Shown: in pieces, positions 1 to 64,000 of the stretch
Layout: each line of letters starts with the position of its first letter
How positions within the stretch are numbered: the stretch's first letter is position 1
IMG/VR virus record: IMGVR_UViG_3300028394_002328
Coordinates: 271,036-335,035 of that record
DNA length: 64,000 nucleotides
Direction: 5' to 3' (one strand)
Notes under the pieces: model-generated
Databases searched by the model: none
Seen by the model: only the letters and a program-made list of their open reading frames with translations
Told to the model about the DNA's origin: nothing
Position numbers and translations under genes: made by a program

Positions 1-16
1 TCAGGTTACCTTTACA

Positions 17-1054
17 TCATACCCGCGCTTTCAATGTAGCATTTACTCTACGAACACTGTGACTAATACCACAATACTGTGTACACTTTGACATGACATT
101 CCTTAAGTTATCGGTGCCATACCAAAATCTTTTCAAGTCACCGTATCTCTTTATTTTAAACCCAGGGAACTTATGTGAGAAGCATAAACGGGCAATCCCG
201 TCCATATCTACCATAATATTTCTGTCGAAGGAATTACAAATCAATTTTTCAGTACCTCGACCATTCCACCCAATAACCGCATCGTTGTTTTTGTGAACAC
301 TACGATGGTACATCTCAACTGTTTCAATCCATTCAGGATCTAAACTTAGATTATACTTTTCATTACAAGCATTTAGTATTTTAAACAACCCTTCATGATC
401 CCTAATGACATTGTTATCATAAAACTTGTCATCTCGCTGTTTGCCTTCTTTATCTAATAGTGTACCAAACATTGGTTGAAGCCAATTTAATTTTAACTTA
501 TCTGCTTTAAGGTCATTCAATACAAAGTCATAAAACTTATCTAAATCTCTGTAATTTTGCTCGCACATTATAGACATTGCGTATACAGGATTAGATTTGT
601 TTAATTCTTTTCTCGCTTGAAGTAATAGACGAATAGCATTAACAGCCATGTCAAATGATCCTACCATGCCTCTAGTTGAATCATGTACTTCAGGTATGTA
701 ACTGTTTAGTGATATAGTAATCTCAGTTGGACCTTCAACGATTAACTTTTTAGCCATTGACAAATCAGTAACCATTGTACCGTTCATCACTGATAAACAT
801 CTTAGTCCTAATTGGCGACAATATCTAGTAATTGGCCAATATCTTTCAGGATTCATTAATGCTTCACCGCCACATATTACTACTGCACCATGTGGATTTA
901 ATTCATGAAATTCCTGAATAATATTCCCGCGTTCTTCTATAGTGATATGAGTAGGTAATACAACTTCTTCCCTAGTCCAATACATGCAGGTTTTACATTT
1001 TAGATTACATTGTAAGTTAGTATCTAAGAATAGAAATTTTGGCGGGTGATTCAT
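17..1054 (-). CDS. Radical SAM protein with C-terminal SPASM/twitch-like cysteines
   Basis: CxxxCxxC (CNLKCKTC), GGEALM motif, C-terminal C..CF...C..YC. Confidence 0.85.
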   Translation of the reverse strand: MNHPPKFLFLDTNLQCNLKCKTCMYWTREEVVLPTHITIEERGNIIQEFHELNPHGAVVICGGEALMNPERYWPITRYCRQLGLRCLSVMNGTMVTDLSMAKKLIVEGPTEITISLNSYIPEVHDSTRGMVGSFDMAVNAIRLLLQARKELNKSNPVYAMSIMCEQNYRDLDKFYDFVLNDLKADKLKLNWLQPMFGTLLDKEGKQRDDKFYDNNVIRDHEGLFKILNACNEKYNLSLDPEWIETVEMYHRSVHKNNDAVIGWNGRGTEKLICNSFDRNIMVDMDGIARLCFSHKFPGFKIKRYGDLKRFWYGTDNLRNVMSKCTQYCGISHSVRRVNATLKARV

Positions 1055-1062
1055 TAGTCTAT

Positions 1063-1731
1063 TTATGCAGGTTTATGCCCACTACTGTCAGCACCTGTTA
1101 ATATCCAAGATTTTTCATGTCCTATTTGTATTGTAGGATCTCCCCATATAGTATAACCTAATTTTTTTACCCTATGACAAAATCCTGTATCTTCTGATAA
1201 AAAGGTTTCTCTTTCACTATCAGAAAATACTAGAGGTTTGAACCACGGGAATGTCAATGATTCAAATACACCCTTTTGAACACCCATGAATCCCATGCCA
1301 GTTGCTAATAATTCAATTCGCTCGCCATTAACATCGACCTCATTCCTAGGCATCCAATTCATTGTGTTTTTTTCTTTACCTTCAACTGCCTGTGCGTATA
1401 TTTTATTATTATATTGAATATAAAATCCAGTTACAATTTTATGTTCGGGGTTACTAATTAATTTTTCTAAATCTTTAGGTGTCCAAACGCTATCACTATC
1501 AATCCAAACAATCCAATCGTATTTTACTTTTCCATTAAATGGCTTGAAATCTTTAGGAGGATATCCTGTTCCACCTAATAACCAATTACGGCAATTATAA
1601 ATTACAGGTGTATAAGTAGTGCTAACATTAAATGCTATACCTTCTTTGTTTAACCAAGTAACGGTATTAGTCCAACATGTCACCCACGTTCTACTAAATG
1701 ACATTCCAGGAAAACAAAATACTATATTCAT
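1063..1731 (-). CDS. GT-A fold glycosyltransferase-like protein
   Basis: WIDSD (DxD), ATGMGF and SEDTGFC motifs. Confidence 0.65.
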   Translation of the reverse strand: MNIVFCFPGMSFSRTWVTCWTNTVTWLNKEGIAFNVSTTYTPVIYNCRNWLLGGTGYPPKDFKPFNGKVKYDWIVWIDSDSVWTPKDLEKLISNPEHKIVTGFYIQYNNKIYAQAVEGKEKNTMNWMPRNEVDVNGERIELLATGMGFMGVQKGVFESLTFPWFKPLVFSDSERETFLSEDTGFCHRVKKLGYTIWGDPTIQIGHEKSWILTGADSSGHKPA

Positions 1732-1745
1732 AATTATTATTAATT

Positions 1746-1820
1746 TGGTGCCTCGTGACAGGGTCGAACTGCCGACATTCGCCGTGTAAAGGCGCTACTC
1801 TACCACTGAGTTAACGAGGC
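1746..1820 (-). tRNA. tRNA-Val(UAC)
   Basis: Cloverleaf GCCTCGT..., anticodon loop TT TAC AC, encoded CCA. Confidence 0.93.
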
Positions 1821-1830
1821 TTTTTTACTT

Positions 1831-1959
1831 TTAACCTTGACCTCTATATTTTTTAAAACTTCTTTTTTCTGTTTTATTTAGAGTGCTAGTCTTAACCTTT
1901 CCACCTTGACTAGTTCGTTTAACAACCGATTTTGTAGTACCCTCAGATGCCTTAGCCAT
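1831..1959 (-). CDS. Small basic protein, 42 aa, MAKASEGTTKSVVKRTSQGGKVKTSTLNKTEKRSFKKYRGQG (below ORF-track cut-off)
   Basis: Translated by hand; AAGGA Shine-Dalgarno and upstream TAAATA; fills the intergenic gap. Confidence 0.75.
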   Translation of the reverse strand: MAKASEGTTKSVVKRTSQGGKVKTSTLNKTEKRSFKKYRGQG

Positions 1960-2018
1960 ATAATATCCTTTTTAAAAATGTACAGTATTTACTTAGAATA
2001 CAGATACAGAAAAAAATA

Positions 2019-2456
2019 TTAAGCTAGGTATTCGTAATTGACAGTTTCAGTGTTATTTCTGAAAACACTAGCTCCATTTTTTAAATGAAATCTGCGAGCC
2101 ATTTCAGTTGGTGGACTTAGTGTTACAAAACGACTAATATGAGGTTTATTGGATTTAATATAACTAACAGCATTTAAAATTAAATCTCTACCAGCACCTG
2201 GCTTATAACTCCATATAGTATAGAATATAGCCATGTTAGGATTGCTATCATGATTGAACAATTCGCTTTCTGTTGTAGGTATTTGGTCTTGATAACTAAC
2301 ACAAGTAATTGCTTTTACTATGTTATTTTCATCTTTCAATACAAAGATATCTCTATTGTTACCTATTCTTATAGAATGAGGTATATTGGGGCGAACAGGG
2401 TCCTCAGCCAATTTAGTAAACAATTCGTCTTGGTCTGATTTAATCAAGTATAACAT
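2019..2456 (-). CDS. Hypothetical protein, possible GNAT-like fold (start moved to MLYLIK)
   Basis: The listed start overlaps tRNA-Leu; ATG at 2456 follows TAAATA; motifs FYTIWSY..GAG and RFHLKNGA. Confidence 0.6.
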   Translation of the reverse strand: MLYLIKSDQDELFTKLAEDPVRPNIPHSIRIGNNRDIFVLKDENNIVKAITCVSYQDQIPTTESELFNHDSNPNMAIFYTIWSYKPGAGRDLILNAVSYIKSNKPHISRFVTLSPPTEMARRFHLKNGASVFRNNTETVNYEYLA

Positions 2457-2494
2457 ATTGCTATTTATTATATGTAGATATAAAAGATATATTT

Positions 2495-2578
2495 TGGTGC
2501 CCCAGGTCGGACTCGAACCGACACGCATTTCTGCACTGGCTTCTAAGACCAGCATGGCTACCGTTACATCACCGGGGC
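2495..2578 (-). tRNA. tRNA-Leu(UAG)
   Basis: Loop CT TAG AA, long variable arm, CCA. Confidence 0.93.
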
Positions 2579-2587
2579 TAATATAAT

Positions 2588-2661
2588 TGGAGCGGGTAGA
2601 GGGAATCGAACCCTCGTATGCAGCTTGGAAGGCTGCCGTTCTACCATTGAACTACACCCGC
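2588..2661 (-). tRNA. tRNA-Gly(UCC)
   Basis: GCGGGTG acceptor, loop CT TCC AA, CCA. Confidence 0.95.
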
Positions 2662-2666
2662 ACTGT

Positions 2667-2756
2667 TGGTGGAAGCGGTGAGATTCGAACTCACGGACCC
2701 CTTTCAGGGCCTTTAGTTTTCAAGACTAACGCAATCGGCCTCTCTGCCACGCTTCC
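2667..2756 (-). tRNA. tRNA-Ser(UGA)
   Basis: Loop CT TGA AA, long variable arm, CCA. Confidence 0.95.
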
Positions 2757-2760
2757 CTAA

Positions 2761-3016
2761 TAAGGTGCTCTGCATCCCTCGGCGGTAATTATAGCGCATC
2801 AAGCATATGGACCTCAGAACAACAATTAGTTCTTACCACACACCATCACACACGCCCTCCACCCGCTCTCGACAGGGATCGTTATCGCATTGCCAGCGCC
2901 GGTTAGGTTAAACCGCATGTTACCATGTGAAGATATTACTCTTCAGAACCACCCGTACATATCACTGTACTTCATATCCTCTGGGTCAGAGTATCCGTTG
3001 ATTAGACGGAACGTCT
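2761..3016 (-). ncRNA. Candidate structured ncRNA between two tRNA-Ser genes
   Basis: GC-rich spacer with about 8 abutting hairpins; no convincing ORF. Confidence 0.6.
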
Positions 3017-3104
3017 TGGCGGAGAGTATAGGATTCGAACCTATGCACCGATTTCTCAGCGACGGTTTAGCAAACCGTTGTATTAACCACTCTACCAACT
3101 CTCC
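3017..3104 (-). tRNA. tRNA-Ser(GCU)
   Basis: Loop TT GCT AA, long variable arm, CCA. Confidence 0.95.
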
Positions 3105-3109
3105 AATCT

Positions 3110-3187
3110 TGGTGCCTCCGGAGGGACTTGAACCCCCAACCAACGGCTTATGAGGCCGCTGCTACTAACCGATTGAGCTACAGAGGC
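3110..3187 (-). tRNA. tRNA(CAU): Ile2 (lysidine) or elongator Met
   Basis: Loop CT CAT AA; paired 1-72 and no GGG/CCC anticodon stem, so not an initiator. Confidence 0.88.
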
Positions 3188-3194
3188 ATATACT

Positions 3195-3280
3195 TGGTGC
3201 CCGGGGCCGGACTCGAACCGGCACGCCTTGTGAGCGAGAGATTTTAAGTCTCTTGTGTCTACCTATTTCACCACCCGGGC
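3195..3280 (-). tRNA. tRNA-Leu(UAA)
   Basis: Loop CT TAA AA, long variable arm, CCA. Confidence 0.95.
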
Positions 3281-3322
3281 GTTAATTTTTAAAGAACTTC
3301 TAATTTCTCAGTGTATGTATAC

Positions 3323-3351
3323 ATTGTACACGACACCTGCATATTTGTCAA
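3323..3351 (-). promoter_or_regulatory. Sigma70-type promoter for the distal tRNA block
   Basis: TTGACA-17 nt-TACAAT. Confidence 0.8.
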
Positions 3352-3927
3352 TTATTTTAAGAGACTTTCTACCCGATCTAGAACTAGATCCCAATGCTCA
3401 GTAAACCTGTGACCACCGTTCTCCAAGATGGTTGTTGTTGCGTAAGGAAAGCCTTCTAGCATAGATTCATGGGGGATGACCTCATCATCTTTAGCGACAA
3501 ACAAACTCACCAAACTAGGGGAATAGATTTCACGGACATGTTTCCGCATACTATCTAGTTTATCTAAATGTGCTATAGAAACAAGAAATTCTTCACCAGT
3601 ATAATAGTTTTTGTTTGGTCCTAACTTCTCCTTAAGAGTCTCGCTGGGGGTAGAACTAGGATTAACTAACACAGCACAACTGTCATACAAGTGACCGAAA
3701 TAATTTGCGTAAAATGCTCCTAGACTAGTACCAACGAATACCAATTTTTCGTTTGGTTCTCGGGATTTCATAAAGTCACAGACAATACCGTCGACCAACT
3801 CACCCACTAGATCGGGGTCAAAGGGCAGATCGGGTGCGATTACCTTATCGTCACCGAACCGTTTTCTGAGAGCGGTGACCTTATCACTAGTGCCTGAACT
3901 CGCAAAACCATGTAAGTAAACTATCAT
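3352..3927 (-). CDS. YqiA/YcfP-family alpha/beta hydrolase (esterase)
   Basis: YLHGFASSG, GTSLG nucleophile elbow, GGHRF; ATG at 3927. Confidence 0.85.
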   Translation of the reverse strand: MIVYLHGFASSGTSDKVTALRKRFGDDKVIAPDLPFDPDLVGELVDGIVCDFMKSREPNEKLVFVGTSLGAFYANYFGHLYDSCAVLVNPSSTPSETLKEKLGPNKNYYTGEEFLVSIAHLDKLDSMRKHVREIYSPSLVSLFVAKDDEVIPHESMLEGFPYATTTILENGGHRFTEHWDLVLDRVESLLK

Positions 3928-3958
3928 ATTGACGCCCAAAAGTCACTGTCTGAACTAT

Positions 3959-3987
3959 AGTATAGCAAACTATAGAATATTTGTCAA
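3959..3987 (-). promoter_or_regulatory. Sigma70-type promoter
   Basis: TTGACA-17 nt-TATACT. Confidence 0.75.
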
Positions 3988-4613
3988 ATTTTGGATACGA
4001 TATTGTCAGGAAGATGCTTTAAATCAAAGCCTAAATTAGATAATTTTTCTTTACCATTTGGACTTAATTTGACAAATCCAACTATTATCTTTTCATGCGG
4101 TTCGCCCTGAATTAATCTAGTATAATGATATCCATCAGGATTTAAATCTAATATCTTTTTACCAGTTAAAAACTCAGCATATTTATTGTCAATTGGTTTT
4201 GCGCCTGCTTTAAGCATTAATTTTTCAGCAGGTCCGCTTACTTCTGCCCATGCTCTTTTTGTTTTAATGTCATCTTTTTTGAGCATGTTATAATCTTTTA
4301 ATCCTTGTGCAGTGGCTTTATATTCACCTTCAGGATTAAGTTCTGTTTCAGTAGCACTAGCAATCATTTTAAAATTATCCGTATTAGATACTTGTTTATA
4401 AACACCTAATGCAGTTATATGATCACCACGGCGAACTACTTTCCAATAACCTAAATCATTTGCTAATTCTTCAGCACTATTAGCGCTTTTAAAGCCGCCA
4501 ATCTTTTTATAACTACGCTGAAGCATATCCCATATCTTATCCGCATACTTCATTTTTTGTTCAGGAGTATGTAGATTAAGAACCTTTTCAACTAATAATT
4601 GATGATAACGCAT
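3984..4613 (-). CDS. Hypothetical protein
   Basis: 209-aa ORF preceded by TAAATA. Confidence 0.7.
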   Translation of the reverse strand: MRYHQLLVEKVLNLHTPEQKMKYADKIWDMLQRSYKKIGGFKSANSAEELANDLGYWKVVRRGDHITALGVYKQVSNTDNFKMIASATETELNPEGEYKATAQGLKDYNMLKKDDIKTKRAWAEVSGPAEKLMLKAGAKPIDNKYAEFLTGKKILDLNPDGYHYTRLIQGEPHEKIIVGFVKLSPNGKEKLSNLGFDLKHLPDNIVSKI

Positions 4614-4673
4614 CTAGTATTTATGCAATGCGGCAATATCATATCTACAATGGCGTTGTATAAATAACAATAT

Positions 4674-5555
4674 ATGAACAATATTTATTTAGTTACGTTT
4701 CCAGGTGGCGGTGGTGGTGATTTTTTATGCTCTCAAATTTCTAAAGACATTAATTTTTATCCATTAGAATCAAGCATGAATACTGCGACTAATACATGTG
4801 AGTTAGAGAATCCATTTTTAAAATGGAATATTGACCTAAAATCTCATCATAAATTTAAGGTTTTAGAAATTTCTGATGTTATGTTAAAAGAAATAGAATT
4901 ATATTATAATGAAAAAGATTTAGTAGCACCTACTCATTTTTTCGGTAATCTTAGTGAAATTAAATTGCCTAGGCTTAAAGGAGTTCACCTATACACTAAA
5001 CAATTTTTTCCCCTTTTCTATTTGTTATATTGGATAAAAAGATTGTCTGGCCCGAAGCACTTTATAGATAAAGAGACTTTTTTAAGAAAGGTAACAGGTG
5101 CTAGTAGCTTACCCAATGATGCATATGCTAAATTCTTTAGAGATAAAATAGCAGATAATATATTGGCAAATAGAAATTTTGTATATGATTTTGAACTAAT
5201 AGCCGCAACTAGATTACTTGGTAATGCCATAGATTGCATTGAAAGGTTTTATAGATATTATTGTTTTATTTTTTCCTTTCCTAATCCTCACACCGTATCT
5301 AAAGATTGGATTCCATATAATATAGATAATCTCTATCTAGACCCAGTTAATAACTCAAAAGAATTTTGTCAACTGTTCAACATGGAAAAACCAATTAATC
5401 CCGAAATTATTGCATCATATTATTCCAAAAATTTACAGGTAATCGAAGAAACATTTGGCGAACCATATGAAGTTTTTATTCTCGGTGATTGGTTATCAAA
5501 ATTAAAAAAATGGATTGAACTTAAATGTCCAAATTCATATTCAATTAATTTTTAA
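4674..5555 (+). CDS. P-loop/sulfotransferase-like protein, paralog A
   Basis: N-terminal FPGGGGGDFL glycine loop; paralog of next gene. Confidence 0.55.
   Translation: MNNIYLVTFPGGGGGDFLCSQISKDINFYPLESSMNTATNTCELENPFLKWNIDLKSHHKFKVLEISDVMLKEIELYYNEKDLVAPTHFFGNLSEIKLPRLKGVHLYTKQFFPLFYLLYWIKRLSGPKHFIDKETFLRKVTGASSLPNDAYAKFFRDKIADNILANRNFVYDFELIAATRLLGNAIDCIERFYRYYCFIFSFPNPHTVSKDWIPYNIDNLYLDPVNNSKEFCQLFNMEKPINPEIIASYYSKNLQVIEETFGEPYEVFILGDWLSKLKKWIELKCPNSYSINF
5429..5482 (+). repeat. 54-bp exact direct repeat (second copy 6334-6387)
   Basis: aaatttacaggtaatcgaagaaacatttggcgaaccatatgaagtttttattct occurs in both paralogs. Confidence 0.9.
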
Positions 5556-5572
5556 TTTTTATAGGAAAATCA

Positions 5573-6469
5573 ATGAACAATATCTATTTACTTGCATTTA
5601 ATGGCGGATCAGGAGGAGATTTTTTATGCTCTCAAATCTCTAAAGATAGTGATTTTTATCCATTAGAATATAAAATTAATCCTATTACCAATACCTATGA
5701 TTTAGAAAATCCATTTGCAAAATGGAATTTAAATACAAAAAACCAATTCATGCAAGATTTACTAGTTACTACCGACAATACATTAGAAAATATAGATTTA
5801 CATTATAATGAAAAAAATTTAGTAGCACCTATTCATTTTTTTAGTTATTTTAATCAAGCGCATTTAGATACAATATATAGATTACCTAGACTTAAGATAA
5901 TTAGAGTATATAGTAATCAATTAACTCCCCTTTTTTATTTATTACTATGGATAAAAAGATGGGTTCTCATACAAGAGTGTGAAAATAAAGAGATTTTTAT
6001 TAGAGAACAAATTTCAACGTATACCTCTAAATTCGATATAGCTGCTAGAAATAAAATACTTGATAGCATATTTGCTAATAGAAATTATTATTATTCATTT
6101 GAAATTTTAGCCATGTCAAATTTATTTAATAATTCCACGGATTTTGTTAAGAATTTTTTTTTAAAAAAATATAATTATTATAATACCTTCGTTCAAAATA
6201 ACACTGGTAAATGGATTCCATATAATATAGATAATCTCTACTTAGACCCAGTTAATAACTCAGAAGAATTTTGTCAACTTTTAAATATGGAAAAACCAAT
6301 CGATCCCGAAATTATTTCAAACTACTACTTTAGAAATTTACAGGTAATCGAAGAAACATTTGGCGAACCATATGAAGTTTTTATTCTAGGTGATTGGTTA
6401 TCAAAATTAACAGAATGGGTACAAATTCAGTGCCCAAATGCATATTCAGTCGATTTTAAAATTTTGTAA
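5573..6469 (+). CDS. P-loop/sulfotransferase-like protein, paralog B
   Basis: FNGGSGGDFL; C-terminus nearly identical to paralog A. Confidence 0.55.
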   Translation: MNNIYLLAFNGGSGGDFLCSQISKDSDFYPLEYKINPITNTYDLENPFAKWNLNTKNQFMQDLLVTTDNTLENIDLHYNEKNLVAPIHFFSYFNQAHLDTIYRLPRLKIIRVYSNQLTPLFYLLLWIKRWVLIQECENKEIFIREQISTYTSKFDIAARNKILDSIFANRNYYYSFEILAMSNLFNNSTDFVKNFFLKKYNYYNTFVQNNTGKWIPYNIDNLYLDPVNNSEEFCQLLNMEKPIDPEIISNYYFRNLQVIEETFGEPYEVFILGDWLSKLTEWVQIQCPNAYSVDFKIL

Positions 6470-7414
6470 TATAGGAACCCATTGTTCTCTTAGTTGAGTC
6501 ATACTATTTTTAAAACCAGCAGGTGTTAATTCTCTTTCTTCTATAAACATATAATTTTGATCAAAAAACTTTTTGGCTTCAACAGATCGTATTGTACGAG
6601 AAAAGTTTCCCACATACCATTTAACTATGTCCTGATCAGTGCCTTTGGGCAATATGATACCCCAAGCTGCATATACATTCATTCCCGGCACCCATCGATT
6701 CATCAACGGAGCATCAATTCCTACTAAAGGTTTTTCTCCGCATATACTAATGAATTTAATTTTTCCACTAGATAACAATGTAGCGGCTACCGCAGTAGGG
6801 ACAATACCAAACTCAACATGACCTCCGGCAACGTCTTGTGCGGCTTGAGCAGGGCCTTTATATCCCACAGTCTTTACTAATTCACTAACTTTGACCTTTG
6901 TGGACATATATTCAAATGCTAATTTATGAGCACCGCTACCAGCAGCAAAAGTAATAGGTTTGTCAGTATTTTTAATTCTTTCTAATAATTCAGGCACACT
7001 ATTAACGGTGCTACCACTATAAGCAATAATAGCTAGCGGGCTTTTAGCAATAGTAACTACATATTCAAAATCATCTAATGTATATTTTACAGCTGGTTTA
7101 TTGAAGAATTCACTAGTGACCCAAATTCCTTGATGACTAGGCACATAGATATTATAGCCATCTGCGGGTTTTTTGATGAATTCATTCATGGCCACTACAC
7201 CATCTGCACCTGGCTTATTTTCAATAACAAAATTAATTTTAGGATTTAACTTTTCTAATATACTACTAACACCCCTAAAACTAATTTCATTACCCGACCC
7301 AGGTGCAAACCCTACAAGAACATTTATTGGTTTTGTAGGCTCCCAAGCATATGCTGATACCGACAAACAAGTTAATACAATTATTTTAACAATGTTACTA
7401 AAACATCTGACCAT
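6446..7414 (-). CDS. Bug/TctC tripartite tricarboxylate transporter substrate-binding protein
   Basis: Signal peptide, PTKPINVLVGFAPGSG, ENKPGADG, AGSGAH, YKGPAQAAQDVAGGHV. Confidence 0.9.
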   Translation of the reverse strand: MVRCFSNIVKIIVLTCLSVSAYAWEPTKPINVLVGFAPGSGNEISFRGVSSILEKLNPKINFVIENKPGADGVVAMNEFIKKPADGYNIYVPSHQGIWVTSEFFNKPAVKYTLDDFEYVVTIAKSPLAIIAYSGSTVNSVPELLERIKNTDKPITFAAGSGAHKLAFEYMSTKVKVSELVKTVGYKGPAQAAQDVAGGHVEFGIVPTAVAATLLSSGKIKFISICGEKPLVGIDAPLMNRWVPGMNVYAAWGIILPKGTDQDIVKWYVGNFSRTIRSVEAKKFFDQNYMFIEERELTPAGFKNSMTQLREQWVPILQNFKID

Positions 7415-7971
7415 TTGTTTTTTATCTCTATAGTTTGATTAAAGTTATATTCAATCCAACTTGTTGTAAAATAATTCCAAGTTAGATTATGTTTATATGC
7501 AAATTCTAATATATGAGAATTCTGATTACTTATCTCCCCTAACATATTGGTACTATTTTTATACCAAGTGTAATCGGGATATTTAATATTAAATCCACCT
7601 GCTTCATGCCACCAAGCATAACTAGACATGTCTGGTCTATAAATTAACATTATCCAATCATTAGGAAAAAATGTTTTTACGTCATCTAAGATATATGCCC
7701 AATTATGACTTTTGATTAGCCTTGTACCATCTAAACTCGACCATGCTTGATCTATATACTCAGCATCAAGTATTGCATCGAATTCCATGTGTCGCCCAAA
7801 GTATGCACCCTTATGTCCACTAAATCCATTATGACTATATTCTCTCTCAGAGGTGCGATCACTAATATTAAATCCATCAAGACTTTCAATAGTCTGCGCT
7901 ATTCCGCTCCACCGACTTCCAGGCACACCAGTAAAAAATATTCTTTTAGGAAGTTCTATGCCATTCTGCAT
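7381..7971 (-). CDS. Sulfotransferase-like/P-loop hypothetical protein
   Basis: FFTGVPGSRWS, LIKSH and LIYR motifs. Confidence 0.45.
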   Translation of the reverse strand: MQNGIELPKRIFFTGVPGSRWSGIAQTIESLDGFNISDRTSEREYSHNGFSGHKGAYFGRHMEFDAILDAEYIDQAWSSLDGTRLIKSHNWAYILDDVKTFFPNDWIMLIYRPDMSSYAWWHEAGGFNIKYPDYTWYKNSTNMLGEISNQNSHILEFAYKHNLTWNYFTTSWIEYNFNQTIEIKNKWSDVLVTLLK

Positions 7972-8479
7972 ACAATCTAGGCCTTGTTAAATGTTCATCT
8001 ATTTTTTCTACTGTTTGAACATAATTGTGCTTTTTGGCAAATACATTTAATTTATCAAATGTCCATGGGAAAAAAGGAATATCTAAACACTGTTTATTAT
8101 CGTGGTCACGACGACCTGGATTTAATCTCCAATATATTCTTGATGAAGGAGTTAAACAACTTACTACTTTTTCAATTTGGCGTTCAATGATTTCACTAGT
8201 GCCGAAATTAATACTACCTAAGCAAGTAGCAACATCAAACAACCTATTTGGTTCATATTCTTCTATGGTACATTTATAGTCAGCCTGAGCAAACGCAGGA
8301 TCTATACCTATAACATTTTTTACTAAGGACTTAAAAGGATTAGCCCCACATCCTACATCTAACAACCATTCATCATCATTGATGAAAGTTGATATTCTTG
8401 CAGGGCTAGTCAATCCTCTTGAGTCACCTGATACCCAATGTTTAGAAAAATATTCATTTAAAAATTTTTGATTATGCAT
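7946..8479 (-). CDS. SAM-dependent methyltransferase
   Basis: LLDVGCG motif I, IGIDP motif II. Confidence 0.8.
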   Translation of the reverse strand: MHNQKFLNEYFSKHWVSGDSRGLTSPARISTFINDDEWLLDVGCGANPFKSLVKNVIGIDPAFAQADYKCTIEEYEPNRLFDVATCLGSINFGTSEIIERQIEKVVSCLTPSSRIYWRLNPGRRDHDNKQCLDIPFFPWTFDKLNVFAKKHNYVQTVEKIDEHLTRPRLYAEWHRTS

Positions 8480-8541
8480 TTAATCATTTACCGCGATTAG
8501 AAAAATATTTATTATTTTATCTATACGCGGAAAATATTATT

Positions 8542-8606
8542 TGGAAGTGCGGGTGGGGTTCGCACCCACTGCAATCCGTTCTATTGGACTACGTTGGCAC
8601 CGCACT
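8542..8606 (-). ncRNA. D-armless tRNA-like element ending in CCA
   Basis: Acceptor AGTGCGG/CCGCACT-T-CCA; T arm GTGGG-TGCGAAC-CCCAC; 8-nt loop stem; no D arm. Confidence 0.6.
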
Positions 8607-8611
8607 ATATT

Positions 8612-8636
8612 TGGCGCACCGTAGGGGACTTGAACC
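8612..8636 (-). pseudogene. tRNA 3' remnant
   Basis: GGTTCAAGTCCCCTACGGTGCGCCA with no matching 5' half. Confidence 0.6.
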
Positions 8637-8649
8637 ATCATGCATGATT

Positions 8650-8724
8650 TGGCGGTCCCAAGGGGTAACGATCCCCTTCTTTCAGCGTGACAGGCTGATG
8701 TGCGTCCATGAACACTTTGAGACC
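8650..8724 (-). tRNA. tRNA-Asp(GUC), atypical T loop ATCGTTA
   Basis: Loop CT GTC AC; acceptor GGTCTCA/TGGGACC; CCA. Confidence 0.88.
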
Positions 8725-9152
8725 TAACTCAATCTACTGCCAATGGGCATTCTACCATTACGAATGTCATTGCCCAACTTAGCAGCCTCTTTAATTCTTT
8801 GTTTGCCCTCGTCGCTAGCATTCTTGACACCCCAAGTTTCAGTTTGAGTATGACAATTAGGACAAAGATAACGATAATTTTCTAGTCTATCGTTTTTGTT
8901 GTTTCCGTCAATGTGGTCAATCTGAAGTCGTATCGGCTTGCCGTTATATTCAGATATACCACATTCAGTACATTTGTACTCGGTGAATCTTCTAAAATAT
9001 GAAAGTGCGTTTGACTTAGTGTAAATACCACTTTCAATCTTTTCTTTTAATACATGTTGTATACCACATTCATTACAGCAATATTTGCCCTTACTTTGAG
9101 AGGGGTGCCACATAAATTTGGTATCGCAGTTTAAGCAGTTCTTTTTCGGCAT
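8724..9152 (-). CDS. HNH endonuclease with Zn-finger motifs
   Basis: LQIDHIDGNNKNDRLENYRYLCPNCH; several CxxC. Confidence 0.9.
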   Translation of the reverse strand: MPKKNCLNCDTKFMWHPSQSKGKYCCNECGIQHVLKEKIESGIYTKSNALSYFRRFTEYKCTECGISEYNGKPIRLQIDHIDGNNKNDRLENYRYLCPNCHTQTETWGVKNASDEGKQRIKEAAKLGNDIRNGRMPIGSRLS

Positions 9153-9281
9153 AGGTTAGTCCTTTGATAAAGTATTTATCACTCTAACCTAGAAATTGCG
9201 CTAACGGTGCATATACTGACAGGCTTTACACCTGATTGGACATTTGCTAGCGCACTCAGTCTAATGTCTAAATCATCAACT

Positions 9282-9355
9282 TGGCAGGGGTATAGGGATT
9301 CGAACCCCAACGAACGGAATCAAAATCCGGTATGCTACCATTACATCATACCCCA
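9282..9355 (-). tRNA. tRNA-Gln(UUG)
   Basis: Loop TT TTG AT, CCA. Confidence 0.92.
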
Positions 9356-9362
9356 ATTGTCT

Positions 9363-9439
9363 TGGTGGGTCCACCCGGACTCGAACCGGGAACTCTCAGA
9401 TTAAAAGTCTGATACTCTGACCAATTGAGTTATGGACCC
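9363..9439 (-). tRNA. tRNA-Lys(UUU)
   Basis: Loop CT TTT AA, CCA. Confidence 0.95.
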
Positions 9440-9446
9440 GAAAACT

Positions 9447-9522
9447 TGGCTCCCCGGGGTAGGATCGAACTACCGACACCCTGATTAACAGTCAGGTGCA
9501 ACTACCGCTGTGCTACCGAGGA
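9447..9522 (-). tRNA. tRNA-Asn(GUU), copy 1
   Basis: Loop CT GTT AA, CCA. Confidence 0.93.
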
Positions 9523-9528
9523 ATAAAC

Positions 9529-9735
9529 TTACAACTCTACACGCTCACGAAAATAAGAGTCCCAACCCTCTTCAGGGGGAGCTCCTATTACACGAGTTTC
9601 AACAAAAAATCGATAATCTCCAAAAGTTACAGTGTATTCACGGGCGGCGTCAACTGCCTGTGAACGTGATTCATAGACACCAAGAACTTCTGTCCCTTCA
9701 GGACCTTCATCAGTGACTAGAACATATACTTGCAT
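9529..9735 (-). CDS. Small hypothetical protein
   Basis: 68-aa ORF with AAGGA Shine-Dalgarno, downstream of a consensus promoter. Confidence 0.7.
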   Translation of the reverse strand: MQVYVLVTDEGPEGTEVLGVYESRSQAVDAAREYTVTFGDYRFFVETRVIGAPPEEGWDSYFRERVEL

Positions 9736-9776
9736 GATAGTTCCTTTTCTGTTCGTTTTTTCTCACTACAGAAACT

Positions 9777-9805
9777 ATTATACATACCTACCGATTAATT
9801 GTCAA
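9777..9805 (-). promoter_or_regulatory. Perfect sigma70 consensus promoter
   Basis: TTGACA-17 nt-TATAAT. Confidence 0.88.
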
Positions 9806-9843
9806 ACGCTTGTTGCTAGTTGTTTTTTAGCAACAGTGATATT

Positions 9844-9919
9844 TGGTGCCTCCACTTGGACTTGAACCAAGGACTTCCACCTTATCAAGGTGATACTCTA
9901 CCAACTGAGTTATAGAGGC
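9844..9919 (-). tRNA. tRNA-Ile(GAU)
   Basis: Loop TT GAT AA, CCA. Confidence 0.93.
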
Positions 9920-9923
9920 AATT

Positions 9924-10001
9924 TGGTCGGGGATGCAGGATTCGAACCTGCGACCTTCTGCTCCCAAAGCAGACCGTCTAACCGGACTGACGTAATCCCC
10001 G
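9924..10001 (-). tRNA. tRNA-Pro(UGG)
   Basis: CGGGGAT acceptor, loop TT TGG GA, CCA. Confidence 0.93.
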
Positions 10002-10008
10002 AATTCTA

Positions 10009-10082
10009 TGGCTCCGGTGGATGGAATCGAACCACCACTAGCGGTTTTGGAGACCGCCGCACTGCCATTATACTACACCGGA
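10009..10082 (-). tRNA. tRNA-Trp(CCA)
   Basis: Loop CT CCA AA, CCA end. Confidence 0.93.
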
Positions 10083-10088
10083 ATTGTT

Positions 10089-10174
10089 TGGTGGAGTGTA
10101 CTGGGATCGAACCAGTCGTGCCATAAAGACGGCGGATTTACAGTCCACTGCATCACCATTGATGCTTCCACTCC
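10089..10174 (-). tRNA. tRNA-Tyr(GUA)
   Basis: Loop CT GTA AA, long variable arm, CCA. Confidence 0.93.
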
Positions 10175-10240
10175 ATATTGAAACACACTTTTTAGTTCTT
10201 TCGACCTCTCCGCGTTCGGTAAAGGTAATGTGTTTTAATA

Positions 10241-10316
10241 TGGCGCGACTGGAGAGATTCGAACTCCCGACAGACCGGGTAGAAGCCGGATACTCTATCC
10301 ACTGAGTTACAGTCGC
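10241..10316 (-). tRNA. tRNA-Arg(UCU)
   Basis: Loop CT TCT AC, CCA. Confidence 0.93.
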
Positions 10317-10320
10317 AATA

Positions 10321-10396
10321 TGGCTCCTCGACCTGGGCTCGAACCAGGGACCAACGGATTAACAGTCCGGCACTCTACCAACTGAGCTATCGAGGA
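10321..10396 (-). tRNA. tRNA-Asn(GUU), copy 2
   Basis: Loop CT GTT AA, CCA. Confidence 0.95.
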
Positions 10397-11205
10397 AAAA
10401 ATTTTGTAAATGTGTTATTTAATAACGTTGTATTTAAACCTCTAAAACTTAAATATTCTATCAAGAAAGATAAACTATTATTATTTTCTTTAATACGCAA
10501 ATTTCTATGTATTCCTAAAACAAAACTGTTTTCATATATCTTTTCTAAGACTTTTTCTGTAGGCAATGAAGTTCGGTAATTCATAAACAACTTATTCATG
10601 CCGCTACTACAATGTAGTAATTCTGAATTAGGTAAAAACATATTATATAATGCAAACTCACTTGGCAATTCATCCTCAAAAAATAATGACGTATAATCAG
10701 TACAAATTATAGAATTGACTATAGATGTATTCATCTTATAAGGAGTCATGTAGTCAATATGAAGTTTTGGAATTTCTTTCTTATATTTTTTAGAAGTTTT
10801 TTCTAAAAAAACATCTACATCCATTCGTTTTTTGTTACCTTTATAATAAATGAACAAAGATCCATTACCGTGAGGTACATTCCAATCAGTAAGAGTGAAT
10901 GGCTTTATAAAAAAATTCTTACTATCTAATATCAAATAATTTTCAGTATTAATTTTTTTAGCAATTTCTAATTTTAGAATTTGCTGTTGCCGCCAGCCAG
11001 ATTGTAATACCAAATCATTTTGTATTAGTACTAATTTATGTCTAGTATAATACGGCGACAATGCCGATTGCCATTCACTTAATTCAATTTTAGTATCCTG
11101 AATTATAACGAAATGAGTTACATTGTCTATTACAAATTCCAAACTTGATGCTTGCAATAACATTGCATCAAAATCGGTACTAAAGGTAACAGTAACAAAA
11201 TTCAT
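10387..11205 (-). CDS. Nucleotide-sugar transferase-like protein (DUF6492-like)
   Basis: GWRQQQILKL and YLILDSKNFF motifs. Confidence 0.55.
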   Translation of the reverse strand: MNFVTVTFSTDFDAMLLQASSLEFVIDNVTHFVIIQDTKIELSEWQSALSPYYTRHKLVLIQNDLVLQSGWRQQQILKLEIAKKINTENYLILDSKNFFIKPFTLTDWNVPHGNGSLFIYYKGNKKRMDVDVFLEKTSKKYKKEIPKLHIDYMTPYKMNTSIVNSIICTDYTSLFFEDELPSEFALYNMFLPNSELLHCSSGMNKLFMNYRTSLPTEKVLEKIYENSFVLGIHRNLRIKENNNSLSFLIEYLSFRGLNTTLLNNTFTKFFPR

Positions 11206-11236
11206 ATTTAAATTACTGTCAGTAACGAGGGGCTAT

Positions 11237-11440
11237 CTATTTCATCAAAACCATTACTTTTTCAAAAGTTTCCTCAACTTCCCATGTACCGTGGGGAGGA
11301 GCAAACACAAAAGTAACTTCTTCTGATGTTCCATCTTCACGCAAGATAGTGCTTCTATGTACCGTTGCAATCAAATCTTTTCTAATTGCGACTTTTTTCC
11401 CTTTATGTGCGGGGTTAGCGTTGGTGAGTTTAATAAACAT
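11237..11440 (-). CDS. Small protein, possibly FlbD-like
   Basis: MFIKLT... start and V.ET..KV end resemble the FlbD pattern (weak). Confidence 0.4.
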   Translation of the reverse strand: MFIKLTNANPAHKGKKVAIRKDLIATVHRSTILREDGTSEEVTFVFAPPHGTWEVEETFEKVMVLMK

Positions 11441-11462
11441 TGTATTTTCTTTTAAAGTAAAT

Positions 11463-11538
11463 TGGTGCCCCCTGACGGATTCGAACCGCCGACCTACTGA
11501 TTACAAATCAGTTGCGCTACCAGCTGTGCCAAGAGGGC
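11463..11538 (-). tRNA. tRNA-Thr(UGU)
   Basis: Loop TT TGT AA, CCA. Confidence 0.95.
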
Positions 11539-11562
11539 GTGTTAATATTTAATTAGTATACA

Positions 11563-12123
11563 CTAACTCAATAAAATTCTACTATGTTTTGGTAATCCTG
11601 CTCTTAAATAATCCATCTGATCAGCCAAAATATTACGATTTTGTAATATCATATTTTCAAAATGGTTTGGCACATATGGAACATATAGTAGTTCCATTCT
11701 TGCCTCTTTAAGAGTTTTACACCCTTTCATAGCGTTACAATCTTTACATGCGGTAACTACATTCATCCATACATTTTCCCCACCTTTGCTTTTGGGGATA
11801 ATATGGTCTCTGCTTAGGCTGTTAACATTGGGAAAATAATCACCACAATATGCACAGATATGTCTATCTCTACCAAACAATGTTCTATTGCCTAGTGCTA
11901 CTTTACTATGCTTAGTTGGATTAAATCCATGTCCTTTGATAGCAATAATTGATTGAGTTTCAATGTAACTTAGTTCGCCATTGCGTTGAATTCCACCACG
12001 ATATTTAGCCACAATTTCACCCATAGTCCATGCAACACTTTTGGTTGCATGGTAAAGAATTGCGTTATCATATGAAATCCACTGTCGGGGCGTTCCCGAT
12101 ATATCCAGTGCTAAAACTGACAT
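11563..12123 (-). CDS. HNH endonuclease (McrA-like)
   Basis: RDRHICAYCG...DHIIPKSKGG..W.NVVTACKDCN..KG. Confidence 0.9.
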   Translation of the reverse strand: MSVLALDISGTPRQWISYDNAILYHATKSVAWTMGEIVAKYRGGIQRNGELSYIETQSIIAIKGHGFNPTKHSKVALGNRTLFGRDRHICAYCGDYFPNVNSLSRDHIIPKSKGGENVWMNVVTACKDCNAMKGCKTLKEARMELLYVPYVPNHFENMILQNRNILADQMDYLRAGLPKHSRILLS

Positions 12124-12227
12124 TAAAAACTCCTTGTTACTAACTATTTACAGTATGATCAATTTGGTAGAAATATCTATATGATACGTACCGCATTATA
12201 CTAAATATATCTACGCTATAGAATCCA

Positions 12228-12416
12228 TTAGCGCATACTATCAAGTTTACTTTCTGGTATTTTTTTAAGAGAATCTTTGCGAACCAAACAATCTCTTTGA
12301 GTACCATATTTAAACACACGCAAATATTCAATGCCATCAATCAACCTAATGTCGTTAGGGTTCTTGCATGAATATTTTTCTTTATTAACTAAATTTTCAA
12401 AATATGTTGTTTTCAT
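12228..12416 (-). CDS. Small hypothetical protein
   Basis: AAGGAG Shine-Dalgarno, 62 aa. Confidence 0.7.
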   Translation of the reverse strand: MKTTYFENLVNKEKYSCKNPNDIRLIDGIEYLRVFKYGTQRDCLVRKDSLKKIPESKLDSMR

Positions 12417-12420
12417 GATT

Positions 12421-12620
12421 ACTCCTTAATATGAACACTCTGGGGCCTCGCCTTACCAGGGCAAGCCTATGTCCGTCCCAAAGTGTGTAGTAAAACATAC
12501 TACATGTAATATGCTTTACTACTCGGTATTTTTCAAGCCACATTAGGCTTTTCATCCACCGCGCCGCCCGTTTCTCCGATTTATAGTGCGGAGTAGGTCC
12601 TCGTTACCTTACACTGTCTT
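12421..12620 (-). ncRNA. Candidate structured leader RNA/sRNA
   Basis: About 200-nt untranslated, multi-hairpin segment directly after a sigma70 promoter. Confidence 0.6.
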
Positions 12621-12623
12621 TCA

Positions 12624-12652
12624 ATTGTATCTCAATCTTCCTTTTCTGTCAA
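12624..12652 (-). promoter_or_regulatory. Sigma70-type promoter heading the tRNA array
   Basis: TTGACA-17 nt-TACAAT. Confidence 0.82.
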
Positions 12653-12656
12653 CCAT

Positions 12657-12683
12657 AAAAAAACCTCGGAATATTCCGAGGTT
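12657..12683 (-). terminator. Intrinsic terminator (attenuator)
   Basis: AACCTCGGA-ATAT-TCCGAGGTT followed by a T run. Confidence 0.88.
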
Positions 12684-12706
12684 CTGATAATTCGTATGTT
12701 TACTTG

Positions 12707-12802
12707 TTATCCAAACCTCGGAGTAGCCCTTCTATCAGATGTGGGATAGGCTGTCTCCAATGACCATGATTTAATATAGGTTGATAAGAAACAAGTTTTC
12801 AT
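12707..12802 (-). CDS. Putative leader peptide MKTCFLSTYIKSWSLETAYPTSDRRATPRFG (31 aa)
   Basis: Translated by hand; ATG 5 nt after TAAATA; last codons contain an exact copy of the terminator 3' arm. Confidence 0.65.
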   Translation of the reverse strand: MKTCFLSTYIKSWSLETAYPTSDRRATPRFG

Positions 12803-12836
12803 AAAGCTATTTATCCCTAATTATTATTTTAAATAA

Positions 12837-13439
12837 TTACCAACTAGCTAATACACAATATCTAGTATATACTTCTAATGGTAATGTCCAATCATCTTCT
12901 ATTTTAAATCCACGAGATACTAATTCTTTTATCAAAGGCTCGGTACTAGTAACAGTATTAATATGAGTATCTATTTGAAAATCTGTACTTTGTAAATAAA
13001 CATATCCTGATTCATACTTTTTAAAGTTTAACCAATCATAATTCATATGCTCACATGAGGTATTAACTATCAAGGTATTGTTCTTAATATTATCTTCCCA
13101 AGTATTACATTGCGTTGCATCGGCAATTATTGATTTAAAATCCCAATCATAGTTTAATTTTCTACTGAAATTAGCCCAAAAATGATCTAGTTCAATTCCT
13201 ATAGCACTTTTGATAATATCATGTTCATGTAACATATGGGGCAGCATACCATGCCACTGCCCCATAAAGATACAATAATAATCAGTTAAATTAGATAGGT
13301 GTTTAACCGCGCCAATCTTACTATGCAATTGTGAGTAAGTTAACCCATGTCTTAGATGCCTATGTGTGGCTTCATCAACATTTAAACCCCATTCACTAAC
13401 TTGCATGAGTCTCCCAATTGAATTGGCTAGTTTTTCCAT
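12837..13439 (-). CDS. Methyltransferase-like protein
   Basis: FMGQWHG glycine loop, IELD, IVNTSCEH. Confidence 0.6.
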   Translation of the reverse strand: MEKLANSIGRLMQVSEWGLNVDEATHRHLRHGLTYSQLHSKIGAVKHLSNLTDYYCIFMGQWHGMLPHMLHEHDIIKSAIGIELDHFWANFSRKLNYDWDFKSIIADATQCNTWEDNIKNNTLIVNTSCEHMNYDWLNFKKYESGYVYLQSTDFQIDTHINTVTSTEPLIKELVSRGFKIEDDWTLPLEVYTRYCVLASW

Positions 13440-13485
13440 ATACTATATTTAATATATGAGCTAGGTTTAATAATATAAATATTGT

Positions 13486-14157
13486 ATGCCAAAAATAAAT
13501 TATTTTTTAGATTCATACAAATATTTTTGCCAATTAAACCAAGATCCAATCACAGGTTCCGTATTAGACTATGGCTGTAACTATGGAATGTTTTTAGAAA
13601 GTAGCAGAAGTTTATTCTCTGAAAACATGTATACTGGTATAGATGTAGACTTAGAGGCATTGCAAGCTGGTAAGAAAATGTTTCCAAATGCAAAATTTAT
13701 TCATTATGACAAACATAATTTTATGTACAACCCAACCGGGTCTAGAAGCCTTTGGCCTGACATTAATGAACAATTTGATTGTATTATAAGTTATAGTGTC
13801 ATAACACATACCACAAAAGAAGACATGTTAGATGCTATTGCCTGGCTCTATACTAAGTTGAAATCAGATAAAAAAATGTTTATTACTTGGTTAGATCAAG
13901 AAAATAAAATAGCATTAGCTTACTTTTATCAAAAACGTATGAAAGATTTTGGTAGTTGTGATAGGATTCAAACAGAAGATTACGTTTATCTCATTGACAA
14001 TAAAACATCCAAAGTACCCAATGATGGGATGTTTTTAGCTTTTTACAAAAAAGAATATTTGGCTAGCTTGTTGTCCGATTATGATTTTTCTTTAGAGCAA
14101 TCACCTGATTTTACTAATAGATGTTTTCAAGACTGTATAATTATAAAGAAAATATAA
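13486..14157 (+). CDS. SAM-dependent methyltransferase
   Basis: VLDYGCNYG, YTGIDVD, FDCIISYSVITH. Confidence 0.85.
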   Translation: MPKINYFLDSYKYFCQLNQDPITGSVLDYGCNYGMFLESSRSLFSENMYTGIDVDLEALQAGKKMFPNAKFIHYDKHNFMYNPTGSRSLWPDINEQFDCIISYSVITHTTKEDMLDAIAWLYTKLKSDKKMFITWLDQENKIALAYFYQKRMKDFGSCDRIQTEDYVYLIDNKTSKVPNDGMFLAFYKKEYLASLLSDYDFSLEQSPDFTNRCFQDCIIIKKI

Positions 14158-14690
14158 TGAAATATTATTTTAAAGTTAATTTTTTAGAGACTAGGAAGTA
14201 CACTGATTATTTTTTAAAATTAATTTCCTCGACAGTTTTTATTAATAACAGTGTTGCTTCGGTGTCATTTAATATTAATGATCCGATGATAAAAGAAATT
14301 TCTTCAACATTGAAAGAACTGCAATTACCTATGATTGGTCAATTTATATTTTTTAAACATCACCGTAATCAAGATATACACAAAGAAGATATCAGATGTA
14401 GTTTAAATTTGCCTTTAATAGGATATGAAAACTCATTGATGCATTTTTATCAAATTAATGCTTTACCTATAAAGAAAAAAAGTGCTTATTATTATAAAGA
14501 AACTGATGAAAAAACAATAATAGAGACTTTACCAGGTACAAACGAATGGGTTTTGGTTGATTCTTCCGTACCACATTGCATTGTTAACAGCGATTTTAAT
14601 AATCCTAGATGTACGATAGCCTTAAGATTTTTAGGAAACCCGACACTGGAAGAATTGAAATTTAAAATTGAACAATTACAGCAACATTAA
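14157..14690 (+). CDS. Cupin/2OG-Fe(II) oxygenase-like protein (start MKYYFK)
   Basis: IHKED...SLNLPL...VPHCIVN...R pattern; TAATG coupling to the upstream gene. Confidence 0.6.
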   Translation: MKYYFKVNFLETRKYTDYFLKLISSTVFINNSVASVSFNINDPMIKEISSTLKELQLPMIGQFIFFKHHRNQDIHKEDIRCSLNLPLIGYENSLMHFYQINALPIKKKSAYYYKETDEKTIIETLPGTNEWVLVDSSVPHCIVNSDFNNPRCTIALRFLGNPTLEELKFKIEQLQQH

Positions 14691-16145
14691 TTTTTCATAA
14701 TATTGATTTTTTAATATTACCGTTTTTTCATCTAATTTTTTACCAAATGATTCAAAAGTTAAAGTATCATCTTGTAGAAATTTAAATAAATCTTCCATAG
14801 TATATCCTAAATTAAGAATTCTTCCTACCCAAGTAGCAGCGCCAAATTTATTTTTCTTTTGAACTCTTGGGTCGTTTCTAATATCTTTTACTAAAGCAAC
14901 TGCTTCTTGAAAAGTCATATCATCATTTTCCCACGGACGATCCTTTTCTATTTTAAACCCGAATTTTTTAGGATCCCTATCTATTTTACTAGAATTTCTT
15001 CCATCTGGAGAGTCTCTAACAGTAAGAGGCAAAAATCCAAATACATCAAGAGGACAATCATCACTAACTAAGTAATCTACGCTAGCCAGTATACTTTCCC
15101 TACTTTCACCAGGAAGTCCGGCAATAAAAGTACTACTCGCAATAATATTATTTTTCCATAACTCATTACAATAACTTAAAGTTTCTTTAATTCTATTTGG
15201 ACCCAGTCCTTTACCTATTTTTTTACCTGCTTCTTCATTCAGTGTTTCTATTCCAAAGTGAAGACTTTTTGCACCGCTTTCTAAAAGGAGTTCCCTCATC
15301 TCAGGAAACTTCCAAATTAAATCTAATCTCGCATAACTAGTATATGTTAATTTAAACGGTAATGTAGTTAACACACTATGTATGAATTCCATTTTAGGAA
15401 CACTTTCATTGATTAGTTCATCAGTAAACATGTAATGAGTAGTGCCATATAGTTCATAATTTCTAAGTAATTCTGATTTTAAAGTTTCTCCATTTTTTTG
15501 CCAATCACCTGCTTTTTTACCTATCAGGTCAAATCTGCAAAATGCACAACTAAAAATACACCCTCTAGCTATTTCCACAGGTAGAGATTCACCATGGAAA
15601 ATAATATCATGGGGTTCATATATAATTTGACTATGAGCAAATTGTTCTTGAGTATAAAAATAATCATTTCCGTCAATGTAAATACATTGGTCCTTTTTCA
15701 TTATTTTTATATCATCGCCGTCTTTAAGATGTCTAATCAATTTAATAATAACATTATCGGCTTTGTTTAATATAATGTAATCAGTTCCTGCCCAATAACA
15801 ATAGTCAGTTAGTCTAGCACCACCTAAACAAATTTTAACTTTTGAGTTTTTAGATTTAGCATAATTGGCTATATTAGTAAATTCTTCATTAGGTCTTCCA
15901 AAATTCAAAACTTTTCCGTTAATTCGTTTTTCCATTAGGGTAGCACCAAACCCCACTAATAAAGTGTCTTTAGTGACAAATTTATCTATGATTTTTTCTA
16001 ATTGGTCATATTGATAAAAACTAAAAAGATCAACAACTTGACAAGTATAGCCATATTTTCGTATTTCAGTAGCTACTTTATAAGTACCTGCATATTTTCC
16101 ATATCCATATGTGTCAGCAACGTCAGTAAATAATATTATCTGCAT
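14676..16145 (-). CDS. Cobalamin-binding radical SAM protein
   Basis: N-terminal B12-binding-like domain; ARGCIFSCAFC; FTDELIN; FGIETLN; GLPGES. Confidence 0.85.
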   Translation of the reverse strand: MQIILFTDVADTYGYGKYAGTYKVATEIRKYGYTCQVVDLFSFYQYDQLEKIIDKFVTKDTLLVGFGATLMEKRINGKVLNFGRPNEEFTNIANYAKSKNSKVKICLGGARLTDYCYWAGTDYIILNKADNVIIKLIRHLKDGDDIKIMKKDQCIYIDGNDYFYTQEQFAHSQIIYEPHDIIFHGESLPVEIARGCIFSCAFCRFDLIGKKAGDWQKNGETLKSELLRNYELYGTTHYMFTDELINESVPKMEFIHSVLTTLPFKLTYTSYARLDLIWKFPEMRELLLESGAKSLHFGIETLNEEAGKKIGKGLGPNRIKETLSYCNELWKNNIIASSTFIAGLPGESRESILASVDYLVSDDCPLDVFGFLPLTVRDSPDGRNSSKIDRDPKKFGFKIEKDRPWENDDMTFQEAVALVKDIRNDPRVQKKNKFGAATWVGRILNLGYTMEDLFKFLQDDTLTFESFGKKLDEKTVILKNQYYEKLMLL

Positions 16146-16214
16146 GTCATATTTCGATTGGTAAAAAGCCGTAGATAAATATACTTATCTACAGTAGCAG
16201 TTACAGATAATAAA

Positions 16215-16718
16215 ATGATAAAAATATTAGATCAAATTGAAGTAAGTAAAGTTTTAGAGGCATATTATGCTCTAGAAAACGGGATAGTTTGGACTGGATA
16301 TGGTCAGAATAGTAGACAGACAGGTCTTCAATATAAACTAAATGAGGATCCTTGGACAAGCGGTGTAGGTAAAAGTAAGGGACATGAGTTAGATTATGAC
16401 ATAATCAATCCCTTTTTTAAAGACACAATATTTGAAAATATTATTGAAAAGTATTCGTTAAAAAGAACTAGATTCATGTGGCTTGGGCCATATTCTTGTT
16501 ATAGTATGCATAGGGATTATACGATAAGGATTCATGTTCCAATAATAACAAATCCAGACTGCTATTTTGTTTTTAAATTAGGGGAAGTTATTCATTTGCC
16601 AGTTGATAGTGTTTACCAAGTTACTACTACTGAACTTCATACTTTTATTAATTGTTCCAATAGCTATCGATTACATTTAATAGGAATACCAACATTTGCT
16701 AATATTAGGTCAAATTAA
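16215..16718 (+). CDS. Asp/Asn beta-hydroxylase-like 2OG-Fe(II) oxygenase
   Basis: SMHRD..IRIHVPIITNP...LHTFINC..RLHLI. Confidence 0.75.
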   Translation: MIKILDQIEVSKVLEAYYALENGIVWTGYGQNSRQTGLQYKLNEDPWTSGVGKSKGHELDYDIINPFFKDTIFENIIEKYSLKRTRFMWLGPYSCYSMHRDYTIRIHVPIITNPDCYFVFKLGEVIHLPVDSVYQVTTTELHTFINCSNSYRLHLIGIPTFANIRSN

Positions 16719-16723
16719 ATAAA

Positions 16724-17338
16724 ATGTTTACAACTAAAAGTGTTTTTGACCAAGACTATCACCTAAGTCATAAAGAACAATTATTGAATTATTTTATTGC
16801 GGCTTATCAGGAAAAAGATCATCCGGGACATATTAATATGTGGGATGAAAATTGGGAAGAAAAAAATTTCACTTTACCTTATTTAATTTACAAAAGTGAA
16901 AGATTTAGAAATGGACACGGTGACATGCATATTATACTTGATGAGCAAGATAATATTATTGCCAATGCAGGAGTCAACATATCTGATTTTGATCCTTTTG
17001 TAGCTTTATCCGGTGTTAGGTCTTGGATAAATAAAGAACATAGAACGCAACTATTAATTGGAAAATATATCTTACCCATACAGTTGAGTTGGGCAAAAGA
17101 AAAAAATTTAAAGACTATTGCTATATCATTCAATGATTATAATAAAAATTTAATAAAACATATTACAAGATCGGGTTTAGGAATTAAAAAAAGACGTGGT
17201 CCACATAGTATGTTTTACAATGGTCAATATGAAGTTGAGTTCCCAGTGACTATTAATTATACTAAACAATGGGTAGTATACCACAAAATAGACGAAGATT
17301 ATATCCCAAATTGGGAATTAATAAGGTATGTTGAATAA
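16724..17338 (+). CDS. GNAT-like acyltransferase
   Basis: RSWINKEHR..LLIG..ILPIQL.WAK...I.ISFNDYN. Confidence 0.5.
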   Translation: MFTTKSVFDQDYHLSHKEQLLNYFIAAYQEKDHPGHINMWDENWEEKNFTLPYLIYKSERFRNGHGDMHIILDEQDNIIANAGVNISDFDPFVALSGVRSWINKEHRTQLLIGKYILPIQLSWAKEKNLKTIAISFNDYNKNLIKHITRSGLGIKKRRGPHSMFYNGQYEVEFPVTINYTKQWVVYHKIDEDYIPNWELIRYVE

Positions 17339-18096
17339 TGAAATATTTGGCCTCATCTGCACATAGTTTAAGTATAGTTCAATTATTATCTGTAATCCTA
17401 ACTATAATAGGGTTCAACTATTTTGATTTTAATTTAGTAAATTGCTCCTTAATATTTTTAGGTTATTTTATTTTTAGTGGTTTGGGTGTAAGCATGACAT
17501 TGCATAGATACTACTCTCACAAATCATTCGAATTTAGATATACATGGTTGAAATGGTTATTTACTATAGTAGCAGTATTAGCCGGACGAGGCAGCCCTGT
17601 TGGATGGGCTTATATACATCGATTACATCATAAATTTTCAGATACAGATAAGGATCCACATGGAGCTAAAACTGTAGGATGGAAAATAATATTCCCAAGT
17701 CTTGTAGAAAATTACAAAGATCCTATAGACAAAAAGGTTATCAAAGACTTCATGAATAAACCTCATATACTAATAAGTAGGTATTACATGGGTTTTATAA
17801 TATTATGGTCTGTTCTATTATTAATTCTGAGTCCTGCTATCTTTTATTTTTTGTATGTCATACCTGTGTTTTTGACTTTTGTAAGTCTAGATTTGTTTGT
17901 TTTATTAACACATAAATACGGGTACATTAGTCATAGTACCACCGACAACAGCAAAAATAATTGGTTTATATCATTGATTCTTTGGGGAGAGGGATGGCAT
18001 AACAATCACCATAACAACCCAAGAAAATGGAATTTAAAAGAAAATTGGTGGGAAATAGATTTATTATCATACTGCATAATGCTTGTAAAAAAATGA
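17338..18096 (+). CDS. Membrane fatty acid desaturase (delta-9-like), copy 1
   Basis: His boxes HRYYSH, HRLHH, HNNHH; DPH; transmembrane segments. Confidence 0.92.
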   Translation: MKYLASSAHSLSIVQLLSVILTIIGFNYFDFNLVNCSLIFLGYFIFSGLGVSMTLHRYYSHKSFEFRYTWLKWLFTIVAVLAGRGSPVGWAYIHRLHHKFSDTDKDPHGAKTVGWKIIFPSLVENYKDPIDKKVIKDFMNKPHILISRYYMGFIILWSVLLLILSPAIFYFLYVIPVFLTFVSLDLFVLLTHKYGYISHSTTDNSKNNWFISLILWGEGWHNNHHNNPRKWNLKENWWEIDLLSYCIMLVKK

Positions 18097-18860
18097 GTAA
18101 ACTTATCTCTAACAATACTCTAGTAACCCAACTATTTTTAATTATAGCAATTATAGGGGGAATCATTGGGCTCTATAACTATGAACTGACTGTAGACCAC
18201 ATGATGTTAATTGTTACTGGGTATTTTTTATATAGTTGCTTAGGCATAGTAATAACATTTCATAGGCAATTGACTCACCAAAGTTATAATACGTATCCTA
18301 TACTAACTAAAGTCTTTAGTTTTTTAGGTTGTATGGCCAATACAGGAAGTTCAATATCTTGGGTTGCTACGCATATTAAACATCATTTACATTCTGATAA
18401 ACCAGGCGATCCTCATAGTCCATGGATTTCAAAATGGAAAATATTCCTTCTTAATTACCCCAGTGACAGTGGAATAAAATGGAGAATGCGTAAACTTATC
18501 AGTGACCCTTTTCATTTATTTTTGCATAAATATTATAATCTCTTGATAGTATTATATAGTTCAGTGTTGTTTATATTAGGAGGTTGGAAATTAATGATAT
18601 TTTTACATTGGATACCAACTGTAGTAGTAGCGGTAATGAGCAATGTTGTAAACTATGCGGGACACAAAGATAACTGGTATGGATCATATAAAAACTTTAA
18701 GTTAAATGACCATAGTGCGAACAGTTGGGTATTCGCTATACCAAGCTGGGGTGAAACTTGGCACAACAATCATCATAGATATCCAAGAAATTATACCACT
18801 AGATATAATTGGTACGAATTAGATATATCTGGGCTAATTATTAAACTTATTAAAAAATAA
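18093..18860 (+). CDS. Membrane fatty acid desaturase (delta-9-like), copy 2 (start MSKLIS)
   Basis: HRQLTH, HIKHH, HNNHH; ATGA overlap with copy 1. Confidence 0.92.
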   Translation: MSKLISNNTLVTQLFLIIAIIGGIIGLYNYELTVDHMMLIVTGYFLYSCLGIVITFHRQLTHQSYNTYPILTKVFSFLGCMANTGSSISWVATHIKHHLHSDKPGDPHSPWISKWKIFLLNYPSDSGIKWRMRKLISDPFHLFLHKYYNLLIVLYSSVLFILGGWKLMIFLHWIPTVVVAVMSNVVNYAGHKDNWYGSYKNFKLNDHSANSWVFAIPSWGETWHNNHHRYPRNYTTRYNWYELDISGLIIKLIKK

Positions 18861-18862
18861 AA

Positions 18863-19375
18863 ATGGATTATTCAGATTATTTTACAATATTAAACATAGA
18901 TTTTCCAGTAAGGGAAAAACTGTATCATGAATTAAATTATGCTATTTCAAAAAATTTATTTTATATCAGTCCTACTGAACAAGTGCGATATAATATAAAC
19001 AAAGATTTAAGAAAAGAAATACAAGATATAATGCCGTTTAAAATTAGTGATTGTGGATTTTTTAAAAATGTTCCAAATTGGACCTATCCAGTTCATATTG
19101 ATGGGCAAAGACTTTTTGCAGTTAATATGTTAATGGTAGATGATCATGATGATTTTGAGGTAGTATTTTATGTAGATGATTCTAGTTTAGCAAATGATAT
19201 TGATGGCACTGATAAAGAAAAATTTCGCATCCCTTATGCAAAAGACCAACTTGTATTACTAAACACTAAGAAATATCATTCCGTGAGAAATATAAGTAAC
19301 ACTACAACAAGATATCTATTATCTATTGGTAATATAGATACTGGCTATCATGAAATTAAAAATAAATTTATTTGA
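18863..19375 (+). CDS. Cupin/2OG-Fe(II) oxygenase-like protein
   Basis: YPVHID...AVNML...YHSVRN...R. Confidence 0.65.
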   Translation: MDYSDYFTILNIDFPVREKLYHELNYAISKNLFYISPTEQVRYNINKDLRKEIQDIMPFKISDCGFFKNVPNWTYPVHIDGQRLFAVNMLMVDDHDDFEVVFYVDDSSLANDIDGTDKEKFRIPYAKDQLVLLNTKKYHSVRNISNTTTRYLLSIGNIDTGYHEIKNKFI

Positions 19376-20279
19376 TATTTAAATCGTTAAGAATTTTTTG
19401 ATGCTGTTTTAAGAATTTTATACTTTCAATTTTAGCAGCCTCACCAAATATGCCAATTGGGATAGACCCTTTACTTAGCATATCTCTTCTAGTCTCTGCT
19501 GAATTCATTTCAGTTTGAAAGTCATTGATAATTTTTTCTTTAACAGATAAAGGTAATGACTTATCAACAACTACCCCTAAAGTTAATTGCGTTGGAAATT
19601 TTTCTTTATACTCTTCGACCCAAGTATTAACCTTTACACCCGTAAAAGAAATATCGTGAGTAGAAATTATTAAATTTATTTTGTCATTATTGATGAAAGA
19701 GAGTATTGTAGGTAAATTTGCAAAATAGCAATCTACATGTCCTCCCAACAAATCAAGTGTTGGTTTATTTCCACCCGTAATATAGTTAACTATTTGATGA
19801 TCTTTGTTTATTTTATTAAAAAATATTTTAGAAGTTATTTCTTCTACCCCGTTAACAGCGGTACTTGCAAAATTCAAATCCTTTTTATAATTTGATATAT
19901 CACGAACATTTTTAAATCCCAAATCTGTCCTACATGCTAATACAGCCGGACTTGATGCAATTAATCCAATTATCTCAAGGTCATCTACATTGTAAATTAA
20001 ATTTTCCTTATATATAATTTTATTAGTAACAAATGTATTTTCCATGACAACGAATGACATAGATTTTTTTTCTTGCATTTCTCGTATACCAAGCTGACCG
20101 TTTGCCCCTGGTTTATTAGTAACCATATAATTTAATGATAACTTATTTTTTATCAATGCTCTAGCTATAATATCAGTATTACCACCAACCGCATACCCAA
20201 CAATTAGTTCTTGTTGACGATTAGCAAAGCTATTTGTTATTAACCCAAAAATTAAAACTAATTTAATTAGAACTTTCAT
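19368..20279 (-). CDS. Bug/TctC-family substrate-binding protein, copy 2
   Basis: LIVGYAVGGNTDIIAR, NKPGANG, LLGGHVD. Confidence 0.85.
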   Translation of the reverse strand: MKVLIKLVLIFGLITNSFANRQQELIVGYAVGGNTDIIARALIKNKLSLNYMVTNKPGANGQLGIREMQEKKSMSFVVMENTFVTNKIIYKENLIYNVDDLEIIGLIASSPAVLACRTDLGFKNVRDISNYKKDLNFASTAVNGVEEITSKIFFNKINKDHQIVNYITGGNKPTLDLLGGHVDCYFANLPTILSFINNDKINLIISTHDISFTGVKVNTWVEEYKEKFPTQLTLGVVVDKSLPLSVKEKIINDFQTEMNSAETRRDMLSKGSIPIGIFGEAAKIESIKFLKQHQKILNDLNIK

Positions 20280-21417
20280 TTTTCATTTTTCCTACTCTGT
20301 AAATTTTTTTAAATGATACGAGGCCCTCAGGACCGTTGTCATTTGTATACACATATTTACTAGCCATTTTAACCATAGAGTTTATTCCCTCTTTCCAAAT
20401 TTGGTAGGCTCTAGATTCTGTATGGTTGATTAAAAACCAATGGTCATACTCTCTATTCCAATCTAAGATTGGCTTATCAGCTTGAAACCAATTATTATTC
20501 CAAGTTGAATAAATTATATTTCTCAGCATTTTCTCATGAATAAGATTATAAACTTTAGTACCAATTGGTACAGTCCAAATTTTTTGATGTACAGGATTTA
20601 ACTCTAAGTATTTTTTAATAACATGTGCTTGTTTACATATTATTTCAAATGCATTTGGGTTCCAGTAAAAATACTCTACTGTTGCATTATCATATCCTTG
20701 AAGGTAATTTTCTACCCCCGAATTAGTAGCTCTATCGGTAAAACCAACAACAAAATCATTAAATTTATTAATAGCAGATCTAGGTTTACATACACCTAAT
20801 ATTACACCAATTTTTTGATTTTTATCTAAAACTTTTCTTACATCATCAATAGCAGCAATATCCCACCTGACCCCACTGACCGGGCTTAGTAATTCTCTCC
20901 GATTTTCAATCCATCCATCGTCATTGCTTTTTAAATAAGAATCAAAGACATGGTCAGTTAAATCCGATACCGTAATTTTTATATCAGGATATAAATTGTG
21001 AATATCTTTCAGCCTCGGTATTGTTTGTAAAACATGCTCAGAATATAATGAATTGGATGAAGATTGATCGTTTTTATCTAAGTTTTTTACTGAAACTGTT
21101 CCTTTTTCAAAATGAATAACTAGCAGTTCATCAACCTTTAAATTTTGACGAAGGAAGCTAGTTAACAAATTATGTGAGTCTGCTCCACCACTATATAGAA
21201 TTATAATATAATCATATTTTTCCCGCAATTCCTTGGCTCTTTTGTCATATAACTCATCAAGAGTTTGGTTAGGTTCTACTGTCCAATCAAATTTATCAAA
21301 AGCATTGTCATAAAACGCCCATTCTACTTCTTGATTAGTTTCGGTAGCATGAATGCAAGCTAAAATTTTATTAGTAAATGTTTTAGATCCTACACGGTAG
21401 TAGCTGTTATTTTTCAT
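20263..21417 (-). CDS. PP-loop (adenine nucleotide alpha-hydrolase) ATPase
   Basis: ILYSGGADS motif. Confidence 0.65.
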   Translation of the reverse strand: MKNNSYYRVGSKTFTNKILACIHATETNQEVEWAFYDNAFDKFDWTVEPNQTLDELYDKRAKELREKYDYIIILYSGGADSHNLLTSFLRQNLKVDELLVIHFEKGTVSVKNLDKNDQSSSNSLYSEHVLQTIPRLKDIHNLYPDIKITVSDLTDHVFDSYLKSNDDGWIENRRELLSPVSGVRWDIAAIDDVRKVLDKNQKIGVILGVCKPRSAINKFNDFVVGFTDRATNSGVENYLQGYDNATVEYFYWNPNAFEIICKQAHVIKKYLELNPVHQKIWTVPIGTKVYNLIHEKMLRNIIYSTWNNNWFQADKPILDWNREYDHWFLINHTESRAYQIWKEGINSMVKMASKYVYTNDNGPEGLVSFKKIYRVGKMKNESSN

Positions 21418-21462
21418 ATTATGTATTTATTGAGTAAATAATAGTAGTTTATATTTCATCGA

Positions 21463-22644
21463 ATGAATCCAAAAACCTGTATGTTTCCTTTCACTTCATT
21501 GAGTGTGTCGCCCCGAGGCGCAATCAGACCATGCTGCATGTATAATAGTCCTGATATGCCCACTTGGGAAAATATCAAAGACTTAACATCGGAAGTACCA
21601 TGGCCTAGCAAATCTATTAAGATACTTCAAGAAAAAATGTTGAGTGATCGCATAGAAGAATTAACTCCATTGTGCAACTCTTGTTGGGAACCTGAAAATG
21701 CAGGACTTGATAGTCATAGATTAAGATACCAAAGATTATTAGCACTTCCAAATGAAGAGTTAATTAAAACCCCTAAACTAACATTTTTAGATTTACAGTT
21801 TGGATACTTATGTAATTTAAGTTGTATTATGTGCCATCCCGAAGAAAGTTCACAGGTTCAAAAAACAATTTTCAAATTAATAGACAATACTTCAAATACT
21901 AAACAAAAAAAAATTTACCAATCTAAGGTAAATTTATATGACAACCATGATTGGACTGTAGATGAAAATTCGTATCAAAAAGTTTTGGAATTATGCCAGC
22001 CTGTCAAGAATATTAAAATATCAGGGGGAGAGCCATTTTTTAATCCAAAATTTAAACCTTTCTTAGAATTTTTATTATCAAAAAAAGTTCCAATTGAATA
22101 CTTGCATGTGACCACAAATTTAACTATATACGATAAAGACATTGTTGAACTGTTAAATAGATTTACTAATGTTAGATTTAGATTCAGTTTAGAATCAATA
22201 GGTAAAGAAGATGACTTTATAAGATGGCCTAGCAGATGGGAGGAAAAACAAGAAAATTTACATGCATATTTAAGTCAGTTACACACAAAAAACATTGTTT
22301 CTAGTACATGCATCCAAAGTTTAAATCTATTTTCTTTTTCAAATACTATTAAATTCTTGAAAAATTTACGTTATAATATCAATATTCAACAACAAATTGC
22401 TGAAAATTCATTAGCTGGGATTTATTACTCCGACAAACAATATATTGAACACTACTTAAAAAATAATGAAGCTAATTTTATATCTAAGTATTTAGAAAAT
22501 ATTATAACCCATATCAATGATCCTTCATTTCAAGTTAATTATTTTCTAGATATGGCCAAACTACAAAATAAAAATATACAAAACGAATTTCCAATTTGGT
22601 ATGAGTTTCATACCAAATATATTAGAGATTCAAATTCAACGTAA
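21463..22644 (+). CDS. Radical SAM protein with N-terminal SPASM/twitch domain
   Basis: N-terminal C..PF...RPCC...C..C; CNLSCIMC; SGGEPF. Confidence 0.88.
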   Translation: MNPKTCMFPFTSLSVSPRGAIRPCCMYNSPDMPTWENIKDLTSEVPWPSKSIKILQEKMLSDRIEELTPLCNSCWEPENAGLDSHRLRYQRLLALPNEELIKTPKLTFLDLQFGYLCNLSCIMCHPEESSQVQKTIFKLIDNTSNTKQKKIYQSKVNLYDNHDWTVDENSYQKVLELCQPVKNIKISGGEPFFNPKFKPFLEFLLSKKVPIEYLHVTTNLTIYDKDIVELLNRFTNVRFRFSLESIGKEDDFIRWPSRWEEKQENLHAYLSQLHTKNIVSSTCIQSLNLFSFSNTIKFLKNLRYNINIQQQIAENSLAGIYYSDKQYIEHYLKNNEANFISKYLENIITHINDPSFQVNYFLDMAKLQNKNIQNEFPIWYEFHTKYIRDSNST

Positions 22645-23338
22645 AGTTTGGATTTAGTGCGTGAAGATATTCGTAAAATGCATCATTTAATTTTGAATCC
22701 CGTTTTCTAAATGTAATAACTAATGCAATTCTTTTACCTGTTAAAAAATTAGCTCCATGAATAATATCGGTTCTAAAATAATACCAGGTTTTAGGTTTTA
22801 AAATCGTACTAGTTATTTCTTTATAACCTCTTATATCCCGTATATTTTTCATTGTTTCATGTTTATATAACGAGCTATTTGGATCATGATACCAACTTGT
22901 AATAATATTTTCACCGCCCAAATCTATAAAATATATAAGTTCACCGGCTCTTCCTTTATCAACATGGGGGGTTTGCCAACCATTTTTTTCCGTGGATTTG
23001 GGCCATGTTGTTTGAAGATGAATCATCCAATCGTCTCCGACCGAATCTTTATCCCCATTATATTTAAATTCAGAAAGTAAAGGAAAAGTGTTTTTAGACC
23101 ATTCAATCATAGGTTCTAATTCATTTGGATGTAGCTTATGATGTAAGAAATAAGCGACATTTGTAATTCTTCCATCATCAGTATCAACATATGGTCTTCT
23201 ATCAGGATCATTTATTTGATCTAATTCACTAGCTACTACTCGTTGCGGATCAGGTTCATAGTTTTTAGGAACAGGAGTCTCTAAATTTCGATTCCCTAAG
23301 TTCATATCCATATAGCAAAGAATTTTAGAATAGTCCAT
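22622..23338 (-). CDS. Cupin/2OG-Fe(II) oxygenase-like protein
   Basis: TPHVD...IYFID...IIHGA....R. Confidence 0.6.
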   Translation of the reverse strand: MDYSKILCYMDMNLGNRNLETPVPKNYEPDPQRVVASELDQINDPDRRPYVDTDDGRITNVAYFLHHKLHPNELEPMIEWSKNTFPLLSEFKYNGDKDSVGDDWMIHLQTTWPKSTEKNGWQTPHVDKGRAGELIYFIDLGGENIITSWYHDPNSSLYKHETMKNIRDIRGYKEITSTILKPKTWYYFRTDIIHGANFLTGKRIALVITFRKRDSKLNDAFYEYLHALNPNFTLNLNL

Positions 23339-23377
23339 TTTGTCTCATAAATATCTATTTATTATAAGAGAAGTTGA

Positions 23378-24322
23378 ATGTTTTTTACTGGCCATAATAA
23401 TTGGTATCAATGGGGATATGACAATTCAAATTGGTTAGGGCGACGGACATCAATAGATCAGACATTTTGTAGTAGATATGTCATTGACAAAATAAAATCA
23501 ATGACATTTGCAGAAGCTTTGGATTATAACTTAAAGACCTTTGTTAATGACTTTCCAAATGAAAAATATGCTTTATTATTATCTGGAGGATCAGAAAGTG
23601 AAACGGTATTTCGAACATTTATAAAAAATAAAGTTGACTTTACTCCATATATTTTTCGTTATGAAAACGACATAAACATTTACGATGTATCATACGCTAT
23701 TACACTGTGCGAATCACATGAGAAAAAATATAGGTTAATTGATCTAAATTTAAAAAAATTTTTTGAACATGGTGCCGAAAAAATAAGCGAATATGCTCAA
23801 ATTGACAACCCCCGTTTGTTACCACAATTAAAGTTTTTAGATTATATTGATGAAATGCCAATTGGCTGTCACGGTGAACCGAGCTGGCATAGGCTTAATC
23901 ATAGTTACGAAGAGCCTGGTATATGGGTTAATTCTGAATTTGAATTTGAAATGGGATGGGACAAATATATTCAACGCACCAATCGAACATCTATAATGTT
24001 ATGGTTTAAATATACCCCCGAACTTGCATTAGCATATAACCAAACACCGTGGATTAATACGTTAATAAATGACGGATTTTATGGTAAGCTTGGGCCTAGA
24101 AGTACAAAAATTCAAGCATATAAACAAGTTTACCCTGAAATGCTTTTTAGAAAAAAACAAACCGGATTTGAAAAAATTGAATTCGTTATTGACGAATTTG
24201 AAAAATTTTTATATCAAAAGTATAATGGATTTTTATACCGAGGAATAGTACAACGATCTAGAGAGGAAGTTTTTAAAATATTATTGAAAAATGTAAATAC
24301 TTTTATGACGTTACTGCCGTAA
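23378..24322 (+). CDS. PP-loop ATPase-like protein, copy 2
   Basis: LLLSGGSESE degenerate SGGxDS motif. Confidence 0.55.
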   Translation: MFFTGHNNWYQWGYDNSNWLGRRTSIDQTFCSRYVIDKIKSMTFAEALDYNLKTFVNDFPNEKYALLLSGGSESETVFRTFIKNKVDFTPYIFRYENDINIYDVSYAITLCESHEKKYRLIDLNLKKFFEHGAEKISEYAQIDNPRLLPQLKFLDYIDEMPIGCHGEPSWHRLNHSYEEPGIWVNSEFEFEMGWDKYIQRTNRTSIMLWFKYTPELALAYNQTPWINTLINDGFYGKLGPRSTKIQAYKQVYPEMLFRKKQTGFEKIEFVIDEFEKFLYQKYNGFLYRGIVQRSREEVFKILLKNVNTFMTLLP

Positions 24323-24629
24323 CTAATTGATGCGTAATATTATTTTCCAAACAATAAGCGTCTATTAAAGATTCAAATCTTGCCAAACCTAAAGGATCCG
24401 ATTTAAAGTTTAGATATTGCTCTTCACTTTGCCAAATATTATGCATAGTAAGAGTTAGATTATCTTCTGAATATTCAAACTGTGAGGTTAACCAAAACAT
24501 AGTCTGTACATAATTATTACTAAAGTTTATACAGTATTCAATTTCCTCCGGTGAAGAAAATGACCATTGTGGTATATAAAAATTTACTGAAGTGCTAGGT
24601 CTTACTTGAGTTCTTGTCACAGTGTACAT
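24303..24629 (-). CDS. Small hypothetical protein, possibly ABM/ferredoxin-like fold
   Basis: W.SEEQY motif; Shine-Dalgarno and TAAATA upstream. Confidence 0.5.
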   Translation of the reverse strand: MYTVTRTQVRPSTSVNFYIPQWSFSSPEEIEYCINFSNNYVQTMFWLTSQFEYSEDNLTLTMHNIWQSEEQYLNFKSDPLGLARFESLIDAYCLENNITHQLVTAVTS

Positions 24630-24666
24630 ACTATTCTCCCATTATAATGTATTTATTATAATTAGA

Positions 24667-24695
24667 ATTAAACCTTTGGTAACCAAAGGTTTAAT
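24667..24695. terminator. Perfect 13-bp inverted repeat (hairpin/terminator)
   Basis: ATTAAACCTTTGG-TAA-CCAAAGGTTTAAT. Confidence 0.7.
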
Positions 24696-24701
24696 AGTCC
24701 A

Positions 24702-24839
24702 TCACAGAAGTTCGTAGTCCTGTTTACCTACTCCACATTCAGGACAAGCAAAATCATCAGGTAAATCTTCCCAATGACCTTCTAGTTCTTCATTGTGGAC
24801 ATGACCACATACGATACAAACGTGTTCTTGATTAGCCAT
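24702..24839 (-). CDS. Rubredoxin, 45 aa (missed by ORF track)
   Basis: MANQEHVCIVCGHVHNEELEGHWEDLPDDFACPECGVGKQDYELL; two CxxCG motifs. Confidence 0.92.
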   Translation of the reverse strand: MANQEHVCIVCGHVHNEELEGHWEDLPDDFACPECGVGKQDYELL

Positions 24840-25290
24840 GAGTTAACTCCTCCAATTTTTGTAGATAGGCGGCCGCATGACGTTCTTCAACTCGCTTAAG
24901 AGCGGCAAAACGTTTTTCTGCCTTAGCTAAAATTTGTGCAAATTGTTCGGCATGCTCTCGGCTTTCTTCAATTTGTTCACCAAATTCTTTGACTGCATGA
25001 CCATACATTTCATCGGATGCTTGTCCTTGGAACGTTGGATACATTTCCATGTATTCGTAAGTTTCCCCTTCAATGGCTTTAGTTAAACATTCTACAGTAT
25101 TGGGCTTGCCAATAAGTAACTCAAGATGACCCCAAGCATGTTTGAGTTCTTGATCCGCTGTATGCTCAAAATGTTGGGCAATATCTTCATGCCCTTCTTC
25201 ACGGGCGATCCGAGCAAAATAGCGATATTTAATATGAGCCATTGATTCGCCTGCCAATGCGCTCTCTAAGTTCTTAAGTGTGTTTGACAT
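24832..25290 (-). CDS. rbr: Rubrerythrin (ferritin-like di-iron protein)
   Basis: ALAGES..Y, ELKHA, GETYE..MY, ESREHA. Confidence 0.9.
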   Translation of the reverse strand: MSNTLKNLESALAGESMAHIKYRYFARIAREEGHEDIAQHFEHTADQELKHAWGHLELLIGKPNTVECLTKAIEGETYEYMEMYPTFQGQASDEMYGHAVKEFGEQIEESREHAEQFAQILAKAEKRFAALKRVEERHAAAYLQKLEELTHG

Positions 25291-25322
25291 AATGTCTCCT
25301 TTGTGTGTGATGTTATTTAGTC

Positions 25323-25346
25323 AAAAAAGGCCGTGCGGCCCTTTTT
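25323..25346. terminator. Bidirectional intrinsic terminator
   Basis: A run-GGCC GTGC GGCC-T run. Confidence 0.65.
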
Positions 25347-25362
25347 ATCATTTTAAATTAGT

Positions 25363-25917
25363 TTAAAATGAGTGAGTGTACGCTAGGTTATAGCTGTGAT
25401 TGAAACTGTCACCACGAACTAGGTCATAACGAAGACCAACACTATCATGTTTGGTAATAGCATAGCTAACACCGGCACGAGCAGTATGGGTAGTGTCAAG
25501 ATCACCATTGTTACCAAAACCATTACGGAAACGATAACCAACCTTGGCAGTTAGCTTGTCAAACATAGTGTATGTAACGCCCGGCTCGACACTGTAGTAA
25601 CCAAAATTAGCGCCATTAGTGAACTTTTCACCTGTAGCAACACGGGTGTAAACACCAACTGGGCCAACTGGTAGTGAACCAGTTAAACCAACTTCAAGAC
25701 GGTCGCTAAGTGCTTTAGTGCCAGCCTGTTGGTAAGCTGTAAAGCCAATATCACCGGCAAACATTTTGCCAAATGATTCTTTAACGCTGAGTTGATAGTT
25801 GCTGCTGTCGCGGGCACCACGATCACCCTTTTGGATTTGATCTTCAAGGGTAATGCTAGCTGCATTGGCTAGACCAGTAACAGCCGCTAGTGCTGCGATT
25901 GCGAAAACTTTCTTCAT
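25363..25917 (-). CDS. Outer-membrane beta-barrel (porin-like) protein
   Basis: Signal peptide MKKVFAIAALAAVTGLANA; amphipathic strands; C-terminal YTHSF. Confidence 0.75.
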   Translation of the reverse strand: MKKVFAIAALAAVTGLANAASITLEDQIQKGDRGARDSSNYQLSVKESFGKMFAGDIGFTAYQQAGTKALSDRLEVGLTGSLPVGPVGVYTRVATGEKFTNGANFGYYSVEPGVTYTMFDKLTAKVGYRFRNGFGNNGDLDTTHTARAGVSYAITKHDSVGLRYDLVRGDSFNHSYNLAYTHSF

Positions 25918-25946
25918 ATAGATATCTCCTTTAAAAAGTTTCATAC

Positions 25947-25975
25947 AGTATATATTTATTCTAAAGTGGTGTCAA
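25947..25975 (-). promoter_or_regulatory. Sigma70 promoter with an overlapping TAAATA late core
   Basis: TTGACA-17 nt-TATACT; spacer ends ATAAATA. Confidence 0.75.
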
Positions 25976-26024
25976 TATAATTTTTACCCATAAAAAATGT
26001 ATAAATATTAAAAAAGGACAATAT

Positions 26025-26651
26025 ATGAGTGAGATTGTAATACCTTCAATTCGTGAAACATTGCGTATACAACGTTGGGACGATCATAGATATTATCATC
26101 ATAGCAGAATTAATCAATTCTTACATTTGATTTCGGCTACTAGTTTCTTAGTAGCATATGTATATTTGTTTGTCAACCCCGTAATCTCATCTTACATTGC
26201 TTGGTTTGTAGCTATGACTACACGCCAAATTGGGCATTTCTTTTTTGAACCCGATGGTTACGATGAATATAACAAGGCCACTTTTGAATACAAAGAAAAG
26301 ATAAAAGTTGGATTCAATCTCAAACGTAAACGAGTGTTACTAGCATGTTGGGCAGCAGTACCTATACTAGCTTACTTTGATGCCGAACTTTTTAACTTTA
26401 TCATGCCCGATGCTAGCCCAGATACACTGTTTAATCGTATTGGGTGGGGTTGGTTATGGTTGGGTGTAGCAGGTGTAGTATTTAGAATGATTCAACTTAC
26501 TGCTATTGAAAGTCGCCGTACTGCTATCACTTGGTGTATTAAGATCATTACAGATCCATTCCACGATGTCGTTATCTATCGTAAAAGTCCACTATATTTA
26601 ATGCAGGGACAACTCATTGACCCCGACTTAAGACAAGACTACGAAGATTAA
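26025..26651 (+). CDS. Membrane protein, Mpo1/DUF962-like
   Basis: YYHHSRINQFLHLIS and QIGHFFFE His pattern; 4-5 transmembrane segments. Confidence 0.55.
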   Translation: MSEIVIPSIRETLRIQRWDDHRYYHHSRINQFLHLISATSFLVAYVYLFVNPVISSYIAWFVAMTTRQIGHFFFEPDGYDEYNKATFEYKEKIKVGFNLKRKRVLLACWAAVPILAYFDAELFNFIMPDASPDTLFNRIGWGWLWLGVAGVVFRMIQLTAIESRRTAITWCIKIITDPFHDVVIYRKSPLYLMQGQLIDPDLRQDYED

Positions 26652-26655
26652 TTTT
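26634..26655 (+). repeat. 22-bp direct repeat (second copy 27265-27286) flanking a one-gene cassette
   Basis: caagactacgaagattaatttt at both positions. Confidence 0.9.
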
Positions 26656-26679
26656 CAAGACTTAGATATTAAATAACTG

Positions 26680-27252
26680 ATGTACTATTTAGAATTGCCT
26701 AATTTTCCAACAGATGTGTTGACCGAGCAGTATCAACGTCCAGGCTCGTATGATATTAAAGTTAATTATTGGAATGTTAAAATAGAATTTTTTAAAAAAC
26801 AGATAATTGATTTTTTTGTAAGTCATAATCTAGAATTAAAAGATGGAGAAATATTTAAGAAAAGTCCCGGAATAATAGGTATTGTTCATACTGATGTTGT
26901 TTGGGATAGTTTTCAATCTGCATGGACCCGTTGGCATTGTGCTGTTAATATTAACCTTGACAACACTAATTCATTGATGTATTGGTTTTCAACTACCGAT
27001 ACTGAAGTGTATCCCATGCCAGGAGCAACTGGATTAAGAGGAATTCATTATGGCACTAAAAATAATAACAACTTTCATGACCGTGATGAATATACAGTCC
27101 TCGATAGTTTTTGCATTAATGGTCCAACGCTAGTAAGAACCAGTGTTCCTCACTTGGTTAAGAATTTAGATAATAAAGATCGGTGGTGCCTTAGTCTAAG
27201 ATTTAAGGGAAACCCAACTTTTGAAGAATGTGCTAAGAAATTGCTCCTTTAA
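26680..27252 (+). CDS. Cupin/2OG-Fe(II) oxygenase-like protein
   Basis: IVHTD...AVNINL...VPHLVKN...R..LSLRF. Confidence 0.65.
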   Translation: MYYLELPNFPTDVLTEQYQRPGSYDIKVNYWNVKIEFFKKQIIDFFVSHNLELKDGEIFKKSPGIIGIVHTDVVWDSFQSAWTRWHCAVNINLDNTNSLMYWFSTTDTEVYPMPGATGLRGIHYGTKNNNNFHDRDEYTVLDSFCINGPTLVRTSVPHLVKNLDNKDRWCLSLRFKGNPTFEECAKKLLL

Positions 27253-27278
27253 AGTGATCTACGCCAAGACTACGAAGA

Positions 27279-27632
27279 TTAATTTTTAGACATTGACCCA
27301 ATTTTATTGGGTACATTCATTCTGTCTTCAATAACAGCAATATGCTGACGATTCTCAGCAATCATGTCACGGTTACGTTGAATCTCTTTTTCGAGGTCTT
27401 GACGTAACTTTTCACGGGCAAGTTCTGCTCCTGAATTGTTGGCCTGTTTGTTATCGCTAGTAACTACTAGAGAAATCTTACCATTCAATATGGTAACGTC
27501 ATGACTGAGGTTCTGTAGGGCACTCATTAGGTACACTACACATGAGAATAACAACGGTAATAGTGCAAAACTAATCTTTTCAATTAGTTGGCTTTTGGCG
27601 TGTGCTTGATCAACTTTTTCCTGCATATCCAT
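27279..27632 (-). CDS. Small membrane/coiled-coil protein
   Basis: One transmembrane segment plus coiled coil. Confidence 0.65.
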   Translation of the reverse strand: MDMQEKVDQAHAKSQLIEKISFALLPLLFSCVVYLMSALQNLSHDVTILNGKISLVVTSDNKQANNSGAELAREKLRQDLEKEIQRNRDMIAENRQHIAVIEDRMNVPNKIGSMSKN

Positions 27633-27667
27633 AATCTCCTCTTTTAACTATTTATTAAAATAGTATA

Positions 27668-28288
27668 TTATTTACCAGCCAGTGGGTTGTCCATGGCTTT
27701 TTGAATCTTTTGATCAACTTCACGCTTTAGTGTTTCCACTTCACGATTGATTTCTCTACGGGCAGTAGTAAACTCTGAATTAATCTCTTTACGAGTTTGT
27801 TCCATATCTTTGCGTATGGTAGCAGCCTCACTACGGGCTCTTTCTAAATCTTCACGCACTGCTTTACGCATATCACGCATTTCTTGTTCAGTTTCACGCT
27901 GTGCTTGTTTAACGCTGCGTTCTACTTGTTCTGTAACACTTTCATTACGACGGATATCATTCTTTAAATCGTTTTTGATATCTCTAGTATAGTCACTGGT
28001 CTTGCCTGAATTTTCTTCCATCACGGCCAATCGTTTATCAAAGCCCGACAGATCAGGAGCAGTGTATTCAGAAATCTTTTTCTTCATACTTTGATAGTCT
28101 TTATATACTTCAAAACAGCCATATAAGCCACCCAATGTACTACTAACAATAGTAAATGCTACCATAAGTTTAGCAGGGGTAAATTCATAGCCACCAATAC
28201 TAATTACAGTATCTTTGCTAGCATATTTTTTTACTGCGGCTTCGGCGTCATCAATCTTAGCGTCTACGCTTTTAATTTCTTCAGTCAT
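27668..28288 (-). CDS. Membrane-anchored coiled-coil protein
   Basis: Transmembrane segment then long heptad region. Confidence 0.7.
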   Translation of the reverse strand: MTEEIKSVDAKIDDAEAAVKKYASKDTVISIGGYEFTPAKLMVAFTIVSSTLGGLYGCFEVYKDYQSMKKKISEYTAPDLSGFDKRLAVMEENSGKTSDYTRDIKNDLKNDIRRNESVTEQVERSVKQAQRETEQEMRDMRKAVREDLERARSEAATIRKDMEQTRKEINSEFTTARREINREVETLKREVDQKIQKAMDNPLAGK

Positions 28289-28289
28289 A

Positions 28290-30671
28290 TTATCTCCTAT
28301 ACTGTTGTTCTATCATCTGTTGATGTAAACGGTCTGTTGATAACTGTCTTAACGCTCTAGCATTATCAACTGGGGTTTGGTTCTTATAGATTTCTTTTGG
28401 CTCATACATTTTGCCATCTTTAAGCATCAAATTAGTGTAGTTACTATAGCCAATTGGAGTAGTAGCCATCTTATTAATATCCACATTACCTGCTAGTTCA
28501 TTTGCTGCGACATTAGTTTTTACTTTTTGATTTGACTCCGTAGTAGAATTTGTAGTTACAATTGGTTTTGTTTCAACTACTTCATTAAGTGGGTCTGTGC
28601 GATTAGTCATAAAGCCTGCCGTACTGCTAACCTGTTCTACTTCTGTTTGTCTAGTAAAACTCACTTGCTGTGATGTGGTCTGCTGCTGTTCAACAGGTGC
28701 TGCTGCCATAGCATAAAACAAGGTGTTCTGCGGTTGTACATAGGCAAACGTCATAAAAGATTGTTGATCGGTTGAAGATTGTGAAAATACAGGTGTATTT
28801 GATGTAGTAATGATTGGAGTTACTGCGGTCGCCACTGTTGTATTAGCAGATTTGTTAGGTTGCGGGGGTAGACTACTTGTTACTGTAATTTGAACAGGTT
28901 GAGTTGATTGTACCCTGTTAAAATAAGTTTGAGCAGCAGATATCATGCTATATTGTGAATCATTAGCCGTTGTTGTAGTAGATGACACAGTAGTAACTAC
29001 GGGTGTAGATACTCTCAATGGGGCGGTTTGAACAGTTGTTGCCACAGTGGCAGATTTATTTTCGTTATTAAGGGGTGCTGCATTAACCATTGATAGACCT
29101 GATTGCGCTTGGCTAACAGGCGCACTCGCAGTGGCAGTGTTGGTTTGTCTTTGAGTCTGTACTGATGCATTGGACAGTGTTTGGCTCATTGTAACTGCGG
29201 CTGTAGCAACTGACACAGCCTGTTGTTGAGCCTTGTCACCGGCCGCTGTTGCTTCTGTTGTAGCCATTTGTACTGCGGAATTTTGTATTGCCTGTTCACG
29301 CTGTTGATTCTTAGCAATTATACTTAATGCTGCTGCTACAGTTTTGGATTGAGGACTGCCTTTGGCTGCTGTAGTATTGCTTGTTTGCTGTGGTGTTGAT
29401 TGAGCAATATTGGCAGTGGTAACAGCAGAAGTACTAGCTGTGGGTGGTTCCGCTATTGGAGTGGATGTTGTATTACTGGTACTAAGTTTGGCAGCCATTG
29501 CTTGAGCAAAGCCACTACAATCGGGACTATATAGTGGGTTCTTAACACAAGGATCTGGTGTATAAATCAGACTCATTGAATAATTGCCAATTGAAGAACC
29601 TATACCAGATGCCCCACCTGAAAGTCTAATATTACCAAGTGCGGATTGATTCATGCTACTTGATAGTAGTAGTTGTGAATTTACTGTTCCACTAGTGCCT
29701 TCACTATTGAAACTATGATTTCTTGAAATTATGGTTTGATTACTGCTATTGGTCATTGAGGCACTAGCACTGACATATGCTGGAGTGTTCATCACCCAAC
29801 TACACCCATCTTGATTCCAAGCAGTACATCCAAAGAACCCTTGCCCCACTGTATAATCAAATTTATAATTAAAGCCATGTACTGTAGCACCAAACCCAGC
29901 ACTTTTTAATGCTGTGTTAATAGCAACTACTTGAGTCATTGAAGTAGATACAGCATCAGGATTTGGGGCAAGATTACCGGTAGTTATTATGTTACCAAAT
30001 CCCGAGCAAATAGAACTGTAAGCAGGATTTAATTTACAAGGATCTACAGTGTATAGTAAATTAAAGCTATCAACATGTACTCTAGGCCCATAATATCCTG
30101 CCCAGTTGTTTTGATCCTTACCAGTAAAACTAACGGTTATACTACTAGCTGAGGCGATATCGTAGCGATTATTAAAAAATTGTGTACCCGAAAAAGTAGT
30201 AAAGTTTGGCAAGTTTTGATTATAGTCATAATTGAAACTTTCTACAATGTTACCAGTACTACCTTTTAAGGAAACGTTGCCGGTTAAAGTTCCTCTATTA
30301 CCCTGATAATTATTGAGGTCATTATTGATTTGCCACTGATAACGATATCCACTAAGTTGGACTCCTGCTCCAGAATTTGCCAATGCCTGATTAATCGCAA
30401 TTGTTTGACTTACTGTACGAGGAGCATTGCTAAAAATAATATTACCCGTCGAGGGATTATATGCGGGTGTAGGTCCACCACTCGTTCCACCTGCCTCACC
30501 AGTAACGGTATTGTTCCAAGGTAGTCCACCGCCCAAATTCAGTATATTGTTAGTACTGTTTAGGTTTAGACCTGTAACAGGGTCTATATTTTGACTATTA
30601 GTGGAAGCCGAATAACTTGAAAGCAACAATGCCCAACAAGCTACCGAGACCAATTTTCTTAAGGGTGTCAT
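28290..30671 (-). CDS. Large secreted Ser/Thr/Ala/Gln-rich protein with a duplicated Cys-flanked domain
   Basis: Signal peptide; DPC..NP.YS..C.GF twice; low-complexity linker. Confidence 0.7.
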   Translation of the reverse strand: MTPLRKLVSVACWALLLSSYSASTNSQNIDPVTGLNLNSTNNILNLGGGLPWNNTVTGEAGGTSGGPTPAYNPSTGNIIFSNAPRTVSQTIAINQALANSGAGVQLSGYRYQWQINNDLNNYQGNRGTLTGNVSLKGSTGNIVESFNYDYNQNLPNFTTFSGTQFFNNRYDIASASSITVSFTGKDQNNWAGYYGPRVHVDSFNLLYTVDPCKLNPAYSSICSGFGNIITTGNLAPNPDAVSTSMTQVVAINTALKSAGFGATVHGFNYKFDYTVGQGFFGCTAWNQDGCSWVMNTPAYVSASASMTNSSNQTIISRNHSFNSEGTSGTVNSQLLLSSSMNQSALGNIRLSGGASGIGSSIGNYSMSLIYTPDPCVKNPLYSPDCSGFAQAMAAKLSTSNTTSTPIAEPPTASTSAVTTANIAQSTPQQTSNTTAAKGSPQSKTVAAALSIIAKNQQREQAIQNSAVQMATTEATAAGDKAQQQAVSVATAAVTMSQTLSNASVQTQRQTNTATASAPVSQAQSGLSMVNAAPLNNENKSATVATTVQTAPLRVSTPVVTTVSSTTTTANDSQYSMISAAQTYFNRVQSTQPVQITVTSSLPPQPNKSANTTVATAVTPIITTSNTPVFSQSSTDQQSFMTFAYVQPQNTLFYAMAAAPVEQQQTTSQQVSFTRQTEVEQVSSTAGFMTNRTDPLNEVVETKPIVTTNSTTESNQKVKTNVAANELAGNVDINKMATTPIGYSNYTNLMLKDGKMYEPKEIYKNQTPVDNARALRQLSTDRLHQQMIEQQYRR

Positions 30672-32124
30672 CTTCTTTTACCTCTACTGCCACTGGCATT
30701 TTTTCTGGGTTGGCTTCCCATGCTGCTCGTGCCGCATCTCCAATTTTACCTTCATACGGGCAAGGTGTGCCTGCGCTCCACATAGCATCAAACACACGGC
30801 GATCCTGACACATTGTGGCAACTGCTGCTACCTTCATACCCATATCGTAAAGTGTTTTGGCTAACTTTAGTCTTTCGCAATTAACATCTCTAATAGTAGA
30901 ACCACTACTAACACCAAAGATTTGTGTTTGAACAGCACCACTTACACCAGTGGTACATAGGTCAGCATTACCACCACTCATCATAGTAGGAGCGATTGCT
31001 GTAGGAGGGGGTTGTATAACTCTTTGTGTAATCTCTGACGAATTAATATTTCGGTTAGTCATGTCACCAGTTTGTACATTTTGGTTGACATTGTTACTAT
31101 TATTAGTATTACTACTAGTACTTGAACTTAAACTAGTGTTTACATTGTTATTGTTGTTGGTCATTGTACCTGAGTTAATGTTATTATTGGTATTAACATT
31201 ACTGTTTGTGCTGGTGCTGTTATTAATATTTCTATTAGTCATGCTGCCACTAGTGATATTATTGTTAGTATTAACAGCAGTGCTAGTGCTTGCATTGTTA
31301 TTGTTATAAGTCATTGTGCCAGTATTAACATTCACGTTTCTGTTAGTACTTGTGCTGGTACTAACATTATTATTGTTATTGGTCATCGTACCATAATTGT
31401 AATTGGTACTGTTATTAGTATTGACATTTCTGCTTGTACTAGTATTAACATTTTTATTGACATTATTGCTAGTACTAGCGTTATTGTTATTGTATGTCAT
31501 TGTACCGCTGTTGATATTGTTGTTGGTATTGACATTGTTACTAGTACTAGTGCTGGTACTGGCATTATTGTTATTGTATGTCATTGTACCTGAATTAATA
31601 TTGTTATTGGTATTGACACTGGTACTTGTGTTGGTATTGATATTACGGTTAGTCATATCACCACTATTGACATTATTGTTGTTATATGTCATTGTACCAC
31701 TATTAACATTGTTATTGGTATTAACACTAGTACTAACGTTATTATTGTTGTTAGTCATTGTTCCAGTGTTCACATTGTTATTGTTATAAGTAACAGTTCC
31801 GCTGTTAACATTGTTATTGTTATTGTTATAAGTAACAGTTCCGCTGTTGACATTGTTGTTGGTAACCGTACCGCTTTGGATATTATTATTTGTATTAACG
31901 CTGGTATTGACGTTATTGCTGTTGCTGTTTACTGTACTAGTGCTCGTACTATTGCTGCTACTAGTACTGGTATTTGTTGTATTGACACTGCTGGTACTAT
32001 TACTAGTGCTATTAGTATCCACCAAAGTTTTAGAATCATAACTACCTTGATTAATTAAAGTTTGACTATAGGCCGTACCCGTAAAAAAGACGATACTGGT
32101 AGATACCAATATTTTTTTAAGCAT
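30598..32124 (-). CDS. Secreted Asn/Thr-rich repeat protein with a Cys-containing C-terminal domain and TM anchor
   Basis: Signal peptide; about 13 G-[TDS]-[MV]-T repeats within poly-Asn; NCERLKL..GTPCP domain. Confidence 0.75.
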   Translation of the reverse strand: MLKKILVSTSIVFFTGTAYSQTLINQGSYDSKTLVDTNSTSNSTSSVNTTNTSTSSSNSTSTSTVNSNSNNVNTSVNTNNNIQSGTVTNNNVNSGTVTYNNNNNNVNSGTVTYNNNNVNTGTMTNNNNNVSTSVNTNNNVNSGTMTYNNNNVNSGDMTNRNINTNTSTSVNTNNNINSGTMTYNNNNASTSTSTSNNVNTNNNINSGTMTYNNNNASTSNNVNKNVNTSTSRNVNTNNSTNYNYGTMTNNNNNVSTSTSTNRNVNVNTGTMTYNNNNASTSTAVNTNNNITSGSMTNRNINNSTSTNSNVNTNNNINSGTMTNNNNNVNTSLSSSTSSNTNNSNNVNQNVQTGDMTNRNINSSEITQRVIQPPPTAIAPTMMSGGNADLCTTGVSGAVQTQIFGVSSGSTIRDVNCERLKLAKTLYDMGMKVAAVATMCQDRRVFDAMWSAGTPCPYEGKIGDAARAAWEANPEKMPVAVEVKEDDTLKKIGLGSLLGIVAFKLFGFH

Positions 32125-32175
32125 AAACTTTTCCCCTATTGTTAGAGAAGTTACTTAATATTTACTCGGTTACCA

Positions 32176-33183
32176 TTAACATTTATCTACTAAGTTATCT
32201 CTAAATATACGCCAACACTCTTCCCAACTCCAACGTAGACTAGCTTCTTCTACACGAACACGATCTAATCGCAAACATTGGTCAATAGCAGTCTTTAAAT
32301 CCTCATCCATATAACCTGTTAGTCCCTGATCTATAACATCTTTAGGTCCAGTTACTGGATATGCTGCTACTGGTGTGCCACAAGCCATAGCTTCAATCAT
32401 TACTATACCAAACGTATCCCAATAACTAGGGAATACGAATACATCAGCATCGGCGTAATACTTAGCTAGTTCTGCCCCACGTTTTACTCCTACGAATTCA
32501 ACATCAGGATATTCACGCTCCATACGACGGCGGCATGGACCATCACCTACGACTATTTTGGTAGCACTTGGATAGTATAATCTACAAAAATCATCTAAGT
32601 TTTTTTCTTTGCTGACACGCCCTACATTTAACAATATGGGCTGTGATAGTTCTGTAGCAGTTCTAGTGCTGCTGCTAAATATGGTACGATCAACCCCGCG
32701 AGTCCAAGGCTTGATGTCGGTTCTAAATCCACGACTAGCCAAATCATCAACCATGCTTTGTGTAGTGGTCAGTACACGACCACTATGTTTATGAAACCAA
32801 CGCAAGTAACGATAACTCCAGTCAGTGGGTATGCCTGCAATTTTGTTTATGGCTTCGGGGAAACGAGTATGGTAGCTAGTATTATAACGCCATCCCCAAT
32901 AGTCCATCCAGCAACGGGCAGCAAAGCCCACTGGACCTTCTGTAGCAATGTGTATGTAGTCGGGATTTACTTTTTCAATAATCCTGCCAATGCCCCAGGT
33001 CCAACTAAGTTTGATTTCACCATAGCCAGGACAGGGAATATTAACAAACTGCCGGGGATCAAGATAAACAAAATCATAGCCATCCCGCTCAGCCAAAACT
33101 TCCAGGTTATGAAAGGTAGTAACAACACCATTAACCTGCGTTGGTTCATTGTCGGTTATGATTAATACTGTCTTCATTTTCAC
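32176..33183 (-). CDS. agt: GT4 glycosyltransferase, Agt-like glycolipid synthase
   Basis: TD..P.QVNGVVTT, HIATEGPVG, SYHTRFPE, VGRVSKEKNL, FPS..DTFGIVMIEAMACGTPVAAY. Confidence 0.75.
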   Translation of the reverse strand: MKMKTVLIITDNEPTQVNGVVTTFHNLEVLAERDGYDFVYLDPRQFVNIPCPGYGEIKLSWTWGIGRIIEKVNPDYIHIATEGPVGFAARCWMDYWGWRYNTSYHTRFPEAINKIAGIPTDWSYRYLRWFHKHSGRVLTTTQSMVDDLASRGFRTDIKPWTRGVDRTIFSSSTRTATELSQPILLNVGRVSKEKNLDDFCRLYYPSATKIVVGDGPCRRRMEREYPDVEFVGVKRGAELAKYYADADVFVFPSYWDTFGIVMIEAMACGTPVAAYPVTGPKDVIDQGLTGYMDEDLKTAIDQCLRLDRVRVEEASLRWSWEECWRIFRDNLVDKC

Positions 33184-33931
33184 GCACCTCTGCCCATGTT
33201 ACGATTTCCCAGCGACCATCCCAATGTTCAACTAGTGCTGTACAACTTTCACACCAGTCACCATCGTTCATGTAGATTACGCCGTTGATTTCTTTGATTT
33301 CAGCCTTATGTATATGCCCACAGATCACACCATCGTAGCCCTTCTTTTTGCAATAACCGGCTAGATTTTGTTCAAATTGAAACATAAAGTCTACCGCTTT
33401 TTTGACCCGGTGCTTAAGGTACAAGCTAAGGCTCCAGTAGCCAAAACCCAAACGATGACGAATCCAATTGAATTTAGTATTGATATTGAGTACGCAGTCA
33501 TATGCTTTGTCTCCTAATATGCTGAGCCAAGGGGCCAGCCTAGTAATACCATCAAATAAATCACCATGAACTACAAGATACCTTTTTCCATCTATACCGG
33601 TGTGAATAGCCTGATTACAGATTTTAATACGACCAAAACTAACACCATATGGTATAAGTGGGCGTAAAAATTCATCATGATTGCCTGCCACATAAACTAC
33701 TTGTGTTCCGCGTTTGGCATGACCTAATACACGGCGAATTACATTGGTATGACTTTGATGCCACTTTAGAGTGTTCTGTTTCATTTTCCACGCATCTATA
33801 ATATCGCCTACTAGATACAACGTTTCGCAACTATTATGTTTTAAAAAGTTGTTTAGATAGTCTGCTTTACAGGCTTTAGTACCGAGGTGTACATCACTAA
33901 TAGAGATTGTACGGTAAGTTGTTTGCGGCAT
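33146..33931 (-). CDS. plcP: PlcP-like metallophosphoesterase (phospholipase C; LpxH-like family)
   Basis: SDVHLG, GDIID, GNHDE, HGDLFD, CGHIH, NDGDWCESCTAL; coupled to the GT4 gene. Confidence 0.8.
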   Translation of the reverse strand: MPQTTYRTISISDVHLGTKACKADYLNNFLKHNSCETLYLVGDIIDAWKMKQNTLKWHQSHTNVIRRVLGHAKRGTQVVYVAGNHDEFLRPLIPYGVSFGRIKICNQAIHTGIDGKRYLVVHGDLFDGITRLAPWLSILGDKAYDCVLNINTKFNWIRHRLGFGYWSLSLYLKHRVKKAVDFMFQFEQNLAGYCKKKGYDGVICGHIHKAEIKEINGVIYMNDGDWCESCTALVEHWDGRWEIVTWAEVRENEDSINHNRQ

Positions 33932-33936
33932 AATAC

Positions 33937-33971
33937 TATTTAATGTTTAATATATTACAAAGCTGTTACAA
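33937..33971 (-). promoter_or_regulatory. Pho box plus TAAATA hybrid promoter for plcP-agt
   Basis: TTGTAAC-AGCT-TTGTAAT-ATAT-TAAACAT-TAAATA. Confidence 0.75.
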
Positions 33972-33973
33972 TC

Positions 33974-33999
33974 ATAAAAAAAGAGCCATATGGCCCTTT
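33974..33999 (-). terminator. Intrinsic terminator
   Basis: GGGCC-ATAT-GGCTC followed by a T run. Confidence 0.65.
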
Positions 34000-34082
34000 A
34001 GTGCTGGTTACGAGCGTCCAGCGATCCCTCTATCTTGGGCCCGTTTTAAACAAACTACTAAACCAGCGTTTTGCGCTGGTAA

Positions 34083-34724
34083 TTACTTTCCCAATAAACT
34101 ATCAACCTTCGCTTCAGCAACATTCAACCGATGCTCAATATCATCTAGTGCAGGATCTGCTGGAGCGGAAACTGCTTCAAATATTTGTTGATGAACTTCA
34201 GAATTAACTGCTTCTCCTGTTGCTGTTGAAACAATATGAGCTACCGCAGCGGCAATTTCTTCTGTACCTGCAGTTGGTGCAGGCATTTCAGCAACTGCTG
34301 CTGTAATAGCGGCTGTAATTGCTTCAGGGTCTGTGACAACTTCAGGCTCTGCTGTAACAACTGCTAGTACCGCTGCTTTTACAATATCAGCAACTTCAGG
34401 GTTAACAATTGCATCTGCTTCGTGTTGAGCAGCTACTACATCGCCAACAATGCCTGCGGCTTCTGCATGGTCAGCACTTGGTGAAAGTGCTAGTACATCT
34501 TCAACAGAAACTGGTGCTTCATCAGCTACGGAATAAACAATGGCGTCAATATGGCTCTCAGTTTTTTCAGCGATCAAATGATCAACTTGAACTTCAACAA
34601 CTGACAATCTGGTGTCTAGTTCTTCAATGCTTGTGGCATAATCTGTGTTAACTTCTGTGCCAGTTAGTGTTGCTAACTTAGCTTCTACTGCTACTAATCT
34701 TGCGGCTAAATCTTGTAATCTCAT
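34083..34724 (-). CDS. Acidic Ala/Val-rich hypothetical protein (start MRLQD)
   Basis: AAGGAG Shine-Dalgarno; similar RL.V.EAK motifs at both ends. Confidence 0.7.
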   Translation of the reverse strand: MRLQDLAARLVAVEAKLATLTGTEVNTDYATSIEELDTRLSVVEVQVDHLIAEKTESHIDAIVYSVADEAPVSVEDVLALSPSADHAEAAGIVGDVVAAQHEADAIVNPEVADIVKAAVLAVVTAEPEVVTDPEAITAAITAAVAEMPAPTAGTEEIAAAVAHIVSTATGEAVNSEVHQQIFEAVSAPADPALDDIEHRLNVAEAKVDSLLGK

Positions 34725-34809
34725 GGGTTGCTCCTTTAGGTTAGGTGAGTGAATCATGTCCACTCACCCTTATTTAACTGCTACTATATTAAAGTATTAT
34801 TACAAAATA

Positions 34810-36384
34810 TCAGAAACTCAATAATAGTAGCTGTCCACCTTCAATTAATTCAGCAGCATTAGCACCAGTTGCTGCTTTGTGATTTTGATCAACCAATAAG
34901 AAGTAACGCTTGCCATCAGTACGACCTAAGATACTGGTGATTTCAATGATACCACTGGATTCTTCGTCATTGGTCTCAGTTCCAACAACACCTGTGTAAT
35001 AATCACCAAACAGCTTCTCATCATGTTGAGCAAGTAGTGTTAGTGCCTTGGTAACAGGATTGTATCTCCAAATCTTACCATTGTGATTGTTACCACCCAC
35101 ATCTTCTTGTAGAATGATTGTGCCATCGCTAGCAACAGTCATGTTGTCAAACATCTGTGTGCCATGAACACGACCGGCAACAGTAACTGTTTCAGTACCA
35201 TCGAGCACCATTTCAAGGATACCACCCGATTCAGGACGGGTTAAATCAGTAAATGTCATGCTCCAAAGGCGTGTGCGACCAACTTGAGCAGTATTAGTAA
35301 TACTGGTATTGATCTTGCCCCCGGTGTTGTCTTTAGCAGCATCTACTGTGTTGGTTGTTACAAAGTAGTAGCGGTTCTTGTTAACTGTATCCCAAGCACC
35401 ATCTTCTGGACGCAAGAAACTTGTACCAGCAACACCAGTTACAGGAACATTGGGAACAAAACTAAATGTAGCAGTCTTGTTGACTAGTCCTAAACCAGCA
35501 TCAGTAGCAGTGGTTTCATTAGCAGCAACACCACCAACATTGACCACAGCACGATACAGCGTACCATTGGTTAGGCCTGCTTTATCAACTTCAGTAGCAC
35601 CAGTCTTGTTCTTAGTGCCGACATACATATAAACACCATTGCTGCCACTGTCGCTATTGGCCATAACAATGGTCTTATCGCCGCTGTTAGGATGTGCGAT
35701 TAGATTTTCCCAGCCTACACCAAATGTGGTAAATCCACCAAAGTGTGGGAGAATGTATGCTTTGCCTTTGTCTGCTCCACTAGCCACAATAGCAACACCC
35801 CGACCCATTGTAACAGTACCGTTAGCGGTTTCTTCACCAGTCATAAACATTTTAACCGAAGAACCATTGCCTGTTGCTGAGTTGAAGAAAGCGCCGGCTG
35901 CTGGTAGATCGGCTGAACAGAAACGCTGAAATGCTACAGCAGTTTGCTCGGCCCAAGCACCATTGACCTGTGCATAAACTTTTTTCATTAGGTCACTACC
36001 GCTCTTGACCTGTAGAGTAGTTTTATCAATAACCCACTCACTAACAAAAGCACCAATACCACCATGAGCACGGGCAATACCAACAGTGTTGGCCAGTTCA
36101 TGAGCCATTAGCACGGTGAATGTGTTGTCACCATTGTCGTAAGCACCTAGCCCATCCGGGATACCTACCATGCGATAAGTGCCAACAGCGTCACCAACGG
36201 TTAAGATACTGGCAACTTTTACGCTGCTGTCAATTGGTGTGATATAAGGATCTGCTGAACTACTAGTTGCTTTGCCTGATGTAAAACCAGTAACTTCTTT
36301 GGGTGCTGCTACAGTGGTGTCATCGCTACCACATGCTGTTAATAGAGCCGTTGCTACGGCTACTGCTAGAACGGTATATTTCAT
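34810..36384 (-). CDS. phoX: PhoX-family alkaline phosphatase, lipoprotein
   Basis: Lipobox LTAC; RFCSA, WEN, RPEDG, FDN, QED, EESSG motifs. Confidence 0.75.
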   Translation of the reverse strand: MKYTVLAVAVATALLTACGSDDTTVAAPKEVTGFTSGKATSSSADPYITPIDSSVKVASILTVGDAVGTYRMVGIPDGLGAYDNGDNTFTVLMAHELANTVGIARAHGGIGAFVSEWVIDKTTLQVKSGSDLMKKVYAQVNGAWAEQTAVAFQRFCSADLPAAGAFFNSATGNGSSVKMFMTGEETANGTVTMGRGVAIVASGADKGKAYILPHFGGFTTFGVGWENLIAHPNSGDKTIVMANSDSGSNGVYMYVGTKNKTGATEVDKAGLTNGTLYRAVVNVGGVAANETTATDAGLGLVNKTATFSFVPNVPVTGVAGTSFLRPEDGAWDTVNKNRYYFVTTNTVDAAKDNTGGKINTSITNTAQVGRTRLWSMTFTDLTRPESGGILEMVLDGTETVTVAGRVHGTQMFDNMTVASDGTIILQEDVGGNNHNGKIWRYNPVTKALTLLAQHDEKLFGDYYTGVVGTETNDEESSGIIEITSILGRTDGKRYFLLVDQNHKAATGANAAELIEGGQLLLLSF

Positions 36385-36409
36385 TTTAAAACTCCTTTTG
36401 TATGTTTGT

Positions 36410-37390
36410 TTATTTGACTAACTTTGCCCAATCGGCACGAACTTGATCCTTAACCTTTTGGGGTAATGGAACATAATCTAGGTCTGTAGCGTCCTTGTCA
36501 CCCTTTGTATAGACCCAATCAAAAAATTTGGTAACTTGTTTTGTTCGCTCTCCAGTAGGATATATGAGAATAAATGTAGCGGCAGTAATAGGCCATCCAT
36601 CTAAATCATTGAGATTAACTGCCATGTTGGGCACTGACCAGTCAGCAGTCTTGGCACTTTCAGCAAATGTTAAGTCATCTGGTTGAACTACAGCACCTTT
36701 GCGGTTCTTCATGGCCACATGAGTTAGTTTGCTCTGTTTAGCAAATGCGTACTCAACATAACCAATTGATCCTGCCAGTTGTTGAACGTTGGCAGCAACA
36801 CCAGCATTGCCCTTACCTGCTGACAAGTTTGTGGGCTTCCAAGTAACTGTTTTACCCGTACCGGTACCTGCTTTAAAATCAGGATTTACTTTGCTTAAGT
36901 AATCAGTAAACACAGCAGTTGTACCTGATCCATCAGCACGAACCACTACGTTGATAGCAGCATCAGGTAATGCTAGACTTGGATTGAGTTTTGTAATAGC
37001 AGCATCGTTCCACTTGCTGATTTTACCTTGATAAATGTCGGCTAGTGTCTTGCCATCAAGAATCATTTTACCTGGCTCAATACCTTTGATATTGATTACA
37101 GCAACAACTCCACCGATAACTGATGGGAATTGATATAGCCCAACTTCTTTTAATTTATTGTCTGGTGTAGGATCATCACTTGCACCAAAATCTACGGTTT
37201 TAGCAATGATTTGAGCAACACCACCGCCACTTCCGATTGGATTGTAGTTAACAGTAGTACCAGTTTCTTTGTTGTAGGCTGCTGCCCATTTTGAATAAAT
37301 AGGAGCCGGGAAAGTTGCCCCGGCTCCAGTAATCTGTGCTTGTGCAGCAAATGCGGCTGCGGCTAATAGAATTCCAACAATTTTCTTCAT
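36410..37390 (-). CDS. pstS: Phosphate ABC transporter substrate-binding protein
   Basis: TGAGATFPAPIYSKW, GSGGG, DFGASD, RADGSGTT, GYVEYA. Confidence 0.97.
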   Translation of the reverse strand: MKKIVGILLAAAAFAAQAQITGAGATFPAPIYSKWAAAYNKETGTTVNYNPIGSGGGVAQIIAKTVDFGASDDPTPDNKLKEVGLYQFPSVIGGVVAVINIKGIEPGKMILDGKTLADIYQGKISKWNDAAITKLNPSLALPDAAINVVVRADGSGTTAVFTDYLSKVNPDFKAGTGTGKTVTWKPTNLSAGKGNAGVAANVQQLAGSIGYVEYAFAKQSKLTHVAMKNRKGAVVQPDDLTFAESAKTADWSVPNMAVNLNDLDGWPITAATFILIYPTGERTKQVTKFFDWVYTKGDKDATDLDYVPLPQKVKDQVRADWAKLVK

Positions 37391-37428
37391 TTGATTTCCT
37401 TTAATAATATGTGCTCTTGCACAATTAT

Positions 37429-37463
37429 TATTTAATAATAATTATGTTACAGGAATATTACAA
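37429..37463 (-). promoter_or_regulatory. Pho box plus TAAATA hybrid promoter for pstS-phoX
   Basis: TTGTAAT-ATTC-CTGTAAC-ATAA-TTATTAT-TAAATA. Confidence 0.8.
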
Positions 37464-37494
37464 GGCGCCCAAAATGAATAATATTTTTAAAACT

Positions 37495-37878
37495 TTATTG
37501 AACAGTCCGTTTTGATTTGTAATCTTCTATTGCCGATTTAATCGCATCTTCTGCTAAGATTGAGCAGTGGATTTTGACTGGCGGGAGAGCGAGTTCTTCC
37601 GCAATCTGTGTGTTTCTAATTGTTGCTGCCTCGTCGAGGGTTTTGCCTTTAACCCACTCTGTGACAAGACTTGAGCTAGCAATCGCTGACCCGCACCCAT
37701 ACGTTTTAAATCTAGCATCTTCTATTACTCCATTCTCATTTACTTTAATTTGAAGTTTCATCACATCTCCGCATGCCGGGGCTCCGACTAGTCCGGTGCC
37801 TATTGTATCGTCAATTTCAAATTTTCCAACATTGCGTGGGTTTTCATAATGATCAACTACTTGAGGTGAATAAGCCAT
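37495..37878 (-). CDS. iscU: Fe-S cluster scaffold IscU
   Basis: DHYENPRNVG, APACGD, FKTYGCGSAIASSS, LPPVKIHC. Confidence 0.97.
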   Translation of the reverse strand: MAYSPQVVDHYENPRNVGKFEIDDTIGTGLVGAPACGDVMKLQIKVNENGVIEDARFKTYGCGSAIASSSLVTEWVKGKTLDEAATIRNTQIAEELALPPVKIHCSILAEDAIKSAIEDYKSKRTVQ

Positions 37879-37898
37879 GTTGTTCTCCTTTTCTTTAT

Positions 37899-38426
37899 TT
37901 AATCGTTTTTATCAGATTCAAAAACTATCCAACCCAATTTAAATAGGTCAGATTTAATCTCTTCTGTGACTTCACCTTCTCCAACATAGCCTTTTGAACC
38001 GTCTTCGTCACCGTTACCAAGGCCACTGCCCATGCCAGAACAATACCAATCCATGTAATCACCCTGTTGTCTAATATCTGCTACAATTCCACCAGCATAT
38101 CGCCAACTACAACTCCATTTTTTCTCATTAAGTATAGGCCATACTTCATTCTTTATAAATTCATTGTTGCACAAGGCAGCATAAAGACTCTGAGCATATC
38201 TATCATCTTTGCACTTTTCTGCTATCCAATCAGAAGTTAACAGATCGTACTCCATATTGTTTTCTTGCCACATAGGATCTAACTCATCCTCTTTTCTTTT
38301 TTTAATCATGTTTTCCCACATGTCAAGATATTCTTGATTAGGAGTTTGATTTTCTTCCTTGCATCGTTTTATATAACTTGTTCGTTGGAAAGAATACTTG
38401 TTAGGACTAGAACGAAGTTTAGACAT
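37899..38426 (-). CDS. Hypothetical protein
   Basis: 175-aa ORF, co-oriented and abutting neighbours. Confidence 0.65.
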   Translation of the reverse strand: MSKLRSSPNKYSFQRTSYIKRCKEENQTPNQEYLDMWENMIKKRKEDELDPMWQENNMEYDLLTSDWIAEKCKDDRYAQSLYAALCNNEFIKNEVWPILNEKKWSCSWRYAGGIVADIRQQGDYMDWYCSGMGSGLGNGDEDGSKGYVGEGEVTEEIKSDLFKLGWIVFESDKND

Positions 38427-38741
38427 TTACTTAAAATAGATAAGTACCAATGCCATTGCTTGTAGCATAAATCCTACACCAATAGTAGCGATATTAAGTA
38501 AATCTTTGAGCAAAATAGCACGAAAGAATAACAAACATAGAGCGGACCACAACATCAAAACAACATCTACATTGGGTGCTTTGTCAGTTAACCCTGTCAT
38601 CAAGGCTAAAAACGAAGGTAGTGTAGCCGCATGAAGCGCAATATTAGCTAACCACCCTAGCGTGTCCGCAGAAATTTTGTGTAACTTAGTGGTAAGAAAT
38701 TCAATTAAAAATGTATAAAGGTCTACTAACTTGGTCATCAT
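38427..38741 (-). CDS. Small three-TM membrane protein
   Basis: Hydrophobic segments; coupled to the hydrolase gene. Confidence 0.65.
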   Translation of the reverse strand: MMTKLVDLYTFLIEFLTTKLHKISADTLGWLANIALHAATLPSFLALMTGLTDKAPNVDVVLMLWSALCLLFFRAILLKDLLNIATIGVGFMLQAMALVLIYFK

Positions 38742-39286
38742 GCTTTATCCTTGTAAAAAATATGGTTACCGATTTTGTTGATTTTTTGATATGGCCATGC
38801 CGGGTGAACATATACAGCATGATAATACAATGCATCATGTAAACTGTCAAGTCTAAACCCTTCTAACAACACTTTTTTGGCTACCGCATAACTTTCTTTA
38901 TATGCTTCGTCCGTGGGTTTAGATTTAGTCTTACCTATGCAATACCAGCTAAATTGACATACTACTTTTTCCATGATGACGTTCTTTTGGTAAACTACAG
39001 CACATACATCTTTAGGAAATCTAGGATCGTCTACACGGTTAAGGGTCACTTGAGCAACCGCAACCTTACCTTCAAATGATTCCTGAGCCGCTTCTTTGTA
39101 AATATTCATAGCCAAACAATCTAATGTTCTGTCTACATTTTTTGCTGACACATATGACCGTGGTTTGTCCAAAGCAACTTCTTGAACAGAACCAAACTTA
39201 AAAGCGGTTACTGCATTAATAAGTACAGCAAGTAATAGCACGCCGAAAATGCTATTAATCGTTCTGATTGAAAATTCCATTTTCAA
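38738..39286 (-). CDS. SleB-like cell wall hydrolase
   Basis: CLAMNIYKEA..E...GKVAVAQV.LNR..P, QFSW, ALYYHA, IGNHIFY. Confidence 0.92.
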   Translation of the reverse strand: MKMEFSIRTINSIFGVLLLAVLINAVTAFKFGSVQEVALDKPRSYVSAKNVDRTLDCLAMNIYKEAAQESFEGKVAVAQVTLNRVDDPRFPKDVCAVVYQKNVIMEKVVCQFSWYCIGKTKSKPTDEAYKESYAVAKKVLLEGFRLDSLHDALYYHAVYVHPAWPYQKINKIGNHIFYKDKA

Positions 39287-39360
39287 CTCCTTTTAGTAAA
39301 AGTAACTCGTTGGATGATTATATCATCCTTTCTATATCCACGCAATAGAAACGGGTTAGG

Positions 39361-41112
39361 TTAGTCTATCCAACAATCGCAGTTGCACTTGATAACTTCT
39401 TCAATTGCATCTGCTACATTGTAGACTGATGGTGACAAAACTGATGCGGTCAATGCCGCATTTAGATTTGGTGGAATAATATTGCTGGCATTTGAACCAG
39501 CTAGACTTCCTGGTACAGCAGGGCCCCCAATATCAAGAGGCGTACCCTGCGAGCTTGGCCCATTAGTTATAACTGCAATGGGTTCTAATCCAGCTGGTCC
39601 GGCTTCTAAAATCGCAGATACTAACCCGGGTCTAGGGTTAACTGAGGGTTTAGCGATTCCATTGGCAGTAGAAGTTGTAGGTGATATGATTGGTTGAGCT
39701 GGTCCAGTTCCATTCTTAGCTGGCCCTAATAAATTTTTATTATTAGGATTACTTCGTGCTGTATTTAAAATCTGTTTAATAGGCGATATAGTCTGAGTTG
39801 TTGCTAATTTAAATTGAGTAGTATTAGGATCGTAATAGCCAATTGGCTGAGCAGATGAGTTGCTAGGCAGAGTAAAAGTAGTTGATGGATTATCCATGTC
39901 CCCGTTGATACCCGTAACTGTAATTCCCTCTATACCTGTAGGTAGTGTTCCATTAGAAATTAAAATTTCTACCTCTTGTTGATCCAATTCACCTGGTATA
40001 TTATTATCCAATTCTATACCAATCTCTTGTAATCTAGCACCATTTCTTTCCTGTCTCATCATTGCTACAATACTCTGACCACCAACTGTGGTTAGATCAC
40101 TGATAGCTTCCAATGTTTGAGCATACATGTGGGGTAACGTACTTTTTGCAATAGTAGGGATCGAGTCAACAAATACATACTGACTAGTTGGATACAAATT
40201 TAACCAAGTATCACGAGTAGGACTAGGTACCGGGGGTATTCCTGTATATCTACTTCGTTGTTCTATTGTAAGTTGTGTGCCAAATGCATCATATATAGTA
40301 TTTAAATCTACGCTAAGTATAGGATTAATAGTTCGTATAACTGCTATCTCTGCATTAGCAGCATCAATATAATATTGTACTGCTGTATTCATTCCAGGCC
40401 ATCCTGCACTACCATAAGTAGTTGGAGGATTGGCTATTGTTCCTGTAGGCACTACTACCGTAATAGGACCAGCTGAAGTTAATGCAACGGAAGTTATTCT
40501 GCCGTAAGTAGCTACATCATTGGGATCCGTACCAATAGTAGTACTACCTGTCCCGCCATTACTCAATGTAATGCTAGGTGCGGCTGCACCTTCTCTACCA
40601 TACCCTCCACCTGAATCAACTAGTGTGATTCCTGTAACTGTGTAATTCCCAAACCCATCATTAGTATATTGAACAGAAACAGTACCAACTTCCCACGTAA
40701 CCGCTAGATATAAATTTTTATAAGTGTTGACTAGAGTAGTAGTTTGTAATGATTGAATGCCTGATTGAATATCATTCCATGCATATGGTAACCCACTCAT
40801 ACATCCTAAAAAGTCACTCATAGTATATGCGCCATATGGTCCACTTCCTAATGCAACTAAGTTGTACGCTGTTGTAGATAAATCAGTATTAGTTGGTACA
40901 TTTGTACCATTAACTTGATCTAACCCTTTTGTTGTTTCAATATTAAAAACTACTTGAGAAAATTTTTCAAAATCAACATTTCGGATGTTTCTAATTTGCT
41001 GCATAGTAGCAGAAAAGGCTCCAGCAGTTACAGCAATCTCGTCAGGTAATATTCCTGATAGATAGGAGCCAAAGCCTTCTTTTGCTACTTGAAAATTTAA
41101 TGTATCTGCCAT
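39361..41112 (-). CDS. Hypothetical, probably virion/baseplate protein
   Basis: 583 aa, Gly/Thr-rich, in the PAAR block. Confidence 0.5.
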   Translation of the reverse strand: MADTLNFQVAKEGFGSYLSGILPDEIAVTAGAFSATMQQIRNIRNVDFEKFSQVVFNIETTKGLDQVNGTNVPTNTDLSTTAYNLVALGSGPYGAYTMSDFLGCMSGLPYAWNDIQSGIQSLQTTTLVNTYKNLYLAVTWEVGTVSVQYTNDGFGNYTVTGITLVDSGGGYGREGAAAPSITLSNGGTGSTTIGTDPNDVATYGRITSVALTSAGPITVVVPTGTIANPPTTYGSAGWPGMNTAVQYYIDAANAEIAVIRTINPILSVDLNTIYDAFGTQLTIEQRSRYTGIPPVPSPTRDTWLNLYPTSQYVFVDSIPTIAKSTLPHMYAQTLEAISDLTTVGGQSIVAMMRQERNGARLQEIGIELDNNIPGELDQQEVEILISNGTLPTGIEGITVTGINGDMDNPSTTFTLPSNSSAQPIGYYDPNTTQFKLATTQTISPIKQILNTARSNPNNKNLLGPAKNGTGPAQPIISPTTSTANGIAKPSVNPRPGLVSAILEAGPAGLEPIAVITNGPSSQGTPLDIGGPAVPGSLAGSNASNIIPPNLNAALTASVLSPSVYNVADAIEEVIKCNCDCWID

Positions 41113-41114
41113 GA

Positions 41115-42845
41115 TTAATTTAGAACCTCATTAACACCAATCACCAGTTTGACATTATGCGATACCAATCCTTCTGTCAAATAAGTATGAGCATCTGCTA
41201 CAGTAATTTTTACGACTTCTCCAAAAGAATGTGGTTTAGCATACTTCACCACTGCTAACTTATTATGAGCCGTAATAATATCACCTGGCATTAACCTTTC
41301 AATTTCAATCCAACCTTCTTCAGTTAACATTCTATGGTTAGGTGATCCAACCAATTTAATATCATCAATTCCGACTTCCCAACGATTAGCATCTTCAAAT
41401 GATACCGCAGTTACAGGGTAGTCCCCCCACTCTTTAGTTGTTTCGTGTTGAGTATAAACTAACATACCTTCTTTAATGTCTTTAGCAGGTATTGAAGTTC
41501 TATCTGCTAATGTAATATTGATCCACGGTGCAGGACATCCACCTCCCCTATACTGTCCAGTCGGCGCAGCTTCTGGCACAAATCGTTCAAGCGGAACTGC
41601 GGTTGGTGCTACTTCAGGTGGTATTGGGGTAGGAGGTTCTACTATAGCAGGAGGACCAGGTGGAATAATTACACCGATTTGCTCAACTATCGCAGGTGCT
41701 TCTAACCTAGAACTTACTGAACCATTATCAAATATAGGATAATATGTTTTAGCGTTAGTAGGACCAGGATTAGCATTGTAAATAGGCACAGTCAATGATT
41801 GATAACTATTTGGAAATAACTTCTTAATGTTTAGTAAATCTGCCAATGACTCTAATCCTTGAGTTTTGCAATTCAACGGTATTAGTATGTCAGCTAAATC
41901 CTGTCCTACAATAATTAAAAATGCCCCATATATCTGTTGCTCTTGTAATTTTGTAGGTGTTAACATTCTTCCACTAGAAATGTCATCTATATCTTGTGTT
42001 GAAAGTCCTGCTGATAATAAGGCTAATGATAACGATTGAGTAATAGAATTATATTTCTTAATAGTTTGCAATAGTACAGAAGGCATTCCAAACTTGAGTA
42101 TCTTAGATAAATCTATTACTTTACCTGCGGTAATACAGTCTTGACCAAATGCTTGTGTTGCTAGGCTTACCCCAGTTACATCAGCACTGATTAGATCGTT
42201 CATATTACTATAAGTGCCTTTAAGGAACTTAGTAGAACCCTGCAATGCGTTGATAGTAGTATTAGAATAGTCTATAAAATTTTGAGAGGCTAGGAAGCTT
42301 GACAAAAAATCTTTATATTCCGGCATACCTGAACCTGCTACGATGCCATTCCAATTAAATTCATTCCAAGCCTGTAATGCATACAATCTTAAAAAGCCCC
42401 ATTGGGTAACACTTTTATTATTGTTGGTCGTATCATATGGAATCCAAGTTGCACTTTGTCCATCACCAGTATCACTTGCAGTTGAATAACCAGTAGTAGC
42501 TTGTCCTTGCCATTGATTAGTAGGATCATCAGTAGTGTATCCAAGGCTTTTTGAATTACCTAATGCTGGAATAATATCCTTACCTATAGCAATTAAATTG
42601 TCATAGGTCGAAGTTCCAGCAGGAGTTTGAGAAACACTACCGTTATATGCTTGATTTATTGCGTAAGTTAATAATTTAAGGCATGTATTGTTGACTAGAC
42701 TACCCGGGGTATGACTAGCATTGGTCTTGCTAGTCCCTATATAGCCTTGATTAGTAGAATTAATGCATAGACCTATATTTTGTAACAAGGAACTATTTAC
42801 ATTGACACCCAGTGGACTTTGTTTACCTGTAGTACTCATGGGCAA
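41115..42845 (-). CDS. Probable virion protein with C-terminal Hint (intein-like) domain
   Basis: GGG|CPAP..ITLAD, GSPNH.M...GW, V..ITV..AHTY..EG.VSHN. Confidence 0.75.
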   Translation of the reverse strand: MPMSTTGKQSPLGVNVNSSLLQNIGLCINSTNQGYIGTSKTNASHTPGSLVNNTCLKLLTYAINQAYNGSVSQTPAGTSTYDNLIAIGKDIIPALGNSKSLGYTTDDPTNQWQGQATTGYSTASDTGDGQSATWIPYDTTNNNKSVTQWGFLRLYALQAWNEFNWNGIVAGSGMPEYKDFLSSFLASQNFIDYSNTTINALQGSTKFLKGTYSNMNDLISADVTGVSLATQAFGQDCITAGKVIDLSKILKFGMPSVLLQTIKKYNSITQSLSLALLSAGLSTQDIDDISSGRMLTPTKLQEQQIYGAFLIIVGQDLADILIPLNCKTQGLESLADLLNIKKLFPNSYQSLTVPIYNANPGPTNAKTYYPIFDNGSVSSRLEAPAIVEQIGVIIPPGPPAIVEPPTPIPPEVAPTAVPLERFVPEAAPTGQYRGGGCPAPWINITLADRTSIPAKDIKEGMLVYTQHETTKEWGDYPVTAVSFEDANRWEVGIDDIKLVGSPNHRMLTEEGWIEIERLMPGDIITAHNKLAVVKYAKPHSFGEVVKITVADAHTYLTEGLVSHNVKLVIGVNEVLN

Positions 42846-43117
42846 TATACATCCGAACTACCTTGTACAATAGGATGACCGCATGTATTACCTGAACCAG
42901 TACGAAGTACTGGTTCACCCTCAGCAAAAACAGTAGGACTACCTTCTGTAGTTCTAGCGGCATTGTGAGGAGGATGTGGTTTACCAAACGGAGCATGAGG
43001 TGTCATTACACTTACATGTAACCCTACAGGCATGCCATTAGCGAACACCGTGCCGGCGCCTCGCATGATTTTTCCGCCTGCTGAATTTGCATCACCCTGT
43101 CTGCTCAATTGCGCCAT
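42836..43117 (-). CDS. PAAR spike-tip protein (T4 gp5.4-like)
   Basis: R.GD, H..PH, GS.TVFAEG.PV.R.G....CGH....GS..V. Confidence 0.9.
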   Translation of the reverse strand: MAQLSRQGDANSAGGKIMRGAGTVFANGMPVGLHVSVMTPHAPFGKPHPPHNAARTTEGSPTVFAEGEPVLRTGSGNTCGHPIVQGSSDVYCP

Positions 43118-43118
43118 A

Positions 43119-43415
43119 TTATCCTAAGATTAGTTTTTTATTAGGTACTGCAATTCCTGTTGTTGCTTGAGTGTATTTTGCTTTTATACCCTCGTCAGTT
43201 ATTCCATAAATTGCAATACTATTAGTATTTAGCTTTATTTCACCCTGGGGATCCGCGGTAAACAAGCTAGGAACTAATCCCATACCTTGCGGACCAGGTG
43301 CTACGGACACCGGGTCAAAAATAGTAATGTAATCTGTTTCTGATTTAATTACCTTAGCGATTAATTCTTCTCCACTGTTTAATTTAAACGTATAAATTTC
43401 ATCTGTATTAAGCAT
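43119..43415 (-). CDS. Small Sm-like hypothetical protein
   Basis: KLNSGEELIAKV pattern typical of T4-like phages. Confidence 0.55.
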   Translation of the reverse strand: MLNTDEIYTFKLNSGEELIAKVIKSETDYITIFDPVSVAPGPQGMGLVPSLFTADPQGEIKLNTNSIAIYGITDEGIKAKYTQATTGIAVPNKKLILG

Positions 43416-43423
43416 TATATTCC

Positions 43424-43648
43424 TTAAGCTGCTAATTTTTGTTTGAGTTCTGGAAACCCACCCACATACTCTTCACCAAGAAAAATTTGTGGCACTGTTC
43501 GGGCAGTTGGTACTGCCTCTAATAATTGTTCTCTTGTCCAACCTTCACCGATCTTCTTTTCTTCAAATTGTATTCCTTTACTATTGAGCAATGCCTTCGC
43601 TTGATCACAATTTGAACAATTGTTTTTACTCCATACTATAGCTTTCAT
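43424..43648 (-). CDS. grx: Glutaredoxin
   Basis: CSNC, TVPQIF, VGGF. Confidence 0.95.
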   Translation of the reverse strand: MKAIVWSKNNCSNCDQAKALLNSKGIQFEEKKIGEGWTREQLLEAVPTARTVPQIFLGEEYVGGFPELKQKLAA

Positions 43649-43662
43649 ACTTTTTCTCCTTA

Positions 43663-44766
43663 TTATACTTTAGGTAGCTGGTCATAGTCAAGTGATTCAC
43701 TCATCACGCCTAATACATAATTAGTACTTTCTGTTTCTTGAAGGGCTGACTGTTTTTTACTTGTATCGCTATGTTTATTAAACCATGGAATAGGAGTAGT
43801 TTTTGGAACATTAGTATTGATATATTTGATCCCAATATCTTTTAATGCATGTAGTGCAGTATAATCTACAAAATCTCTTAGGATATTAGGATTAAGTCCA
43901 ATTACAGGACCCATTTTAAACAAATAGGTAGCCCAATCTTTTTCTTCTCTAATAACATCCATATACATACTGTATACTTCTTGCTCACACTCTTGTTTTG
44001 CTTGAGCAAATCTAGGATCTTCTTTTACTACTTGATTAATCATCCAAGCAGTCCATTCTTTGTGCAAGAGTTCATCTTGTAGAATTAGGCTAATAATGTT
44101 ACCGTTTCCAATAAAGATTTTGTTCTCTACCATAGCAAGACTAGTAGCAAAACTAACCATAAAACGAAATGCTTCAAGGGCATAACTAGCATTGAGTGCT
44201 AACCAGATGGCCCGAATATGTACCTTTTCACTAATTGCCTCGCCAAGCTCTTTATGGCAATTAATCATATGCAATTGATCATAATAGTTACCCACACTAC
44301 TAGCCATGTCCACAATTTCTTTAGTGTCATGAATAGTGTTAAACACATCCTTTGGCACATTATAGATATTACGAATGATATGACTATAACTGCGACTATG
44401 TATGTTAGTTTCAAAGAAGCTCCAATTATACATTAGTGCTTCTAGTTCAGGTAGACTAACAACAGGTGTAAAAACCTGTGCTGGACCACGACCTTGAATA
44501 CTATCAAGTGCGGTTTGTCTTAATAAGTTACTAGTAAAGATATGCTTAACTGCATCACTGGCATCTTTAAAATCATTAGCATCTTTAGATAGAGAAATTT
44601 CTTCGGGTACCCAAAAGAATCCCCTAGCTGTTTGTTCTATCTTTTGTAATTTATTATACTTGACTTCTTCAAAGCGTTGAATTGTAACAGGACCTTCAGG
44701 GTCTAGAAACATTTTACGATTTATATAGTCTGTTTTAGTGTTTAGGTTGTATTGGTGTTTTGACAT
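43663..44766 (-). CDS. nrdB: Ribonucleotide reductase class Ia beta subunit
   Basis: FW.PEE, DSIQGR, ETNIHSRSY (radical Tyr), EAFRF, DELLH. Confidence 0.97.
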   Translation of the reverse strand: MSKHQYNLNTKTDYINRKMFLDPEGPVTIQRFEEVKYNKLQKIEQTARGFFWVPEEISLSKDANDFKDASDAVKHIFTSNLLRQTALDSIQGRGPAQVFTPVVSLPELEALMYNWSFFETNIHSRSYSHIIRNIYNVPKDVFNTIHDTKEIVDMASSVGNYYDQLHMINCHKELGEAISEKVHIRAIWLALNASYALEAFRFMVSFATSLAMVENKIFIGNGNIISLILQDELLHKEWTAWMINQVVKEDPRFAQAKQECEQEVYSMYMDVIREEKDWATYLFKMGPVIGLNPNILRDFVDYTALHALKDIGIKYINTNVPKTTPIPWFNKHSDTSKKQSALQETESTNYVLGVMSESLDYDQLPKV

Positions 44767-44777
44767 AGTTTTCTATT

Positions 44778-45263
44778 TTAGTTATAATTATCGTCTTTGT
44801 CAAGCTCTATCCACGTATAGTCGCCTAACCATTTCACCTTGCATATGTACTCATAATGACTTGGTGGTCCGCTACTCCAATCATCAGGTCCATTATGTGT
44901 CAATATTGTGCATTTATCTATATGATTAAATGCTAGCCAATATATCTGCCCATGATATATTTGAAAGTTATATTTAGCACTATGTACTGATTCGGTAATG
45001 TCTAGTCTACGTTTAATACTGGCTGCTTGTTTCTGTAGTACATTAACCAAATCCATAATACGATTATATTCTTGTTGGGCGTGCATTTTGGCTACATTGA
45101 CCATAATGTCTTTTTGTTTTTCAACAGGAATCAAATCAAATTTAGGCCCACTAGATTCTGTAGGATAAGGAGTAATATTTCTATTGAAAAATTCAACCAA
45201 GCCTGTACTTAATTCAGCATCATAGCTCTCTCTGCCTTGTGCTAAATTACTTCTAGCGGTCAT
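44778..45263 (-). CDS. Hypothetical protein (DUF2452-like)
   Basis: Coiled coil followed by A.YNF...GQIYWL (recalled pattern). Confidence 0.5.
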   Translation of the reverse strand: MTARSNLAQGRESYDAELSTGLVEFFNRNITPYPTESSGPKFDLIPVEKQKDIMVNVAKMHAQQEYNRIMDLVNVLQKQAASIKRRLDITESVHSAKYNFQIYHGQIYWLAFNHIDKCTILTHNGPDDWSSGPPSHYEYICKVKWLGDYTWIELDKDDNYN

Positions 45264-45275
45264 TGATATGTCCTG

Positions 45276-45911
45276 TTATTCATTTTTTTCGTCAATAGTG
45301 TAAAACCAATCATCTCCGGCAATCCATTTGCGTGTGCCATCTACTGTGAAAATAGTCTGCGCGGCTTTGAAGTCTGGGAATTTTACTTTGCCTGAAATCA
45401 AACTTTGATCATACCATAAACATCGATTGTTAGGCTGACAAGCAAACTGACCGTTTTCTAGACGAATAAAATTAAATGACTTATGTTCTTCAGCAACCTC
45501 AGTAAAGCCAGTATCAACATCCATTCCGTCAGCACAAAAGTCTACTGTAAATAAATATATTCCGTGATGCCATGCACGATCTTTTCCTAAAAACTTAACA
45601 CCTAGATTACGCAGACCTATTTTTTCAATAATAGTAAAGCGATATCCCATGCAATCCCAAAGCTGTAAAGTATCTATAGGTAAATTTCCCGTATAGTTTT
45701 CTTGCCATACATAAGCGTGGATAGGTAGTTTATCATATAGTGCTCCGTAATTAGGTAATAATGATTCAATACGAAACACTTGCCCTCGTAGGGCTTTGAG
45801 GCTAACCCATATTGCAGGTTCTAACTCACCGTGACCTTTTTCAAAGTTATAAAGAAATTCTCTTTTAACAAAACATTTGATTGGTGGCAACGATCCGATA
45901 ATATAACTCAT
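45276..45911 (-). CDS. Conserved hypothetical protein
   Basis: GALYDKLPIHA, LQLWDC, EHKSFN...NGQFACQPNNR. Confidence 0.7.
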   Translation of the reverse strand: MSYIIGSLPPIKCFVKREFLYNFEKGHGELEPAIWVSLKALRGQVFRIESLLPNYGALYDKLPIHAYVWQENYTGNLPIDTLQLWDCMGYRFTIIEKIGLRNLGVKFLGKDRAWHHGIYLFTVDFCADGMDVDTGFTEVAEEHKSFNFIRLENGQFACQPNNRCLWYDQSLISGKVKFPDFKAAQTIFTVDGTRKWIAGDDWFYTIDEKNE

Positions 45912-45925
45912 ATTGTATGTTGTCC

Positions 45926-48244
45926 TTATAATTTACAGGCCAAACAATCTTCTTCATCATCAAAATTAATAGGGGCAAGAGGAGCCTCTTCTATAACTGA
46001 TTTACTTCCTGCTTTATTAATCAAACTATAGTAAAAAGTTTTTAAACCCCAAATATGAGCTTGCATCAGATTTTTAGCTATAAGTGTTGTAGGAACTTTA
46101 CGATCAGGGAAAAATGCCGGATTGTAGAAAGTATTAGTACTAATGCTTTGGTCTATATAAGCAGCCAATACAGCGGCGGTTTTGATGTAACCATCACAGT
46201 CTCGCTGATCCCACATTAGTTGATATTTGTTTTTTAGTTTTTGATATTCAGGTACTACTTGAACGAAAGAACCAGCTTTGCTTTCTTTTACAGAGATTAA
46301 ACTCATTGGCATCTCAATACCATTTGTAGAGTTAATAACTACTGAGGAAGATTCAACTGGTGCTATAGCCATTAATGTAGCATTACGAACACCGTGTTTC
46401 ATCATGTTTTCTCTGAGAGTTTCCCAATCAAGTTCAGGACTAAATTCTGCCAAATCGTTAACTGCTTCGGCTCGTAACTCCCACGGAAAGATACCTTGTC
46501 CATATCGTGTTCTAGCACTTTCTCTGCAAGGTCCACGTTCTTTGGCTAATTCTACAGTGGCTTCTGTTAGATAATATGCTTGATGCTCAACCCAAGTTTT
46601 AACATCTTGAAGTGCATCCTTTTCACCGTACTTGTAACCACGTTTGGCATGCCAGTAGGCCAAGTTAGTTACTCCAATGCCAAGTGGTTGAATTTCTTCA
46701 TTACTTAGTTTAGATTGGATACTAAGGTAGTCCTGATAATCAAGGATATTGCACAGGCTGCGCTGGAGAATGCGACAAGCACGACGCATATCCTCAGGAT
46801 TTCTGAACGCACCCCAGTTAATCGATCCCAAGGTACAAAGAGCGATACGGCCATCGCTGTCATCCAAACGCTTAAAAGGACGGGTAGGGAGTAGAATTTC
46901 ACAGCAAAGATTACTTTGGTAAATTGTATGGTACTCGGGATCAAATGGACCCTGCTTCATAACATTGTCAATGAACACTAAGTAGATACGTCCTGTATCT
47001 GTGCGTTCTTTTAATATGCCACTCTTAAATACTTCTTCAGCACTGATAGTTTTTTTACGAAGACCATCTTGGTGTTCGTATTTTACATAGAGTTTTTCAA
47101 AGAGTTCGGTGTTTTTGTAGAAGGCTTCGTAGAGGTCCGGTACTTGGTTTGGATCGAAGAACGTAATATTCTCTTTGTTCTTAAACCTACGCCAGAAGAA
47201 TGCTGAGAGTACGACACCATAGTCCATATGTCTGACTCGGGTTTCTTCTGTTCCTTGATTATTTTTGAGCACAATAAGGTCATCAAATTGGTGATGCCAA
47301 ATCGGATAGAACACAGTCGCCGAAGCATTTCTAATCCCTCCTTGTGAACAGGAGCGCAAGTCCCCAAACCATTTCTTTAAGAACGGAATCATGCCAGTAT
47401 GCATGATCTCGCCTCCCCTAATTGGGCTACCCAATGGGCGTAGCCTACCAATCTCTAAACCTATGCCAGCACGTTTACTAGCATACTTGGCCATCATTTC
47501 TCCACTAGCAAATATGGAGTCAAGATCATCATCACTGCGTATGAGAACACAACTAGAAAACTGCTTTGTAGGAGTCCCAAGCCCAGCAAGAACAGGAGTA
47601 GCGAGAGTAAATAACCCATCACTGGCTGCATTGTAATACTCCTTGATATATTTTAATCTTGCTGAAAGCGGTTCTTCTTTATGAAAGATTGTCGCGGCAG
47701 CGATCATATAACGAACTTGCGGCGTTTCATAAATTTCTTTTGAACTACGATTTCGTACCAAATACTTTTCAATTAATTGTTCAATTGCCGCATAACTATA
47801 TTGTTCATCCCTTCCATGATCAATAAAAGCTTCCATTTTATTCCAATCATCTTCACTATACCATTCTAATAATTCAGGGGTATATAAACCCACTTTTATA
47901 TTTCGTACAACAACATCATAGAGTTTAGGAACAGTATAGCTTCCGTAAACATCTTTGCGTAGCATACTTAAACGCTGTTTACCTGCAACATATTGGTAAT
48001 TAGTGTGACCTACATCAGGATTGGTCTCAACGTCAATCAAGTCAACAATAGCTCTTAATGTAATTTCATCAATTTCTTTAGTCGTTATGCCATCATAAAA
48101 ATGTGGTTGCGCTTTGATTTCTATCATACTTTGGCTTACATCAGCAATGCCTGTACATATATTTGCAATTTGCGCTTGCCATTTTTCTATTGTAAGGGGC
48201 TCTTTTAAGCCTGAACGCTTAACGACATTTATTCTCATGTTCAA
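45926..48244 (-). CDS. nrdA: Ribonucleotide reductase class Ia alpha subunit with ATP cone
   Basis: VVKRSG ATP cone, QFSSCV, QSNLCCEI, ALCTL, APVESSS, KTFYY, C-terminal CLAC. Confidence 0.98.
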   Translation of the reverse strand: MNMRINVVKRSGLKEPLTIEKWQAQIANICTGIADVSQSMIEIKAQPHFYDGITTKEIDEITLRAIVDLIDVETNPDVGHTNYQYVAGKQRLSMLRKDVYGSYTVPKLYDVVVRNIKVGLYTPELLEWYSEDDWNKMEAFIDHGRDEQYSYAAIEQLIEKYLVRNRSSKEIYETPQVRYMIAAATIFHKEEPLSARLKYIKEYYNAASDGLFTLATPVLAGLGTPTKQFSSCVLIRSDDDLDSIFASGEMMAKYASKRAGIGLEIGRLRPLGSPIRGGEIMHTGMIPFLKKWFGDLRSCSQGGIRNASATVFYPIWHHQFDDLIVLKNNQGTEETRVRHMDYGVVLSAFFWRRFKNKENITFFDPNQVPDLYEAFYKNTELFEKLYVKYEHQDGLRKKTISAEEVFKSGILKERTDTGRIYLVFIDNVMKQGPFDPEYHTIYQSNLCCEILLPTRPFKRLDDSDGRIALCTLGSINWGAFRNPEDMRRACRILQRSLCNILDYQDYLSIQSKLSNEEIQPLGIGVTNLAYWHAKRGYKYGEKDALQDVKTWVEHQAYYLTEATVELAKERGPCRESARTRYGQGIFPWELRAEAVNDLAEFSPELDWETLRENMMKHGVRNATLMAIAPVESSSVVINSTNGIEMPMSLISVKESKAGSFVQVVPEYQKLKNKYQLMWDQRDCDGYIKTAAVLAAYIDQSISTNTFYNPAFFPDRKVPTTLIAKNLMQAHIWGLKTFYYSLINKAGSKSVIEEAPLAPINFDDEEDCLACKL

Positions 48245-48681
48245 CCTATTTTTTTAATTATTTTAGAAATATCTATTAATTTAGAAATTTTAAAATCTTG
48301 TAGACAACTATTTACTACCATATTGGGCCAGTAATTAAGTATATATTTTGCATCATCTACCAAAACCAACACAACATCTTCATTATTATAGTCTTTAGCG
48401 TGGGCAAAGTCAACACGATCTACGCCCAATAGTAGTAGAGTGTACACCATACCCAAACCACGAGCAATAGTACAGTAGTTATTTTCTGCTAATAATTCCC
48501 ATGGATTGGGCCAATCATTAATAAAATCAGTATGAAGGTAATGATTGACCAGTGGTGCATGTTGCCACCACCGATCAATTTCTACACAGGTAGTTTTTAA
48601 CTCTTTATCTTCTAATGACTGTCGTAGACGATACCAACTCTTTAATCTAGTATCATATGCTGATTGAAATACATTGGACAT
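48241..48681 (-). CDS. Hypothetical protein
   Basis: 146 aa, coupled to nrdA. Confidence 0.65.
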   Translation of the reverse strand: MSNVFQSAYDTRLKSWYRLRQSLEDKELKTTCVEIDRWWQHAPLVNHYLHTDFINDWPNPWELLAENNYCTIARGLGMVYTLLLLGVDRVDFAHAKDYNNEDVVLVLVDDAKYILNYWPNMVVNSCLQDFKISKLIDISKIIKKIG

Positions 48682-49134
48682 TTATTTGAGTTCAACGCCA
48701 AATGACTCAAGTGCTTCTAATACTACATCATGGGTAACAAATGATTCAGCATTGAATTCACATTGTTCCCATAACCAAAATTGTTTTTCTCTTAGGTATT
48801 TTCTATCTTTAAGTAGATTAACATTTTCAGGGTGACCAAATATTACAGGATCGCTTTGGCCCCAAAGTACTATACCTGGTTTACCTTGATCCCAACAATA
48901 ATGTTGGAAAAAACTATCAATACCCATCCAAGTTTTACATTCTTTAATCAATTCAGCGAGGTCTTCTAACGATAAATTTTGTCTAAAATCAGCCACTAGC
49001 GGTACTTCACCTTCTACCCCAACTTGAACAATATGCTCTTTGACTTGAGCAATTACTTCTTCCCAATATGGATAATTTTTAGGATGTTGTTTTCCATTAC
49101 GCATTGTCTTTGCGTAGGGTGATAAAATAATCAT
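48682..49134 (-). CDS. GT9 (heptosyltransferase-like) single-lobe protein
   Basis: KNYPYW, LEDLAELI, GIDSF..H, GIVLWG...P..FG. Confidence 0.7.
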   Translation of the reverse strand: MIILSPYAKTMRNGKQHPKNYPYWEEVIAQVKEHIVQVGVEGEVPLVADFRQNLSLEDLAELIKECKTWMGIDSFFQHYCWDQGKPGIVLWGQSDPVIFGHPENVNLLKDRKYLREKQFWLWEQCEFNAESFVTHDVVLEALESFGVELK

Positions 49135-49622
49135 TTAAATGCTTCCACAGTTAAAAATAAATGAGCAGGATAATGCTCTAGGTATTTGCTAGCGGCAGGT
49201 AATCTATTTACTTTGTTAAACCCTGTCCACATCAGATGGGTACGGAGTTGGTCTTCAGTAAATAAAAACAAATGTTCCTGACCTTTAATCCAAGGCATTG
49301 AGAAAAAATGCCCATATAAATGTATTCTATAGTCAGGTGAGCCATTAACAAAATCTCTGCAACTTGCTAAGAAGTCAGGTGTTTCTAAATATAATCTACC
49401 ATTTGGTTTTAAAACCCTATGCCATTCTTTAAGTACATCTTTACCTTTATGCCAATCAAAGTGTTCAATAATATGAAATGCTTTTATTTCATCTACTGAA
49501 TTATCTTCATAGGGTATTGTGCTTACATCAAACCTAGCGTCAACTTTTCCATCATGATACAAGTCTACATTAACATATCCATCGATATAATCATCACCGC
49601 ATGCTAAATTTAACTTAATCAT
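49131..49622 (-). CDS. SAM-dependent methyltransferase
   Basis: LNLACG, NVD, IIEH, RVLKPNG.L..ETPD. Confidence 0.9.
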   Translation of the reverse strand: MIKLNLACGDDYIDGYVNVDLYHDGKVDARFDVSTIPYEDNSVDEIKAFHIIEHFDWHKGKDVLKEWHRVLKPNGRLYLETPDFLASCRDFVNGSPDYRIHLYGHFFSMPWIKGQEHLFLFTEDQLRTHLMWTGFNKVNRLPAASKYLEHYPAHLFLTVEAFK

Positions 49623-50602
49623 GTCTTATCCACATATAGTTTTCTAAATCCATCTTCCAAACTGCCTGTCCAATTCCATTGATCCATCTTCTGATAAACA
49701 TTGAAATGTTCAATTGCACCAAATAACTGTTTGGCTTCGGCTATACTTCTACCAGGAACAATGTCAGGATAGCAAGTAAAAATGATAGGATTTTTAATAT
49801 CAGGTAATACTTTCTTAAACACTATATGATCACCCATACCACAGTCTAATACAACTATAGTACTATCTCCAAGATTCATTATGTTTTTGAATATCTGTTC
49901 ATCATGCATGAACATTTCATAATGACCATCTCTTATACCACCATCTCTATTTTTTAAATGCCAAGTAACTGCATTTGGTACTATAAGATTTTTATATCCA
50001 CGCTGTTTTAGTGCATAGGTAAATAGAGTTTCTTCTCTATGTGCTATTCTACTTAAGCCCAAATGATAATCTGCTATTCCTGCTCTATATAAAAATGAAC
50101 AATGTAAATGGTCTACTTCTTGTTTTTCTTTAATATAATACCACTGTAAATTGCCTTCATTATAAATGTCTTCAATTTTACCAGTAGCCTGTATTTCTCC
50201 ACCTAATGGAGGTGTTAATACACTACCACCTACTCCACCAACATCATCCGCAGTATGTGAATATAATACTTCTAGTGTATTGGCTTCGGCAACTGTATCG
50301 TCATCCATGCGCCAAACCCATTTATATCCCATTCTATTTGCTTTGTCATGATTAAAATGTTGACCTTTCTTTTCAGCAAATAACCATTCCCATTGAATGC
50401 CTTTTTGATCTAGCATTTGAAAAATGTATAGATAATGCTGATGTTCTCTTACATCAATAGGTTCTACATTATCATCAAATACAATGAGTTTATCGGGCTT
50501 CAATGTTTGATTAACTACACTCATCATTGCTAATGGCAATGTAGTATCGTATCGACCTCTAGTAGAAATGGAACATAATATGTTTTTACTCATCTTTTCC
50601 AA
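49619..50602 (-). CDS. GT2-family glycosyltransferase with C-terminal extension
   Basis: VWRMDDD, HREET; C-terminal GMGDHI (GT9 N-lobe-like). Confidence 0.8.
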   Translation of the reverse strand: MEKMSKNILCSISTRGRYDTTLPLAMMSVVNQTLKPDKLIVFDDNVEPIDVREHQHYLYIFQMLDQKGIQWEWLFAEKKGQHFNHDKANRMGYKWVWRMDDDTVAEANTLEVLYSHTADDVGGVGGSVLTPPLGGEIQATGKIEDIYNEGNLQWYYIKEKQEVDHLHCSFLYRAGIADYHLGLSRIAHREETLFTYALKQRGYKNLIVPNAVTWHLKNRDGGIRDGHYEMFMHDEQIFKNIMNLGDSTIVVLDCGMGDHIVFKKVLPDIKNPIIFTCYPDIVPGRSIAEAKQLFGAIEHFNVYQKMDQWNWTGSLEDGFRKLYVDKT

Positions 50603-52575
50603 CGTTGGTTACAATAAGGAAGTTCTTTCCAATTAAATTTATTACCCAAATGATCTACTTCATACCAATATATTTGGTCTGATCTTAAATTAGTAAATCC
50701 AAATTCTTTTAGTTTATTTTCTATTATCTCTTTGCCTTTATAAGTAGGATGTAAGTCAGTATGAATTTCTAGCACAATTTCGTTAATTCTATTCATTTCT
50801 TCTTGAGTCGCATTTAAAATAATATCGTATTCAGCACCTTCACAGTCTAGTTTTAATAATATGTTATTACCTTCTATCATTTTTAATAATATAGGCAAAG
50901 ATAGACTACGAACCAATTCATGCTCAGTTGTAATATTATACATACTATTTGCACCGGCATTGTCATTATTAATGCTTACACTAATATATTTCCCATGCTC
51001 TGCTGCCACTACATTTTTTAATGCGATTATAGAAGATAAGCCTGATCGTTTTACATTAGATTGAAAAATGTTAAAAGTTTTAGAAACAGGTTCAATTCCT
51101 ATTACCTTTTTAGCTCCCATTGCTCCGGCTAGTAATGAAAAGGCTCCTATATTTGCTCCCACATCTATAACTGATCTACCTGTTAATTCTTCTTTAGTAA
51201 GATTGTATTGATTTGATTCAATAACTTCACGATGCATATTAGCATCTTGTTCTTTTAGCCAACTCAAATCTATAGTTTCATCTTTATCCCAAATACATAA
51301 CATTAAGTTTATATTCTCAGGGTCACCTCTTACTAAAGGATCGTCTAATAATCTTCCATCAGGTGCTATATATTTAAATTTAAAACTAGGGAAATATAAT
51401 TCATCTAACATATGTAGTTTATGATGTGGACCCCATTTACCCGGTGGCTCAAGCATAGGAACCGTTATCATTAATCTTTTACAATGCTTTTTTAGTCTTT
51501 CAACAATTTCTAATCCGTTTTCCAAATGCTCAATTACTTCAAAAGCAACTATAGTATCATACTGATATAATTCAAAATTATTAATATCAGCATTAATAAA
51601 CTGTGCATTATATCCCCAATCTTGATCTTTGGCTGCTTTAATTATATACTTGTCATAATCTAATCCAGTATATTCAATAGTGTTAGGAAAGAATTGAATT
51701 CCATAACCACTAGTGCATCCTAATTCAAAAACCTTAGTTCCTAATAGATTTTCTGCGGCCCACCGATATCTAGTTACTTCTCGGTCATACACAGGATCAC
51801 CCTTGAAAAATACAGCCCTCTCCCAATAATTTGAAAGACGCCATTTATACCAATCAGGATTATATTTTCTTGCTAGAGTTAATGAATTTTCTAAAAATAC
51901 ATCATTATAATCATTTACTAGTTTAGAATCGTGCATTGTGCCTTCACCCTTATGATATATAGGGAATTCGCCGATATGTAGATTAGTAGTAGTATCCCAA
52001 GATTTGTTAAGTACTTCACATACTTCAAACCCTGCATTTTCTGCTTCAATACAGAATTCTGTATCTTCTCCGCCACCTACACCATAATCCATGCTTAATA
52101 AACCAATACTATCAAACACTTTTTTATGAATCATTACACAAAAGAATACAGCAAAGTCTCTGCCTGCTGGCTCACTATGACCTTTAATGATACAACTAAT
52201 GCCGCATTTTGGATTACTAATAAAAGGACTTTCTAGTAAGTTTAGCCAACCATTTACTTCATGAGGTAATAATATTGCATCATTGTTTAACAGTATTATT
52301 AAGTCCGTCGTTGCTAATTTAATGGCAGGATTACATGCGCCTGAGTATCCAAGTGGTTCATTAGCCCATGCGATTTTAAAATGCTTTTTTAATCCTAAAT
52401 ATGTAAACTTTTCTGATAACGCACCCAAATACTCTAGCGTATTATCAGTACATCCATTAGCGCTGACTATTAACTCAATATCTTCTATGTTAGAATATGC
52501 TAGTATAGATTCAATACAAGGTTTTAATAAATCATCACAATGATTATAAGTGGGAATTACTATACTATATTTCAT
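50590..52575 (-). CDS. GT2 + methyltransferase + FkbM methyltransferase fusion
   Basis: SIVIPTYN, LLNND, GEDTEFC; ELGCTSG..FEVIEH; IDVGANIG..LKLDCEGAE. Confidence 0.88.
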   Translation of the reverse strand: MKYSIVIPTYNHCDDLLKPCIESILAYSNIEDIELIVSANGCTDNTLEYLGALSEKFTYLGLKKHFKIAWANEPLGYSGACNPAIKLATTDLIILLNNDAILLPHEVNGWLNLLESPFISNPKCGISCIIKGHSEPAGRDFAVFFCVMIHKKVFDSIGLLSMDYGVGGGEDTEFCIEAENAGFEVCEVLNKSWDTTTNLHIGEFPIYHKGEGTMHDSKLVNDYNDVFLENSLTLARKYNPDWYKWRLSNYWERAVFFKGDPVYDREVTRYRWAAENLLGTKVFELGCTSGYGIQFFPNTIEYTGLDYDKYIIKAAKDQDWGYNAQFINADINNFELYQYDTIVAFEVIEHLENGLEIVERLKKHCKRLMITVPMLEPPGKWGPHHKLHMLDELYFPSFKFKYIAPDGRLLDDPLVRGDPENINLMLCIWDKDETIDLSWLKEQDANMHREVIESNQYNLTKEELTGRSVIDVGANIGAFSLLAGAMGAKKVIGIEPVSKTFNIFQSNVKRSGLSSIIALKNVVAAEHGKYISVSINNDNAGANSMYNITTEHELVRSLSLPILLKMIEGNNILLKLDCEGAEYDIILNATQEEMNRINEIVLEIHTDLHPTYKGKEIIENKLKEFGFTNLRSDQIYWYEVDHLGNKFNWKELPYCNQRWKR

Positions 52576-53327
52576 ATTGTACCTGTGTGTTTATTTGCTT
52601 CATACCACTCTAGATTATACTTCTTAGCAAGCCTTAGTTCATTATTTCTAAATGTTTGATTCCAATTCTGAACTAGATTAGGATCATGAACAGTACCCTC
52701 ACCACGATGATATATGGGGAAAGTACCTACGTGTAGCATTGCTTCATTAGACCATACCATTTGAACAGGTTGAATAATTGAAAACCCTGCTAATTCTGCT
52801 TCCATACAAAATTCAATATCCTCTCCACTACCCGTACCATAATCTTCGTTTAATAATCCAATCTTATCAAATACTTTACGGTCAATCATAACACAGAAAA
52901 ATATTCCAAAATTTCTTTTTATTATTTCGCTATACTTTAGTAGTACTGCGGTAATTCCACAGTTACTATCATCAAATCCATTGTTAAGTAGAGTTAACCA
53001 ATCATTTTTATTTTGAGGTAGTAGTACTGCATCATTGTTAAACAATACTATTCTATTAGTTGTTGCAACTTTAATACCAGCATTTGTTGCTTTTGGATAA
53101 CCTAAGGGATTATTATCCCAAACTATCTTAAGATGATTTTCTAATCTAAGATAGTTGAATTTTTCTTTTAGATTTCCTAAGTATTCCAAAGTATTGTCAG
53201 TACATCCATTAGCACTGATAATAAGTTCTATATCTGTTATATTTGAATATTCAAATATAGATTCTATACATGGTTTTAGTAAATCATTGCAATGATTATA
53301 GGTAGGGATTACTATACTGTATTTCAT
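52572..53327 (-). CDS. GT2-family glycosyltransferase, paralog of the next gene's N-terminus
   Basis: MKYSIVIPTYNHC.DLLKPCIESI shared; LFNND, GEDIEFC. Confidence 0.9.
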   Translation of the reverse strand: MKYSIVIPTYNHCNDLLKPCIESIFEYSNITDIELIISANGCTDNTLEYLGNLKEKFNYLRLENHLKIVWDNNPLGYPKATNAGIKVATTNRIVLFNNDAVLLPQNKNDWLTLLNNGFDDSNCGITAVLLKYSEIIKRNFGIFFCVMIDRKVFDKIGLLNEDYGTGSGEDIEFCMEAELAGFSIIQPVQMVWSNEAMLHVGTFPIYHRGEGTVHDPNLVQNWNQTFRNNELRLAKKYNLEWYEANKHTGTI

Positions 53328-53387
53328 TTACTTTCCTCTGTTCTACTTATGACAGTAGATTTTAGTCAGTAAATTTATATTAGCCAC

Positions 53388-53411
53388 AAAAAAGCGCACC
53401 GAAGTGCGCTT
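53388..53411 (-). terminator. Intrinsic terminator after the major capsid gene
   Basis: AAGCGCAC-TTCG-GTGCGCTT followed by a T run (cUUCGg loop). Confidence 0.9.
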
Positions 53412-53456
53412 CCCTGTAACTTCCCATCCCGATTGAGAATTAAAGTTATTCCAATA

Positions 53457-54653
53457 TTATTGGAATGTAAGGTTAGAAACAGCAATTTCCCCAACATAGT
53501 CAGCCGCATTACCGAAAGAACTTGCGGTATTGGTTAATTCTATGTATCCGTAACGAGTCATAAATGACACGACTGGTTCGAATGTTGACGGATCAAGGAC
53601 AACACCAGAACTCATCAAAGGAATATATGGGCAATAGAACGCGGCTGCGTCTGTCTCGCTTGAACCTTTGTAACCGACTAGCACAGGAATGTTGTCAGCA
53701 GCATAACTGTCAACGAACACACGCATTGCACCGTTCAATGTACCAACGAACTTGGTGTTTGTTGGGGCTTCGAATGTGCCTTCTGTTGTGCGAGCAAAAG
53801 CAGAAGTTGTAGCACTCTGAAGAACTGTCAAGCTAGCAGAACTAACAACGGCCCAGTTACCAGCACCACGACGGGTACGCTGTGCAATCAAGTTAGCAAC
53901 ACGGTTGATTAGAACAGCTAGAGCAGCGTGTTCGTCACCAACGTATGTAGCTGTACCAGATACTGTAGCTTGGTTGTATGTATACTCTGTAGAAGCAAGA
54001 GTACGGAGTGACAAGAGGATCTCTTGGTCGATCTCAGCAGTGATCTCTTGTGCTAGAGCAGCCATGATTTCTGCTTCAACGTCAATACCATGCTGGCTTT
54101 GAGCGTCTTGTGCAGCTTCGAATGTCCAACGTGCCTGTAACTTGCGTGACTTAGCTTCAACAGCCTGTCTTAAGATTTGCACGGAAATTTGCTTACCGCC
54201 ATTACCTTCTAATGCTGCTGTATCGTTAGCAGTATAGTAGCTAGTAGAAGTAGCATCACCTTTAACTCTTGAGTAAGCCTGTGCAATTAAGAATGGGCTT
54301 AATGCTTCCTGACCAGCTGTTACGCTTGTCTGAGCAGCAGAGTTATCAGTTAATGACTGAGCATAACGGACACGTAGTGTATGGATCTGACCAACTGGGC
54401 CAGTCATTGGCTGAACACCAACCAACTCGTTAGCGATAACTGTTGGCATAACACGACGGATAACTGGAAGAATCACACGGTTTAATGTAGCGATATTGCC
54501 AGCTGTAGTTGTACCTGCGGTACTTTCAGCAAGTAGTTGCTTTTTGGTGTTTTCTAAGATAACACCCATTGTTGAGCGGCGAGTGCCTTTTAAGCCTTCT
54601 AACAGAGCTTCCTTGGTCTCGTCCCAACGGCTTTCTAATAGAACTTTTGACAT
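53457..54653 (-). CDS. Major capsid protein (T4 gp23-like)
   Basis: VGVQPMTGPVGQI, EAKSRKL.A.WT.E.AQD, EIDQE, FYCPYIPL, MTRYG. Confidence 0.97.
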   Translation of the reverse strand: MSKVLLESRWDETKEALLEGLKGTRRSTMGVILENTKKQLLAESTAGTTTAGNIATLNRVILPVIRRVMPTVIANELVGVQPMTGPVGQIHTLRVRYAQSLTDNSAAQTSVTAGQEALSPFLIAQAYSRVKGDATSTSYYTANDTAALEGNGGKQISVQILRQAVEAKSRKLQARWTFEAAQDAQSQHGIDVEAEIMAALAQEITAEIDQEILLSLRTLASTEYTYNQATVSGTATYVGDEHAALAVLINRVANLIAQRTRRGAGNWAVVSSASLTVLQSATTSAFARTTEGTFEAPTNTKFVGTLNGAMRVFVDSYAADNIPVLVGYKGSSETDAAAFYCPYIPLMSSGVVLDPSTFEPVVSFMTRYGYIELTNTASSFGNAADYVGEIAVSNLTFQ

Positions 54654-54682
54654 TTTTATTTTCTCCTAATCTATGTCTTAAA

Positions 54683-55792
54683 TTAAAGCCCTGCCAGACG
54701 CTTGATATCAATCACGTTATCACGCTCTTGGGTATCAATAATATCTTTTTTGGCAGATTTATCACCTGTCACTTCACTAATCATTTTTGATTCTGTAATT
54801 GTCTGCTTAGTAGCTTTCTTTTCAGAACCACTGTTTAGTACAGCCGGTAGATACTTTTCAAAAGCATTCTGTAACCTTGGGGTTTGAACGCTTTCTAATA
54901 AAGATAGCATTACCTTAGCCTTTTCTTCGTTCAATGGAGCAAGTAAATCACTCATTGTTTTTTCACGAAGATTAGATTCTTTGATAATACGCACTTCTTT
55001 CTCTTTGCTCTCAACTAACTGTTTAGCCTGTGAGATTAAACTCATAGACTCGGCTAGTTTTTGATCTTTCTCTTTTAACGCAGCCATTAACTTGCGTGTC
55101 TCAGCTTTTTCATTTAAATGAGTAACTGAAAACTCGCTAGCGAACGATTCAAATATTCTGCGACCGAAATTGTTTTCACGGGCGGCTTGAATATCTTCTT
55201 TAAGCTGGCTTAGTTCACCTTTAAGATGTTTAGTAACAACAGCATTCATTCTCTTAGCACTTTCTGTGACAAATTTTGCCTTTAGTGCTTCAAGTTGTTT
55301 GCGTCCTTCTGCAACTAATTTAACCTTAGCTTCAACAACTGCTTTCTTGTCCTGTGAGAATTCTTTGATTTCACGGGCAAGTGCATGAACAATAAATTGC
55401 TCTAGCTTTTGCTGACTTTCCTGCTGAATCTTGCGATCACTACGCAATTCTTTGATTTCTTCGGCTAGTTTAGTAACCATGAAATCATTGAATTTTGATG
55501 CGCTTTCACGAAGTTTCACTTGGCTTTTTACACGGTCTTCGTTCATTGCTTTTCTTTCATTATGAAATTCTTGAATTTCTTCTGAAAGATTGTCTGTTAC
55601 CATACGATCAAGGGCTTCAACCATAACGCTTCTGTCATGCTCATACTTTTGTGCAAACTCTTCTCTAAGTTCTGCACGAACCTGTTCACGAGCCTCATTC
55701 AACTTGGATTCCCAGGCTTCATTAATCTGTTGCCCTACGTCTTCATTAATAAGTCCGCTCTCAAGTAATGGTTTGATTATTTCCAATGTCAT
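54683..55792 (-). CDS. Prohead core scaffold (gp22-like)
   Basis: Coiled coil; position between protease and capsid genes. Confidence 0.85.
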   Translation of the reverse strand: MTLEIIKPLLESGLINEDVGQQINEAWESKLNEAREQVRAELREEFAQKYEHDRSVMVEALDRMVTDNLSEEIQEFHNERKAMNEDRVKSQVKLRESASKFNDFMVTKLAEEIKELRSDRKIQQESQQKLEQFIVHALAREIKEFSQDKKAVVEAKVKLVAEGRKQLEALKAKFVTESAKRMNAVVTKHLKGELSQLKEDIQAARENNFGRRIFESFASEFSVTHLNEKAETRKLMAALKEKDQKLAESMSLISQAKQLVESKEKEVRIIKESNLREKTMSDLLAPLNEEKAKVMLSLLESVQTPRLQNAFEKYLPAVLNSGSEKKATKQTITESKMISEVTGDKSAKKDIIDTQERDNVIDIKRLAGL

Positions 55793-55803
55793 TGGACATC
55801 CCC

Positions 55804-56436
55804 TTATTTAATTTTGAGATCCTTGATGAGGCGTATGACTTCCTCTTTCAAGAATTTCTCTACTTTTTTGTCGCCTTTAGCGTCTTTTACAATACTCAAC
55901 AATCTATGACCATGCTTCATGTTCATTATGCCTTCATAAATTGCCTTTGGATATGCATTAGGTGCGCTTGGTTGAGCGACAATATCTACTGTGACTATTT
56001 CAAAGTCACTTACTTTGCCGTCCATGTCGTTTACATTACCTGATCCACGACTTGATACGCCTAGTTTCACACCACTCTCCAACATAGTCTTTACTAACTG
56101 ACCCATTGGAGTTGGTAATATTTTTAGTTTTCCGAATCCATTAGCTCCGTCCATCCACATACTAGTAATCATATGTGACACACGGTCTAAATTAATTTTG
56201 AGGTCATCAGGGTGATCTACTTCACCTAGAACTGAATGACCATCTGAAATTTGCTCATTAAGAGTTTGCACGGCATTTTCAATTTCAGACACGGGGTAAA
56301 TGCGTTCATTAGCATTTTTAACCCCGCCCTGAATGAAAATTCCCTTCATGTATAGGGACTTTCCGTTAGCGTCATCTAACGACTCGACCACCATTCCTGC
56401 GCGGTCAAATGTTAAATGTTCTTTGAGATAAGCCAT
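55804..56436 (-). CDS. Prohead protease (gp21-like)
   Basis: GIFIQ..VKNAN.RIYP, GEVDHP, GVSSRGSG, D.VAQPSAP.A. Confidence 0.95.
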   Translation of the reverse strand: MAYLKEHLTFDRAGMVVESLDDANGKSLYMKGIFIQGGVKNANERIYPVSEIENAVQTLNEQISDGHSVLGEVDHPDDLKINLDRVSHMITSMWMDGANGFGKLKILPTPMGQLVKTMLESGVKLGVSSRGSGNVNDMDGKVSDFEIVTVDIVAQPSAPNAYPKAIYEGIMNMKHGHRLLSIVKDAKGDKKVEKFLKEEVIRLIKDLKIK

Positions 56437-56451
56437 TTCTCTCAGATTCTC

Positions 56452-57336
56452 TTAGATTCTTCTTCTAGCAGGTTTTCTGCTTTCCATAACGCTCTTGTCG
56501 TTCTGTTGAACAGAACCACCGGCGCCAGCTTCTTTACCTTGTGGGGTCTTGTGACCAAAACCGCCTGGCACTTTTTCTTTGAATGATGACTTGCCTGCAT
56601 CTTGTCCTGGTGTGTTTTTAAACTGACCAGCACCCTTTACAGTTGTCTCACCCTTAGAACCGTAGTTGCTAGGAGCTTTAGGACTTGTTGGAACTGTCTC
56701 AGATGCACCAGAGAACTTTACTGGCTTGCTGTCCATTCCTGCTTGTCCACTGTTTTGTAGACCTGGGCTCTTTGTTTGTGCGCCATTGTCGCCGCCGATT
56801 TTAGAACCGTAAAGACCTGGAACATTCTTTAATTGAATTGCTTCCATCATTTCTTCAGCACCTTCTTCTTCATCGTCAAATTCTTCTTCGCCTTCTTCAT
56901 CACCCGTCATTTCTTCTTCGTCGCCGAAATCTTCTTCGTCGCCCATACCATCGTCATCACCGCCCATGATCTTTTCAAAATCAGCCATTAACTGGTCTAA
57001 TTTGTCTTCAATGCGAATAACCGCATCTTCAACTTCATCATCAGCTTCTTCATCATGCATATCGTCAGAACTAATGTCAATGACTTCTTCTTCGTCATCG
57101 AATCCAATATCATCTTCATCTTCTGTCATACCACCAGCTTCTTCTGCGCTGATTTCGTCCATTAGATCGCCGACTTGACCTCCCATGCCTTCTTCACCCA
57201 TCATTTCGTCGTCCATGATAGATTCGTAGATTTCACGGGATTTTTCTACTACGATATCGTGAAATAATTCACGGGCTTGTTCTTCATTCTCATTGATAAT
57301 CAAATCAATAAGTTGTTCAAATTTTCTATGATCCAT
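56452..57336 (-). CDS. Acidic prohead core protein (gp67/68-like)
   Basis: Asp/Glu-rich; head-gene position. Confidence 0.55.
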   Translation of the reverse strand: MDHRKFEQLIDLIINENEEQARELFHDIVVEKSREIYESIMDDEMMGEEGMGGQVGDLMDEISAEEAGGMTEDEDDIGFDDEEEVIDISSDDMHDEEADDEVEDAVIRIEDKLDQLMADFEKIMGGDDDGMGDEEDFGDEEEMTGDEEGEEEFDDEEEGAEEMMEAIQLKNVPGLYGSKIGGDNGAQTKSPGLQNSGQAGMDSKPVKFSGASETVPTSPKAPSNYGSKGETTVKGAGQFKNTPGQDAGKSSFKEKVPGGFGHKTPQGKEAGAGGSVQQNDKSVMESRKPARRRI

Positions 57337-57444
57337 TATTGTTCTCCTGAAGTGAAATGGCTTTGTAATAATTATTTAGTGGGTATACCAAAAAACAGCT
57401 TATTAACTACTGTTTTTTTACGTTTTTGTAAAATATATACAAAA

Positions 57445-57672
57445 TTATAGGGTAGGAGCTGCTGCTTCTGCCTTAGGTCCGTATTGATCGTGGACTTTTT
57501 TTAGATGTTGTTTCTTTTCGTAGTTTCTTACATCAAGCATTTTTCTTAATTTTCTTATTTGCTTTAATGTAAGTTTAGTTTTTCTAGATTGTTTCCAAAT
57601 AGGTTTACTGTTATCTTGATCAACATCTTGATAACCTTCAACCGGCGGATCAAACATTTCTAGTAACTTCAT
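57445..57672 (-). CDS. Small basic hypothetical protein
   Basis: 75 aa between portal and core genes. Confidence 0.65.
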   Translation of the reverse strand: MKLLEMFDPPVEGYQDVDQDNSKPIWKQSRKTKLTLKQIRKLRKMLDVRNYEKKQHLKKVHDQYGPKAEAAAPTL

Positions 57673-57685
57673 GTAATTATTTATC

Positions 57686-59476
57686 TTATGCTGTTAAACC
57701 GCCGCCACCTGCTCCACCGGGAGGCATTGCGCCTGGTGCTGATTGCACAGGGCCAGCTACTTCAGGTCCTGCAGGCATTTCACCTTCAGCCGGTGCTTGT
57801 TCTATATCATCTGCTGTTTGTTCATCAGATTCTATATCACCTATGCTTACTCCAATGTTTCTTAAATCACCACCTTCAGGTGTGCGGTCTTCATCTTTGT
57901 TGTTTTCTTCACGCCAAAGTTGCTCATTCTTAGTAATTTCTTCTTCACTAAGACCTAAGAATCTTTCTAGTGCGAATCTTTTTGATATATAGGGAAACGC
58001 TTCCATTGCTTGGAATGTAGATACTCTAGCAGTATCTAACTCACTTTGACGATAAGCAGCAAAATTTTGTGGAGGATTAAACTTTAGTGAGAACAATCCA
58101 CTATCAATATTCAATCCTCTCCAACGCAAGAATAATTTAAATTCTTCGTCTAATTTTAATGCAATATAATTTTGTAAACGCTCACAATATTGATTAAATC
58201 TAAACTCTTGTATCATTGCTGTGCCAACACGACCATCACTTAATGGGGTAGTATTGTCATCAGGACCAGTTGGTAAATATGAACTTGGTACACGCAATCC
58301 ACGTGCCAATCTATTATTAAAATAGCGCAGGTCATCGATCTCGCCTAGATTCTGTCCACCTGGTAATAATTCTACGCTACTTCCTCTACCATCAGCAGTA
58401 ACAGGGAAGAAATAATCTTCGTTCATACTTAATGGATTATATGTAGCATCTACTATGCTTTGTCCACCGTATACTGAAGGGATACGTCTTTGATGAATTT
58501 CATTTTTAATTCTTTCAACAAACGCCATAGCCATATGACTTGGCATATTACCAACGTCAATCTTAAACATTCTACGCTCAGGCGCACGTTGTACACGATA
58601 GATTAATACCGCATCTTCTAACAATTCTTTTTGTTTATAAACTTTAAAGACATTTTCTAAAATACTTTGACCAAAAGGCCAAAATCTGTCAAGACCTTCT
58701 GTTAGACTTAAATGTACTACATGTTTAGCATCAACTGAACTTTCACTTTGTCCTAATGTAAACCTACTACCAGTAGTATTGTAAGGCATTGCTGGAACAG
58801 TGTACGGTGTGTTAGTACCGCCACCGGTTCCACCTAATCCAGTAGCTGGATTAGCTGCAAAGTCTGTATTAGTTTTTTGTGCTACTGACAAGTTCTGTAA
58901 GTTAATGTTTAAGTCTTTAATGACATATTGTTCAGGTTTCTTACCTTCACTTTCGTTAACAATAACCTTAATAACTTTTAGCATATCAATCCAATATAGT
59001 CTAAAGTTTTCAGGATCACGCAAAAAGACTTGATCTCCGTACTTAATAACATTTCTGAATATCTTAAATACGCGGGTATCAAATTCGTTTAGTTTACACC
59101 ATTGCTGCAATTGAGTTTTTAATAAGTCTACTTCATGGGGAGTAGGATCTTCTTTAAATTCAAAAGCAAATGGAGTTTTATTTTGTTCATTTTTTTGTGT
59201 ACTGAATTCTGATATAATGTCCAAACATGCGTTGATTTCAGCATCAACGTCCATCATTTCATATTGGTTATATCGTTCAATACGGTTTGGGTGACCTGTA
59301 TAGACTTCAGGAAGTCTACTCATATAGTTTTTATAGCCCCAATCTAGATTATTCCAACCACCAGTAGAACTACCATTTTGTCCTGGGCTACCGTTCCAAG
59401 CACCGGCGTTACTGTTCACACCGGATATAGGACTAGAAACTCCGCTCCTATTTATAAATCGTTTTTTGTAGGTCAT
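57686..59476 (-). CDS. Portal protein (gp20-like)
   Basis: EDAVLIYRVQRAPERR.F.IDVGNMP, EDYFFP, LPGGQNLGEIDD. Confidence 0.97.
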   Translation of the reverse strand: MTYKKRFINRSGVSSPISGVNSNAGAWNGSPGQNGSSTGGWNNLDWGYKNYMSRLPEVYTGHPNRIERYNQYEMMDVDAEINACLDIISEFSTQKNEQNKTPFAFEFKEDPTPHEVDLLKTQLQQWCKLNEFDTRVFKIFRNVIKYGDQVFLRDPENFRLYWIDMLKVIKVIVNESEGKKPEQYVIKDLNINLQNLSVAQKTNTDFAANPATGLGGTGGGTNTPYTVPAMPYNTTGSRFTLGQSESSVDAKHVVHLSLTEGLDRFWPFGQSILENVFKVYKQKELLEDAVLIYRVQRAPERRMFKIDVGNMPSHMAMAFVERIKNEIHQRRIPSVYGGQSIVDATYNPLSMNEDYFFPVTADGRGSSVELLPGGQNLGEIDDLRYFNNRLARGLRVPSSYLPTGPDDNTTPLSDGRVGTAMIQEFRFNQYCERLQNYIALKLDEEFKLFLRWRGLNIDSGLFSLKFNPPQNFAAYRQSELDTARVSTFQAMEAFPYISKRFALERFLGLSEEEITKNEQLWREENNKDEDRTPEGGDLRNIGVSIGDIESDEQTADDIEQAPAEGEMPAGPEVAGPVQSAPGAMPPGGAGGGGLTA

Positions 59477-59486
59477 AATGTATTTA

Positions 59487-62400
59487 TTAAACTTTAGTGT
59501 ACTTCAATAAATCACTTTGGGTATTGTTGCTCTCGGATAACTCATTAATCATATCGTCTAATCTAGAAATCATTACATCAAATTTATCTGTAAGCATTTC
59601 TATTATCCTGTCATTAATGTCAGTTCCGGTGACCGTAGCAGTAGTAGTTGTGCTTTCTATTGGTTGAGAAGCGGGAGTCGTTGCTAATTTTTCTAATATA
59701 GAATTAGCGTCTAATGGAGCAGTAATTTCTCTACCATGATGTTCTACTGGATAACCTGTCATAGGTCCATCAAAGATACCTCCCAGTTCAGCTTGAGGTA
59801 TTTCACCTGATCGTAATTTGCCTGAGAAACCTTGTGCAAGTTGCATTCTTTTTTGTGTTTCGGCTTGTCCTCCGGCATATCCAACAGATTTACCAACTTG
59901 TTCAATATTACCAAGATCGACCCCACGAGATTGTTTTTCTTTAAAATATACAGCAGCTAATTTAGCCGCTATATCCGGGTCATTAGCTAAATCCGGATCT
60001 TTTACTAAATCAACACCTATAAGATTTCCATATTTTTCATAATTACTTTTACCGGTAAGTTGTATTAATCCTCGCCCTCTATATTTGTATCCTTCATCAG
60101 CAGCATTGCCCATTCTGCCGCCGTATATTACATTACCAACTGCTTCAGGGCCCTTATCTACTACACTTTGTGCTTCTTCTAATGATCTAAAACGAACTTT
60201 ATTTCCACTACCCGGACCATATAACCTAAGTAATGTTTGTGCGCTGTATTTACCAACATCTTCTGATCTAGCTTTAAAGCCAGATTCGGCTTGCACTTGT
60301 GCCATAAGATTAGAAACAGAACCAGTATCTGATATACCCTGTTTTTTTAATTCTGCTAAAAATTTGTTTTGTTGTTCGCCACTGGTCGCTGTTGGTTGAG
60401 ATCCTGATGACAATCTAGCACCCATGTTGCTAAAAAATCCACCTCCACTTGCACCACCAGTAGATCCACTTGCACCACCAGTAGATCCACTTGCACCACC
60501 AGTAGATCCGCCTGAACCCCCGGCACCTCCACTACCAAGCTGCCCTGTTACTACTTTTATTTGTTTAGTAAAATTGTTTAAATCAAAAAATGCGTTTTTA
60601 ACCCCGCCGGTAATTCCAGCTGTACCATCAACAAACTGTTCAAGTTTCTCAGTTTCTTCTTCTTTTAGTTCTAATTGTTCGTCTAGTTCTGTATTCCATT
60701 TATTAAGATTGCCTATTAACTTTTTTAGTATAGCGTCAGAATCTTTTAAATTCTTGTTAAACGCTTCAGTATTTTCTTTTTCTTCTTTACTATCTGCTGA
60801 ATTTTGATCAGCGTTATTTTGCAATCCATCAGGTAATTCTGTTTTTGATGATAAAGGGATCACTGCCTCGTTACCGTGTAATTCAACAGGATAACCAGAT
60901 TTAGGACCACTGAATATACCACCTTCAGCAGCTTTAGGTACTAGTTTGACCGCTTCTTGATTTTTCTTTTCTTGAGCAATTGCCCCATCTAAGGTTCTCA
61001 ACATCTCTTCGTAAGATTGTTTACTCTGTAGAGAATTGGTTCTTGGTCCTTTTTCTTCAAGTTTTTTTCTTTGTCTTTCAAGTTCTTCTATTTTTTCCTG
61101 ACCCTGTAACTCCCTTTCATTTTGTTTAACTGTAGAAGTGGTAGAAGCAGTAGATGCTAAGGTAGATGTTGTAGTATTAAATGATTTAGTCACTGCAGGA
61201 GGCGCTGCCGCTACATCAAAATTTGAATTAACTTTAGTTTTTTGTTCTAAAGAATTAATTGCTTTGTCCAATGAATTCATGGTTTCTTTCCATGATATTG
61301 CATCTTTTGTTGTATTAGTTTTAGGGCCTCTCTCTAACAGTTTTGCTCTGTCAGCTAACATTTTTTTAAGTTCAGTAGCTGGGTCAACTGCCGAAGAATC
61401 AGGTTGGTTCTCTGTTGGTTTCTGTTCAAAGGATGATGCCGGTCTATTTGACATTTTTCCTAATTCTGCTTTAGCCTTAGCTAACTCATCTATTGCTTTT
61501 TTCTGATCAGCCTCTCGTCCAAATCCCATTTTTTGAGTAAGGGATGCAGTTTCCATAGACTTTGCATATTTGGCTTCAGCTTCTACAATTTTTTGTTTGG
61601 CTTTTTGAATCGCCTCTTCTTTTTTAGCTTGAGCCTCTTTATTTTTTTCCTCTTTCTTTTGAAGCTCTTCTTCTTTATTTTTAATTTTTTCTTTTGCTGC
61701 TTTCTCTACTTCTAACTCTTTTAACTTCTCTTCCCAATATTTTATACCTCTGGCCGCTGCCGCTTTTTCCTCAGCAGTTGTAGCATTTTTCTGATCGGCA
61801 ATGGCAGCATCTTGTTTAGCCTTAGCATCTACTATTTCTTTTTCTTTTTCTGCAAGATCACTTTTTGCGGTATCTAGAGTAGATACTTTTTCACCAAGTT
61901 TTTCTCCTAGTAATTGTCCACCTTTACCACCTAACCAACCACCTAATGCACCGCCTATAGCAGTCCCTATACCAGGTAATATCGCAGTTCCGATCGCTGC
62001 ACCTATCAGTGTTCCAGATGCAGTTCCTGCACCTTCACCTAATGCGCCGCCTTTCTTTTTGTTAGCTTCTTCTTCGGTGATCTTTCCTTCTTTTAATTCT
62101 TTAGAAGCGTCTTGGTATCCGCTATAGGCTTGATATGCTCCCACAACTGCGCCCATTCCCGCTGTACCGGCAGTAGATCCTAATACTTTGCCAACCGATC
62201 CCAATGTTTTGGTTAATGCTGACATACTTGATGACAACGACGATGCAGCAGCCGTTGCTGCAGGTGCAGCAGCAGGTGCAGCGGCACTAGCAGGAATTAA
62301 CAGCCCACTTGCCGATTTTACAAAGCCAGATGCAGCAGGTGCAGCACCTGCTGCTCCGGGAAGTGCACCTGCTGCTGCACCTAACCGACCCATACCCGTA

Positions 62401-64000
62401 GCCTGAGCAAGAGCGTTAGTACCTGAGGCTACTAAACTGTTTCCAAATTTAGCAAGACCAATAGTTACTAATCCAGTTAATGCAGCACTAGCAAATCCAA
62501 TAGCTAGTGTCATTCTATCAAAGCCAGCAATTAAAGGATTTCCTGCAAGTACTATCTCATCAAACTTTGTTGCAACCTGAATTTCCGCAGTGACCATTTT
62601 GGCTCTGGTATCCTGCATAGGATCTTTACCAGCTTCTTTTTGTGCTTTGATTTTAGCTTCAGCTTCTTTTTTAGCGGCTACTTCATCTTTTTCTCTTCTA
62701 CCACCTAAAAATTGTAAAAATTCTTTAGAGTAACCAAATGATTCCCTTACTTCTTTGTTATGCATTGCAGAAACGCCAACATTCTGTAAGGTTTGATCAC
62801 CTTGTTTTTTTAGAGAATTCAAGAATTCTTGTGTTACATCTTCACCATTTTTTATGCGTCTTGCAAATTCCTCAATAGGCACGCCCATTCTTGCAAGCAT
62901 TGCACTTTCTTGGGTTACCGCGCCAGTAGCCAAGAATTTGGACATGGCATCGACCATCTTAGGATCTTTAACTTGGTTTTGAATACCTACCAATAAAGCA
63001 TCTCTAGCCTTTAGTTCTGCTTCTAATTTCTTTGCTCTTTCTTCATCTAACGGAAGACCTGTTTTGCGTAAACGATTGATTTCCATTTCCATTAAATTGG
63101 TTTGGATCAATGTTTCTTCCCTACTTAATGCAGCTTCATTTTCCTTCTTAATTGTTTCAATATCTTTTCCGCTTAAAGCACTAAGTGTTAACAGATTATC
63201 AGTATATTCTAATGAAGCTTTTCTTAAAGAGGCTTCGTCTTTATTTCGTGCGCTAAGATTTCTTCCTGAGATAGTCTGAAGTTTTATATAATCTGCTTGA
63301 TTTTGTATTAACTCCCCTTGACTTACACCTAATCTAAGATATTCTTCTCTTTGTTGATTAGTAATTGAAGTTAGTCTACCAAATGCTTTAGTGCCGTCAC
63401 CTACGGTATTACCCAATGAGACTAGACCTGAGCCCATACTTTGCAGTGGTCTAACTAATAAGTCTAAATTTTTACTAGTAACTCCAGATTGGTGTGCTAA
63501 CTTAAGTAATTCTTCACCGGTCATTGCACCGGCATTTCCAAATTTAGATAATTGATCAGAGGCTTTTAATACATTGTCCGCTTGAGTTAAATAAGCACTA
63601 CCTACTTTAGCAATGCCTTGCGTGAGTATTCCTAAGCCTTTGCCAAGCAAGCCAAAATTATTAAGTACACTAGTAGAACCATTTGCCAAGCTAGTTAATG
63701 TACTTTCATATTTAGAATATGACCTTTCCCCGCTAAGTACAGCTTTTGAAAATGACTCTACTGCGGCTTGTCCATGATCAAGACCAGCCTTAAAGTTAGT
63801 CATAGCCTCATTATATTTTTTAGCAGCTTCCTGACTATCTTGTTGTACTCGGGTATACCCTCGTGTAGCATTGCCTAAACCATCAAAAGCTTGAGCCTGA
63901 CCCTTAATATTATTCTCAAGGTTCATCTTTGCTAATTGCTCTTTAGGCACCATGGCCATGTTGAAAGTTAACAGAGAATTCAACATCTCTGTATTACGAT
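59487..64000 (-). CDS. Tape-measure-like tail protein with GH19 chitinase/lysozyme domain; probably 5'-truncated by the window edge
   Basis: Helical N-terminus; AESGF, YGGRMGN, YRGRGLIQLTGKSNY; frame is open upstream of ATG 63986. Confidence 0.8.
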   Translation of the reverse strand, partial: RNTEMLNSLLTFNMAMVPKEQLAKMNLENNIKGQAQAFDGLGNATRGYTRVQQDSQEAAKKYNEAMTNFKAGLDHGQAAVESFSKAVLSGERSYSKYESTLTSLANGSTSVLNNFGLLGKGLGILTQGIAKVGSAYLTQADNVLKASDQLSKFGNAGAMTGEELLKLAHQSGVTSKNLDLLVRPLQSMGSGLVSLGNTVGDGTKAFGRLTSITNQQREEYLRLGVSQGELIQNQADYIKLQTISGRNLSARNKDEASLRKASLEYTDNLLTLSALSGKDIETIKKENEAALSREETLIQTNLMEMEINRLRKTGLPLDEERAKKLEAELKARDALLVGIQNQVKDPKMVDAMSKFLATGAVTQESAMLARMGVPIEEFARRIKNGEDVTQEFLNSLKKQGDQTLQNVGVSAMHNKEVRESFGYSKEFLQFLGGRREKDEVAAKKEAEAKIKAQKEAGKDPMQDTRAKMVTAEIQVATKFDEIVLAGNPLIAGFDRMTLAIGFASAALTGLVTIGLAKFGNSLVASGTNALAQATGMGRLGAAAGALPGAAGAAPAASGFVKSASGLLIPASAAAPAAAPAATAAASSLSSSMSALTKTLGSVGKVLGSTAGTAGMGAVVGAYQAYSGYQDASKELKEGKITEEEANKKKGGALGEGAGTASGTLIGAAIGTAILPGIGTAIGGALGGWLGGKGGQLLGEKLGEKVSTLDTAKSDLAEKEKEIVDAKAKQDAAIADQKNATTAEEKAAAARGIKYWEEKLKELEVEKAAKEKIKNKEEELQKKEEKNKEAQAKKEEAIQKAKQKIVEAEAKYAKSMETASLTQKMGFGREADQKKAIDELAKAKAELGKMSNRPASSFEQKPTENQPDSSAVDPATELKKMLADRAKLLERGPKTNTTKDAISWKETMNSLDKAINSLEQKTKVNSNFDVAAAPPAVTKSFNTTTSTLASTASTTSTVKQNERELQGQEKIEELERQRKKLEEKGPRTNSLQSKQSYEEMLRTLDGAIAQEKKNQEAVKLVPKAAEGGIFSGPKSGYPVELHGNEAVIPLSSKTELPDGLQNNADQNSADSKEEKENTEAFNKNLKDSDAILKKLIGNLNKWNTELDEQLELKEEETEKLEQFVDGTAGITGGVKNAFFDLNNFTKQIKVVTGQLGSGGAGGSGGSTGGASGSTGGASGSTGGASGGGFFSNMGARLSSGSQPTATSGEQQNKFLAELKKQGISDTGSVSNLMAQVQAESGFKARSEDVGKYSAQTLLRLYGPGSGNKVRFRSLEEAQSVVDKGPEAVGNVIYGGRMGNAADEGYKYRGRGLIQLTGKSNYEKYGNLIGVDLVKDPDLANDPDIAAKLAAVYFKEKQSRGVDLGNIEQVGKSVGYAGGQAETQKRMQLAQGFSGKLRSGEIPQAELGGIFDGPMTGYPVEHHGREITAPLDANSILEKLATTPASQPIESTTTTATVTGTDINDRIIEMLTDKFDVMISRLDDMINELSESNNTQSDLLKYTKV
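60445..60507 (+). repeat. Three tandem 21-bp repeats encoding GSTGGAS-type linker units
   Basis: ccacttgcaccaccagtagat x3. Confidence 0.9.

What the first reader, a model, noticed from the sequence alone, without database searches (positions are those of the whole stretch)
32176..33971. Phage-encoded plcP-agt operon: a phospholipid-to-glycolipid remodelling kit
Seen: a PlcP-type metallophosphoesterase gene overlaps a GT4 glycosyltransferase gene, behind a Pho box. Known: PlcP plus Agt is the bacterial P-starvation pathway (SAR11, Roseobacter, Agrobacterium) that cleaves phospholipids to diacylglycerol and makes P-free glycolipids. Inferred: the phage makes the host liberate membrane phosphate for viral DNA synthesis and patches the membrane with glycolipid. 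Phage pstS is familiar; I do not recall a complete regulated plcP-agt unit in a phage, but I could not search.
Basis: partly seen in the sequence, partly recalled or inferred. Interest (0 to 1): 0.88.

Follow-up and report, generated by a model that had tools for sequence, protein, structure and literature searches.

The report
Phage-borne phosphate-starvation membrane lipid remodelling genes
A 335-kb phage carries intact, phosphate-starvation-controlled copies of the two bacterial enzymes that swap membrane phospholipids for phosphorus-free glycolipids, and the same gene pair is common but apparently unreported in uncultured large aquatic phages.

Summary
On the minus strand, a 261-aa metallophosphoesterase (33146-33931) overlaps a 333-aa GT4 glycosyltransferase (32176-33177) by 32 nt. 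A Pho-box-like direct repeat (33954-33971) sits upstream.

The phosphoesterase is a PlcP, not LpxH. It is 55% identical to the P. aeruginosa PA3219 orthologue and 19% to E. coli LpxH. It scores on the LpxH models as validated PlcPs do.

The GT4 is Agt-type. It is 41-42% identical to Agt1 and carries all published GTcp/Agt motifs.

The same promoter (two TGTAAY repeats, N10, TTAAAT) also precedes pstS-phoX and an unknown 213-aa gene. That gives 3 hits against 0 in 100 shuffles. The half-sites are conserved in relatives while the spacers vary.

The window is phage: portal, capsid, ribonucleotide reductase (RNR) and 17 tRNAs on a 335-kb IMG/VR contig. Host contamination is excluded.

Of 80 viral contigs with this GT4, 76 have plcP directly upstream and the other 4 are truncated. 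No deposited phage genome has the pair. Pelagibacter phage Mosig has plcP alone, labelled LpxH. I found no paper describing phage PlcP.

Enzyme activity and the purpose (freeing lipid phosphorus for phage DNA) are inferred. Verdict: a new member of a known kind, of moderately high interest.

The parts
37430..37463 (-). Pho-box promoter of pstS: TTGTAAT-ATTC-CTGTAAC (37463-37446), N10, then the -10 TTAAAT (37435-37430)
   Evidence: conserved upstream of pstS in L009, L001 and L086
36410..37390 (-). pstS, periplasmic phosphate-binding protein with a Sec signal peptide
   Evidence: NCBIfam PstS equivalogs score 405 and 338 bits, above their cut-offs; PHROG phosphate transporter subunit
34810..36384 (-). 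phoX-family alkaline phosphatase, a lipoprotein (lipobox LTAC), 25 nt downstream of pstS and probably in the same transcript
   Evidence: Homologues at 49-85% identity carry PF05787/DUF839 and are named alkaline phosphatase PhoX by NCBI. The protein itself hits no Pfam or PDB entry directly.
34772..34805 (-). Third Pho-box promoter: TTGTAAT-AATA-CTTTAAT, N10, TTAAAT
   Evidence: 1 mismatch to the pattern
34083..34724 (-). Conserved acidic all-helical protein of 213 aa, function unknown. The true start is the ATG at 34724, not the GTG at 34763.
   Evidence: Homologues have a stop just upstream of the conserved MRL start. It lies next to plcP in two diverged PlcP clades. Alignment A2. The AF2 model has pLDDT 86.8 and no PDB match.
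33980..33999 (-). Intrinsic terminator hairpin followed by a U7 tail; it ends the upstream unit just before the plcP promoter
   Evidence: RNA fold -11.4 kcal/mol, z = -2.8; conserved in L010, L011 and L001
33938..33971 (-). Pho-box promoter of plcP: TTGTAAC-AGCT-TTGTAAT (33971-33954), N10, then the -10 TTAAAT (33943-33938). The ATG follows 6 nt later, so the mRNA is probably leaderless.
33146..33931 (-). plcP: PlcP-type metallophosphoesterase (phospholipase C of lipid renovation), 261 aa, no signal peptide
32176..33177 (-). agt: Agt/GTcp-type GT4 diacylglycerol glycosyltransferase, 333 aa, overlapping plcP by 32 nt
30598..32124 (-). Secreted Asn/Thr/Ser-repeat protein of 508 aa with a conserved C-terminal domain and membrane anchor. 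It starts 51 nt after agt with no terminator between, so it may be co-transcribed. Function unknown.
   Evidence: syntenic in L001, L009-L011 and L105; phrog_20531, unknown function
28290..30671 (-). Secreted Ser/Thr/Asn/Gln-rich protein of 793 aa, overlapping the previous gene by 74 nt. Function unknown.

Best explanation
This is a phage auxiliary metabolic module for membrane lipid renovation. It belongs to a phage-borne Pho-regulon island of three units: pstS-phoX, a 213-aa unknown, and plcP-agt.

Proposed mechanism:
1. In a phosphate-starved host, phosphorylated host PhoB binds the Pho boxes that replace the -35 element of three phage promoters and switches them on. This step is inferred from promoter anatomy and conservation.
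2. PlcP, a cytoplasmic di-metal phosphoesterase with an LpxH-like fold and a helical lipid-binding cap, cleaves host glycerophospholipids into diacylglycerol and a phospho-headgroup. This is inferred from 55% and 48% identity to validated PlcPs.
3. Agt transfers glucose and/or glucuronic acid from a UDP-sugar to the diacylglycerol. The product is a phosphorus-free glycolipid that keeps the bilayer intact. This is inferred from the motifs and from 41-42% identity to validated Agt1.
4. The released headgroup phosphorus enters the host pool and is available for phage nucleotide synthesis. PstS and PhoX meanwhile scavenge external phosphorus.

The purpose in step 4 is the least certain part. One 335,035-bp genome holds about 670,000 phosphorus atoms. 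By textbook estimates, a bacterial membrane holds 10^6 to 2x10^7 phospholipids. That is worth several to tens of phage genomes.
For: Phage origin:
- The window has a portal, major head protein and RNR and 17 tRNAs.
- It is 100% identical to a 335-kb IMG/VR contig.
- The major capsid protein (MCP) is 66-67% identical to those of jumbo phages PA5oct and Vibrio phage 2.275.O.
- The island is syntenic in independent viral contigs of 200 kb, 102 kb and 26 kb.

PlcP identity:
- It is 55.0% identical over 93% of its length to the P. aeruginosa protein whose neighbours (GT, cyaB) identify it as PA3219. PA3219 is PlcP (PMC8528852).
- It is 48% identical to the S. meliloti orthologue.
- Validated PlcPs are only 46-47% identical to each other.
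- LpxH equivalog models give 44 and 33 bits against cut-offs of 134 and 190. Validated PlcPs score the same way (55/44.5 and 38/39), whereas E. coli LpxH scores 364/389.
- In the tree, LpxH sits on a branch of 5 substitutions per site. The window protein sits in an all-viral clade (SH-aLRT 99) next to the clade holding PA3219 and S. meliloti PlcP.
- All seven metal ligands are invariant.
- The model's best structural matches are LpxH-lipid X complexes, and it has a helical insertion at the position of the LpxH cap.

Agt identity:
- GRVSKEKN and FPSYWDTFG match the published GTcp motifs, including the diagnostic Asp in place of Glu.
- His103, Thr159-Arg160, Gly81/Gly84, Glu262 and Trp318 are all present.
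- It is 41-42% identical over its full length to the plcP-adjacent GTs of P. aeruginosa (Agt1), Ralstonia and Sphingomonas.

Linkage: 76 of 80 viral GT4 loci have plcP directly upstream on the same strand, and the other 4 are truncated.

Regulation:
- Three promoter copies occur in the window against 0 in 100 shuffles.
- The half-sites and the -10 are conserved while spacers vary.
- The box is found in 25 of 72 viral plcP-agt loci against 0.5% of random windows, at fixed positions of -39/-40.
- A 513-kb phage has GTGTCAC-AGAA-TTGTCAT, close to the canonical CTGTCAT-N4-CTGTCAT.
Against: - No enzymatic, lipidomic or expression data exist for any phage copy.
- I could not fetch the validated MED193 and HTCC7211 sequences, so the tree holds only two validated PlcPs, and they lie on one side of the window's clade.
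- The residue mapping to GTcp is by motif, not by direct alignment.
- The Pho-box half-sites (TTGTAAY) match the CTGTCAT consensus at only 5 of 7 positions, and the host and its PhoB are unknown.
- Many related viral loci lack a recognisable box. Some carry a sigma-70-type promoter instead, so Pho control is not universal.
- PlcP yields phospho-headgroups, not free phosphate. No cytoplasmic phosphatase for them is evident in the island.
- The sugar specificity of Agt is unknown.
Confidence: 0.72

Rival explanations
1. The enzymes are as described, but the purpose differs. Remodelling mainly changes envelope properties: it blocks superinfecting phages, alters grazing or antimicrobial susceptibility, or stabilises the membrane through a long latent period. 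Supplying phosphorus for phage DNA is not the main point.
For: Lipid renovation changes grazing susceptibility and phage attachment in bacteria (titles and abstracts of PMC9457565 and PMC9938194). The window also carries two fatty-acid desaturases and secreted envelope-type proteins directly downstream of agt, which suggests a broader membrane-modifying theme. Some lineages drive plcP from a sigma-70-type promoter rather than a Pho box.
Against: In this lineage the unit shares its promoter with pstS-phoX, the archetypal phosphorus-acquisition genes. pstS lies within 6 kb of plcP-agt in about 25 of 80 viral loci. The two purposes are not mutually exclusive.
Confidence: 0.18
2. The GT4 glycosylates something other than diacylglycerol, such as the adjacent Ser/Thr/Asn-rich secreted proteins (as SdgA/GtfA-type GT4s do), LPS or DNA. 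The phosphoesterase would then have an unrelated role.
For: Two very Ser/Thr/Asn-rich secreted proteins follow agt with no terminator between. There is a weak NCBIfam hit to SdgA at 27 bits against a cut-off of 800.
Against: The GT4 is coupled to plcP in 76 of 76 assessable viral loci, whereas the repeat proteins occur in only the 5 closest (all but one of the six closest loci). It has the Agt-specific motifs, including Asp for Glu, and is 41-42% identical to validated Agt1. It has no signal peptide, whereas the repeat proteins are exported.
Confidence: 0.05
3. The phosphoesterase is LpxH (UDP-2,3-diacylglucosamine hydrolase) acting in lipid A synthesis, as database annotations say.
For: Automated names in JGI, GenBank and RefSeq call it LpxH. 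The best structural match is LpxH.
Against: It scores 44 and 33 bits against LpxH equivalog cut-offs of 134 and 190, while E. coli LpxH scores 364 and 389. It is 19% identical to E. coli LpxH. The LpxH branch in the tree is 5 substitutions per site long. Validated PlcPs carry the same mis-annotation.
Confidence: 0.02
4. The block is host DNA mis-assembled or mis-binned into a viral contig.
For: The genes have cellular homologues. IMG/VR also contains some false-positive contigs; for example, a few 'viral' loci nest among SAR86 sequences.
Against: Phage tRNAs lie on one side and RNR, capsid and portal genes on the other, all on one contig. GC content is continuous with the flanks. The same synteny occurs in several independent assemblies. 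The nearest cellular PlcP found is only 55% identical, whereas viral relatives are 69-97% identical and form their own clade. Contigs of 300-513 kb carrying it have phage-like gene content.
Confidence: 0.02

Closest known systems
Bacterial PlcP-Agt lipid renovation operon (P. aeruginosa PA3219-PA3218, SAR11 HTCC7211, B. cenocepacia plcP-agt-dagK, Agrobacterium Agt)
   Same: Gene order is plcP then agt, with overlapping or abutting ORFs, behind a Pho box. Identity is 55% to PA3219 and 41-42% to Agt1. The metal ligands and the Agt motifs are the same.
   Different: It is encoded by a 335-kb lytic-type phage in an all-viral clade and has no dagK. The promoter half-sites are TTGTAAY rather than CTGTCAT, and the transcript is apparently leaderless. 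It sits with pstS-phoX and a conserved unknown 213-aa gene.
Cyanophage pstS/phoA auxiliary metabolic genes controlled by the host PhoR/PhoB system (my knowledge: Zeng and Chisholm 2012)
   Same: These are phage-borne Pho-regulon genes that host phosphate-starvation signalling is expected to switch on. pstS is present here too.
   Different: The cyanophage genes acquire external phosphorus. This module would mobilise the host's own membrane phosphorus and rebuild the membrane. PhoX replaces PhoA.
Pelagibacter phage Mosig EXVC030M gene Mosig_00120
   Same: It is a PlcP-family gene in a cultured phage, 48.6% identical, next to pstS.
   Different: It has no agt and is transcribed divergently from pstS. 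It is annotated as putative LpxH and is not discussed as PlcP in the papers I searched.
LpxH (lipid A pathway)
   Same: It shares the calcineurin-like fold with an inserted helical cap that binds lipid. LpxH-lipid X complexes are the best PDB matches (TM 0.54-0.63).
   Different: Identity is 19%. The protein fails the LpxH equivalog models.

Membership tests
PlcP (phospholipase C of phosphorus-stress lipid renovation) | Calcineurin-like metallophosphoesterase with a complete di-metal site | tested here: met
   Pfam Metallophos. D13, H15, D43, N84, H122, H206 and H208 are invariant with validated PlcPs and LpxH.
PlcP (phospholipase C of phosphorus-stress lipid renovation) | Closer to experimentally validated PlcPs than to LpxH | tested here: met
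   55% to the PA3219 orthologue, 48% to the S. meliloti orthologue and 19% to E. coli LpxH. Tree. The LpxH HMM scores equal those of validated PlcPs.
PlcP (phospholipase C of phosphorus-stress lipid renovation) | Linked to a non-phosphorus-lipid synthesis gene (the 'type 2' plcP-agt context of PMC4796936) | tested here: met
   agt overlaps plcP by 32 nt. 76 of 76 assessable viral loci show the same arrangement.
PlcP (phospholipase C of phosphorus-stress lipid renovation) | Hydrolyses PE, PG or PC to diacylglycerol plus a phospho-headgroup | not testable with these tools
   Needs an enzyme assay or lipidomics.
Agt/GTcp clade of GT4 (diacylglycerol glucosyl/glucuronosyl transferase) | GT-B GT4 with UDP-sugar motifs GRVAXEKN and FPSXTDTFG, and catalytic Asp in place of the usual GT4 Glu | tested here: met
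   GRVSKEKN at residue 186 and FPSYWDTFG at residue 249, against the motifs published in PMC8231724.
Agt/GTcp clade of GT4 (diacylglycerol glucosyl/glucuronosyl transferase) | Catalytic His and the DAG-binding Thr-Arg and Trp shown by mutagenesis in GTcp | tested here: met
   H103, T159-R160 and W318 lie at offsets of 1-3 residues from the GTcp numbering. The mapping is by motif; the GTcp sequence was not in hand.
Agt/GTcp clade of GT4 (diacylglycerol glucosyl/glucuronosyl transferase) | Full-length similarity to a validated Agt at the level validated Agts share | tested here: met
   41.2% to the P. aeruginosa Agt1 orthologue. Agt1 is 41% identical to MED193 Agt. Other GT4s are below 25%.
Agt/GTcp clade of GT4 (diacylglycerol glucosyl/glucuronosyl transferase) | Makes MGDG and/or GADG from DAG and a UDP-sugar | not testable with these tools
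   Needs heterologous expression and lipid mass spectrometry.
Pho-regulon (PhoB-dependent) promoter | Two 7-bp direct repeats with a 4-bp spacer resembling CTGTCAT, in place of the -35 and about 10 bp upstream of the -10 | tested here: met
   TTGTAAC-AGCT-TTGTAAT, N10, TTAAAT. Relatives have CTGTCAC and TTGTCAT half-sites.
Pho-regulon (PhoB-dependent) promoter | The same element precedes other Pho genes and is conserved by selection | tested here: met
   It precedes pstS(-phoX) and the 213-aa gene, with 3 hits against 0 in 100 shuffles. Relatives show a footprint of conserved half-sites with variable spacers. It occurs in 25 of 72 loci against a 0.5% background.
Pho-regulon (PhoB-dependent) promoter | PhoB binding and induction at low phosphate | not testable with these tools
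   Needs a gel-shift assay (EMSA), a reporter or transcriptomics. The host is unknown.
LpxH | Reaches the curated LpxH equivalog score | tested here: not met
   44 and 33 bits against cut-offs of 134 and 190. The positive control, E. coli LpxH, scores 364 and 389.
Phage auxiliary metabolic gene | Lies inside a phage genome, flanked by phage genes, and is conserved among related phages | tested here: met

The most novel reading that the evidence does not exclude
Large aquatic phages routinely carry a Pho-controlled kit that cannibalises the infected cell's own membrane phospholipids as a phosphorus reserve for building very large genomes, and replaces them with glycolipid. A previously unknown 213-aa helical protein would serve as a dedicated partner of PlcP. 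If so, viral infection would contribute to the glycolipid signal, and to the plcP gene counts, that are now read as bacterial phosphorus-stress markers in lakes and oceans.
Probability: 0.35. Interest if true: 0.78.

Novelty: new member of a known kind. Interest (0 to 1): 0.62.

Why it matters
Phage phosphorus genes known so far (pstS, phoA, phoH) deal with uptake or are of unclear function. A phage-encoded, starvation-switched pathway that dismantles and rebuilds the host membrane would be a new class of auxiliary metabolism.

- It would show how phages with genomes of 300-500 kb can replicate in phosphorus-poor water.
- It bears on how plcP abundance and glycolipids are interpreted as markers of bacterial phosphorus stress, since part of the environmental plcP pool is viral.
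- It corrects a systematic mis-annotation (LpxH) in phage and bacterial records.
- It gives three compact Pho-type promoters, one apparently leaderless, and a conserved unknown partner protein to test.

Tried and rejected
- Megablast of 10 kb of the window against deposited phages found no match.
- The genome-contig scan with PlcP returned only SAR86 at 44-45%, because the peptide patterns were too specific.
- Cluster look-ups gave no organism names.
- Pfam and PDB sequence searches found nothing for the 524-aa protein. It was identified only through its homologues.
- For the 213-aa protein, Pfam and PHROGs gave only noise, and the confident AF2 model has no PDB fold match at E<=0.001.
- Pfam and PHROGs did not identify the two Ser/Thr/Asn-rich proteins.
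- Eight literature searches or readings for phage-encoded PlcP, or for LpxH-like genes in pelagiphages, jumbo phages or phosphorus AMG surveys, found none. Subscription journals are not covered.
- I considered and rejected LpxH, a protein or DNA glycosyltransferase, and host contamination (see the rival explanations).
Full report
**What is there**

All genes of interest lie on the minus strand.
- A 261-aa ORF (33146-33931) carries calcineurin-like metallophosphoesterase domains.
- It overlaps by 32 nt a 333-aa ORF (32176-33177). That ORF starts at an ATG behind a GAGGTG Shine-Dalgarno sequence and has both GT4 domains.
- Neither protein has a signal peptide.
- Upstream of the first gene lie a terminator hairpin with a U7 tail (33999-33980), the direct repeat TTGTAAC-AGCT-TTGTAAT (33971-33954), 10 nt, TTAAAT, 6 nt and the ATG.

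**It is a phage**
- The window holds a portal, a major head protein and ribonucleotide reductase, plus 17 tRNA genes.
- It is identical to part of a 335,035-bp IMG/VR contig.
- Its capsid protein is 66-67% identical to those of cultured jumbo phages: Vibrio phage 2.275.O, Pseudomonas phage PA5oct and Sinorhizobium phage Phosso.
- GC content is continuous across the block.
- The same gene order recurs in independent viral contigs of 200, 102, 36, 26 and 13 kb.

Host contamination is excluded.

**The phosphoesterase is PlcP, not LpxH**

PLSDB contains mislabelled chromosomal pieces, and these supplied named references.
- The window protein is 55.0% identical over 93% of its length to a P. aeruginosa protein. 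That protein's neighbours, an overlapping glycosyltransferase and then cyaB, identify it as PA3219.
- It is 48% identical to the S. meliloti orthologue, which sits beside the AHL synthase and LuxR genes.
- PA3219 and PA3218 are the validated PlcP and Agt1. PA3219 is only 46-47% identical to the other validated PlcPs (PMC8528852).
- Against NCBI's two LpxH equivalog models, the window protein scores 44 and 33 bits (cut-offs 134 and 190).
- Controls behave as expected. The PA3219 orthologue scores 55/44.5, S. meliloti PlcP scores 38/39, and E. coli LpxH scores 364/389.
- In a maximum-likelihood tree, E. coli LpxH sits on a branch of about 5 substitutions per site. The window protein lies in an all-viral clade of ten (SH-aLRT 99). 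That clade joins the clade containing PA3219 and S. meliloti PlcP, and a third clade containing Pelagibacter phage Mosig and SAR86. Sebastian et al. counted SAR86 homologues as PlcP (PMC4796936).
- All seven metal ligands are invariant, and identity to LpxH is 19%.
- An AlphaFold model (pLDDT 80.7) finds LpxH-lipid X complexes as its best PDB matches. It has a helical insertion (residues ~124-196) at the position of the LpxH lipid-binding cap.

So it works like a lipid-directed metallophosphoesterase but is not a member of LpxH.

**The GT4 is Agt-type**

Wei et al. (PMC8231724) defined the Agt/GTcp clade by these features:
- the motifs GRVAXEKN and FPSXTDTFG;
- a catalytic His-Asp pair, with Asp replacing the usual GT4 Glu;
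- DAG-binding Thr-Arg and Trp residues.

The window protein has GRVSKEKN, FPSYWDTFG, H103, T159-R160, G81/G84, E262 and W318, at offsets of 1-3 residues from GTcp. It is 333 aa long against 334 for GTcp. It is 41-42% identical over its full length to the plcP-adjacent GTs of P. aeruginosa (Agt1), Ralstonia and Sphingomonas. That is the level at which validated Agts resemble each other. No NCBIfam equivalog exists for Agt, and validated Agt1 gives the same weak hit profile.

**Regulation and the larger island**

With at most one mismatch, the pattern TGTAAY-N4-YTGTAAY-N10-TTAAAT occurs three times in the window and never in 100 shuffles. The three sites lie upstream of:
- pstS (37463-37430);
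- a small unknown gene (34805-34772);
- plcP (33971-33938).

pstS passes the PstS equivalog cut-offs. The 524-aa lipoprotein that follows it after 25 nt belongs to the PhoX/DUF839 alkaline phosphatases, judged through its homologues.

In relatives the half-sites and the -10 stay put while the N4 and N10 spacers and the flanks change. One relative has CTGTCAC, and a 513-kb phage has GTGTCAC-AGAA-TTGTCAT, close to the canonical CTGTCAT-N4-CTGTCAT.

Across 72 distinct viral plcP-agt loci, 25 have such a box within 120 nt of plcP. Only 0.5% of random windows do. Almost all boxes sit at -39/-40 or about -50. The fixed arrangement of -10, six nucleotides and ATG suggests a leaderless plcP mRNA; this is an inference. 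Other lineages use a sigma-70-type promoter with an SD sequence, or place plcP inside a longer operon.

**Distribution and novelty**
- A peptide-pattern scan found 86 IMG/VR contigs with a PlcP relative and 138 with the Agt-type GT4.
- Of the best 80 GT4 loci, 76 have plcP immediately upstream on the same strand. The other four have less than 400 nt of upstream sequence.
- About 25 of the 80 also have pstS within 6 kb.
- Contigs of 302, 379 and 513 kb carrying close PlcP relatives have phage-like gene content. The 379- and 513-kb contigs carry the pair; the 302-kb one has plcP alone.
- Among 50,697 deposited phage genomes, only five have any PlcP relative. Among these, Mosig reaches 48.6% and sits next to pstS, and S-SRM01 reaches 35.6%; both are labelled LpxH. 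None of the 50,697 has an Agt-type GT4 above 32% identity.
- Searches of open-access papers and bioRxiv found no description of a phage-encoded PlcP or PlcP-Agt.

**Mechanism and limits**

Shown by sequence: gene identity, linkage, promoter architecture and its conservation, and phage carriage.

Inferred: PhoB dependence, phospholipase C and glycosyl-DAG activities, sugar specificity, the leaderless transcript, and the purpose.

A 335-kb genome needs about 670,000 phosphorus atoms per copy. By textbook estimates, membrane phospholipid (roughly 10^6 to 2x10^7 molecules per cell) is a reserve worth several to tens of genomes. This makes the phosphorus-mobilisation reading quantitatively sensible. 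PlcP releases phospho-headgroups, however, so host phosphatases are still required.

The main rival keeps the enzymes but puts envelope change, such as superinfection or grazing resistance, ahead of phosphorus supply. The window's two fatty-acid desaturases and the secreted repeat proteins downstream of agt fit a wider membrane theme.

**Verdict**

This is a real, well-supported phage copy of a known bacterial pathway. It is embedded in a three-promoter Pho island, is widespread in uncultured large phages, and is apparently undescribed.

Noticed in passing
window 34083-34724 (-); L019 2270-2911, L034 5850-6491, L150, L168, L176, L179: A conserved, acidic, Ala/Val-rich all-helical protein of 213 aa with its own Pho-box promoter. 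It lies immediately next to plcP in two diverged PlcP clades, upstream in one and downstream in the other. The AF2 model is confident (pLDDT 86.8) but has no PDB fold match. It may be a PlcP partner.
   Followed up: partly
window 28290-32124 (-): Two secreted proteins follow agt with no terminator. One is 508 aa with Asn/Thr/Ser repeats and a C-terminal anchor. The other is 793 aa and rich in Ser/Thr/Asn/Gln. Both are syntenic only in the closest relatives. The C-terminal domain of the first recurs near plcP in more distant viral contigs (L016, L037, L048, L066, L081).
   Followed up: partly
window 17338-18096 and 18027-18860 (+): Two adjacent, overlapping fatty-acid desaturase genes. A desaturase and a rubrerythrin also lie a few kb from plcP in the 513-kb phage contig L092. 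This suggests a wider membrane-lipid theme.
   Followed up: no
window 1746-11538 (-): A cluster of 17 tRNA genes interspersed with small ORFs.
   Followed up: no
L088 (Pelagibacter phage Mosig) 5842-5991: The intergenic region between the divergent pstS and the PlcP-like gene holds TTTAACA-AAAA-CTTAACA and further TTAAC repeats. This may be a SAR11-type or cyanobacterial-type Pho box. The gene is annotated as LpxH.
   Followed up: no
L092/L093 10910-11908: The Agt of the 513-kb phage has Glu instead of the diagnostic Asp (WETFG). In GTcp this change cut activity by more than 90% (PMC8231724).
   Followed up: no
L112, L114, L139 upstream of plcP: These viral lineages drive plcP from a canonical TTGACT...TATAAT promoter with a GGAGG SD sequence instead of a Pho box. 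They may express it constitutively or early.
   Followed up: no
L180 1859-7236: A 379-kb phage-like contig carries curli genes (CsgF, CsgG, a curlin-repeat protein) directly upstream of plcP-agt, and an adenylate/guanylate cyclase with a CHASE2 domain downstream.
   Followed up: no
window 37495-37878, 24832-25290, 14676-16145, 21463-22644, 25363-25944, 19368-20279: Other host-like genes are present: NifU-type Fe-S scaffold, rubrerythrin, two radical-SAM proteins, a small porin-like protein (weak hit) and a TctC-family binding protein.
   Followed up: no
window 26025-26651 (+): A weak Mpo1-like hit (23 bits, just under the cut-off). An Mpo1-like gene also lies two genes from plcP-agt in P. aeruginosa (L090 7420-7737).
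   Followed up: no
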